A model generated the notes under the pieces. It was given only the letters and a program-made list of their open reading frames with translations, had not been told where the DNA came from and made no database searches. Made by a program: the position numbers and the translations under genes. DNA of 61,884 bases, counting the filler, from Sphacelaria rigidula (taxonomy: Eukaryota): assembly GCA_964200075.2 (NCBI GenBank). It is 6 parts of 6 records of this genome, joined end to end, with 100 filler letters (N's around TTAATTAATTAA, not from the genome) between each part and the next. Parts side by side here need not be neighbours in the genome. Positions count along the whole stretch, not along the records: positions 30,998 to 41,227 come from CAXNAA020006890.1; 5 more parts are not named here. One strand, written 5' to 3'. Of the stretch, positions 1 through 61,884 are shown in pieces; position 1 is the first letter of the stretch, and the number at the start of each line of letters is the position of its first letter.

Positions 1-1448
1 ATATACTAAAACCAAGTAATTTCCTGACGAATCATTATTTGTCCTAACCGTGCAACAATGTGAAGCATGCGGAGATGAGGTAGACGGTGGATTGATGGGG
101 ACTTCGTATTTGTAATTTCAGCACATTTTCAAGGCCGCTGATTGGTCGGAGCACTCTTTCGGCCTTGTTTTCGACCTTGGCGCCATCACTATGGTCTTCA
201 ATAATATATATGTATATATATAGCCGAGAGAGAGATGATTCTGATACACAGCTCATCGCACGCGACATGTTCGACCGCCGAGCGCAGAGTTGGTGATGTA
301 ATGATAAAAACAGTGTGCATTCCGTCCGTCGATTGGGTACCGACTGCTAGTGCTTCGAAACTGAGCTGCCGTGTTCAGCGGGTACATGGGTTGAGGAATG
401 ACGCAGGCAATTCGACCTTCCACCAGACGTTGGCTGCTCCATGTAAATATACAGTTTACCGTATCTGCCTGGTGAACTAACGACACGCCGTGAAATGAAG
501 TGGCGTGCGACATCAACTTTTGTTTGCTTTGAGAACCTCGGCGTTGTTGAGGGACTAGTGTACTTGAAGGTGAAAGGCAAGCCGTCATGAAAGCTACGGA
601 GTATGATAACATTCTTGTTTCATTCCTCCCTACATCCAAGTATCATGTACCGTGATGATCTGTCAGCCCCTGTTGTATAACTGGGTGATGAACGCTACCA
701 AGCCAACTAGTTCCAGGGGTGCTTCAGCGCATATATATATATATAGTGTGTGTGTTTTTCAACAAAATGTCCCACCCTGTTCGCGTAGACAAGCGCACGC
801 ACGTGAAATTCGGCGCCAAAAGTAAAATGACACGAGAGTGGTTCGATCGACGTATTAACAGCCGCAGAACAAGGCAGCACTAGGAAGAGAATGAGTGACA
901 CGATGTCTGTTTTGATGGCAGGATAAAGCCGACAATACTCTCAACAGTGTACATATTGCTACGATTCAAAACGAACCACTCCGTCCTGCGCAAGGCATGC
1001 GTGACAAGCTTGCGTAGGAGTAAATTCCACCAGGTCCCGTGATCATGAACAACTCCACGTGGGCATGAAAGGACCGATTCATCCCATCACGACATGGCAG
1101 TAGGATATCAACGCTGTACGTCCGTTGGTACGGAGCTCTACAAGAAGATGAACTCCTGGCCGTATCGGTACATTCGAAACCCCCATCCGCAGAGTGACGA
1201 TATTCGACGCCCTTGAATCGCAAGGCAGCGGTGTGTTTGAGTGTACTTGTGCCAGACAATCCAGTAGTCTGTATATTGTTTTCGGTGCACGAATGCCTCT
1301 GCCGGAAGTGAGCCCGAGAGCGTAACAAAGTGTGAAGTCCCGAATTGGCAACGTCCTTTCTGAGGACTTGGCAAATTGTTAGAGTGCAGTGCAGCACAGT
1401 ACAGTACAGTGGATTTGTAGATGCATAGATGGACGCACATGAACTTAC

Positions 1449-1833
1449 CTACTACGCACCCAGGGGTAGTCGTAAAGCAGGCGTACCCACGGCAAGTACA
1501 CGAAAGCGCTGGCAGATGGAGATTCGAGAGAAGGGGGAAACGACGGAGCAAAGGGAAAAAACCTGACACAGACGCCGGGCTAGGAACTACTCTGGTAACC
1601 GTCCCGACAATTAAACAGGTGTCAAGCCATTGCCCAAGCTTCAGCTTGAAGACCGTAGAAAACGGAAGACCGTGGGAATATGTTACGATTCAGCGATGTG
1701 GAGACAGGGCTATAGTCTGCGGGAGGTCTCAAGTGGAGATGGGAAACACAGGCACTCTTATATTATAGCACGGAAGCCGAGAGAGAAATGATAGTGGGTA
1801 GGAGACTTACCTGCGGAAAACGAGACGAGCAGC
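1449..1833 (-). other. Possible pair of spliced exons (1833-1811, 23 nt; 1562-1449, 114 nt) of an unknown transcript
   Basis: Both segments have CAG acceptors and consensus AG|GTAAGT donors on the minus strand. No recognisable protein; reading frame ambiguous. Confidence 0.3.
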
Positions 1834-3479
1834 CTGAAATCAGCGTACCGTTGTCATTTCTTACGTTAGCAAGCGAATAGAGAGTAAGCACTACACCATC
1901 CACGTGATGTGGATATCACAAGGCAGGGCAAAAGAAACAGTTCCATCCTTGAGACCCCTGACCCTCCGACGGTAGTCTAGTGCGCGGGATAATAATAAGG
2001 GGTGAATGAAAAATAAAATAGTCCACCTCTGTTTTTTGCGATATAACGAAGAACAATGTCGTTTTCCATTCCCTGCAAGATTCACACATACGGTACAGCC
2101 AAAGGGAATACCGCATGTCGATTTGAAGGTGAAGACCTGAACTCATTGACGATTGCCGGCTTTCCGTCGTCAAAATGATCAATCGTACCGGCAGGGCCAA
2201 TGACCAATGGGTCAAAACGAGCATGACCACGGGTTTTTCACCAGTATATCGTGTTGAGTTCAAGAAAAACACGTCTCAAGGGTCGTGATCATGGTGGGCA
2301 AGAGAACATGTCAAATCCGTCGCCATTCGTGAGATATTTATTTTCGAAGCCCCAAAAGAAAGATATTTGGTTCTTCTACCGATGGCTACATGGTGAAATG
2401 TAGGATATTTGCACACAGCTCACATTCAACTGCTTGGTTTTGATTTGTGGATTTGACCTTGTAATACTCGTGGCCGTGCGCTGTACACACATGCCTTCGT
2501 GCGCTTTACAGATCATACGCACAACTCGGATTCGCTACTGTAGTCACAAATGTTTCGTTTTCTTTTAAGCCCTGTTCTTGACTGCGGTCATTCGCATCAT
2601 GTACCATCTGGGAGTGAACAACAGTGGGCGAGAAATCGAGAGGTGATGACTTGTCTTAACTGGACCCGAAAAAGGCGTTCGAAACACAAAGCTTGAAGAG
2701 TTGAGCCTTGTGTTTGGTAGCCGAACAATGTCTTCCAATCACAAAGCGTACGTACGCTGTCATGTGCTTTTTTCCCAGAGTCATTTTTCCGGATGCCGTC
2801 AAAGCGAGCCCTTACACTAGAGCAGTGCATTTCCCTCCGTTGTAGGAGCTCGAACGTGCGGCATTATTAAGGGGCATCTGTGCCTTTTTCGGGGGGGGGG
2901 ATACTCGAGCCCAGCATGGTTGGACAAAAAGTGTTGTTGTTGGAAGGCTGGGTGCTGTGACATCGTCTTGGTGGACGGGCCCACAAAGAGTACGCAGCGA
3001 CGGCCGTTTGCTCGGCCACAACAATGGAAAAGAAATTATCCCTGTGGGAGAGGGAGGCACAGGGGAAGGTACCCCTCTTGTACCCACGCTCGGGAGAAAA
3101 TCGCACATTCCAGGATGACTCACTTGGCTTCGGCTTCATGTCGTGCTGTCGGGTGACCCTATAGGATGGACCTCGTACATCTTATGCCCTTGTATGAGAC
3201 TACGGAACCTCGTTATACCCGTGCTACCGAGGTTACTCATGACTACTGTATTTTGCTGTTTCGTCATTATTATCGCCATACTTCCTCTGTCCCATAAGTC
3301 TGGTCGGTCATGTTTGTACGGGCCCTTAACGATGTCCTACCGTTTTTTTTTAAGGAACTCTACGGTGATTTTTGGGCGAAAAAAATGTGTTCGAAATTTG
3401 CAGCTCGTGCTTGAACCATGCCGCCGAACGGCTGGGGAAAAAGTAGTCGGCCTCAAAACAGCCGTTTTTTTTCCCTTTC

Positions 3480-3550
3480 CGAGGGGGGATGCGAGGTCAC
3501 TGGTCTTATGACTATGGCATGGATGATCATGAGTACATCCCCCCCCCGCT
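3480..3550 (-). repeat. Fragment of dispersed repeat family A
   Basis: Reverse complement matches GGGG..GTACTCATGATCATGC..CCATAGTCATAAGA..GACCTCGCATCCC, also seen at about 20790, 30170 and 61710. Confidence 0.7.
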
Positions 3551-3793
3551 CTAGCACGCTCCGTTCCTCCCTGTATATTAGTCACATTCTATCCCTTTAT
3601 TAGTTCAACTATGTATAGCTTCGCTGCAACGGTAATCATGTGCATGTACTTGCTCTTCCACCCGACTACTGGTATACCTCTTCTTTCTTCTCTCTGGCAA
3701 GTTCAGGTCCCCCAACCGATATCGCAGCAGTTTCAAAAATTTCACCTGGTTCATTTGACCGCGCAAACATGTTATCATTCATATCCCTTCTTC

Positions 3794-3988
3794 AATGCGT
3801 GAGAGAGCCGCGGGCTTTTAGGACCGCATCGGATTTTGAGCATCCCTATGGTTGGGGTTAGGGTTAGTGTTACGGTAATTGTCAGGGACGTGGTATCTCC
3901 AGGGACTGACCCGATTGGTTTTGAAAAACGTCAATCCTGAGGCGTTTCGAACTACGGCGCGGTCGTCTAAGCACGCGGGCATCTTAGA
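3794..3988 (-). mobile_element. Diverged copy of the telomere-repeat-containing MITE
   Basis: Reverse-complement match to 13831-14047 (AATGCGTGAGAG terminus, GGTTAGGGTTAG core, CGATTGGTTTTGAAAAACG). Confidence 0.75.
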
Positions 3989-4885
3989 GAGAGGGAGAGA
4001 TACCGTATTCTAGCTTCCGAGTAACACTGTGTCTTCTGCATAATCCATCCGCAACTACCTCTACTTTATCGCTGCATTTTTATTTGCCGCTGGATTGCAG
4101 GAACCCTTCTCATCTCTTGCAGTATCCACGGGGCGCCCGATGCTGAAGCCCTCTGCCGTTCGCTGCTCCGTTCCGTCGTATGGCTTGGAGGACGAGAATT
4201 CACGGACAAACTGTGTGGCACGGGGCGCCACAAACATGTAACCTTGCCCGAGCTTTCAGTAGAAGAGCTTGCAACGTAATACGCGGGGGGTGAGGGAGAA
4301 AAATCGGGGCTGAATGGCCGACTACTATCATTGCTTACAGTATAAGACGGAGGCTTGCGTCAGCCCGGTGTACACAAGTCCAAGTCTACCAGGCTGTGGT
4401 CCGTGCTCCATGCAACGCTTTGCCACGTCGTAGTGCACAGTGTGTGTGGCTCGGCTTGGAGTGGACGTTTCACTTGTACCGATACGTGGTGCAACGGGAC
4501 GGCCGGGAAGGGCTAGTGGAGTTCGAACCTAGTGACGGGACCAATCGGTAGGTCTCATAGTAACATACTGCGTTGGAGATGCCACCATTTGCGATAGACT
4601 ACGAACGCGCGGGATTCGTGTTCGAGATGAAACAACTTGGATTTTTCGTGGGACACGCAACGACTTCGTGGGCATTCCATGTTGCCCACAGGCATTCGTA
4701 ACATGTATGAGGATTTCCCCTGTGCTCGTCTGAGACCAGTGTGGGTGGGCCGTTAGCCCATGTCAAGATGTAGAGACTAGCCTCGGGCGTGCGTATGCTT
4801 GCTCGTTGGTGGGTGTAACTGTATGTACCACCCATGGTTGGCCGATTCAAGAGTCGATTTGCAGAATTGAAGATGGAGCTGTTCG

Positions 4886-5260
4886 TTGAGGGTGATAACC
4901 CTGAAAATTATAAAATATCTTCGTATACACACCAGTTCTTCCAAATACTGTTCCATTTCTTCACCTCCTGGTAGTTGTTGACAATTACTTTACGCCATAC
5001 ACATCTGGTTTCCGGTAACCCAAATTTCGGAGTCCTGGTGAACAAAAACAACTCTCGGGGATCCAGGTGATCCGGTTTGATCACCTACATTCCCCATAAT
5101 CGTTTTTATACCCCAAACCCCGAAATTTTGGTCATGGGAATCCAGATTGGTATGACGCGGAGTAATTGTCGATAGCTATCAATAGGTGAAGGAAATGAAC
5201 CATATTCGGAAGAATTGGAGTGGAAACGAAGAACTTAATTTCCGAGTATATCATCCTGAA
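4886..5260. repeat. ~375-bp imperfect palindrome (foldback element or long hairpin)
   Basis: The arms pair along their length, e.g. TCTTCGTATACACACCAGTTCTTCC vs GGAAGAATTGGAGTGGAAACGAAGA. Centre is AGGTGATC-CGGTTT-GATCACCT at 5065-5086. Confidence 0.85.
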
Positions 5261-5394
5261 TAAAAACCTCCATACTCAATTTCGAAATGGACTGCCATCA
5301 GTGCATGTTTGAGTGCACTCACCGCCCGGGTCATCACAACCAGAGATGTGTACGAAGGAGAATTCGCCGCGCGGTGCGGATTTTCTTTTTTAAA

Positions 5395-5760
5395 CCTCAC
5401 GGAGCGGAGCGGGGCGGAAAACCGAATGCGCGAAAAAATTACGGATTATGACAGAGCGGATACCCGCGATGGAAAATGTCACGAACTATGACGGAGCGGA
5501 TGTGCGACCTTGATCATGGTATGGAGCGGATATCTGCTGGTGGGAAAATCACGGATTGTCTCTGAGCGGATATCCGCCGGCCACAAAAGCGCGGATCATT
5601 GCGGAGCGGATGTACGCGCGGTTTTTTCCACGAAGCGGATTGTCCCCCTCTGTGGAACAAACCGCACAAACCGCGGCATTTCCCCACGGTGCGCTGTGGC
5701 GAAAATCCGTCAGATGACACGGTTATCCGCGGAAATCGTTTTGATATCCGCGGATGAATA
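5395..5760 (+). repeat. Degenerate ~40-bp array with a GAGCGGAT core (probably transposon subterminal repeats)
   Basis: GAGCGGAT at 5454, 5494, 5524, 5564 and 5604; AAGCGGAT at 5633. Related GAGCGGAGC motifs at 7796-7833. Confidence 0.7.
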
Positions 5761-6164
5761 CCAAGAAGCAAAGTGCTGAAATAGTCGTTTTTTTGGGACT
5801 TCCAGATGCTGGACATTGCGAACACGGTGTAAAAGGTGAAGGAGGTGATCCAAGTTTGGGACAGGGGGGACGGCGGAGGAATGGTGCACACGGAACGTCG
5901 CGTCCCTGGAGGAGAAAATGAAGAATCAAATGAGAGCACCGAATATTAAATATTTGAGTGTCACCCCTTTGACAGCACAGGGTGACGGGGGGCGGGGCAG
6001 CAGACGCGCAACAGCAGCAGCGTCTGATCCAGGAGTGAGGCTCTCAACTACAAGAAGAAGTATGGAATGCATTCCTCAAGAATGACGTGAACAGCGGTAC
6101 AGTAGATTTCAAAAAAGATTTTCGTATTTTTTTCGTGGTCGCAAATATTCGAAAGTGCGTTCCA

Positions 6165-6410
6165 CCGCTCACCCCAATGAATGTTTGATCCCAAAGTTTG
6201 GGGATCGGGAGATACTAGGCACCCCCTCCACATTCTGACAAAAGATTACATGTGCACTCATTTTTGAACGGTTCACGGGCCGACCGGTGTTTGGGGGTCC
6301 TGAGACTACCCAGCCCCAGGTTCTGACCGTCCGTTGAGAGTATTTGCTCGATCGGAGCAATCTCAATCGCCATCGTGAACAAATGAAAATAAGAGTTTTT
6401 TTTTTTTAAT
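6165..6410. mobile_element. Partial copy of the TIR element at 15800-16540
   Basis: Reverse-complement match to 16300-16530 (GGGAT.GGGAG.TACTAGGCA.CC.CTCCACAT; GGGGTCCTG.GACTACCCAGCC.CAGGTTCTGA). Confidence 0.7.
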
Positions 6411-6505
6411 TTTCACCTGAATTCATCACGCAAGGGCTGGAAAACTGTTTTTCGTGCCAGTGACGGTCGAAAAGATCCCCCGTCCTAACGGCCAAGGAGC
6501 AATGG

Positions 6506-6710
6506 TACGGTAGGGGCGCACTATCTGCGGGAAATCTGGATCAGGGCATGCCCGTTCGCAAAGTCATTCGGGATATTCCCAGCACATTGAGAGAGTAATC
6601 CTGGCGTACTCTCACATACTGTATACATCTCATAAATCTTATGTTTTGGATGAGATGAAGGGCTCCCAACCATGCTCACCTCCGGAAATATTTGTTGCAC
6701 CCCGACCGTA
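6506..6710. mobile_element. MITE with TA target duplication (Tc1/mariner-type)
   Basis: TA-CGGTAGGGG ... CCCCGACCG-TA termini. Related copies at 7848-7930 and 25902-26150. Confidence 0.7.
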
Positions 6711-6734
6711 GCATCACTCCGACAACCCCATTTA

Positions 6735-6910
6735 ACAGTGTTTTCGTGAGATTGAGAGTAGATGATAAGATTGAGAGTGAAAAGCGGTCGATCAGTGAAT
6801 GAATCGTTTCAGTTCCGAAATGCACTTCCACGAGGCCCAACATGCTTTCTGCAATATTATTTGAGGATTATGTTGTCAACACGACCTGTTTCTCTTGCCA
6901 ATATCGATCG
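6735..6910 (+). mobile_element. Truncated copy of the CAGTGTTTTCGTGAG MITE
   Basis: Matches the first ~170 bp of 56077-56376. Confidence 0.75.
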
Positions 6911-7514
6911 ACGCTGGGACTCTCAAGCGCCCAGGAGAGATTCTGTACTACACGAGAAAATTCAAGGTATACCCAGAGACGAAAATTGCCCAATCAAGCG
7001 CTGCATAGCAGGCGGGGGTTAGTCAATTCCGATCACTCTCATGAATGATTTTGCAAACCCTTTTTTTCCATATTTACCTGCCCATTGCGCGAAGAAAGCC
7101 GAATCCATGTGTTTTGGACCGAAAGACGATCAATTTGACTCGAAACATTATTTTTGTATCCTTGGAGTTCAAACGTGTCAGGCATTCGGAACAATTTCGT
7201 CCTTGGCATATGTCGTGGCTTTTTAGCGGTTTCATCTGAGTCATGCTACGGAGAACGTACGGGTGAAGGTCGGAGTGCAGAGTTTCAAAACCAACCGTAT
7301 CGGCGAATGCTTTCCCCGAACGGTTTTTTTAATACTCCGAATTCCCAGTTATCGGGCAGCATTCGAAACATTCCGTGGAGATCCGCGGCTTTTCAGGGGT
7401 TCAATCCGTGAGTTATGCTACGGGAAACGCACGAATGAACTTATTATTATTTTGTTTATCACAACATACGGAGTGGATAAAACCGCTCCGTAAAAAAACG
7501 TGCTTCAACAATAA

Positions 7515-7757
7515 TAGTGTTTTCGTGAGATTGAGAGATGATCCGATTGAGAGTGACTTTGATCATTCGCTTTGAGTGAGGCATTTTTCATTACACGTGT
7601 GCTTTTCTTCAATTCCATCACTTGCGTGTGCTTACAGCTACACGTCGATATCCTACCCAGGAATATCAAGGGCCTCTGAAACGATTCATTCACTGATTGA
7701 CCGCTTTTCACTCTCAATCGTACCATCTACTACTCTCAATCTCACGAAAACACTGTT
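7515..7757 (-). mobile_element. MITE with (C/T)AGTGTTTTCGTGAGATTGAGAG TIRs (hAT-like termini)
   Basis: Left end AGTGTTTTCGTGAGATTGAGAG, right end CTCTCAATCTCACGAAAACACTG. Homologous to 56077-56376. Confidence 0.85.
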
Positions 7758-8261
7758 CTTCATGGTTCCAACAGCGCAGCTGTAATCCATAAGGAGCGGA
7801 GCGATTTTTGTGAAATTGTCACAGAGCGGAGCAGGTATGAGGAATTCTACGGTAGGGGTGAACATATTTTTTCTGAGGTTTGAGTTGTTAGGAGCCCTTC
7901 ATCTCATCAAAAACACGACTTCTGAAATAATCTATTGCCAAACTTGAAATTTTATCAATCATTCTTTCCCCGCGGGAGGCCTCATGAGCGTTTTGCACTA
8001 TGATAATAGCGCCCGTGAGTAGACTGGCGTGAATACATCATGCGCTCGCTACTGTACCATATTATGTACCCAGCACCTACGATGACACAGTGTGTCTTGG
8101 ACTTCGTAGGGTACATTTTCATCCTCCTAGTGTACCCGATCGCGGTCAGCCGTTGCACAAAAAAAAAAAAGTGTCGCGCGGGAAACACCCAGCGACGAAT
8201 GCCACAGCCAGCCCTGCAGCGGGAGGAACACAAGATATACATATCTCGAGTATAAGTCAGC

Positions 8262-8492
8262 ATGGGTATATTCAAGACACTAGTCTCTGGCGCTTCGGCC
8301 CTCTTTATGAGCGTCCTTGTACTCAGGCACTCGATGGCGCTTGACGAGCTTGATGGAGCTGAGATTGTCGATCTAACCAGCTCCCTTGACCCCCTGGAGA
8401 TCGAGACGTGCGATGATCTATGGGAGATGTATGATGGCGCGGGTCCCATCGCTGTACACGTGAAGGGCGACATGATGTGCACCCAGCATAAG
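8262..8492 (+). CDS. First coding exon of a secreted adhesin/Pmp-like protein
   Basis: ATG plus signal-peptide-like MGIFKTLVSGASALFMSVLVLRHSMA, then acidic ...IETCDDLWEMYDGAGPIAVHVKGDMMCTQHK. Donor AAG|GTGCGT, 231 nt, phase 0. Confidence 0.75.
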
Positions 8493-9667
8493 GTGCGTTC
8501 GCTACTGTTCTGTGCACTGTTTCTTACGGGTGCAGTTTAGGCTTGTTATGCACTGAACTGAAGCAACATGCATGTCCGTAGCGGCCATAGGCTATCATGT
8601 CAGGTCTGCACTACTATTGTAAAACAGTATAGGAGTAGTCGTCTTCACAAACAAGTTCTGCTGAGCCCATGGCAGGGCCTCCTCGGCGGTTTACTGTATA
8701 GCACTAGAGAGAGCCGACACGTCGTATCCGTGCAATAAGATACCTTACTCGTATTTGAGGTACGGTGCACTACATTTGCTTTTATTTGATGTTGTGTTCG
8801 TGCATACCGTGGGGCGCTTGATCCAGCCACGTGCAACCTGTTGACGTCCCCAGGATCCATCTGGAAAAACCATTCATCTGTTCATTATAAACGGTACAGT
8901 TCAGTGTACATTCAACAACAGCGATACATGTACCCCCTTCAGTCTCAATATTGCCAACATCTCGCGCGGGATCCTCGGTCGCATATGGCGTATTTTTGGC
9001 TGCTTGTGAGAGGCAACATCAGAGACACGAAACGAGGGCCTAATAATGTACAGCCGGGGGAATCAAAATCCGAGAACTGCTGACTATATGGTACCGTAGT
9101 CGATTACTGATTGAGATAGAGAGCTGCTTACTTGCAGAGACAATACTCTCCCTGAATCCGATCAGCCGAAGATATCGTCAGACACTAAGATGACACCCTG
9201 TAAAACAGATTGTATCATCAAAACGTGTGCTGCGTACAGCATAGAATCTACTGTCTATTGCCTTCGACACAATAGTCGATACTGTACACAGACAGTACAG
9301 TTATTGACGTGGTGATTTTTGCCCAGGGTATGACTGAGATACTCGTACTGTGCTTCCTTCATTGTAAAAGGCGTCGAGGCCATCTTGCATAGGTAGGGTA
9401 GTCCGGCAAATCATGTACAGTATGTCAACCCCACTCGAGCAGTACCCGCACGTCATAGAGGTATGGCCGCACGCTGCCATGAACGTAGCTAGCATGTATG
9501 GGTGGGGGAAGGACATGGCAGCCATGCCCGGTAGGCTAGGTAATGGGCGAGGGCGAGGGGGCTGTCTCTGTGTCGCGATGTTTGTAGGCGACATGATCGT
9601 CAGCTAAATGATCACAGGACTACTTTCCCGGTGTTTCGCTTCGAATCCTTTAACCCATGGCAAGCAG

Positions 9668-9799
9668 ACAGTCCATGCGAAAGGAGCGGTGAGTCTTATG
9701 TTCTTCTTCGAACATGCCTCATTCAGTAACATCCGGTTCATCATCGAAGAGGAGGCATCGGTCATATTCGCGTGCGGCAGTGTGCGCTTTGGCCCCGAG
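9668..9799 (+). CDS. Second exon of the same secreted protein
   Basis: CAG|ACA...GAG|GTATGT, 132 nt, phase 0/0. Encodes TVHAKGAVSLMFFFEHASFSNIRFIIEEEASVIFACGSVRFGPE; FSNIRF recalls brown-algal adhesin-like proteins (from memory, not searched). Confidence 0.7.
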
Positions 9800-10233
9800 G
9801 TATGTATGAGTATGCGATCGATTTGAAAGAGGTGTAGGCTGTCGCAACTCGTCTCTGAGATTCATTGTTGAGCCAACAGCTAATACAGGCAGACAGTACA
9901 GTACTAGTTTCAGGATAGACCGCCACGTTCGGATCTCATGGCGACTAGCAGTCGAGGGCTCATCGCCGTTATGCACAGGAAGAGTGTTTACTCCGATTGG
10001 GGCCTACCTTATGGCGTAGCTTCCAGCTCTGTGAATACACACTTTGTCTAGGCTACCCCCTGCGCCGCTCTTGCCCAAGGTTTCTGGGGATACCTCGGGT
10101 TGGGTTTAATCGATTTTACCCGCACCAATTTTCCCGCAGGTGTATGATGGTTGATTGTACCCTGAATGTGACGGTCAAACAGGGGTACTATGGTCACGGG
10201 TAATTGTCGGATATTCCGGTGCTTTGTTTTACA

Positions 10234-10333
10234 NNNNNNNNNNNNNNNNNNNNNNNNNNNNNNNNNNNNNNNNNNNNTTAATTAATTAANNNNNNNNNNN
10301 NNNNNNNNNNNNNNNNNNNNNNNNNNNNNNNNN
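10234..10333. other. Artificial contig spacer (44N-TTAATTAATTAA-44N)
   Basis: Identical 100-nt spacers at 10234, 20566, 30898, 41228 and 51558. The linker has stops in all six frames. Confidence 0.99.
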
Positions 10334-10404
10334 GTTTCGGTTGGCAAAAACCGACCGAAAAACCAACCGAAAACCGAATTTTCGGTTTTCGGTTCACAGC
10401 ACTG
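10334..10404 (-). mobile_element. DNA transposon terminus with AACCG(A) subterminal repeats (hAT-like)
   Basis: Repeated AACCGA/TCGGTT motifs ending in ...GGTTCACAGCACTG (reads CAGTGCTGTGAACCG on the minus strand). Confidence 0.55.
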
Positions 10405-10439
10405 CTTGTACCACATCACGCTGAAACTGTTCTGTTGAT

Positions 10440-13260
10440 TTGTTACTTTGATTGCCGCAAATAAACTGAGCCGCTACGGACACAGACGTGATTAAAAGAT
10501 AGACGTAACCAAAGTAATAGAAAACACATCAGCTGACACAGAAAAAAATAACCGGAGGAAAAGATCATGAACAAACGAGAAGGCGCAGTGCTCTGAACAA
10601 ATGAAGGAAATGACGAAAAAAAGAGAAAAAAAAATGGAGGAAAAAACGAAACGCCAGGCTAAAATTTAGCAGCGTACCGAGGAAACCCCTCGACAGGCCG
10701 CTGCCGCATGCCTTGAGGATGACAGATCCTTAAAAAACCAAGGCGTTGTGAGCAAGCAGCGAATCAGCTATCTGGAGACCATCCTACGGCGCAGAAACGT
10801 TCACTTGCCAGCTCTGCAAGAGAAAGACGGAAGTCACTAATGCAGGTTCGTAAACGAAGAAAATATGAAAAAGATGTGACCAGGAATAGATAGAGAAGGG
10901 AAGGAAGTAAAGGGAGGTGATACGAGATGGAGTGCAGGAGCTGATCAGAAAATGAAATAAAAAGGAGGAATCCAGGGATAGGCATAAACCATACAAGAAA
11001 ATACGCGAGAGAATATCGCTAGGGTTGCCAAGCAGGAAAGAAAACCAACCTATGGAAATGATAGCTCCATCAGCTTTCATTCCATCCCCCCTTCCCCTCC
11101 TCATCCCCAGTCAGCTACAAAAGCGGCCACTCTTTCGATTACTTCCATATCGGAGTCCTCGCGGGCTGATGTCGCTGTTGCCGTACCATGGGTGGTGTCG
11201 CTTGTATCGACCGCTCTCTACGTTACATTTTTTGCGTGTGGCGTAGGTCGGGTTCTGGTACGTCTTCGCGTTGTCGTGCATCCTCGCACTTCTTCGCCAT
11301 TTTCTCGTCCCTTGTGAGCCATTTGCCCACGTTATCGCAGCGGTGGCCCAATCTTGAGTCCTTGGCCTCCAAGCGGTGCAAAAATATCTTATCCCGCCCT
11401 CTTTGCGCGGTATAGATCCTGAGGTACGCAGACCCTCCTGGAGGTAGTCGTCGTCAGTGCTTGGAAGACGGTACAGCCCCCTTACGCCCTTGTGCAGCAA
11501 ACCGTCCGGACATGATGCGGTTTGGTAAACGTGCTTCGCCCGATCAAAAGTAGCGCTTGCAGGTTGTCATCTCTATGCGTTCGCATTGGGTCATCTCGAG
11601 CACACTTCTTCAGGGAAGCGTCAAGGTTACTGTGGCCACTGCGATCCTTTCAGCGAAGGCCTCCTGCTCGCAGAGCAACTTGTGGGTGGGTGGAGCGCAG
11701 GTTCTCGGATTCCCCTCTAGGTGCAGCATCCACGTAGCACATCCGTACAGCACAGCTTCCATCACCCCCCCCCCATTCGAGGCGATCGGATATTGACCAA
11801 GCCTTGGATTGATTGCGCCGTTGGAAGCAATACCGTTTCGAAGCGTGCTAACGCAGCGCTGATTCAGATCGTGATTTCGATGGAAACATCTGCGTATGCG
11901 CTGACAGCGCCAAGGTAGGACCAACTCGGCCGTCTACGTGTACCGTTGGCCTGCCACCCGGATGTGCAGTGCGGTCAATACAGAGCTGGGTACCGACTAC
12001 AGGCGCATGGCTTCTGTGTTGTTTCCCGATCACGTACGGTGGGACTCGTGGTAGACCACCAATATCACAGCATCATTTTAGCGAGTCCGATCGCTGATCT
12101 CGAGGTCGTACCTGCGTTATCGGCGTACAACGTTCCCCACCCCGAGCGTTGCACCCTCTCTGGCATCCTTTCGTTCACGCAGTCACCATTCCCACCTTTT
12201 GGCGCATCATTTAGACATCCCGAGTCTAAGACGGTGGCCGTATCTGCCACGAAACGCTGTAAAATCACGTCGACCAATGCTGGGTCGAGGATGTCGAAGA
12301 GTAGCGGGGATGAAATGAACCTTTGCCCGAGTCCCTGACGGACGTGAAACCTCTCTGATGGTTCGCCGTCATCCAGCTGCATTGAAGTTGGCGTGTGGTG
12401 ATGAACCACACCGTTGCCCCGATCTTCTGCGGCAGCACTCCAAAATGGGTACGCAGCTTCCACAGGAGCTTGTGGTCTACGGAGTGGTATGCCTTCTGCA
12501 GGACGGTGATGGGCATCTTTTTTCACTGCTTCGAGACTAGTGCAATAAAGGCATACGCGATCCCGCACGGTCCTTTGCCCACTATGCGGGTCATGATGGC
12601 GAGGAGCAGAGAGGATGTTTGTTTCGAAGAAAGGAAACACAAATATTGACTGGACGAAAATACCGGGCGTCTGCAATCCCAAACCAGAGATGCCAAAATC
12701 TAGTGTTTACGTCATCCTCCAAATTCGAAGAAACCACAACCAATCATGCCCGAGGTAATACAATTATTGGTCTCTGGTTGTCAGAGGCGCATGATAACCG
12801 ACAACGTTGAAGCGATTCGTTGCTGGCGCATCCCAACAAAGGTCGTTTCGGTGTCCGATCGTTGGCGCGGTTTTCCGCACTGTTCGTTCAGTAAATCTTT
12901 GCCCCTTCTCAGAAATTGCCGAGCCTGTTCGGTACAATTGTTGCGTCACTTCACGAGTATACGCCGCAACAGAGATTCCCCCGTCGTAACTACACCCGGT
13001 CCTTCTATTGTTCTTGTGTAAAGCACTGTGATGGTGACGAGCTCCCACTCTTGTGGCACCTTGCCAGGTGTACAAACAGCAGGAATGATGTTGTGGACAT
13101 GATGAAGGATCAACGTTGGCTCCCCGACCAATCCGAGCTCAAGGAGTTCAAAAGGTAGCCCATGGGACCCCCTCCGCTTTCTCTCGGGACATGACTCTCA
13201 GCGCCTCTCCTTTTTTGTCCAGGATTGGTGGATATTCATGTGACATGCCGTTCGATAGCG
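10440..13260 (-). mobile_element. Decayed non-LTR retrotransposon (RTE-like LINE): RT domain and 3' UTR
   Basis: Frameshifted RT motifs GKVPQEW, LQKAYHSVD..LLW, QGLGQ..ISSPLLF and LYADNAG (YADD motif). Also LYGCATW and a pyrimidine-rich 3' UTR ending near TTGATTG at ~10448. Confidence 0.9.
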
Positions 13261-13830
13261 ATGTCGAAAGTGGCCGATGTTGTACCCGGAAAATTAAATA
13301 AGGGCCCTTCTCATCTCTTACTGTTCCTCAGTAGTTCCCCCTCTCATCTTCGACCTACTCTTCACTTCCTGTCCCCTCCCTTCTAGTCTCATTCCCCCTT
13401 CCAGATGCCGGTCGCAACCTCTCATGTACCTGTTTCAAATTCAGTCTTTCATTTCATTCGCATTTTATCCAAGAGCCTGAGGAACTTAGCTTGAATCGCC
13501 TCTCTAAGCCTCCTGCATGTCCGCGATCGGATGAATGTGGTCACTTGCTACGAGTTGTATCACAGTAGTAATCACTATTGCTGGTCTTTTGGTGGACGAG
13601 TTTTGGGACGCTATGTGCGCTCGCGCAGAGCAACGACTATCATATGGTTGATAGGCGCAGTACTCGTGCATATGAATTCACTTTTTGATCCTGTCTATCT
13701 CAACTGCTTGCAACCGGGTTCATCGTACAAGCCAAACTTTGCTGTTCGCCGACCCGACGATGTTGTTAGGTTATAACCTGCGGTTTTCGATTCACTATTG
13801 TTCGGGAAATCAGAGCACGATAGCGTCCCT

Positions 13831-14047
13831 GTAATGCGTGAGAGGACCGCATGCTTAGAGGAATAGAGGACGGCATGGTGGTTCGAAACACCTCAGGGTC
13901 CACGTTTTTCAAAACCAATCGGGCCAGTCCCTGCAGGGAACATGCCCCTGACCCTAACCCCAACACTAACCCTATCCCTAACCCTAACCGTAGGGATATT
14001 CAAATGCCGGCGCGGTCCTCTGAGCACGCGATCCTCTCACGCATTAC
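13831..14047 (+). mobile_element. 217-bp MITE with 32-bp TIRs and an internal (CCCTAA)n telomere-like tract
   Basis: GTAATGCGTGAGAGGACCGCATGCTTAGAGGA vs TCCTCTGAGCACGCGATCCTCTCACGCATTAC (3 mismatches). CCCTAA-like units at 13952-13988. Confidence 0.9.
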
Positions 14048-15799
14048 CGTCCTTCTGATGTTCCAAAACCGAGGATATAGTGTGGACGAGGGAGAGAGAG
14101 CAAACGTGACACGGGTTATTGGACGATCGACACCGATGAATTCGGTGGTCACGTGCCTTCGTTGTTTTCCTGTTGGTCGTGAACGCATGTTTTGCAAGTC
14201 GATTCGATATGGGTGGGTGCCTGTGATTGAAAAAATGGATTTAATTGCTGCAGAAGTTATTGTTTCTGGTCCTCTCTGGACGGATCTTGCAATGTTCTGT
14301 GCACTAGTACAGAGTAGCGGCTCTTGTATCGGCGATGTGTACAACAGCCATGCATATGAATGCACTTCTTGTTTCTATGCATCTCAACTGCTGGCAACCG
14401 CGCCTATCATCCAAGCCATACTTCGCTGTACGCCAAGGAGACAATATAATTCGGGCCAAAACCTAGGGTTATTGATCTACTCGTATTCAGGATACCAGAC
14501 CATTGTATGCTGCTTGCAAGGCGCACCACCCGAGGCCACTGCTCGACCCTACTCGTATCGCCAGCCTTGCCCTTTCCCGTCATCCAATTGCTCTTCGAAC
14601 GGCGCTCGAACTGCAGCATCCGCGACCCTCGATTCTGCACTGTCTCACCGTCTGTGCTGTCGGCTGCACTATACTGAGGTCATGCTCTTGTGCCTGCTCA
14701 CTCGGGCCTGCGGCTGCACCGGGATATGTGGTGGCGCGAGGAAATATGACGCGGATGTACGTTGAATACTTTTATTCATTTCACGCTTGGCGTGACTGAT
14801 CTATCTGTGCCCAAATTAGTGACAGGGAACATGTTCATATTTAATCATATTGAGTTTAGAAGGGTGCCTTTATCTCCGGAACATCCTCGATAAGAGCGAA
14901 TCCCACGGATATCATATCAATGATGAAAAAGGGATAAACTTCTGTATCCCTTGTTTTAAGTTTGTGTCGTTGTAGATTTTGATCATTATAACTCGACACG
15001 AAATGGGCGCTCCATTCTATATCACTGGCTTTATCAGCTAACAGCCACCATCGAGACATGCGACAGCCCATGGTGGAGGCCTCGAGCACCCCAGTGCTTT
15101 GTGTTTCGTCTGGGCCGTCCAGGTGCCAAAGTGATGAAGAAACCAAGTATTTCGTGTTTATGTTGACTGAAAATAACACCGAAAGATCACTGAGACCCCC
15201 CTCGAACAATTTTGCGGAGTGTCACAGATGGCCGCAAGTCTCTTAGCATTGGATGGTTTTCCGCCGAACAAAGCACACCGCGCCCAGCTGAATATTGGGC
15301 AGGCGCTCATGTGCCTTGCGTGTCATGTTTCTTCAGGTAGCTTGATTCATTTCATTCGTTCAGGATGAAGAAGCAGGCAAGCAGACACCGGTATGTGATC
15401 TGAAAATTTGGCATGCCGCAGAAGTGTTACTTATGTCACGTACATTTCGGAGACTTTAAGTTCCGTTTTGTCCATCTCTTCAGAAGATGCGAACTATTCC
15501 TAGAATGGGACATATCGAAGAAATCCCCGAAACAAGAGTATTCCAGTCTTCCACATGGCATGTTTATGTGATTTCCCTGATAAAAACCTAAGTAGGCCGA
15601 CCGTATGCTAGCTCGCTTCGATACTTTTCAAGTATCGACATTGTGGTTCGGCACGATATACTGTTTTCCAGTGGTATAGTACGACTCGATGTATAGTAGT
15701 TTCCGGCTAAATCAGGGGAGTTTTGTAATTTTTTCGTAGTCGACGATTTTAAATAGTCCTTTTGCACGCTAGCATTCATACTAGTGAGCGGAATGCTTG

Positions 15800-16540
15800 A
15801 TGTCGACGTGTGGGGATTGGGAGAAACGAGGCATCTGCTCCACATTCCGAAAAAAACAAACAAAATTGCGGTCGATATTGAACGACACGCGGGCTGCATT
15901 GGCAGGGGTTGTTATTGACCGTTTTTGGTCCAATATTCTTTGGTTTCCGTCTGTAGAGCAATGAGAATGCAAGAGAAAAACTAAGGGTCTGTAACATTAT
16001 TGGCGAGAGCGATCGGAATTGGTTCACCCCCCCCGTGCAATACAGGGCTCGGTGGAGCAATTTTTGTAGTTGGGTACTTTTCTTAATTTTCTCGTACAGC
16101 ATTCTCCCTTGGCACTCGCAAGTCCTAGCGTCGATATATATTTGGAATACGAAACAGGTCGTACTCAGGACACAATCCTCAAGCTGGTAATGTCGGGGTG
16201 ATACTAGGTAAGCACGTCGTTCATCAGGGGGTGTTATGGGCCGTCACCAGTCCCAAAAGCACAGTAGTTCGGCTTGAGCGCAATGAATAGGTACAAATTA
16301 AAAAACAATTCTTTACATTTGCTCACGAAAACGATCGAGATCGCTTCAATCGAGAGAAAATACCCAAGGCTCAGAACCTGAGGCTGGGTAGTCGCAGGAC
16401 CCCCGAGAACCGGTCAGCCCATGAGTCGTTTACTATCGAGTGCAGAGATGATTTTTCTTCCTTGATGTGGAGCGGATGCCTAGTACCTCCCAATCCCTAA
16501 ACGTGTGGACCGAGCGTTCATTGAGATGAGCGGAGGCACG
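15800..16540. mobile_element. Non-autonomous element with long degenerate inverted repeats
   Basis: GGGATTGGGAGAAACGAGGCATCTGCTCCACAT (~15813) is inverted at ATGTGGAGCGGATGCCTAGTACCTCCCAATCCC (~16465). Related copy at 6165-6410. Confidence 0.65.
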
Positions 16541-18930
16541 CAAATCAACTGTTGAAAATCGGCGACCACAAAGGAAACTGTTGTACTGCTGCAGAAATGT
16601 CCAGGACTACCGACACTTGTGCAGAGAGGGCCAGATTGATTGATGTGCATCACAACAAGCACACGTACGTAACGCCGACCGCCCCCGCGGACCCACAGAC
16701 ATCAGGCTGTAGGTAATATTAGTCCCAGCGACAAAGGATGCGCCGTACGAAATCTCCGACAACGAGGAGGACGAAGTGCTGCTGCTGAAGGCGGCTAGTC
16801 CTAATACAATAGTCCAGTGTCTGCTTCTGCGGTCGCCATCGTACTTATTGTGGATTCTCTCCGTGCCGCATGCCACGCGATACAATCAATACATACACTT
16901 GACTTGGCACACAACAGGACATGGCGTCTTTTGAACAATTTCCCACCCAAATGATCATTATCCACGTGATACTGTAAGTTGATGCGCCTTCACTAGCTTT
17001 GCATTCACGTTGAAGATGGGGAATTCTGTACGATATAGTGTGGGGTCACGGCCAAGTTGTTAGAGGTGGAATGCAATGTCGTAAATCTTGGGGAATATAT
17101 TCACTTTCTCTAATCGCTTGGCTTGAAAGGAGTAAGTGCGCAATTCAGCAGTCCGCAGGATATCATGGGTATGGAGAAAGCTGCAAGGTGCGAGCTCTCA
17201 ACTTGGTTTTGGCTTCACCAAAAGTGATGGTGCTACTTTGCGTAACATCCGGGTGTAGCAATATAGAGTTCTCCCGAACCTGGCTGCCCAATCCACGGTA
17301 AAAAAAGGAAGCTTGGTTTACGTGTAAACCACCATGTTCTCGGATTTTCAGAGGGCTGACAGTCCCGGGCTCCCACAGCGTGCTCAGGGCGTCTTTTGGC
17401 TCAAATCGGCGCCAGAGGCGCCGGTGTGAGCTCTGCCAACGCACATTCTCCTCACAGGTCTACATCTGCTTTTGGGGGTTTCCGGTTAGGGTGAGCCTTA
17501 TGGTTTGATGAAAACAAAGTATGTTCAATCATTAAACTGGATAACCGGGTTGGGGACCACCCCCATCGAGCAAAAGGGACACAGAAAGGAGCCCGAACTA
17601 AAGCATGTGGTTTTTTCGACATGTGTAATTATCACCAAAGTTACGGAGCATATGTTGTATTTACCATTCAGTTTTGATCATCGGCTGCACACTGTCACCA
17701 AGTTTCTCCAAAAGCATATCAACCGACGAGTGAAGAGGAGTGCAAAGAGGGGCATATCTCTCAGTCCAGCCCCCCTCCCACCCCCCTTTAACGTTTTACA
17801 CATTGGTCAAAAACTACGTCAACAGCAGTATGAGGGCCTCCGCATGCTACTGTAGTATTAGCTGCAGGAGTAATTCATCGTACGTAGGCAGATTGATTGG
17901 GTGCGCTGAACTTCTCTCACACTCCTTCAACAGGGTGCGGTGCGGTCTTCAGGAATTCCAACACTCGGCCGCCTCGCTGGTGTTTTCTAATCGCCACATC
18001 CGTTCGATCTCCCTAACTCGCGGTCAACTCGTACCAATATCTCGGAGGCAGTGCGTCCCTGCTCCGAGGCCGAGGCCGTACTTTCAAAACGTAAACCAAT
18101 CTCAATCTCAGAAGACTGACTATGTCGCGCGGCCCAGCTAATCGGATTGAGAATGCCCCTTCCCCCCCGTCCCCGCCAATGTGGGCTTGAAATACTCTTC
18201 ACTGGCGTGGTGCCTGAACTGAGAGATGTGTGACAAGCTGGTAAATAGGAAGAGAACAACCCGCCAAACTTGCGTAGCTTCCAACCAAAACAACGCCCCA
18301 ATCGAGTTATGGGATTGTTATTGACTTCTTATTCCTTCCATACTATACCTACTAATATACCCTGGAACTTGATAACTCACCCCTCCGACCATCAGCACAG
18401 GTGGCCCGCATACATCATCTATTGAATCTGCACCAACTCTCCTTGAAAAGTTAGTGCATGAACCAGATGACCTACCCTCGCGGTCAAGAGGGTACGGTAG
18501 GCTTTATCATCACGTCCGACAGCTCATGAGCTGCATAAAGTAGTGACTCGTGGAGGGCCTCAGATTCCTTGTCTCAGAACACAAGATTCGTGACATCGGG
18601 GTCCGAGAAGCCAAAGCGCTACCCTTTGGACGATTCCGCGTGCTCGGCTTCCGGCGCTTTAGGGGGGATCAAACTTGGCATATGGGGGTCAAGTGTCATC
18701 GCTCATGATCCGGATCAGTACAAGAATAAGAAGTATTCAGGTAGCTCAGGAGCTGTCTGACGTGTGTGCCTTGTTGATATTTCACACCAGGGGGTGGGAC
18801 ACAACGAGCAGATGTCGTAGGAGGCACGTCCCGAAATTCGTAACTTGCCCGAAAATATGCCAAGAGAAATCCGTGGTATGCACGTCACTGTTGCAGTCCC
18901 CCACACATCAGCTCTGCAAAAATATAGTTG

Positions 18931-19082
18931 TCTCCAACTCAAGATTCCGGTATGTTTTACAGTAATTTTTGGATAAATATATCGGGAACCTCAAGTTTAA
19001 GTAGTAATAGAGGTATCTCGAACTCGAGATTTCCAGGATGTTTCACAGTAATTTACAGATGAATATTTCATAAACCTCGAAT
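18931..19082 (+). repeat. Degenerate tandem duplication, ~85-bp unit
   Basis: TCTCCAACTCAAGATTCCGGTATGTTTTACAGTAATTT vs TCTCGAACTCGAGATTTCCAGGATGTTTCACAGTAATTT. Confidence 0.6.
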
Positions 19083-19989
19083 CTGCGATACCTGAGTTAT
19101 GTAGAAGACCCGGTGTCTGAGATCCCTTGATGACGTAAAAGACCCGGTGGGGGGGAAATATATTTATTGTGGGTGTTACATTTTCAACGCTTAGACGGCG
19201 AGAGAGTGTCATTCATTGAATCGGCATCAATTTACTCCAAAATATATATCCATAACTCGGATATACTACCCTCGCAGGCTAAGGGTTAACCACCACTTGG
19301 TGCAGAATTCGCGCCCACGCTCAACTTGGGTAACGCAGAAACAACGCATTCTTAACCGTTTGACCATTGACCAGGCATCCTTTTCGAGATGGAGCACCGT
19401 TCCTCCTCCTCGGAGGGGGAGTTGGGGGTACGGAGAGCCCGGACGTCGGCCACGGCTATTGAACGCGTGTTACACACACACATGATGGTGTTAACGTTCC
19501 TCACAAGCGTGGCATCTCGTGGAAGTCACCCTCGTCGAGGTGTCGATGGACCTCAATCGATCACCTGCAATTTTGAACAGTGTGCATACCGTTGATCTCT
19601 GTTTCACCACGCTGAAATGAAAGTGTCTATGGATGCTGAAAAAACCTCAAAGACCCTAAAAGCATCCACTGCACCATCACCTCGGTATGAACGGTTACAC
19701 GTTTTCGAAATCAATGCGGAAAATGCTGTACCTTCGTTCATGGCGGAGTATGGCAGCCAGGAAAAAGTGGATCGAAATTGGTTACGAGCTCGCATCGAAA
19801 ACGTGAAGCCCCGGATGTATACACTGGAACCATGCCGTAACCAATTCCGAACTCCTAACCCAAGGTGATCCGAACCTTTCCGGCATGGGGGGTTGTTGCA
19901 CAGCTGAATTCGTGGCGAGGAATATACTGCACTACAATCGATCAATCATCCCCTCACGCATCTTTCCACCGTGCCGTTTTTCGTCACAG

Positions 19990-20186
19990 CGACCTGCACA
20001 TCCGTAGAGGTCACCGGAGCCGAAGGGTTGCTGTCAGGAACCTACGACCTTAACGCAGGCTCAGGCTCATACGTCCGGTACGGAGGCGTCTCTGTCTACA
20101 TCATGGGAAAAGATACTAGCGAGACCTGGTACTTGGGAGAGGGAACTTCTGTCTACTGGGCCAGTTCTGGCTACCCCTACTACTTT
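19990..20186 (+). CDS. Internal exon encoding a small Gly/Tyr/Trp-rich extracellular beta domain
   Basis: TTTTTCGTCACAG|C...TTT|GTGAGT, 197 nt, phase 1 to 0. Encodes TCTSVEVTGAEGLLSGTYDLNAGSGSYVRYGGVSVYIMGKDTSETWYLGEGTSVYWASSGYPYYF. Confidence 0.75.
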
Positions 20187-20447
20187 GTGAGTCAGTAGAA
20201 ATAGTCGAGGACTGCAACCTTTGCGTGTGTTCGGTGTTCAAGGTTTCAGTGCATGAGGAACGGTAGGCATCCGCGCCTGTGGTATGTCGAAGATGACTCT
20301 CTTCGGTTTGCGTCTCCTATGTTCAGGTGATGTATCACACCATGCTTCGTGTATCGTATCTGATAGCTGTGTTGTGTAGTGGCCCAGGATTGTGGTATTT
20401 GTGTAGATATCTCAGGAAGTGGTTTGGTAGGTTCTCTATGCTGACGA

Positions 20448-20565
20448 AGTGCCGTGCTTTCCCTAACCTAAATTCATGACAGATTACTTTCATATGGACC
20501 ACCCCATCCCTCCCGACTTCCCTAAAACTATGTTGAAGGATTTCTAGCCTTCCGTTCCCCCAAAG
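20448..20565 (+). mobile_element. One arm of the foldback family seen complete at 60371-60793
   Basis: Near-identical to 60422-60538. The contig ends inside the arm. Confidence 0.85.
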
Positions 20566-20789
20566 NNNNNNNNNNNNNNNNNNNNNNNNNNNNNNNNNNN
20601 NNNNNNNNNTTAATTAATTAANNNNNNNNNNNNNNNNNNNNNNNNNNNNNNNNNNNNNNNNNNNNGGGGGGGGGGGGGGGGGGGGGGGGGGTGGGGGGGG
20701 GGTGGGTGGGTGGGGGGGGTGAGACCGTGATTTCAACCCTGGTTCCCTCATCTGCTTCCATACTGAATGTACCCCTTGTCCTATCATGG

Positions 20790-21060
20790 AGGTAGTCATG
20801 ATCATGCATGCCATAGTCATAAGATTGTTCACCTCGCATCCCTACAAAATCGGGGCGGAGCATGCCGGGTTTTCGCCGGACCAGGCTCGCAAACAATCAC
20901 CGAGCGCGAAGCGCCGTGGTGTGTTCGGCCCAAAGCCTACTGATTTTCTTGCATTTGTATGACAGCCTCCAGTGAGTTGCTTCATTTTCTGGTGTTGCCA
21001 CTTCCAGAGACAGCCAGGGCTTACACACTGCCTAATGGGTGTCTCACTATGTGTACACTA
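20790..21060 (+). repeat. Dispersed repeat family A (~270 bp)
   Basis: Aligns with 30170-30430 and 61705-61884. Fragments at 21235 and 21410. Confidence 0.85.
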
Positions 21061-21969
21061 CCTAGTATGATCATCCCTTTCGCGCGGAATTGAGGTTCGC
21101 CCACCCCGCACAATTTGGTCAAGCTCGACCACCGTCATGGCTACCGCAACAGAACGCAAGCGCGCAAAACAAATCGGTAACCTGGTTGCCTAACTTATGT
21201 GGTGAGTCGCGACGCCAACTCCATAGGGGGTTCCCCCCCTACAAAGCCTGGACGGAGCACGCCGGACCAGGGGGGGGCGGGGAAGCAGAAACAGGGAGGG
21301 AGGGAACAAGGAATTATTTAGTAGCCAGAAATACACATACAGAAGGGGAAGGGCAAGGGTAGGCAAGGGCGAGGGCACAGGAACTATGAGGAGGCAGATG
21401 GGGGAGGGGGTACTCATTCGTTGCACGCCTTAGACATTCGACCATTGACCACGCATCCCTTTCAGATGGACAGGGAGGGGCGGGGGGACAAGGGGGAAGA
21501 CGGATGGATGGGAGAATATAGGCCTATGTATGAGTTTTGGGGAGTAAAGATCCGACTCTTGGGTGTCTTGACAATCACGAAGATATACTTTTCAAGAATG
21601 GCGCAAAATACGCAGAGACAGCGGGAGAGAGAGAGCAGGGGACTGGTTGGAGGAGACTCAGTAGTGTTGACCACTTGGTCGATTAGAACCTTCCCGGAAA
21701 TGTATTACTTGATTTGAGTATAAACACCGATATTCGGATCTTTAGTGGGGCTGACAGACCCAATTGCCCTTCGCGTGCGCAGAACGCGTTTCCGTCGAAA
21801 TTGGCGTCTGCGGCACCTTTTTGAGGTCTGCCAATACCATACTTTGCCTAGGGAACGCTTTACACCCCCCTCACCCGAGGGTTCTCGGTATGCCTTGGGT
21901 TGGGGGTAGGGTTAGGGTTGGCGTATTTAAAAAAAAAAAAGTTGCCGAGAAATTCATTAATCGATCAAG

Positions 21970-22075
21970 TGGTGAACACACCTCGGGAGACAGGCCAGCA
22001 GAAGCAGGTTGTACGGAGACGGAGACCGCGGGACAGAGCGGCACGGGTTCGATACGTCCCGATGTAATGTTTGCG
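21970..22075 (+). CDS. CD2BP2: Probable upstream exon of CD2BP2
   Basis: AAG|T...GCG|GTGGGC. Encodes GEHTSGDRPAEAGCTETETAGQSGTGSIRPDVMFA and ends in phase 0, joining the exon at 23456. Low conservation. Confidence 0.4.
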
Positions 22076-22129
22076 GTGGGCATTCGTGGGCGTGCGTGAA
22101 AATGAGAAGAAAAAGAAAGCAAGGTTGTG

Positions 22130-22642
22130 TTCTGTAGGGTACGGGTGTGTTCGGTAGGGTATGAGATTTCTCACAGAACTTACAGCTGTCGGGTACCGGG
22201 ATGAAGGTCTTGCAGAACTCCACACCGTGGACAACGACAAGAGATCGCTGCATTGGCAAAAAGTGTATTACGTACAGTATCGAATACATTGTCTATGTCG
22301 ATGGGCCATAGATACTGTACCCGGTACACTTTTTTCCGATATAACATTTTGTCCCTGGTGTGCAGAGCTTGCAGAAATGTCGGGTACCGGTATGGAAGTC
22401 TTTTTAGAACTTACAGAACCCGTCGGGTACGGTATGGAACCTGCACAGAAACCCTCAAACGCAACCGGGTATTTGTACCAGGGCATACTCGTACCCCGGA
22501 TGAGGGTGGAAATTTTGTACAGATCGTACATAACGTTGGGTCCCGGTATGGGAGGCTTACACAAATCACAGAACTGTCGGGTGCCCGTATGAGACGCTTA
22601 CAGAACCTATAGGGTACGGATAATACCCGGGATACCCCGGGT
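22130..22642 (+). repeat. Intronic element built from ~42-bp units (CAGAACTTACAGAA..GTCGGGTACCGGTATG)
   Basis: Several degenerate unit copies, ending in TACCCGGGATACCCCGGG. Confidence 0.75.
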
Positions 22643-23455
22643 GTAGAAAATGTTGAACCCTGCAAAGCACAAGCTTGATACTTATTTGGATTATGACACG
22701 TATCGCACCGTATACGAAGTATGCGCGACACACGCCATTGTTTACGGGTGCTGCACCCCCTTGCTGTTTCTACGCCCTGGACAATGACGATGGATTGCGT
22801 TGTAAAAAAAATGTACTGCGCACAGTATGAAAATATATTGTCTTGCAAGCCGTACGGAACCCGGGGCTGCGCCCCGCTCCCATCCGTCTTTTTCGAGGGT
22901 CTCGGTATTCTTGCCTTGCCAAGCCCTCGTGAGAATAGATCCTCTCTCGAAATGTTCATGCCCGTCGGAAATATTGCAGGACCACCGCGATCGCGCGTCC
23001 GTTCGAACGGTCGCGAACATATGTGTACCCCCGCATAAAGTAAAGTACGAATCTGCCAACCGGACCCCTAGCATCGGCATTGGCCCGAGTAGTCATCTCC
23101 CGGGGCTGGTGCGGAGGAACTTGCACACTAAAATCAGCATCGAATCTCGTGGACGCCTCGTTACAAAGTATGCTTGACGCTCGTGAGTTCGAAGTATTCT
23201 ATGTATATACTATTGCACTAAACGCAGCAGTCGATACTGTATGCGTACACGTTTTGACATCGTGAATCTATTGTCATTGTCCATGATGTGGTCGTTTCAC
23301 GTTATCCTCTCGTGTTTCGCGTGTTCCACGTGGAAGCATGTCTTGTGCCAGCAGAAACAACCAAAAATAATATTGAATAGTATATGAAAAAAAACATTTA
23401 CCTGTTTTTTTTTCCGTTTTTTTCGGGGCGGGGGGGCGGGGGGGGGGGTGATCAG

Positions 23456-23548
23456 ACAAACGAGGCTGGAGACCCCATCGAGCCGTTCAATCTGCGCAAC
23501 GAGCGGGACATCGGTTTCTTCGATGCCAACGGAAACTTCGTGTGGAAG
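23456..23548 (+). CDS. CD2BP2: CD2BP2/Lin1 (U5 snRNP 52K) exon
   Basis: CAG|ACA..AAG|GTAAAA, 93 nt. TNEAGDPIEPFNLRNERDIGFFDANGNFVWK matches the conserved ITPFNL.EE.EEG.FD.DGNY motif. Confidence 0.9.
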
Positions 23549-24069
23549 GTAAAATGACAGGACCGGTCCTCTTATCGATCTTCAGGAGCCGCCGCTTGGT
23601 ACTCGGGTTTGAACGTTATTTTTTTTCTTCATTTTTTCATTTGTAGATTTTGTAGATTTTTAGGTTTAGTTACTCCCGTCAGAAATATTGTGGTATTGTA
23701 TATAAGTGTAGTAATGAGTGTAGGACCAATAGATGAACCCCATCTCCTTGTATGGAAGTAGTCCACCACGTTTCAAACGGATTGCTGTACTTCCGTGATT
23801 GTTGACCGGCGGACGGGTTCCGTGAGCGCCCCATACACGGTCAACCAGGACGTACGTCAATCGCGTCAAGAGGCCATATATTCTCGGACAGCTGAGCTAG
23901 AGTACCCCTCTGTGATTTATTTCACGATGTTGAGTGTTTCGTCAGGTGTTGCAGGAGTATGACACCCACGAAGAATACATGTTTTTCAATATTGGACGTT
24001 TCGGCGTTATGCACACGGCGTATAGAACATGTAGTCATTCTCCAATAATGGATGTGAAATTCAGTGGGG

Positions 24070-24410
24070 CTTCTGACGGTTGGGTCGTGGGTTCGAATCT
24101 CGGTGCAGTCACGCCACCTGGGATTTTTTCTCACACCATGCCCAACAGTGGAGAGCGACCACGTCGTGGGTACACAAAACTCGACTTGACGGTCGACGAG
24201 GGAAACGGACCGCTGAACCCCTCTCGCGATAAAAAAAGAAGACAAGCACCGCAGAAGGAAGGTGGAGTGCTAGAAGAAAATGAAAACGAAAAAGCTCCCG
24301 TGTTGGCCTTCCTTCCGTGTGAGCCCCGCTGATGCACTCACATACACCGAAAGGTGTAGACTGGCGTTCAGAATAGATGGATGACAACACCCAACACACA
24401 CTCGCGCACG
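24070..24410 (+). mobile_element. tRNA-derived SINE (family B), head partly truncated
   Basis: B-box GGTTCGAATC. Body matches the minus-strand copies at 37060-37431, 41400-41642 and 42307-42624. Confidence 0.85.
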
Positions 24411-24766
24411 CGCAGCGTAGTGATGATAATTATGGGGACGATAATGATGAGGTGGGGAGGTTGGTAGTGCTGACCAAGCCGAAACAATGAATAGCGCCAA
24501 CTTTTGTTCTAAAACATGTTCCGGGGCCGAGTCGGGCTCTAATGCGCGTCTGTTGCGTGCCCTGTCTGACGGTTATTATTTTTGTTTTTGCTCGTCTTTT
24601 GTTCTGAAAATAGAAGAAAAAAAAAAAAGAGGAAGCGAGAAATGGAGAGAGAGAAAACAACGAGAAGAGACGGATGAAATGCTCCCCAACGATAGCCCGT
24701 GTTGTTTCTTGTCATTTGTTGTATTTTGCGTTCTGGCTTTGAAAATTATGATGATGCGCACAACAG

Positions 24767-24849
24767 AAAGAGGAAGGGGAGCGAGATGCGTGGCTGGCGG
24801 AGATGGACGAGGGAGCTATGGAGGAAGCCATCGGGGCTGCAGCCACCAG
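24767..24849 (+). CDS. CD2BP2: CD2BP2 exon
   Basis: CAG|AAA..CAG|GTGCGG, 83 nt, phase 0 to 2. KEEGERDAWLAEMDEGAMEEAIGAAAT contains the RD.WL motif. Confidence 0.9.
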
Positions 24850-24876
24850 GTGCGGCGAGACAAAAAAAATTGTGTA

Positions 24877-25888
24877 CAGGCTGGTTCAGGGTGAACGCCC
24901 AAAATTTTCTTCCCACTGGATACAAAACGCAAAAGTGACGCGATATAGGCATATTTGGTGTCATATTGACCCCGACGAGCGAGCGAACAGTGTGACATGG
25001 CCAGATTATTCTTGTGTCCTTTGCCACCGCGCTATCAGCAATAGTGTTTCTAGGCGAATCAGCGGCCTCGAAATTGCTCTGAAATTAAGAATGCGAATTT
25101 CTGATTCAATTTGTGCCCAATCTCATCACGCATTGAACTGTAGTAATAGCCATCAGCTGGGGAATCTAACGCAAGAAACAGATTTGAAAACGGTTTGTAT
25201 GATATCGAGTTATACCCCGAAACATGGTATTTTCTATTTTCTGTGATTGTGGGGTTTGGGCGTCGTGTGATTTCCCCTGATACTATGCATCCAAGATCCA
25301 GCAGGCCCCTTGACGTTTCCCTTGTAACGTTCGTAAAAAAACTCCGATCATCCTCAAACTTGACAGTTTGGTAGATATGGGTGCTATGAGTAGAAGGGAA
25401 AAACGTTGCACAATATTCCGAAGTGTATCTGCCCTTTACCAGCTTCCGGGGGTCCCCAGCGTGAAGACTCCCAGAAGTCGGTACAGATTGCTAGAAAAAA
25501 AATGATTAGTCTGGAGGTAGCCCTAGGAACGTTTGTACAAAGTTTCGTTGCGTAACTCGAAAAGGTGATCCCAAAGTGTCGATTTAAGCTCAAGCATACA
25601 AGGTAAGCGTCGGTAGCATACCAAATCAAGTATTTAGGGAGTTCAGCGTACGTGTGTGTACTTCAACGCACAAACGGCCAATTGCCCACGCCGTTTTTTC
25701 CGACTCCCTTCCTGGGACCCCGGATATCTGGCGAAAAAAGAAACAAAAATCAAAGAACCCCGTTGATTCATACAGCCCACTAAAATATCTCAGAGCACCC
25801 GTGTGCAAAATTTCAGGATTTAATTCCAAATTACGGCGTGAACAATCGCTGGGGAGTAAATCCCGGTCATTCACCCTGAACCAGCCCG
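24877..25888. mobile_element. 1012-bp non-autonomous Tc1/mariner-type element
   Basis: TA-CAGGCTGGTTCAGGGTGAA ... TTCACCCTGAACCAGCCCG-TA; no transposase ORF inside. Confidence 0.85.
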
Positions 25889-25901
25889 TAATGAGCCATC
25901 C

Positions 25902-26150
25902 TACGGTAGGGGTTGGAGACGTTGGGCCCGGATTTTTCTCAATCAGGGGCTCCTAAAGTTATGAGATACACTAGAATATGGGTCAGCACATTCCCTTTTT
26001 TCAAACACATTCGGGATATCCCTACTATCATAGCCCGTTGGAACGCTAGTCATGGTGTGTTCTCACATATTCCATGTGCTGTTTCCTTGGACGAGATAGA
26101 TGGCTCCTAACAACTCAAAATCTCGAAAAATATTTTTTTGCACCACTCTT
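25902..26150 (+). mobile_element. Copy of the TACGGTAGGGG MITE family
   Basis: Same terminus and internal CATTCGGGATAT and GGCTCC.AAC motifs as 6506-6710. Confidence 0.6.
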
Positions 26151-26179
26151 GTAGTATATATATATGTATCGTCATACTT

Positions 26180-26275
26180 GAATCTCTCCCCCTCCTTGGG
26201 ACGAGTCCGTGGTCTCAAGGTATCAACCTATTTCTCCCCCGTTATACTCCTCGCATTTGCATTTTGGTATTCATA
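26180..26275 (+). repeat. Dispersed repeat family C fragment
   Basis: CCTCCTTGGGACGAGTCCGTGGTCTCAAGG.ATCAACC, also at 57170-57300 (+) and 36880-37010 (-). Confidence 0.7.
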
Positions 26276-26301
26276 CGAGCTGGACCGCCCAAGATGCGAA
26301 C

Positions 26302-26970
26302 AGGAATGTTGACACGCGATTTCTGAGCTTAATTTTGAGTCGTTTTCGATGAAATTTTGAAGTGATGTACGGGACGTATATTCGAAGACCCCGCCTTACC
26401 CCCCAGTGTCTTTTTTGTCCTTTCCTCGTGAGTTATCGGCAATTTTGTTCCGAAATACGATTCTGAAATATCTCGTCGCCAACAAGTCACGAAGGGAAAG
26501 AAAATGACACGGGGGGTAAGGATAAGTCTTTGCACATACTGTACGTCCTGTACATCATGTAAAAATTTAATCGAAAACGTCTCAGAATTAAGCTCAGAAA
26601 TCGCGTCATTCTGTCGAAAACCGCTTCCTATAATATGTGGTGATCAGCGTGCCACGAATAATTCAAGCGCAATTATGCTGGTCAACTTCAAGTTGTTTTC
26701 GACGAAATTTTGACACGATGTACAAGACGTATGTGCGAAAACCCCGTCTTACCCTCCCTGTTTTTTTTCTTCTGTTTTTCTTCGTGAGTCATCGGCAACT
26801 GTAGTCCGAAAAAAATGTTCTGAAATGTTACGTCGCCAATATCTCTCGAAGAAGAAACACACACACACGAGAGGAACGAATGGGTCTCCGCACATACGTC
26901 CTGTACATGGTATCAAAAGTTGATCGAAAACGACTAAAAATTGAGCTTGGGAGCCGCATCATTCTCTCGG
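26302..26970. mobile_element. Two tandem copies of a ~300-bp palindromic (foldback) unit
   Basis: Unit 1: ACGCGATTTCTGAGCTTAATT.TGAG.CGTTTTCGAT ... ATCGAAAACGTCTCAGAATTAAGCTCAGAAATCGCGT. A second diverged unit spans ~26680-26970. Confidence 0.8.
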
Positions 26971-27106
26971 AATCGACTTGTCTTCTCCTACTTTCGGCTC
27001 AGAGGTCTTCACAAACTGCTCGTTAGTTCGCACACTACTACCAGACGCCTTGGCGCGCTGGGGACCTCGTCTGCGTGCCATCTCAGAGACTGCGCGCCTA
27101 GTGCGA

Positions 27107-27717
27107 CATACTTCCTCTGCCCCATAAGTAAAGTCCGTTATGGAGGATAGGCCGTACCTCGCCAACGGAGGTGCTCACGATGTTATAGTTAGGTTCGTTG
27201 AAAATATATAGTAATGGATATGGCCACTGAAAAAAACAAAAACAAAATAATCAACCTACAACCTTGTAATCGTTGGGTCAAACATGACCAAATTTCGACC
27301 AAATTTCGCCAATCTGTACATTGTCGGTCGAATTTCGACGAATTTGGCTCATTTTGAAGTAATTGAAGGCTACAATGTAAACGAGTGGTTTCGGACTAGG
27401 CGTAGTTACCGTATGCCAGCGACGTAGCGGAGAAAAAAAGCCAGCTGTGCCTTTTTTCTCGATTTTTGCCGCTTTTCGGGTTTCCAGGGTTTTTCTCTGT
27501 GTTATGGAAAAGGGGCGAAATATGGTCATTTTTGGGCCGACTGATCGTTTATCGGCCGTTCGCGCCCGCTGGCTGCTGGGCAAACGGGAGAAAAAAAGAC
27601 GTGATTCAACTAAAATACCCCTGAAGATTTCGAAAAAAATATCGCCTACGGCATTGGGCACGGTCAAGGGTCCGTGTGATTATAACGGACTTTACTCATG
27701 GGACAGAGGAAGTATGC
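27107..27717. mobile_element. Element bounded by ~34-bp inverted repeats
   Basis: ATACTTCCTCTGCCCCATAAGTAAAGTCCGTTAT vs ATAACGGACTTTACTCATGGGACAGAGGAAGTAT. The same motif occurs at ~3278. Confidence 0.6.
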
Positions 27718-29925
27718 CGTTGTACAATCGCAGCTTGTGCGGCACCACGCGGCGCAACCGACTGTATCCGAGAATCCAATCTCAGCAGTTTTATTTTTGG
27801 CTGATTCCGCCGCACATGGGACCCTCAAGTCTCTACACTTCGGCACTTGACTACAGTTCGGTATTTCGTTTGGCACCGAGTGCATAGGTACGGGTCGTTA
27901 TGAAATCATCAAACTGAAATCATCGATTTTTTCGTTGTTTTTCATTACTCTTGTCGGGATTTTCGCTGGATGCGTGCGTTACTCGAATGCTATCTGCCAC
28001 AGAGAGGTCAACAAAATTGCACTGTTCGGTGATTTGTTGTCCGGGCCTGTTCTGGACTTGAATTCCCTCCGTTGACTGGCTACAGCCCCCCAGGACAGCA
28101 GAAGGAGGAGAGCTGAAAAAAAAAGTGCAGTCAGCATCGATAATATTTTGATACACACCAAGATGGCACCAAGTCAAAGCAAGCGAAGCGTACACCTTCA
28201 AAAGGAAGCGGCGTTCTAGCACACGAGATCGAATACACAAGAGAGATACATTATTGCGTTGGCTGCATGATGTTCTATGTGTAGAGTGCTTGGTTGTCTG
28301 ACGCGTTGTGTCGCAACAACTTTCTGTCGCGATACCGACTGGATCTGTATCGCAAAATGATCCGCCAGCGCTGGTGAGCCAGTTGGCACCGTGCTCAATT
28401 GTCACACATGTCTGTACGGCATCGACCAACGCGACTCATACGGAACAACAGCACGACAGCCTACAAAAGGGGGCCAGCAGCATTGATGCGTGTGGAGCCT
28501 TTTTCTCCGTTTATGTTCCGTCCGAGCAACATGAAACACCACACAACGATGACGATGGAGCCGTCTTGAATAGTGCCCCGTATCCAAGGTCGTGCAGATG
28601 CAGCAGCAACCCAAGCACAAATGGAGACTGCAACACCAAACCAGGCCACCGCAACCATACCGCGGGCATGGCGACACTCATAGCAAACGTTGGGTACACT
28701 ACCCAGTAAACCAATAGACAGAGCACCGGTTGTGAGACTGCCGTCGTCTTGGATATCATTCTGCCTCCGCACGGTGCTGCACTGCGGCTGCGGGCACCAG
28801 AAGACCGGCAAAACCATGTGTGACGGAACCTGTACTAAAATCAAGTTTGTACTATGAAATATACTATGAAACGTGAAGGGACTGGTCAAAAATTCAAATT
28901 AAATTACTTGAAATTGGTGTGTGTACTAAAAAAATACACCCGTACCCATGGACCCACCGCCTTTCGTTTGATGAGACCTTGTCGGTAGGGCTACATGGAT
29001 TTGAAGACGCGCGCTGATGTGCCGATCACCACTATGTGTCATAGTAGGCACAACTCGCGATACATCATCAGTTGGAACGGGCTGAAGGAAACCGATCTTC
29101 TTAGGCGGCCCAGCTCGTACCGGGGATTGGATCATGACCATCAGTACTCCCACTTCGAATCGACTCTCGTCTGACAAAACTCAGCCAAACGGACTCTGTT
29201 GTGCCACTATATAATGATACTCACCTACGTCTTGCCGACTTGTTCAACGACGGAAATCAGATTATTTTTTCAGAAATTGTAGGGGGAAAAAAAAAAAAAG
29301 AGGAAAATGCCAAACAATTTCAGAGGCATCTGGTGGGAACCGAACCCCATTTTTTCTTTCGACCTATTGGTGTCAGATATACAACACCATTAGATCACCA
29401 GGCCACGGCGGCATGAATCTCGTCATGTATTCGTTGTATTTGGCTTAACTTCTGCGTTTCATTGAGCTGAAAAGCAACCTGGACTGCTCTGTGGCACTGA
29501 ATAAAGTCGGATTTGGATTGGAGCTCTCCGTGTGCGTCCGACGGGATGGATATCTTTTGCGGGCGGGGAAAGTGCGGCGTACACGGGGCGTTTCCTCCAA
29601 ATTTTGCATCGTGATTGTGTACGGTGGAAACACGTCATGGGTCTAAAAACATAGTGCCGGCGGTCGCCGACGTGCTTTGTATCTAGTACACCATGTACAT
29701 GAACTTGGAAGTAAGCCACGCCGGACGAAAGCCGAAGAGCGGATTTGCAAAACGGAACACAGTTACGGTATAACGAAACGTAAGAATGATGACAACGTGA
29801 TGGGACGGGAGAGGACAATAAAAATAAAGCCGACCGAGTCCTCGGGGCCTTGGGGGGGGTGCATTATCGCAGAAGCGAACCTTACGATTGATTGGTTGAT
29901 TGATTGATTTTGATTGGAAGCCCAG

Positions 29926-30117
29926 GTCGGCGGGAAGGAGCCAAGCGGAAGATTCGGCGGCGGCCACGGTAGGGGGGGGAGGGGCGGGTGGTGGCCTGTC
30001 GGGGATGGGGACAGCGGAGATGAGGGATGCACTGATTCCCCTGCTTTTGCCTGAGGAGACCGTGGTGCAGGCGTTGAGGCGGCTTGGGAAGCGATCGAAA
30101 GACGCACGGCCAGGAGG
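29926..30117 (+). CDS. CD2BP2: CD2BP2 exon
   Basis: CAG|G..GG|GTGAGA, 192 nt, phase 2/2, matching the upstream exon. LIPLLLPEETVVQALRRLG matches the conserved L.P.ETV..ALRRLG motif. Confidence 0.9.
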
Positions 30118-30169
30118 GTGAGAGAAGTCGGTTACGCAGACAGGGGGCAGGGGCAGGGGGGAGGGGGGT

Positions 30170-30432
30170 GAGGGGGGGTGTACTCATGATCATGCATACC
30201 ATAATCAGACCATTGACCTCGCATCCCTACAAAGCCGGGACGGAGCACACCGGGTTTTCGGTGAGTCGCACGACGGGTGAGCTGCATCCTGCTAAGATTG
30301 TTCAGCCCGAAGCCTATTGGTTATCTTGCATTTGTTTGACAGCCTACAATGAGTGGCTTTATTTTCTGGTATCGCCACTTCCAGAGACAGCAACGGCTTA
30401 TACACTGCCTCACGGATGCCTCACCATGGGGG
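30170..30432 (+). repeat. Dispersed repeat family A
   Basis: Aligns with 20790-21060. Confidence 0.85.
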
Positions 30433-31099
30433 TTGTAGACAGTTTAACGGTTCAGTACACAACGCAATGACGTTTCACCACACACGTGTCACGCTTTATT
30501 TTTTAAACACGAATACTGCAGTATTGCTGTGACTCTACCAACCCCTCTCTCATGAGACAGTGATTGGATCATGACCCTGGTTCGTTACTCTCGTACTTGA
30601 TCCTTATCCTGTGCTCTGGGGGGGGGGGGTAGGTAGGAATCCCTCGCAGAAATTCTACCGTGACCTCACCAACACCCTTCCCCCACGAGATTGTGATACG
30701 CCGCGGTAACCCTGCTTCGCTCCACCTATTTTGTGTAGCATCCATCTCTCGCTTATCCCGTAGGAGGGTGGTGTATGTGGGAGGGAAGGGGGGGGGGGGG
30801 GGGGGGGGGGGGGGGAAAAACAGCGGCTTTGGGTTGAATGGTGGCTACTATCATCACCAAGATGTTTGAGGGTTGGAAAAGGAGTCATGGTGTTTGGNNN
30901 NNNNNNNNNNNNNNNNNNNNNNNNNNNNNNNNNNNNNNNNNTTAATTAATTAANNNNNNNNNNNNNNNNNNNNNNNNNNNNNNNNNNNNNNNNNNNNTAG
31001 TATACAATGCCTGTCGGGAGACATGCTCTGTCATCTGTTGCCACAAATTCAATACGAGATACTGTATATATGTACAGAGTATGCTACACTCTATTGCAG

Positions 31100-31247
31100 T
31101 ACGGTAGAGAGGCCGCAGTTGAACGTGTAGTGGGTGCAGGATGATACTTGATGATTCTGCAAATTCGGAACGGTTGGTAGGGATCCGCAACATGTACGGA
31201 CGGAAGTTTACGAGTTTGATGGTGTGGTGTTGGTACTCAGGGAGAAC
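31100..31247 (-). CDS. Possible next pseudokinase exon (activation-segment region); 3' end uncertain
   Basis: CAG|GTT gives VLPEYQHHTIKLVNFRPYML..., in frame only if the upstream exon uses the GCT|GTAGGC donor (ending 32874). Confidence 0.3.
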
Positions 31248-31379
31248 CTGATGGACAAGAGCGCTCAGACTACTTTTGTGTGCGGGTGAGATGCGCTTAC
31301 ACGTTGGACAACAGACCGTGTGATAGAACACTGTCGCCACATCAGCCCCGAAGATGTGACTGCCAGTGCCTACTGTCAG

Positions 31380-32650
31380 CCACGATCTACTGGTATCGCT
31401 GCCTATCGATAGCTATTGTAAGCAAAAAGGGACAGAAGGTTATCACTGCTGTGACAACTGAGCAGCCAAGTCGCCTATCGCTGTATACATAATTTGTTGC
31501 AATAGGCTCTGAATCGCGACCAATGTCTATCGCAAATTGCACTAGAAGCTGCATTAATGGCGACCGCCACACGTGGCTGATCGGCTCCCCCTCAACAATA
31601 TTACACCCTGAAGGAGATGTATATATATATATGCTATTATAGAGTGTCCTGATTCTTACAGAGCATACAGAATGTGGAAGCTCTAGAATGCTAATATTTC
31701 CTCTGGAATTGCTTGTCACAGGGCTTGTTATACCTCGAGCGTCAAGACTGCTCGAGAGTATGCAGTATGTGAAGTATGTAGAGGGTAGATATTCCCGTGA
31801 AGGAAAACCAAGCCCGCCAGAGGACTGCAAATGCTTTCAAATAAGCAACAGCGGCAGATGTAGAGCATTGCACAATATTCTGAGGGTTGAAAAACTATTG
31901 CGCCGGATGGGAGCCGATTGGCTACGTGTGCACCAACACATACTGGCGATCACAATAGAATCTAAATTGCGCCCACCAATATCTATTGCTGGTAGCAATA
32001 TAACATGAACCGCGGCCACCAATGTCTATCGCTGGTCACAAATACGATCTGGGTCCCCGCCAGCAATATATATTAATATATATTGCGGTGGCCACACTAG
32101 TAGTAGCTGAATGGCGTCGATCAAAAGCTATCTATCGATACACATATCTTGGTGGATGTTGCCATCTTATTCCACACGAACTATCGCCAGCTATCGCCTC
32201 AGGTAGTTGCGTGTTCGTGTGTAAGGATTATTGCCGTTGATGCCGTAAGGCCACTCCAGTGAGTAATATATGCATTGACGTCATGGGCTATCGATAGATG
32301 CCCTCTACAGCTACCCATTGTTGACGGCAACGACTATTGATAGATGCCCGTAAATACGTTGTTGTTGGGGACAAAGGCTATCGATACGTTGTTCACCGAA
32401 AACTGTATTGATGAAGGCAATGGCTATCGATTGATGCATACCAGAATCTATTGCGGTATACGATGTCCATCGATGACCAGCGATGTAAATGTACTGTAAT
32501 CGCTATACACTGCTGATCGACGCTTGGAACATCGATTGTCGCGTGCAATACATATCAACAGATGTGTTTCACGATCTATCGTGCTCTTCGATAAATATCG
32601 ATAGCTGTACCCCCGCATCTATTATTGAAGCAATAGACTATTGTTGTGTT
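31380..32650. repeat. Intronic region dense in CTATCG(ATAG) palindromic motifs, with a ~45-bp periodic array at 32286-32480
   Basis: GGCTATCGAT-like cores at 32286, 32332, 32376, 32422 and 32465, plus many scattered copies. Confidence 0.65.
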
Positions 32651-32786
32651 CATTGTCCAAAGTGCCAATACAAGTTTGTCTCTATGGTCTCTGACGGTAA
32701 CCGAATGCATGCTATGACTCTATTTCCGAAGAGTGTTGGCTATTTCACAAGGACAAGAGTCAGCAGTGTTCCGTGGCAGTACCTAA

Positions 32787-32828
32787 ACATACATACATAC
32801 ATACATACATACATACATACATACATAC
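32787..32828 (+). repeat. (ACAT)n microsatellite
   Basis: About 10 tandem units. Confidence 0.98.
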
Positions 32829-32866
32829 GGCTTACTCTACTCGAGGAACTCCAAGTAGGAGCTCAC

Positions 32867-33006
32867 CGCCTACAGCACGGAAACCCTGGAGCCAGATGCG
32901 CGACATGGCTTCGTTGATGAGGATGTTCTGAGGCTTCACGCCCCCATGAACCAACCGCATTTGTTCGTGCAGAAACGTTAGGGCAGATAGTGCCTGCCCC
33001 ATCAGC
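32867..33006 (-). CDS. Pseudokinase exon: alphaE, catalytic loop and DFG-equivalent
   Basis: CCAG|G acceptor, phase 2. Encodes LMGQALSALTFLHEQMRLVHGGVKPQNILINEAMSRIWLQGFRA(VG). Donor G|GTGAGC (ends 32867) or GCT|GTAGGC (ends 32874). Confidence 0.9.
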
Positions 33007-33684
33007 CTGGTAGCAAACGCACATCGATCGAAATGCTATCCCGTCAGGAACAAATCACTGCTGGCGCCGTCATGTACTAGAGCAGGCGCATTCACACAAT
33101 ACTATACTTTTGATGTTTTGGTTCGACCCTTGTTTCGATTAGCTGCTCCAGGGAGAACGGGCAGCCCGACCCTACAGAGCCTCTCTGTTTTCGTTTCCAA
33201 CGTATCGACGACAATGTAAAGTCGTACATATCAACGACTACGCAGACAAACAACGTTCCACCCGTCGTGCGTATTATTTTACTTCGGTGGTCCGTGTTGT
33301 CGGAAAGAAGGGCAAATGACTACAGTACCAGGGGTGGTTTGGAGAGACAGGCTGCTGCCAACGACGGCATGCACATGCAGCATTGATCGACTCTTCATTT
33401 TCGCGGAAACACCAAACGTCCAGCTCCCCCTTTCAACCATTCGAAGTCTGACGACAACTTACTCGCTAGCAGAATGACTGGCTCACGCACAAATATTGGC
33501 ACTGTCCCGCAGACCTTGAGAGGCCGAAGTGTAACACTTCAACAGCGACATGGAAACAGAGACAGCGACGATATTATAGTTACACTCCGATGTGCTGTAA
33601 CAGGACGAACTACGAAGAACGCCCTGCCGCTATGCTATGAAACCGAGCTATAATACGAATGCGAAGAATACACCACTAACACAC

Positions 33685-33816
33685 CTCATCCGGCGCGGCA
33701 TCGTGACATCCCAGATGCCATTCCTCAACTTGAAGTAAAGAGTACTGTGGGTCCGACGCGTGACGATGGTGTGGCTCAAGTGATCCATGAAGTACACGGG
33801 GATGATGTTCGAGTGC
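33685..33816 (-). CDS. Pseudokinase exon: subdomains IV-V
   Basis: CAG|G..AG|GTGTGT, 132 nt, phase 2/2. Encodes HSNIIPVYFMDHLSHTIVTRRTHSTLYFKLRNGIWDVTMPRRM (HxNI motif). Confidence 0.9.
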
Positions 33817-34474
33817 CTGTTGTCAATTCTGCGGCATCACGCAAAAATAAAATAAAAGATAAACGTGAAAGAAATCAATTGGGGCTAAGAGGACGGGAGG
33901 AACGGAACGCCATGTACTGATAGCTGTCTGTGAAATAGCAGTCAGCGATCTTGTGGAAACGCACACGTAGGTGGTATACATGCAATAAATGTTTGGTCCA
34001 AGTAGCGAACGTCTGACGCGACCAGCATCACGCGCAACAAGCTACCGACATTTTACACGAGGGATCCATACCGTACAGCAATATGTGTGCAGCTGTTTAG
34101 CACTACAGTAGTACCGTACCGCACCTAAGCACTAGCAAATACCCAAGCTGGGGGGAAGGCCGTCACGATTCAATTGTTCGAGAGCCGAAGTAACCGTTTA
34201 AGGATATGGCTAGCTGTGTTGCGGTTTGGGAAAAGAGTTTCCACGTCGCCTCTCTCTCGAAATTACGGTGGCCACTTCGCTGCTTCAAGTGAAGTGCTTG
34301 TAGCGATCAAGTCCACACCTTTTGCCTGTTTCGGGGGTGTGAGATGTGGTGGGGAAAAATCGGTGTTCTCTCGAGAAATATACATCGCTGTTGAAATACG
34401 GACCACCGCGGCTGTGGGATACAGCGAGAACCTGACTGTGCATGTTGCAGAAGGGTAAAGGGTACACGACTCAC

Positions 34475-34530
34475 TTGATGAAAGCCTTCATTTCGATGAC
34501 AAAGCGCTGGTTCGCCAACTCATCGGTCCG
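34475..34530 (-). CDS. Pseudokinase exon: alphaC helix
   Basis: CAG|CGG..AA|GTGAGT, 56 nt, phase 0 to 2. Encodes RTDELANQRFVIEMKAFI (F..E motif). Confidence 0.85.
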
Positions 34531-35242
34531 CTGGTAAGGTTTTCAACGGCAGTGCAACACGGCGAGGGCGACGTGGCATCGGGCACGAATGTCAGACACA
34601 GGCAGGCGATGACATAGCCAACTGGTGACTGTGCACGTTTGGACTAGTTATCGAACGTCCGGCAACTACCGTATGTATGTGACCATCCAGATTCCCTCGT
34701 CACTCGTGTAACCCACTCTCCTATACCATGTACAAGTTGAGGTTCATATCCGAAGCTGACAATAAAAGCTTCATGCCCACCGGGTCTAAAGTGTACGGGC
34801 CGGAGGGACAGAATATGGGGAAGATTGAGCCGGGGAGGTCTGGATGGGGGTCCGACAGCGCAAGACGTAAAAGCAAAGACCAGCATAATCAAACACATGC
34901 GCATGAATATTGAACATTCCCCAGCCCCAATCCTCTTGTCCTCTAGCTCTATTGTGATATAAAAGTGATCTCGAAGGATACCGGTGGAACCGTTTGTCGG
35001 TCTGTCCTCATTGGCAAGCGCCTTCTGACGACACGAGGGTGTAGTATCCAGAAGAAACAAAAAGGTTGGACGAAGCGGCGGAAGACGAAAGGGAAACTAA
35101 ACCCCACGCCGAGCTCTGGAACGCCCATGAACCGGTCAGACTTATCGCATCGCAGGAGAAGAGATGAAAACTGCGGCCATGTACAAAGAGCTTGACCGGG
35201 AACCCTTACCCTTCAGCTAAAACGTACACATATTCTGCCTAC

Positions 35243-35335
35243 ATCTCTAAGTTGCTTGACGAGCAACCCCTTGTTCTCCGTCAGCCGAAGAACCTTCCCG
35301 TCCTTTGTGGCATCGACGTACATCATCGGGGTGAA
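35243..35335 (-). CDS. Pseudokinase exon: degenerate Gly loop and beta-3 Lys
   Basis: CAG|TTC..GAT|GTAGGC, 93 nt, phase 0/0. Encodes FTPMMYVDATKDGKVLRLTENKGLLVKQLRD (LLVKQL equivalent to VAVKxL). Confidence 0.85.
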
Positions 35336-36235
35336 CTGTGCGCACGTCATCATTCAGCGAATGTCGGGCGAAGGCGAAAAGATGGACGGTGGACGAAGTA
35401 TGTTTCGGTGCTGTACTTTTGAGATCGACTCTGATCACAGAGGGCATGAGTCATTCTCCAGTTAAACAATATCTTGAAAGCAAACGAGCACAAAACACGA
35501 AGCGAGCAAAAACGAGTACGCAAAAAGTGAATACGCTCAACATGAATTTCAGTACATGGCATGTAAACAACACATACGGAAGGAAATAGCTGCGCCGAGG
35601 ATACATCTAGTGCTGGATATATACGTACAGCACATGAAACCAAGCGTCCGAATTACATACGATTCTCTCGCCAAGGTGGAATGGAAAGCCCCCAAAGCTC
35701 GCGAAGCTTGTGCTTCGTTCTTCTCGTATTCACAAGTCATGAATAAAAACGATCACAAGCAAAATGGCTACGTGCTCTTCATTTGGTTGCTTGATGCCTA
35801 CCCAAATAAATGCACGAAGCCACTTAATGCTGCCGGGAAGGTTTGGACCGATTGTCTCCGATGATTCAAAGACTGCGCTTGTCGCGTGCATAGCTCCATC
35901 AAGAGTTGGGGGCACTTGACTGTGACAGCTGCATGCTGAAGCAGGAGACAGTCGGGAATAACTCGAGCCCAACTGCGCATTATTCGGTGCTAGTTGTTGT
36001 GTTATCCTCATCCTGGCCATGCGGTGTATATACATCCTCATTCGCTGACAGACGAAGTAAGCTCACACAGTTAAAGCGACAGTTTTCCGTGATAGGCACG
36101 AACTATGGCGAACGTACTCCTAAACATGCAAAAGTCTGCTACAGAAAATATACTGGTGAAAAAGATATGCGATTTTTGCTCCGCTCAGTGTGTCATGGAA
36201 CGATACTGTATGGCCTTGACCTCTGCTGTGCATAC

Positions 36236-36409
36236 CTGCGCCCTGCCACCAAGTTCCAGCACCCACGACTCTTCTACCTCAACGTCATCTCCTAGCTTTG
36301 CGGCGTCGGCCAAAAATTGCGCGCCCTCGCCCTTCAGTCTTTCCCAGGTGTGCGTGCAGAAAAGGAACGTGCCAGAGGCCAGCCTTGTCCGCTCCCGTTC
36401 CGGCAGGTT
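36236..36409 (-). CDS. Exon immediately N-terminal to the pseudokinase domain
   Basis: CAG|AAC..CAG|GTATGC, 174 nt, phase 0/0. Encodes NLPERERTRLASGTFLFCTHTWERLKGEGAQFLADAAKLGDDVEVEESWVLELGGRAQ. Confidence 0.75.
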
Positions 36410-36557
36410 CTGTGGTATCTCGACACGTGAAAGGCCGGGGCGGGACACGGTTGTGAGAGAATGGCGACGATCTTTTCCTTTCCAATCGCAAGGTCAACTG
36501 GCAGGCTTTGAAAGTGTTGTCGCAGAGGAGTGTGGCGTAGATGAAGGGGACACATGC

Positions 36558-36593
<36 letters not shown>
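36558..36593 (+). repeat. (AAC)n microsatellite
   Basis: About 12 units. Confidence 0.98.
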
Positions 36594-36594
<1 letters not shown>

Positions 36595-37059
36595 GCGCGC
36601 GAGGTGCCAGTGGTTGCTGAGATAATAGCTGAATGTGTGCTCATGCCCTGTTCATACGCACAATATGACCCCAGGAAAGGGCTGTCGCAGATTTCTGGTG
36701 TGAATCTCAGCCGCGCCCCAGTGGTCCAAATTGAAACGACACGACTGAAACCAGCAAGCTAAGGTAGAACATTGCGGGGTCGAATGCCGAGAAATACGAG
36801 TTGAGCTTTCTTGTCTGAGATCTTGTTCCTGTCGCTGAAGCGTGAGGATATGAGAAGCACGAAGTCTGTATTTGACCAAAGTCGACGCCGTGCGGAAGGG
36901 CTCATGGTCATGATCCAGTCCTCGAAACAAAAACAAAAAAGGGTTGTGCAGTATCGGGGGAGAGGCGGGTTGATCCCTTGAGACCACGGACTCATCCCGA
37001 GGAAGGAGAAGAGCTAACGGAATAACGGCAGCGCCACAAACCCATCGCTAGCTTGTGCT

Positions 37060-37431
37060 GTAGCTTGTTCCATCCGTTGTCACCCCATCTACTCTGCACG
37101 CATGTCTACATCTTCCGGTATATGTGGGCGCATCAGCCGGGGTCACGCAGGAGGAGAGCCTACGCAGGGGCTTTTTCGTTTTTATTTTGTTTTAGTGCTT
37201 CGCCTTCCTTCCGCCGCGCTTGCCTTACTTTTTATCGCGAGGGGGGCTTAGCGGTCCGCTTCCCTCGTCGACCGTAAAGTCGAGTTTTGTATACCCACGA
37301 CATTGTCGCTCTCTATTGTTGGGCATGGTGTGGAGAAAAGCCCATATCATGTGACTGCACCGAGATTCGAATCCACGATCCAACCGTCAGATCGTCACGA
37401 GGTTACTCACTGAGCCACCTGGGCGCCCGGC
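37060..37431 (-). mobile_element. tRNA-derived SINE (family B), near full length
   Basis: Minus strand reads GCCCAGGTGGCTCAGTGAG (A-box) ... GGATTCGAATC (B-box), followed by the family B body. Confidence 0.85.
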
Positions 37432-37724
37432 GTTATTACCGTCCCATGGACCCCACAATTGGGTGGAAGCACTGTGTGGACCATGTCATGTTTCCGAATC
37501 CTTCTCAGACTGCATATACGTATATCGAGCAATAGACGTAACTTCACGCCGGAACGATGATTTCTGTTGCGATTGTTCGCGCACATTCGTCTCGCCCCGG
37601 TTCTGCTCCGTCTCGAAAGGGATGCGTGGTCAATGGTCAAAGGACTGAGGCAAGCAACAATGAGTATTCCCCCTCCCCCGTTAACTCCACTTGTATCTTG
37701 ATATATTGGTTGACTAAAAAAGAT

Positions 37725-37950
37725 TGCTGGCTGACTGACTGTCGCACATCAACATTAACTGATCTACTATGAATCCACAGCTGTGGTCACACGACAGACG
37801 TGCCCAGGGTGAATAAACGTGAACACCAGCTATAGGAAGCTCGATAAGTGGGGAAATGGAGAAATGACAACGAGAAAGAGAGCAGAGAGGGAAAACCGTA
37901 GAGCTCAAACTGAACACAACAGAACAAAAGAGAAGAGAAAAAAAAACACC
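37725..37950 (-). repeat. Family D: non-LTR 3'-end fragment
   Basis: CAGCTGTGGTCACACGACAGACGTGCCCA core shared with 55720, 57510 and ~10484. Confidence 0.65.
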
Positions 37951-38453
37951 AGGCTGCTGACAACTACTCGTAGTATACTAGCGGTTCCACAACAATGCCG
38001 GGGGAATAAATTGCAGGCCCCCTCCGCATGGTTCTATGAAGCGAGGCCGTACAAAAACAAGCGAAACGAAACGGCAAACGCCGTCGTCTGTTTGTTTTAA
38101 CATTGGCTGGAGAGACGGTGGAAAAGCTTCCCTTTCGATCAAAGATATAGATCCTTCATAGACGACTGGAGAATTCGTTGTAGAAATCGTTGTCTTTAGT
38201 TGATTCTGGTCGTTCGTGCGGTGATGCTGTGCACTGGCTCGCCCACTGGTAGGTCCGGGTCAGGACAAGTGATTTGGAGCTGCTGTTCGTACCCAAAACA
38301 ATGACTTGTCCCACAAACCGCAGTGGGCTAGCAACCAATGTCCGCTTGACGGTGGGTGAGGATGGATAACGTACAGCGCCATCAAGTGGCACGAGTTTTC
38401 TAAGGGTAATAGTGTCTCCCGATGGCGTGGGTAATATCGGCCAACGACCACAC

Positions 38454-38622
38454 TCGGACGAGCTCCTCTATGATTGGTAGGACGAGCTTGCTGAAGGGTT
38501 GGTGTTCTGCGCGCCTATCACGTCGCGTGGCGACATCACAGAGCTCGAAGGCTACATATGAATAACCATCACAATGGCACAATGGGGCGAGCAAGTGCGA
38601 GGTGGCTTTCGCGGCAAACCCT
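38454..38622 (-). CDS. Probable helical-domain exon of the pseudokinase gene (alternative start 38551)
   Basis: Encodes GFAAKATSHLLAPLCHCDGYSYVAFELCDVATRRDRRAEHQPFSKLVLPIIEELVR, phase 2 to 0. Splice sites are weaker. Confidence 0.55.
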
Positions 38623-38810
38623 CTTACCGAGCGAGTCTCACACATGGATAGAATGAGGATAGAATGTACGGTATACACTATATCTGCCTTTTGTTCTGGA
38701 CAATGGCTCAAGCTTGTCGGCGTGCACGTGCTCGACTCTGTCACCCGGAGAAGGCCACTCCCTTGTTCAAAAGCCTTGTTTTTCACCTTGAAGGAAGGAT
38801 GAAACCTCAC

Positions 38811-38968
38811 CCAACACTCGACCCCGCGAAACGGTTCGTGGGCCGACTACCCGGAGGTTCGGCGAGACCACCGCGTGCGTGGCAGTTAAGTGGAGTAGGC
38901 ACCTCGAGTGTTCGGAAAGCTTCGCCCGAGGTAGTGTCGGGGCTGAGCCCGCTGAAACCCCGTATCAG
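38811..38968 (-). CDS. Probable low-complexity juxtamembrane exon
   Basis: CAG|CTG..GG|GTGAGG, 158 nt, phase 0 to 2. Encodes LIRGFSGLSPDTTSGEAFRTLEVPTP... Confidence 0.55.
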
Positions 38969-39269
38969 CTGGGCGCAGTGTACGCGTCGCCCTACCTTTA
39001 CAAAGGCCTCGGCCCTCGTTGGCACAAGCCTTGTGTATCACTCAAAGCAAACGGCTGAGAGGGCTCTGAGTCACCCAGTTACAGGATATCAGTGCCGCTT
39101 CAGGACTCACGTAGCCGAGGAAACAACACGCACAACGCACGCGCTGCTTGTGAGGTGGGAATTCTGGTGATGCCCGGCGTTCACTGCACGGTATGATGCT
39201 GTCGAATTGTTTCTGCGTATGCATGCGCAAGGTCTGTCCGAACCTCGCGATTGAATCGCTGATACTCAC

Positions 39270-39421
39270 TCTCTCTTCTCCGGCTCTTCCTCGTGGAGAG
39301 GGTACCTCCTGGAAGCGAACGGCGGCGGACGCGCTCCTTCCGCAGTCCGACCAACACCGTTCGGCGCGCTGCCCGATTCCATCGCTTGGCTCACCATCCC
39401 ACTCGCGGGAGAATGAAGCTC
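39270..39421 (-). CDS. Probable low-complexity juxtamembrane exon
   Basis: CAG|GA..AGA|GTGAGT, 152 nt. Open in two frames; the phase 1 to 0 reading links its neighbours. Confidence 0.55.
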
Positions 39422-40433
39422 CTGTGTTGTTGAGGCATGACAACCAAACGGTACATGGTAGGGGTTGTTAACGCGGCGTCAGTACATTTATCTTGTGCTG
39501 GAATTAATGGAACGATGATATGGGGGTTCAAGCATCGTGGCGGTCCCTCGTACTTCTGAAAAACAGGTCGCAATTCGAAAGACGTATCGGTGCTGCCCGA
39601 CCACGACACGCGCATATTCTCGGAAAATCGCCGTATCGCTTCGATACCAGTGCACGCCTATATTATAGTGTATAGTGAGCGTGGAGACACATTTCACGAC
39701 CGACCTATCCCCAACGTGGGTGGGAGGGAATGCTTCGATCGGACGGCTGCCGAAGAAGCCATTGTGAGCCTTGGCCTGAGGCGGAGAGTAACGTGTAATT
39801 GGCACGGTCTTGATGTCGATATTCACGATAGCTGGGCGGCGCGTTACACCGTGCCGCGAAAAAGTACGCACAGAAGCGGGTGATTGCACGTCACGCCCAC
39901 GAGACTCCTTGTTCCGAGCAGCAAGTCATATCCCCCGTACTTACTGTGAAGCGATCTCGAAAACCAACCGTAGGGTACAAGACCAGGTTTGAAGCGTTGG
40001 GAACTCGCATTTTACTATTGGGCCCACTATAATCGGCACTGTTTTTGTCAGAGATGTCAGAATTGTTTACAGAGTTTCCGGACTCTGCGTTCCGACTTTT
40101 CCGAGAATGAAGCGGCGTGATTTTTCCTCCGAAGATCCACTTTTGGACAAGTCGGAAAAATCCGGTCTGCAACGCAGCATTTCGGAGAGCTGCTGTGTGA
40201 GAACGCCGTGGCGGTCTCAAGCATTCGAGAACCATCAGGTACCTTGGTAGACCCGACAATTTCGGAGATCTGCGGAAAAGCAGTGTCCATAATGATGGGC
40301 CTGAATAGTAGCGCGTGCTTCGATTTCCTCGTTTCCTCTTTCCCTCTTGAAGCGATTAGTGCTTCGTGCTTATCCGTATTTGAGGCAGCCCGAAACTCGG
40401 CAACTATAACACAGCTTTTCGGGTTATACTTGC

Positions 40434-41100
40434 CTTGTGATAGAGGAGCCAGGGGGCTCTGGCTTTGAGACAGAAACGGATGCGCTTCCTCCTCGCCTGG
40501 AGCCTTCGTGTGCCGCCGGTCGAATCGCCTCTTCCACCAAAAAAGCGTACATGTCACGAGCACGACTATACCAATTACAAACATATAAGCCAAGTCCTGC
40601 GGAATGAACGGCGGGGGCGAAGCATCCACGACCGCTGTACCAAGCGGTTGGCACTGGGCCATGCATACTGGCTGCCATACGTGGCGAGGGTCTATCGAGG
40701 GTGACGGCGAAACAACCACCGCTCGGGCATCGTCGGCTACGCCCGTCTGCTGCTGCTCTTGCCCTTGTCCTTGCCCTCGTCCGTGATCGGAGTCGTCAGG
40801 CGTGCAGACACATTGCTCACGCCTCTGCCACGGCCATTCCCAGCGCACGAGAGCCTTCTCCTCGCCTCTTTCCTTGATGTTGTTGTTGTTGTTGTCGTTG
40901 TCGTTGTCGTTGCCGTCGTCGCCGTCGTCGCCGTCGCCGTTGTTGCGGCTAGGGTCAACACCAACGTAGAGGCTGTTGGTGTTGCAGTCGATTACGAGGA
41001 CTTTACCGTTTGCACCCAGCTGCTTGAGGTCGACAGGCTGGTGAGGCGGCGTACCCAAGCCAGCGGGTCGCCCAAGGGATATTTGCCTCATCGTTGAGGA
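40434..41100 (-). CDS. Exon with end of ectodomain, Asn/Asp linker and a single transmembrane helix
   Basis: CAG|TCC acceptor. Encodes ...PVDLKQLGANGKVLVIDCNTNSLYVG..., then the TM segment LAYMFVIGIVVLVTCTLFWW followed by KRR. Likely GC donor CAAG|GCAAGT. Confidence 0.75.
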
Positions 41101-41399
41101 CTGGTTGTTGGATCGTGTGCCGATTCTAGGGGTTTCGGGGGAAAATGCATCAAATAACCGAGTGAGGGAGGAGGGTGGAAGATCATCGCGGGTTCAACAT
41201 GCAGCCAGATTACACGGACATATAAAGNNNNNNNNNNNNNNNNNNNNNNNNNNNNNNNNNNNNNNNNNNNNTTAATTAATTAANNNNNNNNNNNNNNNNN
41301 NNNNNNNNNNNNNNNNNNNNNNNNNNNCCTTGTCCCCTGGTCATCATCCAGGATCCTACACATGCTACATCTACTACGCCTTGGTGTATTTTGGCTACA

Positions 41400-41642
41400 C
41401 GTCCCATCTATTCTAGACCCCCGTCTACACCTTTCGGTATATGTGGGCGCATCAGCCGGGGTCACACAAGAGGAAGATTAACACACGAGCTTTTTGTTTT
41501 TTTTTTGTTTTCACCACCCCACCTTCCTTCTGCGGTGCTTGCCTTTTTATTTTTATCTCGAGAGGAGTTCAGCAGTCCCCTTCCCTCGTCGACTGTTAAG
41601 TCGAATTTTGTGTACACACGACATAGTCGCTCTCCACTGTTG
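41400..41642 (-). mobile_element. Headless SINE family B copy at the edge of, or inside, the Gypsy remnant
   Basis: Matches the family B body; lacks A and B boxes. Confidence 0.8.
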
Positions 41643-44600
41643 CATCTGCTACACAAATTGACCCCAAAACCGCGTGTTAGTTTCAAACGATGATGCGATA
41701 ATATTCCAACCCATTTGCGGCACATTGTTTTCGATTCATCTGGTGATGGTTGGACACCCACGGGGATCTATAGGCTGAGATCCATCTTGATCAAGATATT
41801 CTGAACGGTTTTCCACACCGCTTTCAGACTTGAGCCGATGTAACACATTATCGTTTACCATCAAAATTCCTGATGGCACTCCCCTCATAGCTACGGGTCC
41901 GCACCGTGCAAACCTCCTGTTAGCGGATAAGATATAAGTTATTCTCAACGGCTACTTATCCGCTGGTTTAATAAGACACTCGGCGCCTTGGTGGGTCAAG
42001 CCTCTAGTTATCGTCCGGAAGAAGCATGGCAAAATTAGACTGGCGATCAAGTACCGACGATTGGGCGCAGTCACTAAAACCGAGCGTCTGCCTCTCCCAC
42101 GGATGGATGAGATCATCAACTCCCTTGACGGGGGTAAAGCATTTTCAACCTTTGATATGCAGCCTTACTGCCATCAGGTCGTGATGGACCCGAACTCTTT
42201 TGAACTGAAGGCGTTTTGCACGCTGTGAGGCCTGAATAAATGGCTGGTAACACTGCAGAGTGTCGCTGGCGCCCCCCGGGGCGATTCAACGTGTGTTTCT
42301 GAAAGGCCGTCTACAGCTTTCGGTATGCGGACCAGCCGGGGTCACATACGAGGAAGGGCAACCAAGGAGTTTTTTCTTTTTTGTTAGTTTTCAGTACTTC
42401 ACCTTCCTTCTGCGGTGCTTGTCATTATTTTTTATCCCAAGAGGAGTACAGTAACCCCTTTCCCTCGTCGACCGCCAAGTGGAATTTTGTGTACCCATGA
42501 CATGGTCGCTCTCCACTGTTGGGCATGGTGTGAGAGGTAATCCAAGATCTCTCCGAGACTTGAATCCACGACCCAACCGTCAGAAGGTTTCGAGGTTACC
42601 AACTGAGCCACCGGGGCGACCGGTGCATGGTAACCTCTGCTGCGCTCCTTGCTAGGAGGCCTAAGCTACTACCGACAGTACTTGCCTAACCTAGCCCAAA
42701 CTCTGAAACTCCTCATCACCCTCCTCAAGAAAGAAGTGAAATTTGTGTTCACGTCGGAAATGGAAGATATCGTACGTAGACTGCTTGGCACTCTTGCGCA
42801 ACCGCAGATCCTGATTTTTTTCAGACTGTTCGGCCGCGAAAAAGGGTTCACGTCCTTTTCAACCTTACACGAATTCCTCCAAAAATGGGTTTGACCGCAC
42901 GTAGAACAAGAGCAAGGAGGCGCTAGTGTTCGTCCGATTGCATATGTGAGTCGAGCCACTTTCCCGAACGAACAGAATTGGTCGGTCGTGGAACAAGAGG
43001 CGGATGCAGTTATTTGGGTTGTGCGACGTCTCCGTTAGTTCTTGTATGTCATTCCGTTTTGTGGTTTATACAGATCATAAGCCTTTGTGAAACCTCGCCA
43101 AGATGACGGAACACAACGCAAGGGTTCAACACTGGTCCGAAATCCTGTCGTCTCACGATTCTGACTTGAAGTATTACCCAGGATCCCAAAATACAAACTC
43201 CGACTCTTTGTCTCAGTTGCCCACACCGGCTAAACCTATCGATGAATTCGCCATGGGACGCATCACGGATCCTACCGAAGACGTTGCATATTTCATTAAC
43301 AGGAATGGTCATCAATGTCTCTACACACCACTCTCACTGATCCACACGCCGGCGTTTGCCACGGATGGGCTGACAACTACAGCTCATGCTTCAGTACTGG
43401 GAAGTTTATAACCCGAACCGTCGTTCTCCGTCTGGAGTGGACAGCCTGCAAACACCGTTGGTTATGATCATTTCCGTACAACTGGCCAACAAGTGATTTT
43501 TGCATCAGATGTAGAACGGTCTTGTTCCGACTTCGTCCTTCCGGTTCTAGTTCGAGATTTGATTTCGAGTAGAACTCGAGGATGACCGTCCGTCGAGACG
43601 GCCGCCAAACTGGCAGTCTCTGGTCCTGACCTTCCTTTTCTTACCCCCATTCCGGTACCTGATAGCTTCCTTGCGCCCCCCCAACCCCCGCTGCGCAAGG
43701 CTCCCCCCAGAAGATCGACCCCAACTACGGCACCCCTGCCCACCATAGCCGAAGCTCTGGCTGTGCCCCCTTTTCCCATTGATGTTCCCAAACGATACCA
43801 CATCGCCAAATACGCTAATCGATGTAGGGTAGATGACAACGGACCGCCTGAAGATGCACCACCTGGTAGCCCCACCCCTGATCCAAATATCGACGCTTCG
43901 TGTCAACAAGGCTATGACCCGAACCAATGCGTAGTGGACGCTCTATTAACTAGTCTATTCAGGGAACGCTTGACTCGATTCTCCCGCGCCGATTGGGCAC
44001 GCGAACAACAAGCATAATCTCCTTGTCGAGCGGCTACTCATTTTTCTGTCCAGTGGAGGTCCATGTCCATTTTCAGAAACTGAATTCCTCTTGCCCGTCG
44101 GGAACCACAAGGCCCTCACACAGGATGGGGTGTCTGAACTATCGTCTAGAGGCATGCTACGCACGGATGATGGTGGTGTCATTCTTTTAGTTCGCCGGCC
44201 CACAGCGCCCGTTCGCATGGGAAAACCTGCAAGTCGACACGCTCGCTTGCTAGGTGATGAATCCGTCCGAATCTATGTCCCGCAGCTTCTGTGCCCATGG
44301 CCTCTACATGAGTGTCACTCGCCAGTATACGCACATATCGGGACCGTTAGGACTTCCGAGATGCTTGGGCGTTTTTGTTGGTGGATTTGTATAGATCAGT
44401 GTGCACGTTGGTGAGTGCGGCATTGTTTGCTACGCCAAGCGTGCAAGACTTCACGCTAACTTATTCGATGGCCGGTAATTTCTATATCTGTCCCCAACGG
44501 ACCCGGCGAAATAGTCTCGCGGGACTAGTTCGGTCCATTGTCGCTCACTAATGGTGGTAACAAGTACATTTTGTTGTTTACGGATCGATTTGATCGTCAC

Positions 44601-46120
44601 GCGGCGATGCATGCTGTTTCGGAAGCTAGTTATAGCGCGGCAGGTACCGCTAAGACCTACATTCCACAATGGGGTGCACCCCAACAACTGTTGTCCGAAA
44701 ACGGTCCGTATTTTTCTGGCAAAACTTTCTGCCGCAATCAGCGACCTCCTAGGTGCCCATCGCTCTTCCACTAGTTCGTACCATCCATCTGCCAACGGTG
44801 GATTCATACAATGACGCAAATGCTTGCAGCTGTGACAAACGAACGATAAACGGCCTGGGACCTACATTCACCCCTCTTCCAGATGAACTGCAGCATTTCG
44901 GCCAGTGCTGTCACGGGATTGGTTCCCAATGAAGTTCATATTGATCCAATGCACAGGTTGCTACCGACGGTGTTTGATCGGGAAAATACCAGCGGACACC
45001 AGAGTTTGGATAGGAATATAGTGGAGTATCATATGTCTGTTAGTAATCGCCTGTGTCTTGCATGTGAACTGTTACAAGAGCAACACCAACTCAACATCGC
45101 GAAGGTAGCCAAGGCGAACACGATGTTGGATGATGACGTGCACAACTGTGCAGTGTGGAGCTTGGTCAATGGGCGTGGGTGTACAGCAACGTGAAGATCA
45201 TCAATCGAGAAGCTATTTCGAAGGAATCCTCGTCGGACAAGGTGCTGAAATCGAAGCTCTCCTTGAATTTGGCTGATCCTTGGAAGATCTTGGCTGTTGG
45301 GCCAAGCGCTACCGCATCCGACAAAAGTTTGGTGGAGGCGGAACTTTTGCATTTGAATTTCCCCACGGATGAGCCGGCTCCAAACCGAAAAAACGCGCCT
45401 TGATGTTACGGTGCAAGACGTATCTGCCTCCACACGACACAACTGACATGCCCAAACAACTGCCGATGGGATTCAATCAGATGTGCTGACCAGGTGTGCC
45501 GTTTACACCACCATGTCGTATGACGGTGGAGGATGGCTGAGGGCATATCGAACGTGTGGTCGTGGGTCGGATTTCGGGCCATCAATTGGCCTGGGCCTGC
45601 GTGGTTACATAGCGGTGATGTATCGAGCGCGTTGGAAAGGTGTTATGCGTGTTGCATGGGAACGAGAAGTCGACTTGCGCCTCTTTCGTAGGGAAATACC
45701 GCTGTAGTGGGTAGGAGATGCCGCGCAACACCGTCCGTTGAGTAAAAGATACAGGTATATGCGAAACGGAGCAGGAGCTCGGGGACTGGCACGGGAGCAC
45801 TCCGCGCGGTTCGTCATCGCAGGCTAGAGCCGTGTTTCGCGCTCGCGATACACTACATGAATTATTTTGGCAGGAAGCGATTGCCGAAGAGAGCGTACTT
45901 CAAGTACAAGGCTTGTGACTCGCGGTGGTTGACGGGGGGAAATTCATTCAGTGGACCCTGCATCGGACATCTCCTTCTTCATTTGTTTCCTGGGTGACCC
46001 GGGGCCCCTTGAAATCCGTTCAGATAACGTATACTGTGTTGAGGTGCCGATCGCCCGCCGAGGATCGCGGTGCATCTAACGTCGCGACAAAGACGACCTC
46101 GACAAAGCCGTCCTTCGCGA
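41643..46120 (+). mobile_element. Decayed Ty3/Gypsy LTR retrotransposon pol (RT, RNase H, integrase, chromodomain-like tail)
   Basis: RT: PLVIVRKKHGKIRLAIKYRRL..LPLPRMDEII..FSTFD and LLGGLSYYR. RNase H: RPIAYVSRAT..NEQNWS. Integrase: HECH..HIG..RT, GNKYILLFTDRF, SSYHPSANG. Tail: YRARWKG..AWEREVDL. Many stops and frameshifts. Confidence 0.93.
42307..42624 (-). mobile_element. tRNA-derived SINE (family B) inserted in the Gypsy RT
   Basis: Head GCCCCGGTGGCTCAGTTGGTAA ... GGATTCAAGTC; flanked on both sides by RT coding sequence. Confidence 0.9.
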
Positions 46121-46946
46121 CCCGGACACTGCGTGGGATGCTGAAGAATCATGACTTCGAACCCGATTTTGTCTTCCCTTTTACCTTACATGGTGTACCC
46201 TGTTTTGCTTGACCGGCGCCTCGTGTTGTCTTCGGAGCCCTGCCTTTTCATCTATATATCCCGGGTGGAGTATGACGTGGGACCGTAGGCCCTGTGTTGT
46301 CGTTGGAGCCATAGTATTTTACCTACACTCCTCGGGTGGAGTCGGGTGTGTGTTGTAGACCCCTTTTCACCATTTTCTTTTTTTGTTCATTTTTCGTGTT
46401 TTTGTTTTTAGTGTTTTGTTTCTGTATCTCGGAATGATTCGTGACAAGCGTTCGAAAATTCCTGACCCTCGCGAGTTGATCCTTCCGACTACGCGTTTCG
46501 TACACGCAAAACGGACTTCGTTTACGGGAAAGGTCGCCACGGAGTATGCTGTTGCTCGACGATCGACATTTTCACTATTGATGGGTTACGGCATGGTCAG
46601 CAGTGGGCGTGCCGTATGTTGAACGCTTGATCAGTCTTGTCGTTAAAGTCGAAGTGTGTTTCGTTGGCAATACCCTGTTATATACCGCCTTTGTGTATCA
46701 GGGTAGGACACACTGCTCTTTTTGGAACCGATCGTTTTCCAGTTTCACGTTTTTTGAACACTTCCCACAACAGATCGTGCATACGGTCACGTGTCTCTGA
46801 CATAAGTTTGGTGGTGTTTAATTTTAATTAGGGTTGTTCATGAAGTGATGTGACGGTGTGTCTGGCTGGGGTTTCCCCCGTAGTTCGTGTGCGCACCCTC
46901 CCGTCTTCGTCCGAACGGACAAGCACCGAGATAGCGGACTGCGTTG

Positions 46947-47346
46947 AACAACATGTTCGTGGGATTGGGATCGGATTTTTTTCCGTAGTGGGAGGTGTTT
47001 CGTGATCTACACCAAGACGGTCGAATAACCCGAAACAGTCGTCACCCGCCTGAAAGCCCACCATCTGACGGGGATTTTAGTGGGAAAATATATAAAATCG
47101 ACGTGGTCACTGCAGAGTTATGAGCAAAAAACGTGTCCGGAAAAAAAAAAGTTTTGCACATTTTCGACCATATCTCATGGAAGGCGTCACCGGTTTCAAA
47201 TCTGCTTGCGCCAAAATTCTCGTTAGAGTACGAGCTTTCAGGGGGTAACTGTCGCTTTGGACGATTCGACCGTCTGGGTGTAAATAACGAAGAATCTCCC
47301 GTTTCGAAAAAAATCCGTTCCTAACCTCACGAACAATTTGTTGTTG
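46947..47346. mobile_element. Foldback/MITE with ~140-bp degenerate arms
   Basis: TGTTCGTGGGATTGGGATCGGATTTTTT..TACACCAAGACGGTCGAAT is inverted at ATTCGACCGTCTGGGTGTA..AAAAAATCCGTTCCTAACCTCACGAACA. Confidence 0.8.
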
Positions 47347-48867
47347 ATCCCTTCTTCTCGAGTGTTGTCGTGGTTCAGAAACGTGTTGGGCTATCTGCCT
47401 CGCATTTATTTCGGTGTTTATGCATATTTGAATTGCGTTTCTTTCGACCTCTACGGACAACTAACCACTTGTTAATGGCCGGCTGTTCCGCAGATCGTTG
47501 GATGGGTGAAACATTTTGCTGTATGGCTGGACTGTCAACATGTGATACTTTTTACAAACATGTACCGAAGTTTGATTCATCCACGACGAGTTGGCTTTTC
47601 GGTATCGTGTGTATTTTTTTTCAACATATTGTACTCGCGGCAAAGCGTCTTTTTGCCGCTAGACTGAGTTCAGTGATGAGCACAAACTAACCGCTCCGCG
47701 ATTTATATGCCTTGGCGGGCTGCTTGTTCGTTATTCTTGTCAAGGAAGCTGAACATACGTGAAGTTCCTAAAAGAGTGACCTGTTTTCAGAATGATACAG
47801 TAATGAAAGTATACGATGATCGTTTTGATGAAAATTCCGCATTTTTTCTGGCATGTCTAGGAAAGCTGACAACATTTGGGAACACTTTTTTTTTTTCAGT
47901 TTTTCGTCACGTTTGTTTTTGTCGTCGTACTCCATACCTCAATGTGTTCGCATCGAAAACCACTGGGACTCTGATTTAGTCTACAATTTCCTTGGTGCGG
48001 AATGTGTGGTATGGCTCGTAGCACCCTCTTTTCTTCTGAGAAAGAACTGCAGTCATTTCGAGCGAGGGTGGGCTAATGTGATAGGATAGCAAGCGAGAAT
48101 TATAAATTGCCTGTCCGTCGCATTTCACGGTATCAAGATAGATTCGGCCGTCGAGTAGGAGAAGAGAGTATCTAGGCGAACATATATATATATATATGTT
48201 GTAAGGTATGATTGCATGTTTGAAGAATTGCCGTCTGTGTAAAACATTCTGGTCGCTGTAAAACGTTGGATGACGCACAATATTGGCTGCTGCTAAGAAA
48301 ATGGCTGAAGCGTGAGAGTTACGGTCGAAGTAGCGTTTCAGTTCAGTACTGTAATTAGTGTTCACGGTGAAGACTCGAAGACGCTTGAAGCTCAGTGAAA
48401 TCGGGAGTTGAGGGGTGACTACATCAAGCTTGTTATAGATTGTTACAGTAGATGAATTCGCCAATTACGTTCATTATTCTTCATTCCCTTCTCTCTAGCA
48501 AGAGGCGAGGAAACGTCCAGTAGAGGCTAACCAAACACACCAGAGTTTTGAGCATCCCTGCACGTCCGACGTCTGTCTTGCTACGGGTGAACCAGTCCTC
48601 AGCGGGAAAGACAGTGAGTCACCACTTTCAGTTGTTGAGCATAATCTAATTTGAGTCGACTGCTACGTTTCTTTTGAAGATTCTATTTTCCGTACCGCCG
48701 AGATACGCCTGCATACTCAGAGAACTTGTCAGGCTAGCTTGCAAGGACTAATCCTGGGTAACATCTGCAACACGTCTTTAACCAGTTGAGGTGTTCGAAC
48801 ACCTTTACATAACCCCCCAAGCTACTTCTGTGCGGTGAAATTCTCGCTCTCTACGCCGCGAAAGCAG

Positions 48868-49502
48868 GAGGAAAGAGAACGCATGAAAGCTGAACATGAC
48901 GACGAACGGGCGATACGCAGGCAAATGGCGGCGGCGTTCAAACAGGCAATCGGAAGACTTTCGACGACTGTCGAGGAGATTTCGGCCATAGTCGCCAGCG
49001 GACGGCAATCAGACTGTGACGATCACCTAGCTGATGACGACGACGAGAATGAAGGCAACGATCATAATAGTCACAGGAGCACAACCAGTGCCGTGGATCT
49101 GCACCAGAACGCTGGCTTGGGTTTACAGCAACAAACTCCATCATCCAGACAAGAGCGTAGGGCAGGGGAGGAGGCAAGTAGCATTCCTGGGTCTGAAGGA
49201 TACGGTGGAAGCGGCGACAGCGGCGTCCTCCTGGACAGCGCAATAGCCAGCGTTGCGACAACGCGAGAATCGCTTGCACATAGCAAGGCAGAAGATGGGT
49301 CGATTTCCAGTCGAAACGCATCATCGGAGCGTGTAGTTCATAACGAAAAGGGCAAGGCGAAGCACAGGTTTACGGGGAAGCTGGGGCAAACCGATGATGC
49401 TGCGGTCGGTGCGCTGCTCGTGAGGCTGTCTGAGATTGGCGCGCAAACCCGCCGTCTAGTGGCGAGGCTGGCCACCGCAACGAAAAACATGAAGAGAAGC
49501 AG
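48868..49502 (+). CDS. Exon of an unknown coiled-coil protein (gene 5)
   Basis: CAG|GAG..AG|GTGCGG, 635 nt, phase 0 to 2. Encodes EERERMKAEHDDERAIRRQMAAAFKQAIGRL... Confidence 0.8.
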
Positions 49503-49745
49503 GTGCGGTCTGAAACCCAGTATAAGTTGCAGGTTCAGTGGGGGATCAACGTTGACCATTAGGCTAACCCTGGCGCGGCAGCATAGGTCTCACTCTCAGC
49601 CTCGTGTGAGAGGCCATCGAACCGAACGGAGTTTAACCTCACCCTTGGGTGACAAAAAAACAACACTTATCTTGCTTCCGTCACTGGTATACCTCCTTCT
49701 TCAAGCATGATTCCCTCCGGATCATTTCTGTTCACCCAAACGCAG

Positions 49746-49986
49746 AGATTCGCGGGAAACTGAACAAGCGCGAATGGCAAGGCTCGTTACGGTGCTGCGA
49801 GCCGAGCTCTCCGAGCTCCGCCGTAGCCCGCGCAAGAGATCCGTTGACAGCCAAACCGTCTTGACCGTTGAGCAGCTGCGTGAACAAGGCGCATTACTGC
49901 GGGAAGTAGAAAGGTCAAAGGCCGTCGCTAACAAACAATTGGCGGAAGTCGCTTTAGACGCGGAGCAGGCAGCGATCGACGCGCAG
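49746..49986 (+). CDS. Exon of gene 5
   Basis: CAG|A..CAG|GTGACA, 241 nt, phase 2 to 0. Encodes DSRETEQARMARLVTVLRAELSELRR...AAIDAQ. Confidence 0.85.
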
Positions 49987-50669
49987 GTGACACAAGCCTA
50001 CGAAGAGGCATCTCACGGTGCAGAATGGGAAATGAGGATTCAACCACACTTTTTCAAGGAGAAGCCACGTTTAGACATTGGCTTGAAGCAACACCGCGTA
50101 CTCCGATTGCTCTTCATATCAATATTCAGCGACATGGCGATAGCTTGGCAGCGCATCGCTCCACGAAACCGCACAAAAGAAATTATTCGCTGTACATCAT
50201 ACCCCGCGAACTCTCTTGCTGGGGGAAACGGCTTACTCTCCGTCCCTCCTCACCGTGGTTTGGCTCCTCACGCGTTGTCTTTTATCGTTGACTTTCTTGT
50301 CATACAAGGAAATGCGTGCATTATGGCACTGTTGTCCTTCGAATTTATCTGTGCGTTTTTTCGGTTGTAAACGGTGCGGAGGGGCGTCTCTTTTCCGCCA
50401 CGTTGCGAGTGTGTGGCGAGAGGTCGTCGAGCAAAGTTCGATTGAAGGCGCTTGCTCTTCTCTTTCATGCTCCGTTTTTGTCGCGTGGTTTGATTTTTGC
50501 CGTGTGCGTGTCAACTTCAGCTCGTCGACTTCGTGCCTGATAAAAACGAAGACTCGTGACAAAGGGATGCAGGTCAGGTGATCATTGCAGTATGCGACGA
50601 AGTTGCTCCCCCTCCAACAAAAAAGAAACCATCGCAGGCGCCGCTGCCCACCCCTCACCCTTGTCGCAG

Positions 50670-50882
50670 GAGCGATTGCATATTTCTCATAGTCGCGAGC
50701 GCGATACGAAGGCATACTGCCTGCGGCTGGAACAGAGGGTATCAACCCTGAAGGCTGAGAGGGGCGGGCTAAGACAAGAGCGACGAATTCTGCGCGGAGC
50801 CGTTGCGGATTGCTTCAGGGAAAGCGAGGACAGGGCGGACAGAGAGAGGAGTGCTGTGACCACGCGCAATGCGATTACGCAG
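50670..50882 (+). CDS. Exon of gene 5
   Basis: CAG|GAG..CAG|GTCATC, 213 nt, phase 0/0. Heptad-like CLRLEQRVSTLKAERGGLRQERRIL. Confidence 0.8.
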
Positions 50883-51657
50883 GTCATCCGCCGAGTTGTA
50901 CGCCGTGCCTGGTATTTTCCTAGTCGAACACGACACAGTGTAGAGTGTACATGTACGTGAGTCTGGTACTTCTGCCACAACAGTACAGAATGTGACCACA
51001 AAAGCGCACGCATGAATATATGCCGTGAGCATCGGTATCCCCACTAACATCAACAATTTTCGATTAAGTCGTATTTCAGTAGAAAATGTGGCTATATTTT
51101 GCCACAGAAAAAAAGTAGAAGACAATATTTTATGCGGAGAGCACGCTCCTGATGTTTCCGGGGTCCCTCAAACCCTGATCAATTTCCACGAAGGATTTTC
51201 TGCCAGCGTGAGGCAGCCTTTTAGCCGACCTAGCCCTCACAAGAAACTAAGTCCTACCCCCCAAAACACTGTGTGCACATCATACTACATACATCCCTTA
51301 ACCCTGTTGGAACCGGGCCTCCAGAACGACCAATGAGGCTGATGAGGAATGACTTGTCTGGCGTCTGCACGAAACAGTGGCGTGTTGCCTAGAATCCGTG
51401 TATGTAACCGCAGGGCTATGACGAAGACCGAAAGTTTCATCCAATCTATCTTCAGGTGCAGGGTGCGCATTAGGTGGTGTACATCTGATGTAGCAAGCAG
51501 TATGGGTCATGATAGACAGCTTCCAACAGGATGCGGAGACCGGCGGGCCGCACGCACNNNNNNNNNNNNNNNNNNNNNNNNNNNNNNNNNNNNNNNNNNN
51601 NTTAATTAATTAANNNNNNNNNNNNNNNNNNNNNNNNNNNNNNNNNNNNNNNNNNNN

Positions 51658-52230
51658 ACAGGTATTCCTTGACTAAAAACCCTACTCCCCCCGCTCCCCT
51701 TCCCTTGTCGTTCTGTCTCTTCCGCTTTTTCCCTATCCATGCGTACTCTTTCAATTTTGTATCCTATTTCTCCCCCCTCTTTCTCCCATGACTCTTGGAT
51801 TCCTACGATATCTAGGTCGTGTTTACTCACTCGTTACGCTATCTCTTCTCGTTTGCGCTCGTCTGTAGCGAAGCCACACACGTTCCACGACCCTATCCTC
51901 AACTTCCTTTCCGAATTATTATCTGCTCTCTTGCTGTCTCCAATCCTCTTCCCATGCCTCGTACTTCTTTCTTCCCTCGCTTGATTGTTCTGCCTCTTGC
52001 CGGTCTGGATTTCGTCCACTGGCTTCGGGGCGCCGTGTCTCCTCTCCTTCCGGCCACTTACCTGTTCCTGCCTCTCTTTCCCTCCGTTTGCCCGTGTACT
52101 CCGCCTTAGGTTTGTTATTCCGTTAGGAATGCATACTCTCCACCCTACCCTTCTAACCCAAGCCGATACCTTACTTGTTTCTATCCTTTCCCACTCCTTG
52201 CTCTCTCCCTTTTTCAGCGTGACTCGATAG
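51658..52230 (-). mobile_element. LINE fragment: start of APE endonuclease domain, decayed
   Basis: KLRIGSWNVCGF...(stop)...HDLDIVGIQESW matches the APE motifs xWNVxG and DIxxIQE. Confidence 0.88.
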
Positions 52231-53406
52231 GGGGGGGAAGGGGGATTTCGGGCCACTTTCCTACACGAAATTCTACTTGCAATCGTCGTTGATAGCAGCA
52301 ACGGTAGTTTGAACGCGGTTGCTTCCGATGTGTAACGCTCATTCATAACGTTTGGCATCGCTTTCACCCCGAAATGCAAGCGCACCGCGATTGTGTTGGG
52401 CCGTCTGACTTTTGTGAAATCGAACACGCCCCCCCTATCGTAGCACGGCTCTTCTACGCACGAAGGGGTAGAATAATGGCCGTCGTAACGAGAAGAAACA
52501 GTTGAAGGGGTCTCGATGATGGGATTAGATCGCCCTGGAACATATTACTCAAGGGCAGGAATGACGCCTGCTGGGAGAGAGTAAAGTACGAAGCACACGC
52601 GTTTAGTTGTCAATGAAACCGCTCGAACGAGAAGTCCGCTGATGATGCTATCATGTCGGTGTTTATCGTGGTTCCACATGGCTTTCTCTCCTTCATGTGG
52701 AGAGAGTTTTGTGTATGAGCACATCGACTTGCATGCATGTGTATCAGAGTGAGAGCTCACGTGCACATGCTGGTGGTGGAATAATGCGTCGCTTGGTTTT
52801 GGTAAGGGAAACGCCCATATTTTGGTGTGCACAAAGGGCAGCCACAGCTACCAACCCAGTGGGTCAGTTGTTCGCTGTAGAGTAGTGACGGGGGCGAGGT
52901 GACGTTGAGGCCTATGCGCATCCTATCTCAGCCAGAAGTACCGCACCCGTATCGTAGATTACGGGGGGCAATAATGTCTCGCCCATAACAATCATTTCGG
53001 TCTCAATCAATTTCGGGAACAAACTGATGACCCTGAATTGTTTGTAGTTTAAATAGATCCCGTCGAGATTGGTCCAAGCGCAAGGCCATTTGATGGTGCG
53101 TTGCCTTTGCTAAGGACAAACTCGAGGTTTAAATAATTCTCGCCCTGGGGAGGCTTAGCTCCTTTGCGGTTTAGGGTAGTAGTGATGCGCACGTAAAAAA
53201 TACTCCCGTTATGCACGGTTTTAACACACTACTCAACGCTGCACATAGCACTGTTGTCATTATTTTGCGCAACCACCCTCTCCCCTGTTCGGGGAGTAGT
53301 GGTATGGGTAGTACTGTTACAGGCTGTTATACTCAAATCCTATACACGGACCCCGTCCCTCCCCCCCTCCTCGCCCCCGGTCCTCGCGTCCCGTGGAATG
53401 ATCCAG

Positions 53407-53649
53407 AGGATATCTTCCCCCGCCGCCGGTAGAGGACAAGAAGCGGAGTGGCATGCCGACATTCTGCGAGAGAGGATTTCTGCTATCTCGAGAGCTGTGG
53501 AAAAGAAGGGAGGATGGAGATCAGTGGTGTTCTTGGATGATGACAAAGCGACTGTCGACGTCGATGTTGACGTGGCCCCGTGGCCGGCCGAGGACGGGCT
53601 GCTGATGCTGCAGGCGGTGAAGAACGCGCTCGTGATGCAGCTTGAGGAG
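53407..53649 (+). CDS. Exon of an unknown coiled-coil/low-complexity protein (gene 6)
   Basis: Pyrimidine tract, then CAG|AGG..GAG|GTAAAG, 243 nt. Encodes ...EWHADILRERISAISRAVEKKGGW...AVKNALVMQLEE. Confidence 0.75.
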
Positions 53650-54887
53650 GTAAAGTATATTGGTTATAAAAGTTCGTGAAGATGCAAAATGAAGTGGATA
53701 CATTTTCGCCCGGAAGAATCATGCGCAGCCCGTCGGATTTGGTGACTACGGTCATTCCCGAAATTTTTCGGTATGCTATGCTGGAGGACAGTGAGTAATC
53801 GTGTGGGCATGGTCACCCGACGACGGAGGTGTTGATGGTAGCGGATTGGTCCGAGATCGCGTCTGCAGTGCAACTTGAGGAGGGAAGAAGAAAGGGTTGA
53901 AGGGCAGTTACGGAGCAGGGTGTACGCAACAACGTTCAACTTGAATGATCGATAGAGTGATGAAAACAAATGCCACGTACCGTGCAATGGTGGGGGCGAG
54001 CTGGTGTCCATCATGTAGAACTGTACTTGTTGACGGTGGACATCTGTCGTGCAAGTACAGTTCGTATCATTCTACCGTCCGTGGTGGCCGACGCAACGCA
54101 CTGAAACAGATACTCACCTTTTGACTATTTGCACACTAGAGATCTGACGGATCAAGTAGAGACCTCGGAAAAGATTATACTAAATCTTCGCCGCATATTC
54201 ATCTCTCCCCCCTGGTCGCCGCAAATGTGTCCGTCAAATCCGATTCAAACGCGCAGTCATATACATCACTCACGTTTCCCCTGATGAACTGATAATAAAG
54301 TTAAGTGTCTTACGTGACTCTGAGTTATCTTGAACCAACCCCCAAAAGCTGAACAACAGTATGAGCATAAGGGAACGTCGTATTCTTCCTGAATAGCCCG
54401 TTCGGTGTGACCTCACCATCGGAATCAAAACGTCCACCGGCTGGATAATGACAATCCAATGCCTATCCTCTTGCCTCGACCCTACCGGCACGACGGCTCA
54501 TCAGTTTGATTATTGTTATTTTCTAGTGCCGCACATTAGTCCGAGAGGCACAGAGGGAATTCCAGCGTCAACACAGCAAACGATTACCGAGCATGGCGCG
54601 CTTTGGTCCAGGTTGCCATGTCCATCTTAGCCCCTTCGTCTACGATCCGGCAACATTCGGAAATATCTTGGATTCGCCTGGTGATATGATTCATTCAATG
54701 TTTGTACATTCACTGATCCTCCACGAACCCAGCGGAGATGGACGTCACGAGTGGCGGTATACATAGCTGCACGAAGCTGCAAGATTGTCACGGTCTACCG
54801 AAACCACGTCTTGGCTCTTTTCGGTCAGCATCTTGAGCGCGTTTGTGTGCTTCTTCCCCTTCCTCGCCACGCTCTTGTTATCGCCAG

Positions 54888-55037
54888 TCACGGGCGAAAG
54901 TGGAGGCCCTGGAGGAAGCCGCGCAGGCGGCTGGGACGGAAGGTTTGGCGGGGCACCTCGAGGCAACGGCAGATCTTCATCGCTCAGTGACGCTTCTTTG
55001 GGAGGGTATTGGGACCGTTCTGAAGACCGCATCACAG
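54888..55037 (+). CDS. Exon of gene 6
   Basis: CAG|TCA..CAG|GTATTA, 150 nt, phase 0/0. Encodes SRAKVEALEEAAQAAG...VLKTASQ. Confidence 0.8.
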
Positions 55038-55659
55038 GTATTAGTTGAAAGTGTTATGAAGGGGTCACTCCTGTTTCGTCATACTGTATGTTGACGGAGG
55101 CATCGCAATTCCATACTCGGGACGTTCAAACATTTCGCTCCTCGTGGTCTTGTGGAGTGGAGGATTGTATTTCAACGCATCCTTAATTGTCAGGCGTGTG
55201 TTGGTCTATTGTTCAAGCGGAATCAGCTAGGGGCTTGTTGACACACCTCTCCTGTTCTCTACCTTTGTCAGAAGTGGCACACCTCCGCACCAATCGCTTT
55301 GCGTTTAGTTGTGGAAACTAGAAAACTTTGCTTGACGCCGGTCGCGATGGTCAATCTGAGCAGCCAATCGTGGTTTACACAGAAGGAGCACAGTAGGCCG
55401 GTTATTCAACTGTTAACAAAATTGGCGGTGTCGATAGGCACTTGGAAATGTCCGTCTCTTTTCGACCCACGAGGCTTTGGCATCGTACTATGATGTGATG
55501 TTTCGTGTCTACATGGGCAAACAGTTCACATTGTGCGCGTGTCAGATACCGCTCCTTCTTTCACACCGTCTTGGTTCAGGCGTCAGTAGAAGGCACACTC
55601 AGCGCAAACAGCATGGTGCTGCAGACAAAAATAATGGACGCCTATGATTAATGTTTTTA

Positions 55660-55850
55660 TCGATTGATTGAATAGATTTTCGCACTTTTTTAAGTGCCCC
55701 CCCCCCCAGGTAGTCATGATCCAGCCGTGGTCACATGACAGACGTACCCAAGACGAAACAAATCTGAGACACTCGCTGCTGAAAAAGAAAAAGTAGAACA
55801 GAACAAGAGAGTAGACTAAGACCTAAAAAGAAAAAAGAAAAAAGCTAAGA
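55660..55850 (-). repeat. Family D: non-LTR 3'-end fragment with (ATCA)n tail
   Basis: GATTGATTGA...CCAGGTAGTCATGATCCAGCCGTGGTCACATGACAGACGTACCCAA. Confidence 0.8.
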
Positions 55851-56076
55851 AGTTTTGGTTTCCCGCACTTTTTTTTACTATATCCAAGCTTCCACTGTGG
55901 AGATGAACGAAGCCAGGACAAAAGGCAGAATGAGGGGGGAAGGAACCGAATCGTTCACGTTACCTCCTCGGATGTATACGACTCCCGGGAAAAATCAACG
56001 GCGATGACAGCAGTCACCGATCAAACGTCACTGCTTGGTTGCTAACTCTCGCCCGGGTAATGTACGACCGATCACA

Positions 56077-56376
56077 ACAGTCTTTTCGTGAGATTGAGAG
56101 TAGAGGATACGATTGAGAGTGAAAAGCGGTCAATTAGTGAATAGATCATTTCAGTTCCGAAATGCCCCCTCCACGAGGCCCAATATGCTTTCTGTAGTAG
56201 CTTGCCACTGAGGCCCTTAATATCCCTGAGTAGGATATCGACGTGTAGCTGTGAGCTCCCGTAAGTGATAAAGGCAAAAGAAAAGCACACACGGAAGGAA
56301 AAATTGGCTAAGTCAAAGCGAGGGATCAAAGCCACTCTCAATCACCGATCTACTCTCAATCTCACGAATACGTTGT
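56077..56376 (+). mobile_element. Full-length CAGT(G/C)TTTTCGTGAG MITE (~300 bp)
   Basis: Both TIRs present; homologous to 7515-7757 and 6735-6910. Confidence 0.85.
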
Positions 56377-57381
56377 TTCACGTAGTTTCACGGTTCGGAG
56401 GAATAACCGCCGGTTCGAATAACCAACTCCACGATTTCTTAGGCCTGATTGCTCGAAATTGAGAAAAAAGTCGACCGCTGGTCCAACAGGTCTCCATACA
56501 ACTTTCGCGACATTCCACGTGCCTGGGCTGCGCGTACCTGGCTTGCAACGCTGAAAAAAAACCCAAGGGATTGATTCGTACGGTACGAATCAACCACACT
56601 AAAATCAAGTAATTTCCAGATGAATCCTTAATTCTTCCGACACTTGCCTAATTTCCCAAGAAAGAAACTAAGTCGATTACACAAATAGCCGGACAGCTAT
56701 CATGTTGGCAAGTAGAGAACTGGATAATTTGCGACCATGAAATAATGCTGAGCAGCATGCGTCCCCTAGAGACGGTTCTTCTTCCAAAGCCACCGCCAAA
56801 TGTATTGAATTTCCAGGTACACCTGTACTCGTAATCTTGTAGTCTTGCCCAGCATTCGGCGAAGTGTACCATATATATATTCGGCTGTTTCAAACCCGTG
56901 CGTATCAAAAGGTCGGTTCGAACGAACACACCTTCAACGGGCAGCACGTCGTCTCTCGCCCATACTATCTTCTCGGAACAGCAAAAGAGTCGCGGCAGAG
57001 CTACACATGCCTCCCGCACACTGTCCTTGCTTGATATCCTTCTTTTTTTTTCAAAATGACTTGAAAGTGGTGTTTTTACTTCAAAAATAAACCCCCGCCT
57101 ATGACGGCATCGCCGGATTCAGCCTGTTTTTCTTGGTTTTTTTTTTTCTTTTTTTGTCGCACTTTGCAACCCCTCCCCTTCCTCGAGACGAGCCCTTGGT
57201 CTCGAAGGATCAGCCCATCTCTCCTCGGTACACGCCTTGCATTTTGGTCTCGCGGATTGGGTCAGCACTACTGCGGGACCGCGTCAACTCTCGCCAAACA
57301 AACGCAGTAAACTACTTTTTGTTGACTCACGTAGTCACGCTTTTGACTGCGGGAATAAGATACTACGTCGAAGAAAAACCC

Positions 57382-57460
57382 GACGCATCGGGAATCGATC
57401 CCGCGCTTTCTCCACCCCAATGGTGACGACCGAACCATTGAACCACCGAGGCCCTGCGGT
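57382..57460 (-). mobile_element. tRNA-like SINE head (second family)
   Basis: Minus strand reads GCCTCGGTGGTTCAATGG...GGGATCGATTCCCG. Related degenerate copy at 29320-29410; no proper cloverleaf. Confidence 0.5.
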
Positions 57461-57469
57461 ACCTGAATG

Positions 57470-57908
57470 TTTGATTGATCGTCGCACTTTTCACTGACCC
57501 CCCAGGGATCCAGCCGTGGTCACATGATGGACGTACCCAACACAAAACAAAACCTAAACACTCGCTGAAGAAAGGATAAGAAACAGGACCTGTGTACGCG
57601 AATAATGTTTTGAATGGATTATTTGCTATTCTTGAGCATGACTCAGGTGGTGCATGCGGGGCACGGCGACCCATAGATCTGCCACATCAGACACTGCCGG
57701 CGATACAGTGATGCTCCGACGTGACAAATACACTCGCTTGTACATACTGTGCTACATTTATATTTTTCTTCACTTTTCTTCGGCGAGTGTTCCCATTTGG
57801 GTTTGACCCCGGGTACGTGTATCGTGTATCCTACGGGTGGATAATGACTCCTGGAGGATCAGTTGAAGTGTAGCAATCAATCAATCAATTTATCAATCAA
57901 TCAATCAA
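57470..57908. repeat. Two family D fragments in opposite orientation
   Basis: 57470-57590 reads TTGATTGATCGTCGCAC..CAGCCGTGGTCACATG. 57780-57908 is the reverse orientation and ends in (CAAT)n. Confidence 0.7.
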
Positions 57909-58253
57909 GTGTGCGTATGCACATGTATGCAGCGTACTTGCTAGCCTTGACATGAACCCTGGTGTACGTCAACAAAATGGATGAAGGTGTCACTTGAATA
58001 TCGGAATGGGTTGCACATTGCGATGTATGTTGAACTCGTTACGAAGATGTCAAACGACAACAAGTTAACGCCTGGCTTGTGTAGTATGATATTGCAACCT
58101 AACTCCTGATTATAGTCATCATCCTGTCGCCCCCGCGTTCACGTCTCAAATCTTCACCGGGCTGAGTCTTCCCTTACTGACGGTAGCTTGTGGTGGAGAT
58201 ACATACTGCACGAGATGTCCAATCAACATAACATGTTTTCCGACGCTTCCCAG

Positions 58254-59213
58254 GCCACAGCGGCTGCGACTGAGCCAGGAGCGACAGAAGCAGAGAACAA
58301 CGGCGACGACACTTCCGACACCGTACCGGCGGGTACTATTTCTACTTATGGGGAAGACGTGGGAGCGGGAAGCAGCATGCTGATGTCATCGGCCTCTACA
58401 ACGGGGATCATCACCATGCTGAACGACCACACGACGGTCGACATGCCCATGCACTTGGAGGATCTACCACTGTCCATAGCAGCGGAGGCGTTGGCCATAG
58501 ACGTGGACAGGGTACAAGCGGGGGGCAGGTTTCTCACCGACGGGATCCTCGCCCTTTTCGGCTTGCAGCGGCAAATGCAGTACAAGAGCCGAGACCTGGA
58601 GGATAAGAAAAGCAAGCCGAGGAAACTCACCAATTCCCTCCCGGGATCCCCACGCGTCAGAAGAAGTACGGTGCGAGCTGCAGGTCTGGAGCAAGATGCG
58701 ACAAAAGGTGCAGGTGCGGTGCACACCCCTTCGGGGGCGGCGGGATTGGAACCGACACCGAGTGCCTCGCCGACAACCCTCGAAGGAGTCCGAACCGAAG
58801 ATGCACCCCACGGAGAAGACATCGGCGGGCTACTCAGCTCGGACGCCAGCAGTGCTTGTGACCCCAACAAAGCCAATCTTCCTAGCTTCGACCAATCCAA
58901 ACTTGCCTCCCGACAAGGGTCTTCCGTGGGAGATTCTGCATCCGAGTCCTCGTCTACCCTGAGAATGGTGGAGGAAGTACTCGATGCCACGCAAACGGGG
59001 GATGAAGACAGCACGGCGTCCGGAACCTCAATAAATTCGTCTCAAAACGCGGCGTCGAGGAATCAATCTGAAGTCGGGGGGCAAGGAGCGGGGGATGGCA
59101 ACGGCGATCTGGAGGAAAGGGATAGTGCAGGGCAAGCGGAGAATGTCGAAGAAGGACGGGGTGCGAGGCAAGCGGAGATTGCCGCCGCGCTGGAACACGC
59201 GCAAGCAATGGAG
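58254..59213 (+). CDS. Large exon of gene 6 (Ser/Ala/acidic low complexity)
   Basis: CAG|GCC..GAG|GTGAAA, 960 nt open, phase 0/0. Confidence 0.85.
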
Positions 59214-59926
59214 GTGAAAGTGAACCTTGTCTGAACTACACGTGGCACAATGGATTTGTGAGTTTAGTGTTTGTTTCTTGACAGACAGTAGTAGACACAT
59301 GGCAATCCGGAAGAAAAAACAAGAGAGAGAGAATAGCCGGTGTGAGTTGAGAAAACACGTTTTGCGTATTGCTCCACCGCATGGGTTCCAGAATTCTATT
59401 TATAAAAATGCGCAGGCATGGGTTATCTCCAGCATTAGTTTTCACAAGACGAAATCAAGACGTTGACTGCCCTGTACCTTTAACAACAGAAGAGTTACAT
59501 GCATATCTCCTGTGGGTGTTGGTTAACGATCTCACCCCCAATTGCCCTCGCGGGTGTTCAAGACCTCGCCGACTTCCGCTCGATATTGTAGGCCGCCCGA
59601 CTCTGCACCCACACTTGTGTGAAACGCCAAATAATGGGGCTGCTGCAGGTGTCGTTGATGATCTCTAATTTGAAGATTGTGGAACATATAGCCTCTGCCA
59701 CACGATCTGGACAAGAGGCTACAAACGGAAGAAAAAATTATAGTAACAACGAAGAAGTGACCTCGAGAAAATGACCGTGAATCTGTGACAGCATCAGCAG
59801 ACAGAAAACGGCGTTGTATCGTTTACCCTACGGGGTCGCGCCCTCCAACATCGTTCCTTAGACTGTCCTCGTCGCGGAGAAAAAGCGTGCCCAACCACCC
59901 ACGCCTGCTCCGCGGAAACGTAACAG

Positions 59927-60041
59927 GAGAAGGCCCAAGCGTTGAAAGGGGTGGCTGACGAACGCGCCGCAGTAATTGGACTGCTGAAGCGAGAAGTCGC
60001 GCAGCTGGAAGCAGCGCTGGCGGATGCAGACGAGCGCAGAG
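59927..60041 (+). CDS. Exon of gene 6 (coiled coil)
   Basis: CAG|GAG..AG|GTAAAA, 115 nt. Encodes EKAQALKGVADERAAVIGLLKREVAQLEAALADADERR. Confidence 0.85.
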
Positions 60042-60098
60042 GTAAAAACATTCTACGATGGGGGATGCTGAGCGATACGTTGGCCCTCATCACATCGT

Positions 60099-60167
60099 CT
60101 TGCCTCGCCTTGCCTTGCCTTGCCTTGCCTTGCCTTGCCTTGCCTTGCCTTACCTTGCCTTGCCTTG
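60099..60167 (+). repeat. (CCTTG)n pentanucleotide microsatellite
   Basis: About 13 units. Confidence 0.97.
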
Positions 60168-60370
60168 TCCTTTCGTGTTCGGTACGCGGACCAGTGTAGT
60201 TTCCGTCTTTTTCGCTTCTGGCCCGCTTGTGACCCGCGTACCGTGTAGCCGACAATTCTTCTTTTTCCTACTTTTTTTAGATTGCTGTTTCGATTCGTAC
60301 GTATTTTTTTCGTGCATCATTTTTGTTTTTCCTGACGCGTTTGTAGAAGCCTGCCCTGCGGGATGAGGTA

Positions 60371-60793
60371 ACAGTGGATTCTCGAAAATGGGGTTGAAAA
60401 ACAAAATGAGGTTCGACTCAAAAGCCATGCTTTCCCTGGCCTAAATTCATGACAAATGACTTTCATATAGACCTCCTCATCCCTCCCGACCTCCCTAAAA
60501 CTATTTCGAGGGATTTCTAGCCTTCCGTTCCCCCAAAGGGTATGTGCGAAAGCACGATTTTGGGTACAAAAAAAGTCCTTTTCGTCCCCCGAAATCGAGG
60601 CAAAAATGTGCTTTCGCATATATACCCTTTGGGGGAACCGAAGGCTAAAAATCCCCCGAACTAGTTTTAGGGGGGTCGGGAGGAATGGGGTGGTCCATAT
60701 GAAAGTCAAATTTCATGAATTTAGGTCAGGGAAAGCACGGCTTTTGAGTCGAACCTCATTTTGTTTTCAACCCCATTTTCGAAAATCCACTGT
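60371..60793. mobile_element. 423-bp foldback MITE with ~190-bp arms and CAGTGG termini
   Basis: ACAGTGGATTCTCGAAAATGGGGTTGAAAA... vs ...TTTTCAACCCCATTTTCGAAAATCCACTGT. Confidence 0.92.
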
Positions 60794-60917
60794 CAAGTGC
60801 CGTTTTTTTGTCATATTCGTGGGCGCAATACATATTTGTTTTTCGTGTACTCTGTCTTTTTTTGGCGTGACTTCGTGGCAATGGGCGCCATATACCTGGA
60901 AAAGGGCTGTTGTGAGA

Positions 60918-60972
60918 AACAGCAACAGCAGTACCACCACCACCACCACCCGCAGCAGCAGCAACCACAACC

Positions 60973-61033
<61 letters not shown>

Positions 61034-61034
61034 C
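60918..61034 (+). repeat. Compound (CAG/CAC/CAA)n trinucleotide repeat
   Basis: Read directly from the sequence. Confidence 0.97.
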
Positions 61035-61704
61035 GTTGACATTCCGTCGGTATTTTTATATGTCTTGGTGTCTCACTCCCACAACACTGGCAATGTACTC
61101 TTGTCCTATTCGAGCAGTCCCAGATATGGACGCTGAGCCACAACCTTCTCCTACGATGACGTTGCTTTTACGCGGCCGCGTCACCTGAAGCCCAGACAAG
61201 TATCTGACGGGGATTGTTTTAGGGGACTGGCACTCAACAGATTTCAGCCTGGTCTTCTTTTTTTTCTTCTTTATATTCACGTTCCCTTGCATTTCGTTTC
61301 CGCGGTCCACTCCTCTCTTTGTCTCTCCATTTTTGTCTCGGAAAAAAATAGAAATCTCGAGTTTTTCGTTTCGTAGCGATTGTTTTCCCCCTGTTTTTTC
61401 TGAGATGCGTCCATCTTGTGACCACAGGTCGGATTGTTGTGGATTGAGTGAATGTGGAACAACAAACCCACGACACCGAAGAGTCAGCCTTGTACCAGGG
61501 GAGAGATAGGTCCATCGTCTTCTGAGACTGCGAGCGCGTCCCTAGGAAGGGGAGGGGTGAGAAGTATGACGAAAAATCAGAACCGAATACCAATCAGTTC
61601 TTATAACGTACACATCACCTGAGGATGACGTGTATCATTCTCAGGGATGTGTTTCCCAACAACGGGATAGGGGATTTGGGTACGCGGGGGGTGGGGAGGA
61701 GGGG

Positions 61705-61884
61705 GGGGGCGGACTCATTTGTTGCTTGCCTTGGTCGTATGGCCATTGACCTCGCATCCCTACGAAGCCGGGACGGAGCACGCCGAGTTTTCGCCGGACC
61801 AGGCTCGCACTCAATCACCAAGCGCGAAGCGCCGTGATGTCTTCGGCAAGTCGCATGAAGGGTGGGCTGCACCCTGCTAAGATT
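61705..61884 (+). repeat. Dispersed repeat family A, truncated by the window end
   Basis: CCATTGACCTCGCATCCCTAC.AAGCCGGGACGGAGCACGCCG..TTTTCGCCGGACCAGGCTCGCA. Confidence 0.85.

Follow-up and report, generated by a model that had tools for sequence, protein, structure and literature searches.

The window analysed here, a stretch of 61,884 nucleotides joined from records of the Sphacelaria rigidula genome assembly, holds a kinase-like coding region that is best explained, with a probability of roughly 0.55, as an expressed duplicate, truncated and degenerating, of a kinase gene specific to its lineage. Five minus-strand exons lying between 36409 and 32867 are transcribed and correctly spliced, and in this explanation they would code for roughly the N-terminal half of a Ser/Thr kinase domain, with a degenerate Gly-rich loop; the beta3 Lys and alphaC Glu are kept, the domain extends through the catalytic loop as far as the DFG position, and there it would end. 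The last of these exons (exon 9 in a nine-exon chain proposed in an earlier note on this DNA) belongs to a small family that so far consists of single exons only, one member of which also comes from Sphacelaria rigidula, a brown alga. Lacking both the Mg-binding Asp and the substrate-binding lobe, this copy should be unable to transfer phosphate, to judge from the sequence, and its product, if translated, could serve at best as a small scaffold or decoy. We infer that the protein is truncated soon after the GFR motif, and that the copy is in decay and has lost its function; the C-terminal part may nevertheless exist in a divergent form, or be encoded by C-lobe exons located beyond the window.

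Exons 5 to 9 are transcribed and spliced, as revealed by contigs mapped to the window from position 31000 up, for which 15 joints were listed. Contigs from all three RNA-like runs (X1-X3), and from none of the single DNA-like run (X5), cross the junctions 36236/35335, 35243/34530 and 34475/33828, all of which have GT..AG ends on the minus strand and enclose introns of 646-900 bases; the "RNA-like" status of X1-X3 is a guess, and the libraries could include unspliced precursor or DNA. The three junctions that the earlier note had placed inside the kinase part are thus confirmed, with the correction that the acceptor of exon 8 is not 33816 but 33828, 12 nt away, where the AG at 33829-33830 follows a run rich in pyrimidines; its use adds four in-frame residues (an IDNR-type insertion). 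Exon 9 is also covered by X1-X3 contigs, and simple arithmetic on the mean depths fits approximately 139-140 covered bases. Lack of expression, which had been named as a possible ground for abandoning the original proposal, is contradicted by the transcription of the kinase exons in X1-X3. An intact frame of 202 codons, canonical splice sites and RNA in three runs count against the reading as a truncated, degenerating copy, since a long-dead pseudogene would be likelier to contain stops.

Checks of splice borders and translation indicate that the nine minus-strand intervals form one open, phase-consistent frame, as originally described; the acceptors are all AG, and the donors comprise eight GT and one GC, the latter at 40434. 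The motifs LLVK, FVIEM, HSNIIPVY, HGGVKPQNILI and LQGFR were likewise located where they had been reported. Exon 5 (36236..36409), whose joint to 35335 is present in X1-X3 only, has an open frame devoid of an in-frame ATG, so that an upstream coding exon is required unless MMYVD in exon 6 serves as the start; no upstream partner for the acceptor at 36409 was seen among the contig joints listed for X1-X3. Where a Gly-rich loop is expected, the sequence is degenerate and made up of the end of exon 5 (LELGGRAQ) and the start of exon 6 (FTPMMYV). Exon 6 (35243..35335), with joints on both sides in X1-X3, spans beta2-beta3 and its LLVK, which carries the beta3 lysine, aligns to the VAIK of the profile described below; exon 7 (34475..34530), joined to 35243 and to 33828 in X1-X3, aligns to the same profile as alphaC, with its Glu in FVIEM. 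Exon 8 (33685..33828), joined to 34475 in the same runs, leads in a collinear alignment from HSNIIPVY (beta4) into the hinge and alphaD region, and exon 9 (32867..33006) carries alphaE, the catalytic loop, in which VKPQN follows HGG (HGD in the runs), and GFR in place of DFG, with a GTGAGC donor directly after it. All of these exons lie on the minus strand.

The match of exon 9 to Pfam Pkinase covers profile positions 101-135 with an E-value of 1.5e-5 and 25 bits; the piece is short, and it does not reach the gathering score of 31.7. When spliced, exons 5-9 are collinear with kinase subdomains II to VII, and score 62 bits over positions 19-136 (VAIK to DFG) of a kinase profile built from fetched proteins, as against 52 for the catalytic exon alone; the members of this profile were picked for their likeness to the catalytic exon, which makes the score partly circular over positions 90-136. 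A single protein, P0033, also aligns collinearly with the spliced exons over residues 80-187, and exon 9 matches LAMMER/CLK, NIK, SRPK1 and MEK1 in the PDB. At the level of sequence, these comparisons establish kinase homology up to subdomain VII. The spliced, transcribed kinase-like coding region that the ORF track had missed is therefore real, on the evidence of the three RNA-like runs and of the kinase alignment.

By contrast, of the complete kinase fold that had been proposed only the subdomains as far as the DFG position are encoded, and searches of the window turned up no C-lobe. Pkinase was matched at E<=1 by none of the 149 other minus-strand ORFs of at least 28 aa in 19949-33054, and by none of the 150 ORFs of at least 33 aa in 5254-19945; for the C-lobe itself (profile positions 137-253), no ORF of at least 12 aa in any frame of the whole 61.9-kb window scored better than E 6, and neither an activation segment nor an APE motif nor an alphaF-alphaI lobe was found encoded anywhere within it. 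Past the donor at 32867, no 3' exon was identified among the joints listed, with mapping from 31000 up, and all 23 in-phase AG acceptors at 32340-32760 reach a stop within 2-45 codons. The adjoining stretch (31682..32836) starts, on the side of exon 9, with an (ACAT)10.5 microsatellite at 32787-32828, is repeat-rich beyond it, and reaches up to approximately 15 times the local baseline depth in X5.

The catalytic motifs differ in their standing. At position 32941, within this minus-strand exon, the window has C where X1, X2, X3 and X5 all have T, the alternative depth being equal to the total depth in each of the four runs, and the codon GGC (Gly) thus becomes GAC (Asp), turning HGG into HGD at the catalytic-base position. 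HGG is therefore not a property of the gene, but either peculiar to the assembled strain or an error of assembly, since every other read set has HGD. The loss of the DFG aspartate, with GFR in its place, stands; GFR seems real, no further difference within 32867-33006 being among those listed for the four runs. At least five variants were listed in exons 5-9 (three residue-changing, two not), which are too few to separate constraint from decay.

Upstream of the kinase exons, and on the same strand, lies the TM exon (40434..41091), which starts at an ATG at 41091 and encodes an Asp/Asn/Gly-rich and Gln/Gly-rich low-complexity region, a hydrophobic helix (LAYMFVIGIVVLVTCTLFWW) and then KRRFDRRHTK, before the GC donor at 40434. 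It has neither a Pfam family nor a homologue, no N-terminal signal peptide was seen in it by eye, and of the variants listed (at least eight) four are synonymous and four are not. X1-X3 contigs begin at 40433 with 48-60 extra letters that map non-adjacently, indicating that the splice at 40434 is used. Exon 2 (39270..39421, minus strand), a low-complexity linker with AG/GT borders and an open frame, ends in phase 0 counted from the ATG at 41091; RNA-like contigs are present in the bin 39184-39524, two unspliced ones (39006-39292 and 39025-39288) enter the exon by fewer than 31 letters, below the bridging count, and no joint of exon 2 is among the 15 listed. The region of the former exons 3 (38811-38968) and 4 (38454-38622) falls within a genome-collinear contig stretch (37631..39292) in the RNA-like runs, made up of unspliced contigs from X1 (37631-38467, 38729-38950, 39006-39292), X2 (38065-38850) and X3 (37971-38364, 38366-38604, 38851-39054, 39025-39288). 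At each of the borders 38454, 38622, 38811 and 38968, one or more of these contigs run across unspliced, none of the borders appears among the 15 joints, and no Pfam family was detected in the region at E<=0.001. In addition, 68,118 open, phase-keeping two-exon chains can be drawn from 39269 to 36410 (11,852-30,266 on the opposite strand and in three shuffles), so that the phase consistency of the two linking exons is unremarkable and their place in the chain is no longer supported. Between the linker region and exon 5 lies a high-copy repeat (36797..37819; depth 10^4 to 10^6 in all runs), an approximately 320 bp element of which recurs at 24072-24388, 41403-41642 and 42327-42623 with 77-82% identity.

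Two genes could underlie this layout, a reading that we consider possible but doubtful: one for a small TM protein (41091-40434 and exon 2, with the last exon and 3' UTR running unspliced to approximately 37631), and an independent kinase-fragment gene whose 5' exon lies elsewhere, starting for example at an ATG near 38644 with the donor 38454, or at MMYVD. The collinearity of the RNA-like contigs over 37631-39292 fits this arrangement, as do the continuation of the frame, when unspliced at 39270, to a stop near 39044 (ORF 39042-39467) and the in-frame ATG of ORF 38400-38846 upstream of donor 38454; but the RNA at 37.6-39.3 kb may come from either strand, its contigs may stem from unspliced precursor or from library DNA, and four of five exon 4 variants listed (at least five in all) change a residue. 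It is improbable that a single mRNA unites the TM exon with the kinase-like exons into a maintained single-pass membrane pseudokinase, active in signalling or cell death, whose C-terminal part has diverged beyond recognition. The use of donor 40434 and the need of exon 5 for an upstream coding exon favor such a transcript, and since exon 2 ends and exon 5 starts in phase 0, the two could be joined directly in frame; GFR and the degenerate Gly loop are compatible with it, and HGG/HGD together with GFR/GFS does occur in kinase-like domains, as in an unrelated metagenome family (P0003, below). However, none of the contigs listed connects exon 5 with the TM exon or exon 2, unspliced contigs cross the borders of exons 3 and 4, which represent one chain among very many, no C-lobe was found in the window, HGG is not fixed, the motifs of the relatives are intact, and the supposed ectodomain of 170 residues has no signal peptide ahead of it by eye and, by Pfam, no MLKL-type N-terminal domain.

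A complete and possibly active kinase gene, its C-lobe exons lying outside the window or having been split off by a downstream repeat insertion or a misassembly, is decidedly improbable as well. The runs do carry HGD, the catalytic-loop Lys and Asn, the beta3 Lys and the alphaC Glu; repeat-rich DNA adjoins exon 9 downstream, and the donor at 32867 matches that of the relatives P0006 and P0009, so that a following exon is expected. Yet GFR replaces DFG with no other exon 9 difference among those listed for the four runs, and, with confirmed introns of under 1 kb, 32.8 kb downstream contain no C-lobe. A truncated, degenerating duplicate thus remains the preferred reading.

The closest known counterparts of exon 9 are only three single-exon products, aligned over 44-46 residues: P0004 (CAM9696672.1, "unnamed protein product, partial", from Sphacelaria rigidula; 66% identity), and P0006 and P0009, unnamed single-exon ORFs (56% and 54%). 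As P0004, the nearest relative with a species name, comes from a brown alga, it is plausible that the coding region is of stramenopile origin. They share SAL.F.HE..RLVH, KP.N.L.N and M...WL with exon 9, and P0006 and P0009 also have a donor position right after DFG plus three residues, as in exon 9, which both read through. Compared on one exon each, they keep HGD or HAD and an intact DFG, whereas exon 9 combines HGG in the window, or HGD in the runs, with GFR; the HGG/GFR signature is thus not shared by relatives, and intact motifs in related copies were part of what the earlier note had held would speak against it. In Ser/Thr kinases of solved structure (CDK6, MEK1, MKK6, PDK1), the alphaE-catalytic-loop-DFG segment aligns without notable gaps, with PDB search E-values of 5e-8 for the family profile against CDK6 and 3e-4 for exon 9 alone against a LAMMER-like kinase; NIK/MAP3K14 also has HGD in its alignment with exon 9, and matches of the exon alone further include a LAMMER/CLK-like kinase and SRPK1. 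Conventional Ser/Thr kinases are, however, complete, two-lobed and active, while the window gene lacks both the Mg-binding Asp and, within the window, a C-lobe.

The necroptosis effector pseudokinase MLKL has GFE at the DFG position, and its likeness to the window gene is that both have lost the DFG Asp but retain Gly-Phe. No feature specific to MLKL was found behind the signature originally proposed: Pfam detected no N-terminal four-helix-bundle or brace domain on any upstream ORF, the best 60 of 545 PDB matches of the exon do not include MLKL, nor do the best 60 of 1732 of the family profile, and the window gene has no complete pseudokinase domain. The gene thus does not look like a new MLKL-like membrane cell-death protein, given HGD in the runs, intact motifs in the relatives and the missing C-lobe. 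Brown-algal receptor kinases, of an LRR type and a beta-propeller type (bioRxiv 10.1101/2024.02.19.579948), are alike in a probable brown-algal origin and in a TM helix upstream of a same-strand kinase-like region, but differ in that the supposed ectodomain here has no LRR, beta-propeller or any Pfam family, the kinase is incomplete and the TM-kinase link only putative. Finally, the P0003 cluster of metagenome proteins (1361 aa, four kinase-like domains; 38% identical to exon 9 over 41 residues) has HGG/HGD/HGN/HGH in the catalytic loop and GFR/GFN/GFS at the DFG position; it is distant and multi-domain, and, in contrast to the window gene, its domains run on into recognisable alphaF-like segments.

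The minus-strand gene whose kinase-like exons lie between positions 36409 and 32867 is expressed and spliced, and most probably represents a truncated, degenerate copy belonging to a small lineage-specific kinase family; its link to an upstream transmembrane exon is possible but unproven. The earlier note had read it as an MLKL-like membrane pseudokinase, which, had it held, would have added to the stramenopiles a membrane pseudokinase not described before, and perhaps a cell-death effector; that reading is largely unsupported, and what the evidence leaves is a transcribed copy, truncated and degenerate, from a family of ordinary Ser/Thr kinases. The open, spliced chain of kinase-like exons has stood, but the HGG signature, exons 3 and 4, the exon border at 33816 and the completeness of the kinase have not. 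What remains of use includes an exon model, now corrected and supported by RNA, of a gene that had no annotation.

The window consists of eukaryotic DNA of approximately 49% G+C, with short, regularly spaced N masks. A check of borders and reading frame confirmed that the nine proposed minus-strand intervals (exon 1, 41100-40434; exon 2, 39421-39270; exon 3, 38968-38811; exon 4, 38622-38454; exon 5, 36409-36236; exon 6, 35335-35243; exon 7, 34530-34475; exon 8, 33816-33685; exon 9, 33006-32867) form an open, phase-consistent chain in which all acceptors are AG and the donors comprise eight GT and one GC, the latter at 40434. The motifs LLVK, FVIEM, HSNIIPVY, HGGVKPQNILI and LQGFR are likewise present as they had been quoted.

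Splicing was studied with four sequencing runs aligned over 31000-41220, none of them recorded as RNA: X1-X3, which are small, stem from a single study and are taken as RNA-like solely because they display GT..AG joints missing from the remaining run, and the DNA-like X5; the RNA label is otherwise a guess. The joints 35335/36236, 34530/35243 and 33828/34475 occur in X1-X3, flanked on the minus strand by GT..AG, and are absent from X5. The first two coincide exactly with the proposed junctions, but the third places the acceptor of exon 8 at 33828 rather than 33816, adding four in-frame residues; a pyrimidine-rich tract lies upstream of the AG at this acceptor. For exon 9, our own arithmetic from mean depths gives a covered length of approximately 139-140 bases in the contigs, corresponding to 32867-33006. 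The joints 33006/33685 and 39421/40434, as well as the partners of 36409 and 32867, are not among the 15 of 51 joints listed for the runs over 31000-41220. Contig ends at 38850/38851, 39288/39292 and ~36405 were considered as splice borders and set aside as ambiguous, since polymorphism of 1-3% interrupts contigs and those of DNA share such breakpoints (38364 and 38604 among them); the uncovered stretches 39525-40206, 33046-33386 and 34069-34409, together with 38851-39183 in X2, were excluded as evidence. Divergence between runs and window is ~1-3% throughout, which indicates that the runs stem from a strain other than the assembled one, or from a close relative of it.

Exon 1, which encodes the transmembrane (TM) segment, is plausibly a coding exon, judging from its translated product: a single strong hydrophobic helix in it precedes a cluster of basic residues, and four of the eight variants listed within it are synonymous. 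The first 20 residues after the ATG at 41091 are not hydrophobic, with no signal peptide recognizable by eye, and a shared-word search yielded no homologue of the product among proteins of near length. Its donor at 40434 is of the GC type (GCAAGT) and is apparently spliced in the RNA-like runs; contigs starting at 40433 hold 48-60 further letters that do not adjoin this position, which argues that the GC donor is in use. Just upstream of the exon, the plus-strand ORF at 41938-42225 may be the remnant of a retroelement, having a weak match to Pfam RVT_1 (E 0.072, below cut-off).

The linking role attributed to exons 3 and 4 found no support, given that unspliced RNA-like contigs, collinear with the genome, bridge all four of their borders (38968, 38811, 38622 and 38454); these contigs may represent either strand, and spliced forms may coexist with them. 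Four of the five variants listed in exon 4 change a residue. Furthermore, open two-exon chains in consistent phase number 68,118 in the stretch from 39269 to 36410, versus 11,852-30,266 in controls (the opposite strand and three shuffles), so that the existence of one phase-consistent chain means little. Exon 5 has an open frame with no in-frame ATG, and thus requires coding sequence from an exon further upstream, unless translation begins at MMYVD in exon 6. With the TM exon read from the ATG at 41091, exon 2 ends in phase 0, and a direct join of exon 2 to exon 5 would therefore be in frame. No contig linking the TM exon to the kinase exons appears among the 15 of 51 joints listed, and depths of ~10-25 over the TM exon and ~18-63 over the kinase exons are contig depths, which cannot rank the parts of a gene. 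The presence of TM and kinase exons in one transcript is thus possible but unproven. Between the two groups of exons lies one of four copies of a dispersed element of ~320 bp (37076-37391; 24072-24388 on the minus strand; 41403-41642; 42327-42623) that are 77-82% identical. The region 36797-37819, which encloses the first copy, reaches depths of 10^4 to 10^6 in all four runs, and the element is a very high-copy, transcribed repeat; the ARAGORN tRNA scan found none, in this element included, and a repeat scan of 30998-41227 returned trinucleotide runs only.

The kinase character of the downstream exons was recognized at several levels. The ORF containing exon 9 (32835-33035), the catalytic exon, matches Pfam Pkinase (PF00069) at profile positions 101-135 at an E of 1.5e-5 and with 25 bits, which falls short of the gathering score (31.7), as is expected for a piece of 35 residues; the other short exons, taken singly, have no Pfam match, and exon 8 alone gave only a chance-level match against the PDB. 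When spliced by script, exons 5-9 encode 202 residues, which score 62 bits against a kinase profile of our own, with 253 positions, built from fetched proteins chosen for their likeness to the catalytic exon. Residues 82-200 run collinear with positions 19-136 of this profile, which begin at the Lys of VAIK and end at DFG. The catalytic exon alone scores 52 bits, the N-lobe exons adding ~10, and the score is partly circular at positions 90-136, because the members were picked for likeness to this exon. A single unrelated kinase (P0033) also aligns over residues 80-187 of the product. In these alignments LLVK, with the beta3 Lys, falls on VAIK, the Glu of FVIEM occupies the alphaC column, and HSNIIPVY (beta4) is in register with our profile. 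The position of the Gly-rich loop spans the border between exons 5 and 6 and retains, by eye, one or two glycines, while the DFG columns are occupied by GFR, the Mg-binding Asp being missing.

The catalytic loop requires a different account. Position 32941 is C in the window and T in all four runs, the depth of the other base equaling total depth in each; on the coding strand the change converts GGC to GAC, and hence HGGVKPQN to HGDVKPQN. The HGG signature is consequently not a fixed feature of the gene. This position is the sole difference inside 32867-33006 among the variant rows listed (153 further rows exist), and GFR seems to be common to the runs and the window. DNA-like runs share 42-59% of sampled words with the window, indicating that the assembly was built from none of these runs, and the Gly at 32941 could either be genuine in the assembled strain or have arisen as an error of assembly. 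Elsewhere in exons 5-9 the listed variants comprise two synonymous changes and two replacements (F to S at 33790; K to Q at 36334), too few for selection to be measured. A one-base assembly difference, exchanging Gly for Asp at the catalytic base, can thus create a ‘pseudokinase signature’, which should serve as a warning.

The closest relatives of the catalytic exon point in the same direction. A full HMMER search with its 46 residues against 1.84 billion representatives yielded 42 proteins at E<=0.001, three of which are close: P0004 (44 aa, 66% identical to exon 9 in the alignment), P0006 (91 aa, 56%) and P0009 (84 aa, 54%). All three are single-exon products that carry HGD or HAD and an intact DFG, and in P0006 and P0009 intron-like sequence follows beyond the donor position, which they share with exon 9. 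The NCBI record of P0004 bears the name ‘unnamed protein product, partial [Sphacelaria rigidula]’, a brown alga, and this naming supports the stramenopile origin that had been guessed for the gene; P0043, placed in the same cluster, is without the exon and looks unrelated. Kinases from plants, fungi and protists, either generic or multi-domain, make up the remaining matches. A shared-word search among longer proteins returned no homologue of the catalytic exon, a family profile search returned generic kinases only, and a scan of metagenome contigs gave 29 loci, none of them close, each being a generic kinase whose match covers at most residues 1-44. These relatives outline a small brown-algal kinase family, so far unannotated and known from single exons only.

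The proposed kinase fold is incomplete as encoded in the window, no recognizable C-lobe being found there, including the 32.8 kb downstream, although C-lobe exons might lie outside it. Pfam Pkinase matched none of 149 other minus-strand ORFs of at least 28 aa in 19949-33054 and none of 150 minus-strand ORFs of at least 33 aa in 5254-19945. Positions 137-253 of our profile found nothing better than E 6 among ORFs of at least 12 aa in six frames of the whole window, and by Pfam and our profile no activation segment, APE or alphaF-alphaI was recognizable there. An (ACAT)n microsatellite and repeat-rich DNA directly follow the donor at 32867. All 23 in-phase acceptors in 32340-32760 lead to a stop within 2-45 codons and to nothing kinase-like, and read-through of the donor meets a stop after 11 codons; we infer that the protein terminates early after exon 9. 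The interval 31682-32704 is repeat-rich, with many ATCGAT-like words, attains depths of up to ~15 times the local baseline in the DNA-like run, and includes a 43-bp tandem duplication at 31953-32036.

The same architecture could be viewed not as decay but as a retained module. The gene would then encode a brown-alga-specific, membrane-anchored N-lobe and catalytic loop with GFR and no C-lobe, the TM exon and exon 2 continuing in frame into exon 5; it would be kept as a membrane-tethered decoy, or as a module on which a partner kinase from its own family docks. In such a protein the catalytic-base residue would be free to be Gly or Asp, and to vary between strains. If true, this would represent an unusual architecture; we consider it quite improbable. 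The degenerate, truncated family copy is the reading retained here.

Comparison with known systems leads to the same placement. The MLKL-like identity found support in none of the MLKL tests run, be it for the bundle domain, sequence likeness or motif conservation. No Pfam family corresponding to the MLKL-type N-terminal four-helix bundle and brace was detected at E<=0.001 among 128 ORFs of at least 95 aa across the whole window (including 36188-36493, 38403-38846, 39045-39467 and 40060-41193), none of which matched any Pfam family at this threshold, and at E<=1 nothing relevant to the MLKL N-terminal domain emerged. MLKL lies outside the best 60 PDB matches for both the exon (of 545) and the family profile (of 1732). 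In addition, the degenerate motifs are not conserved in any of the three close relatives, and the runs restore the Asp. None of the 10 papers listed, of 3,315 matched by a literature search, mentioned MLKL, and the search was too unspecific to support a claim of absence from print. Two classes of brown-algal receptor kinases, with either an LRR or a beta-propeller ectodomain, are described in a preprint (bioRxiv 10.1101/2024.02.19.579948); unlike these, as defined there, the TM exon product matches no Pfam family, and hence carries neither ectodomain. A group of unnamed metagenome proteins of 1361 aa (P0003 and cluster P0044-P0052) has four tandem kinase-like domains with HGG, HGD, HGN or HGH in the catalytic loops and HHF, GFR, GFN or GFS at the DFG positions, and from these motifs looks like a real multi-pseudokinase family. 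The closest solved structures are CDK6, MEK1, MKK6 and PDK1 for the family profile, and a LAMMER-like kinase, NIK, SRPK1 and MEK1 for the window exon. The region does not amount to a complete kinase or pseudokinase domain, lacking the C-lobe and the DFG Asp; as judged by alignment, it corresponds by homology to the first half of a conventional Ser/Thr kinase.
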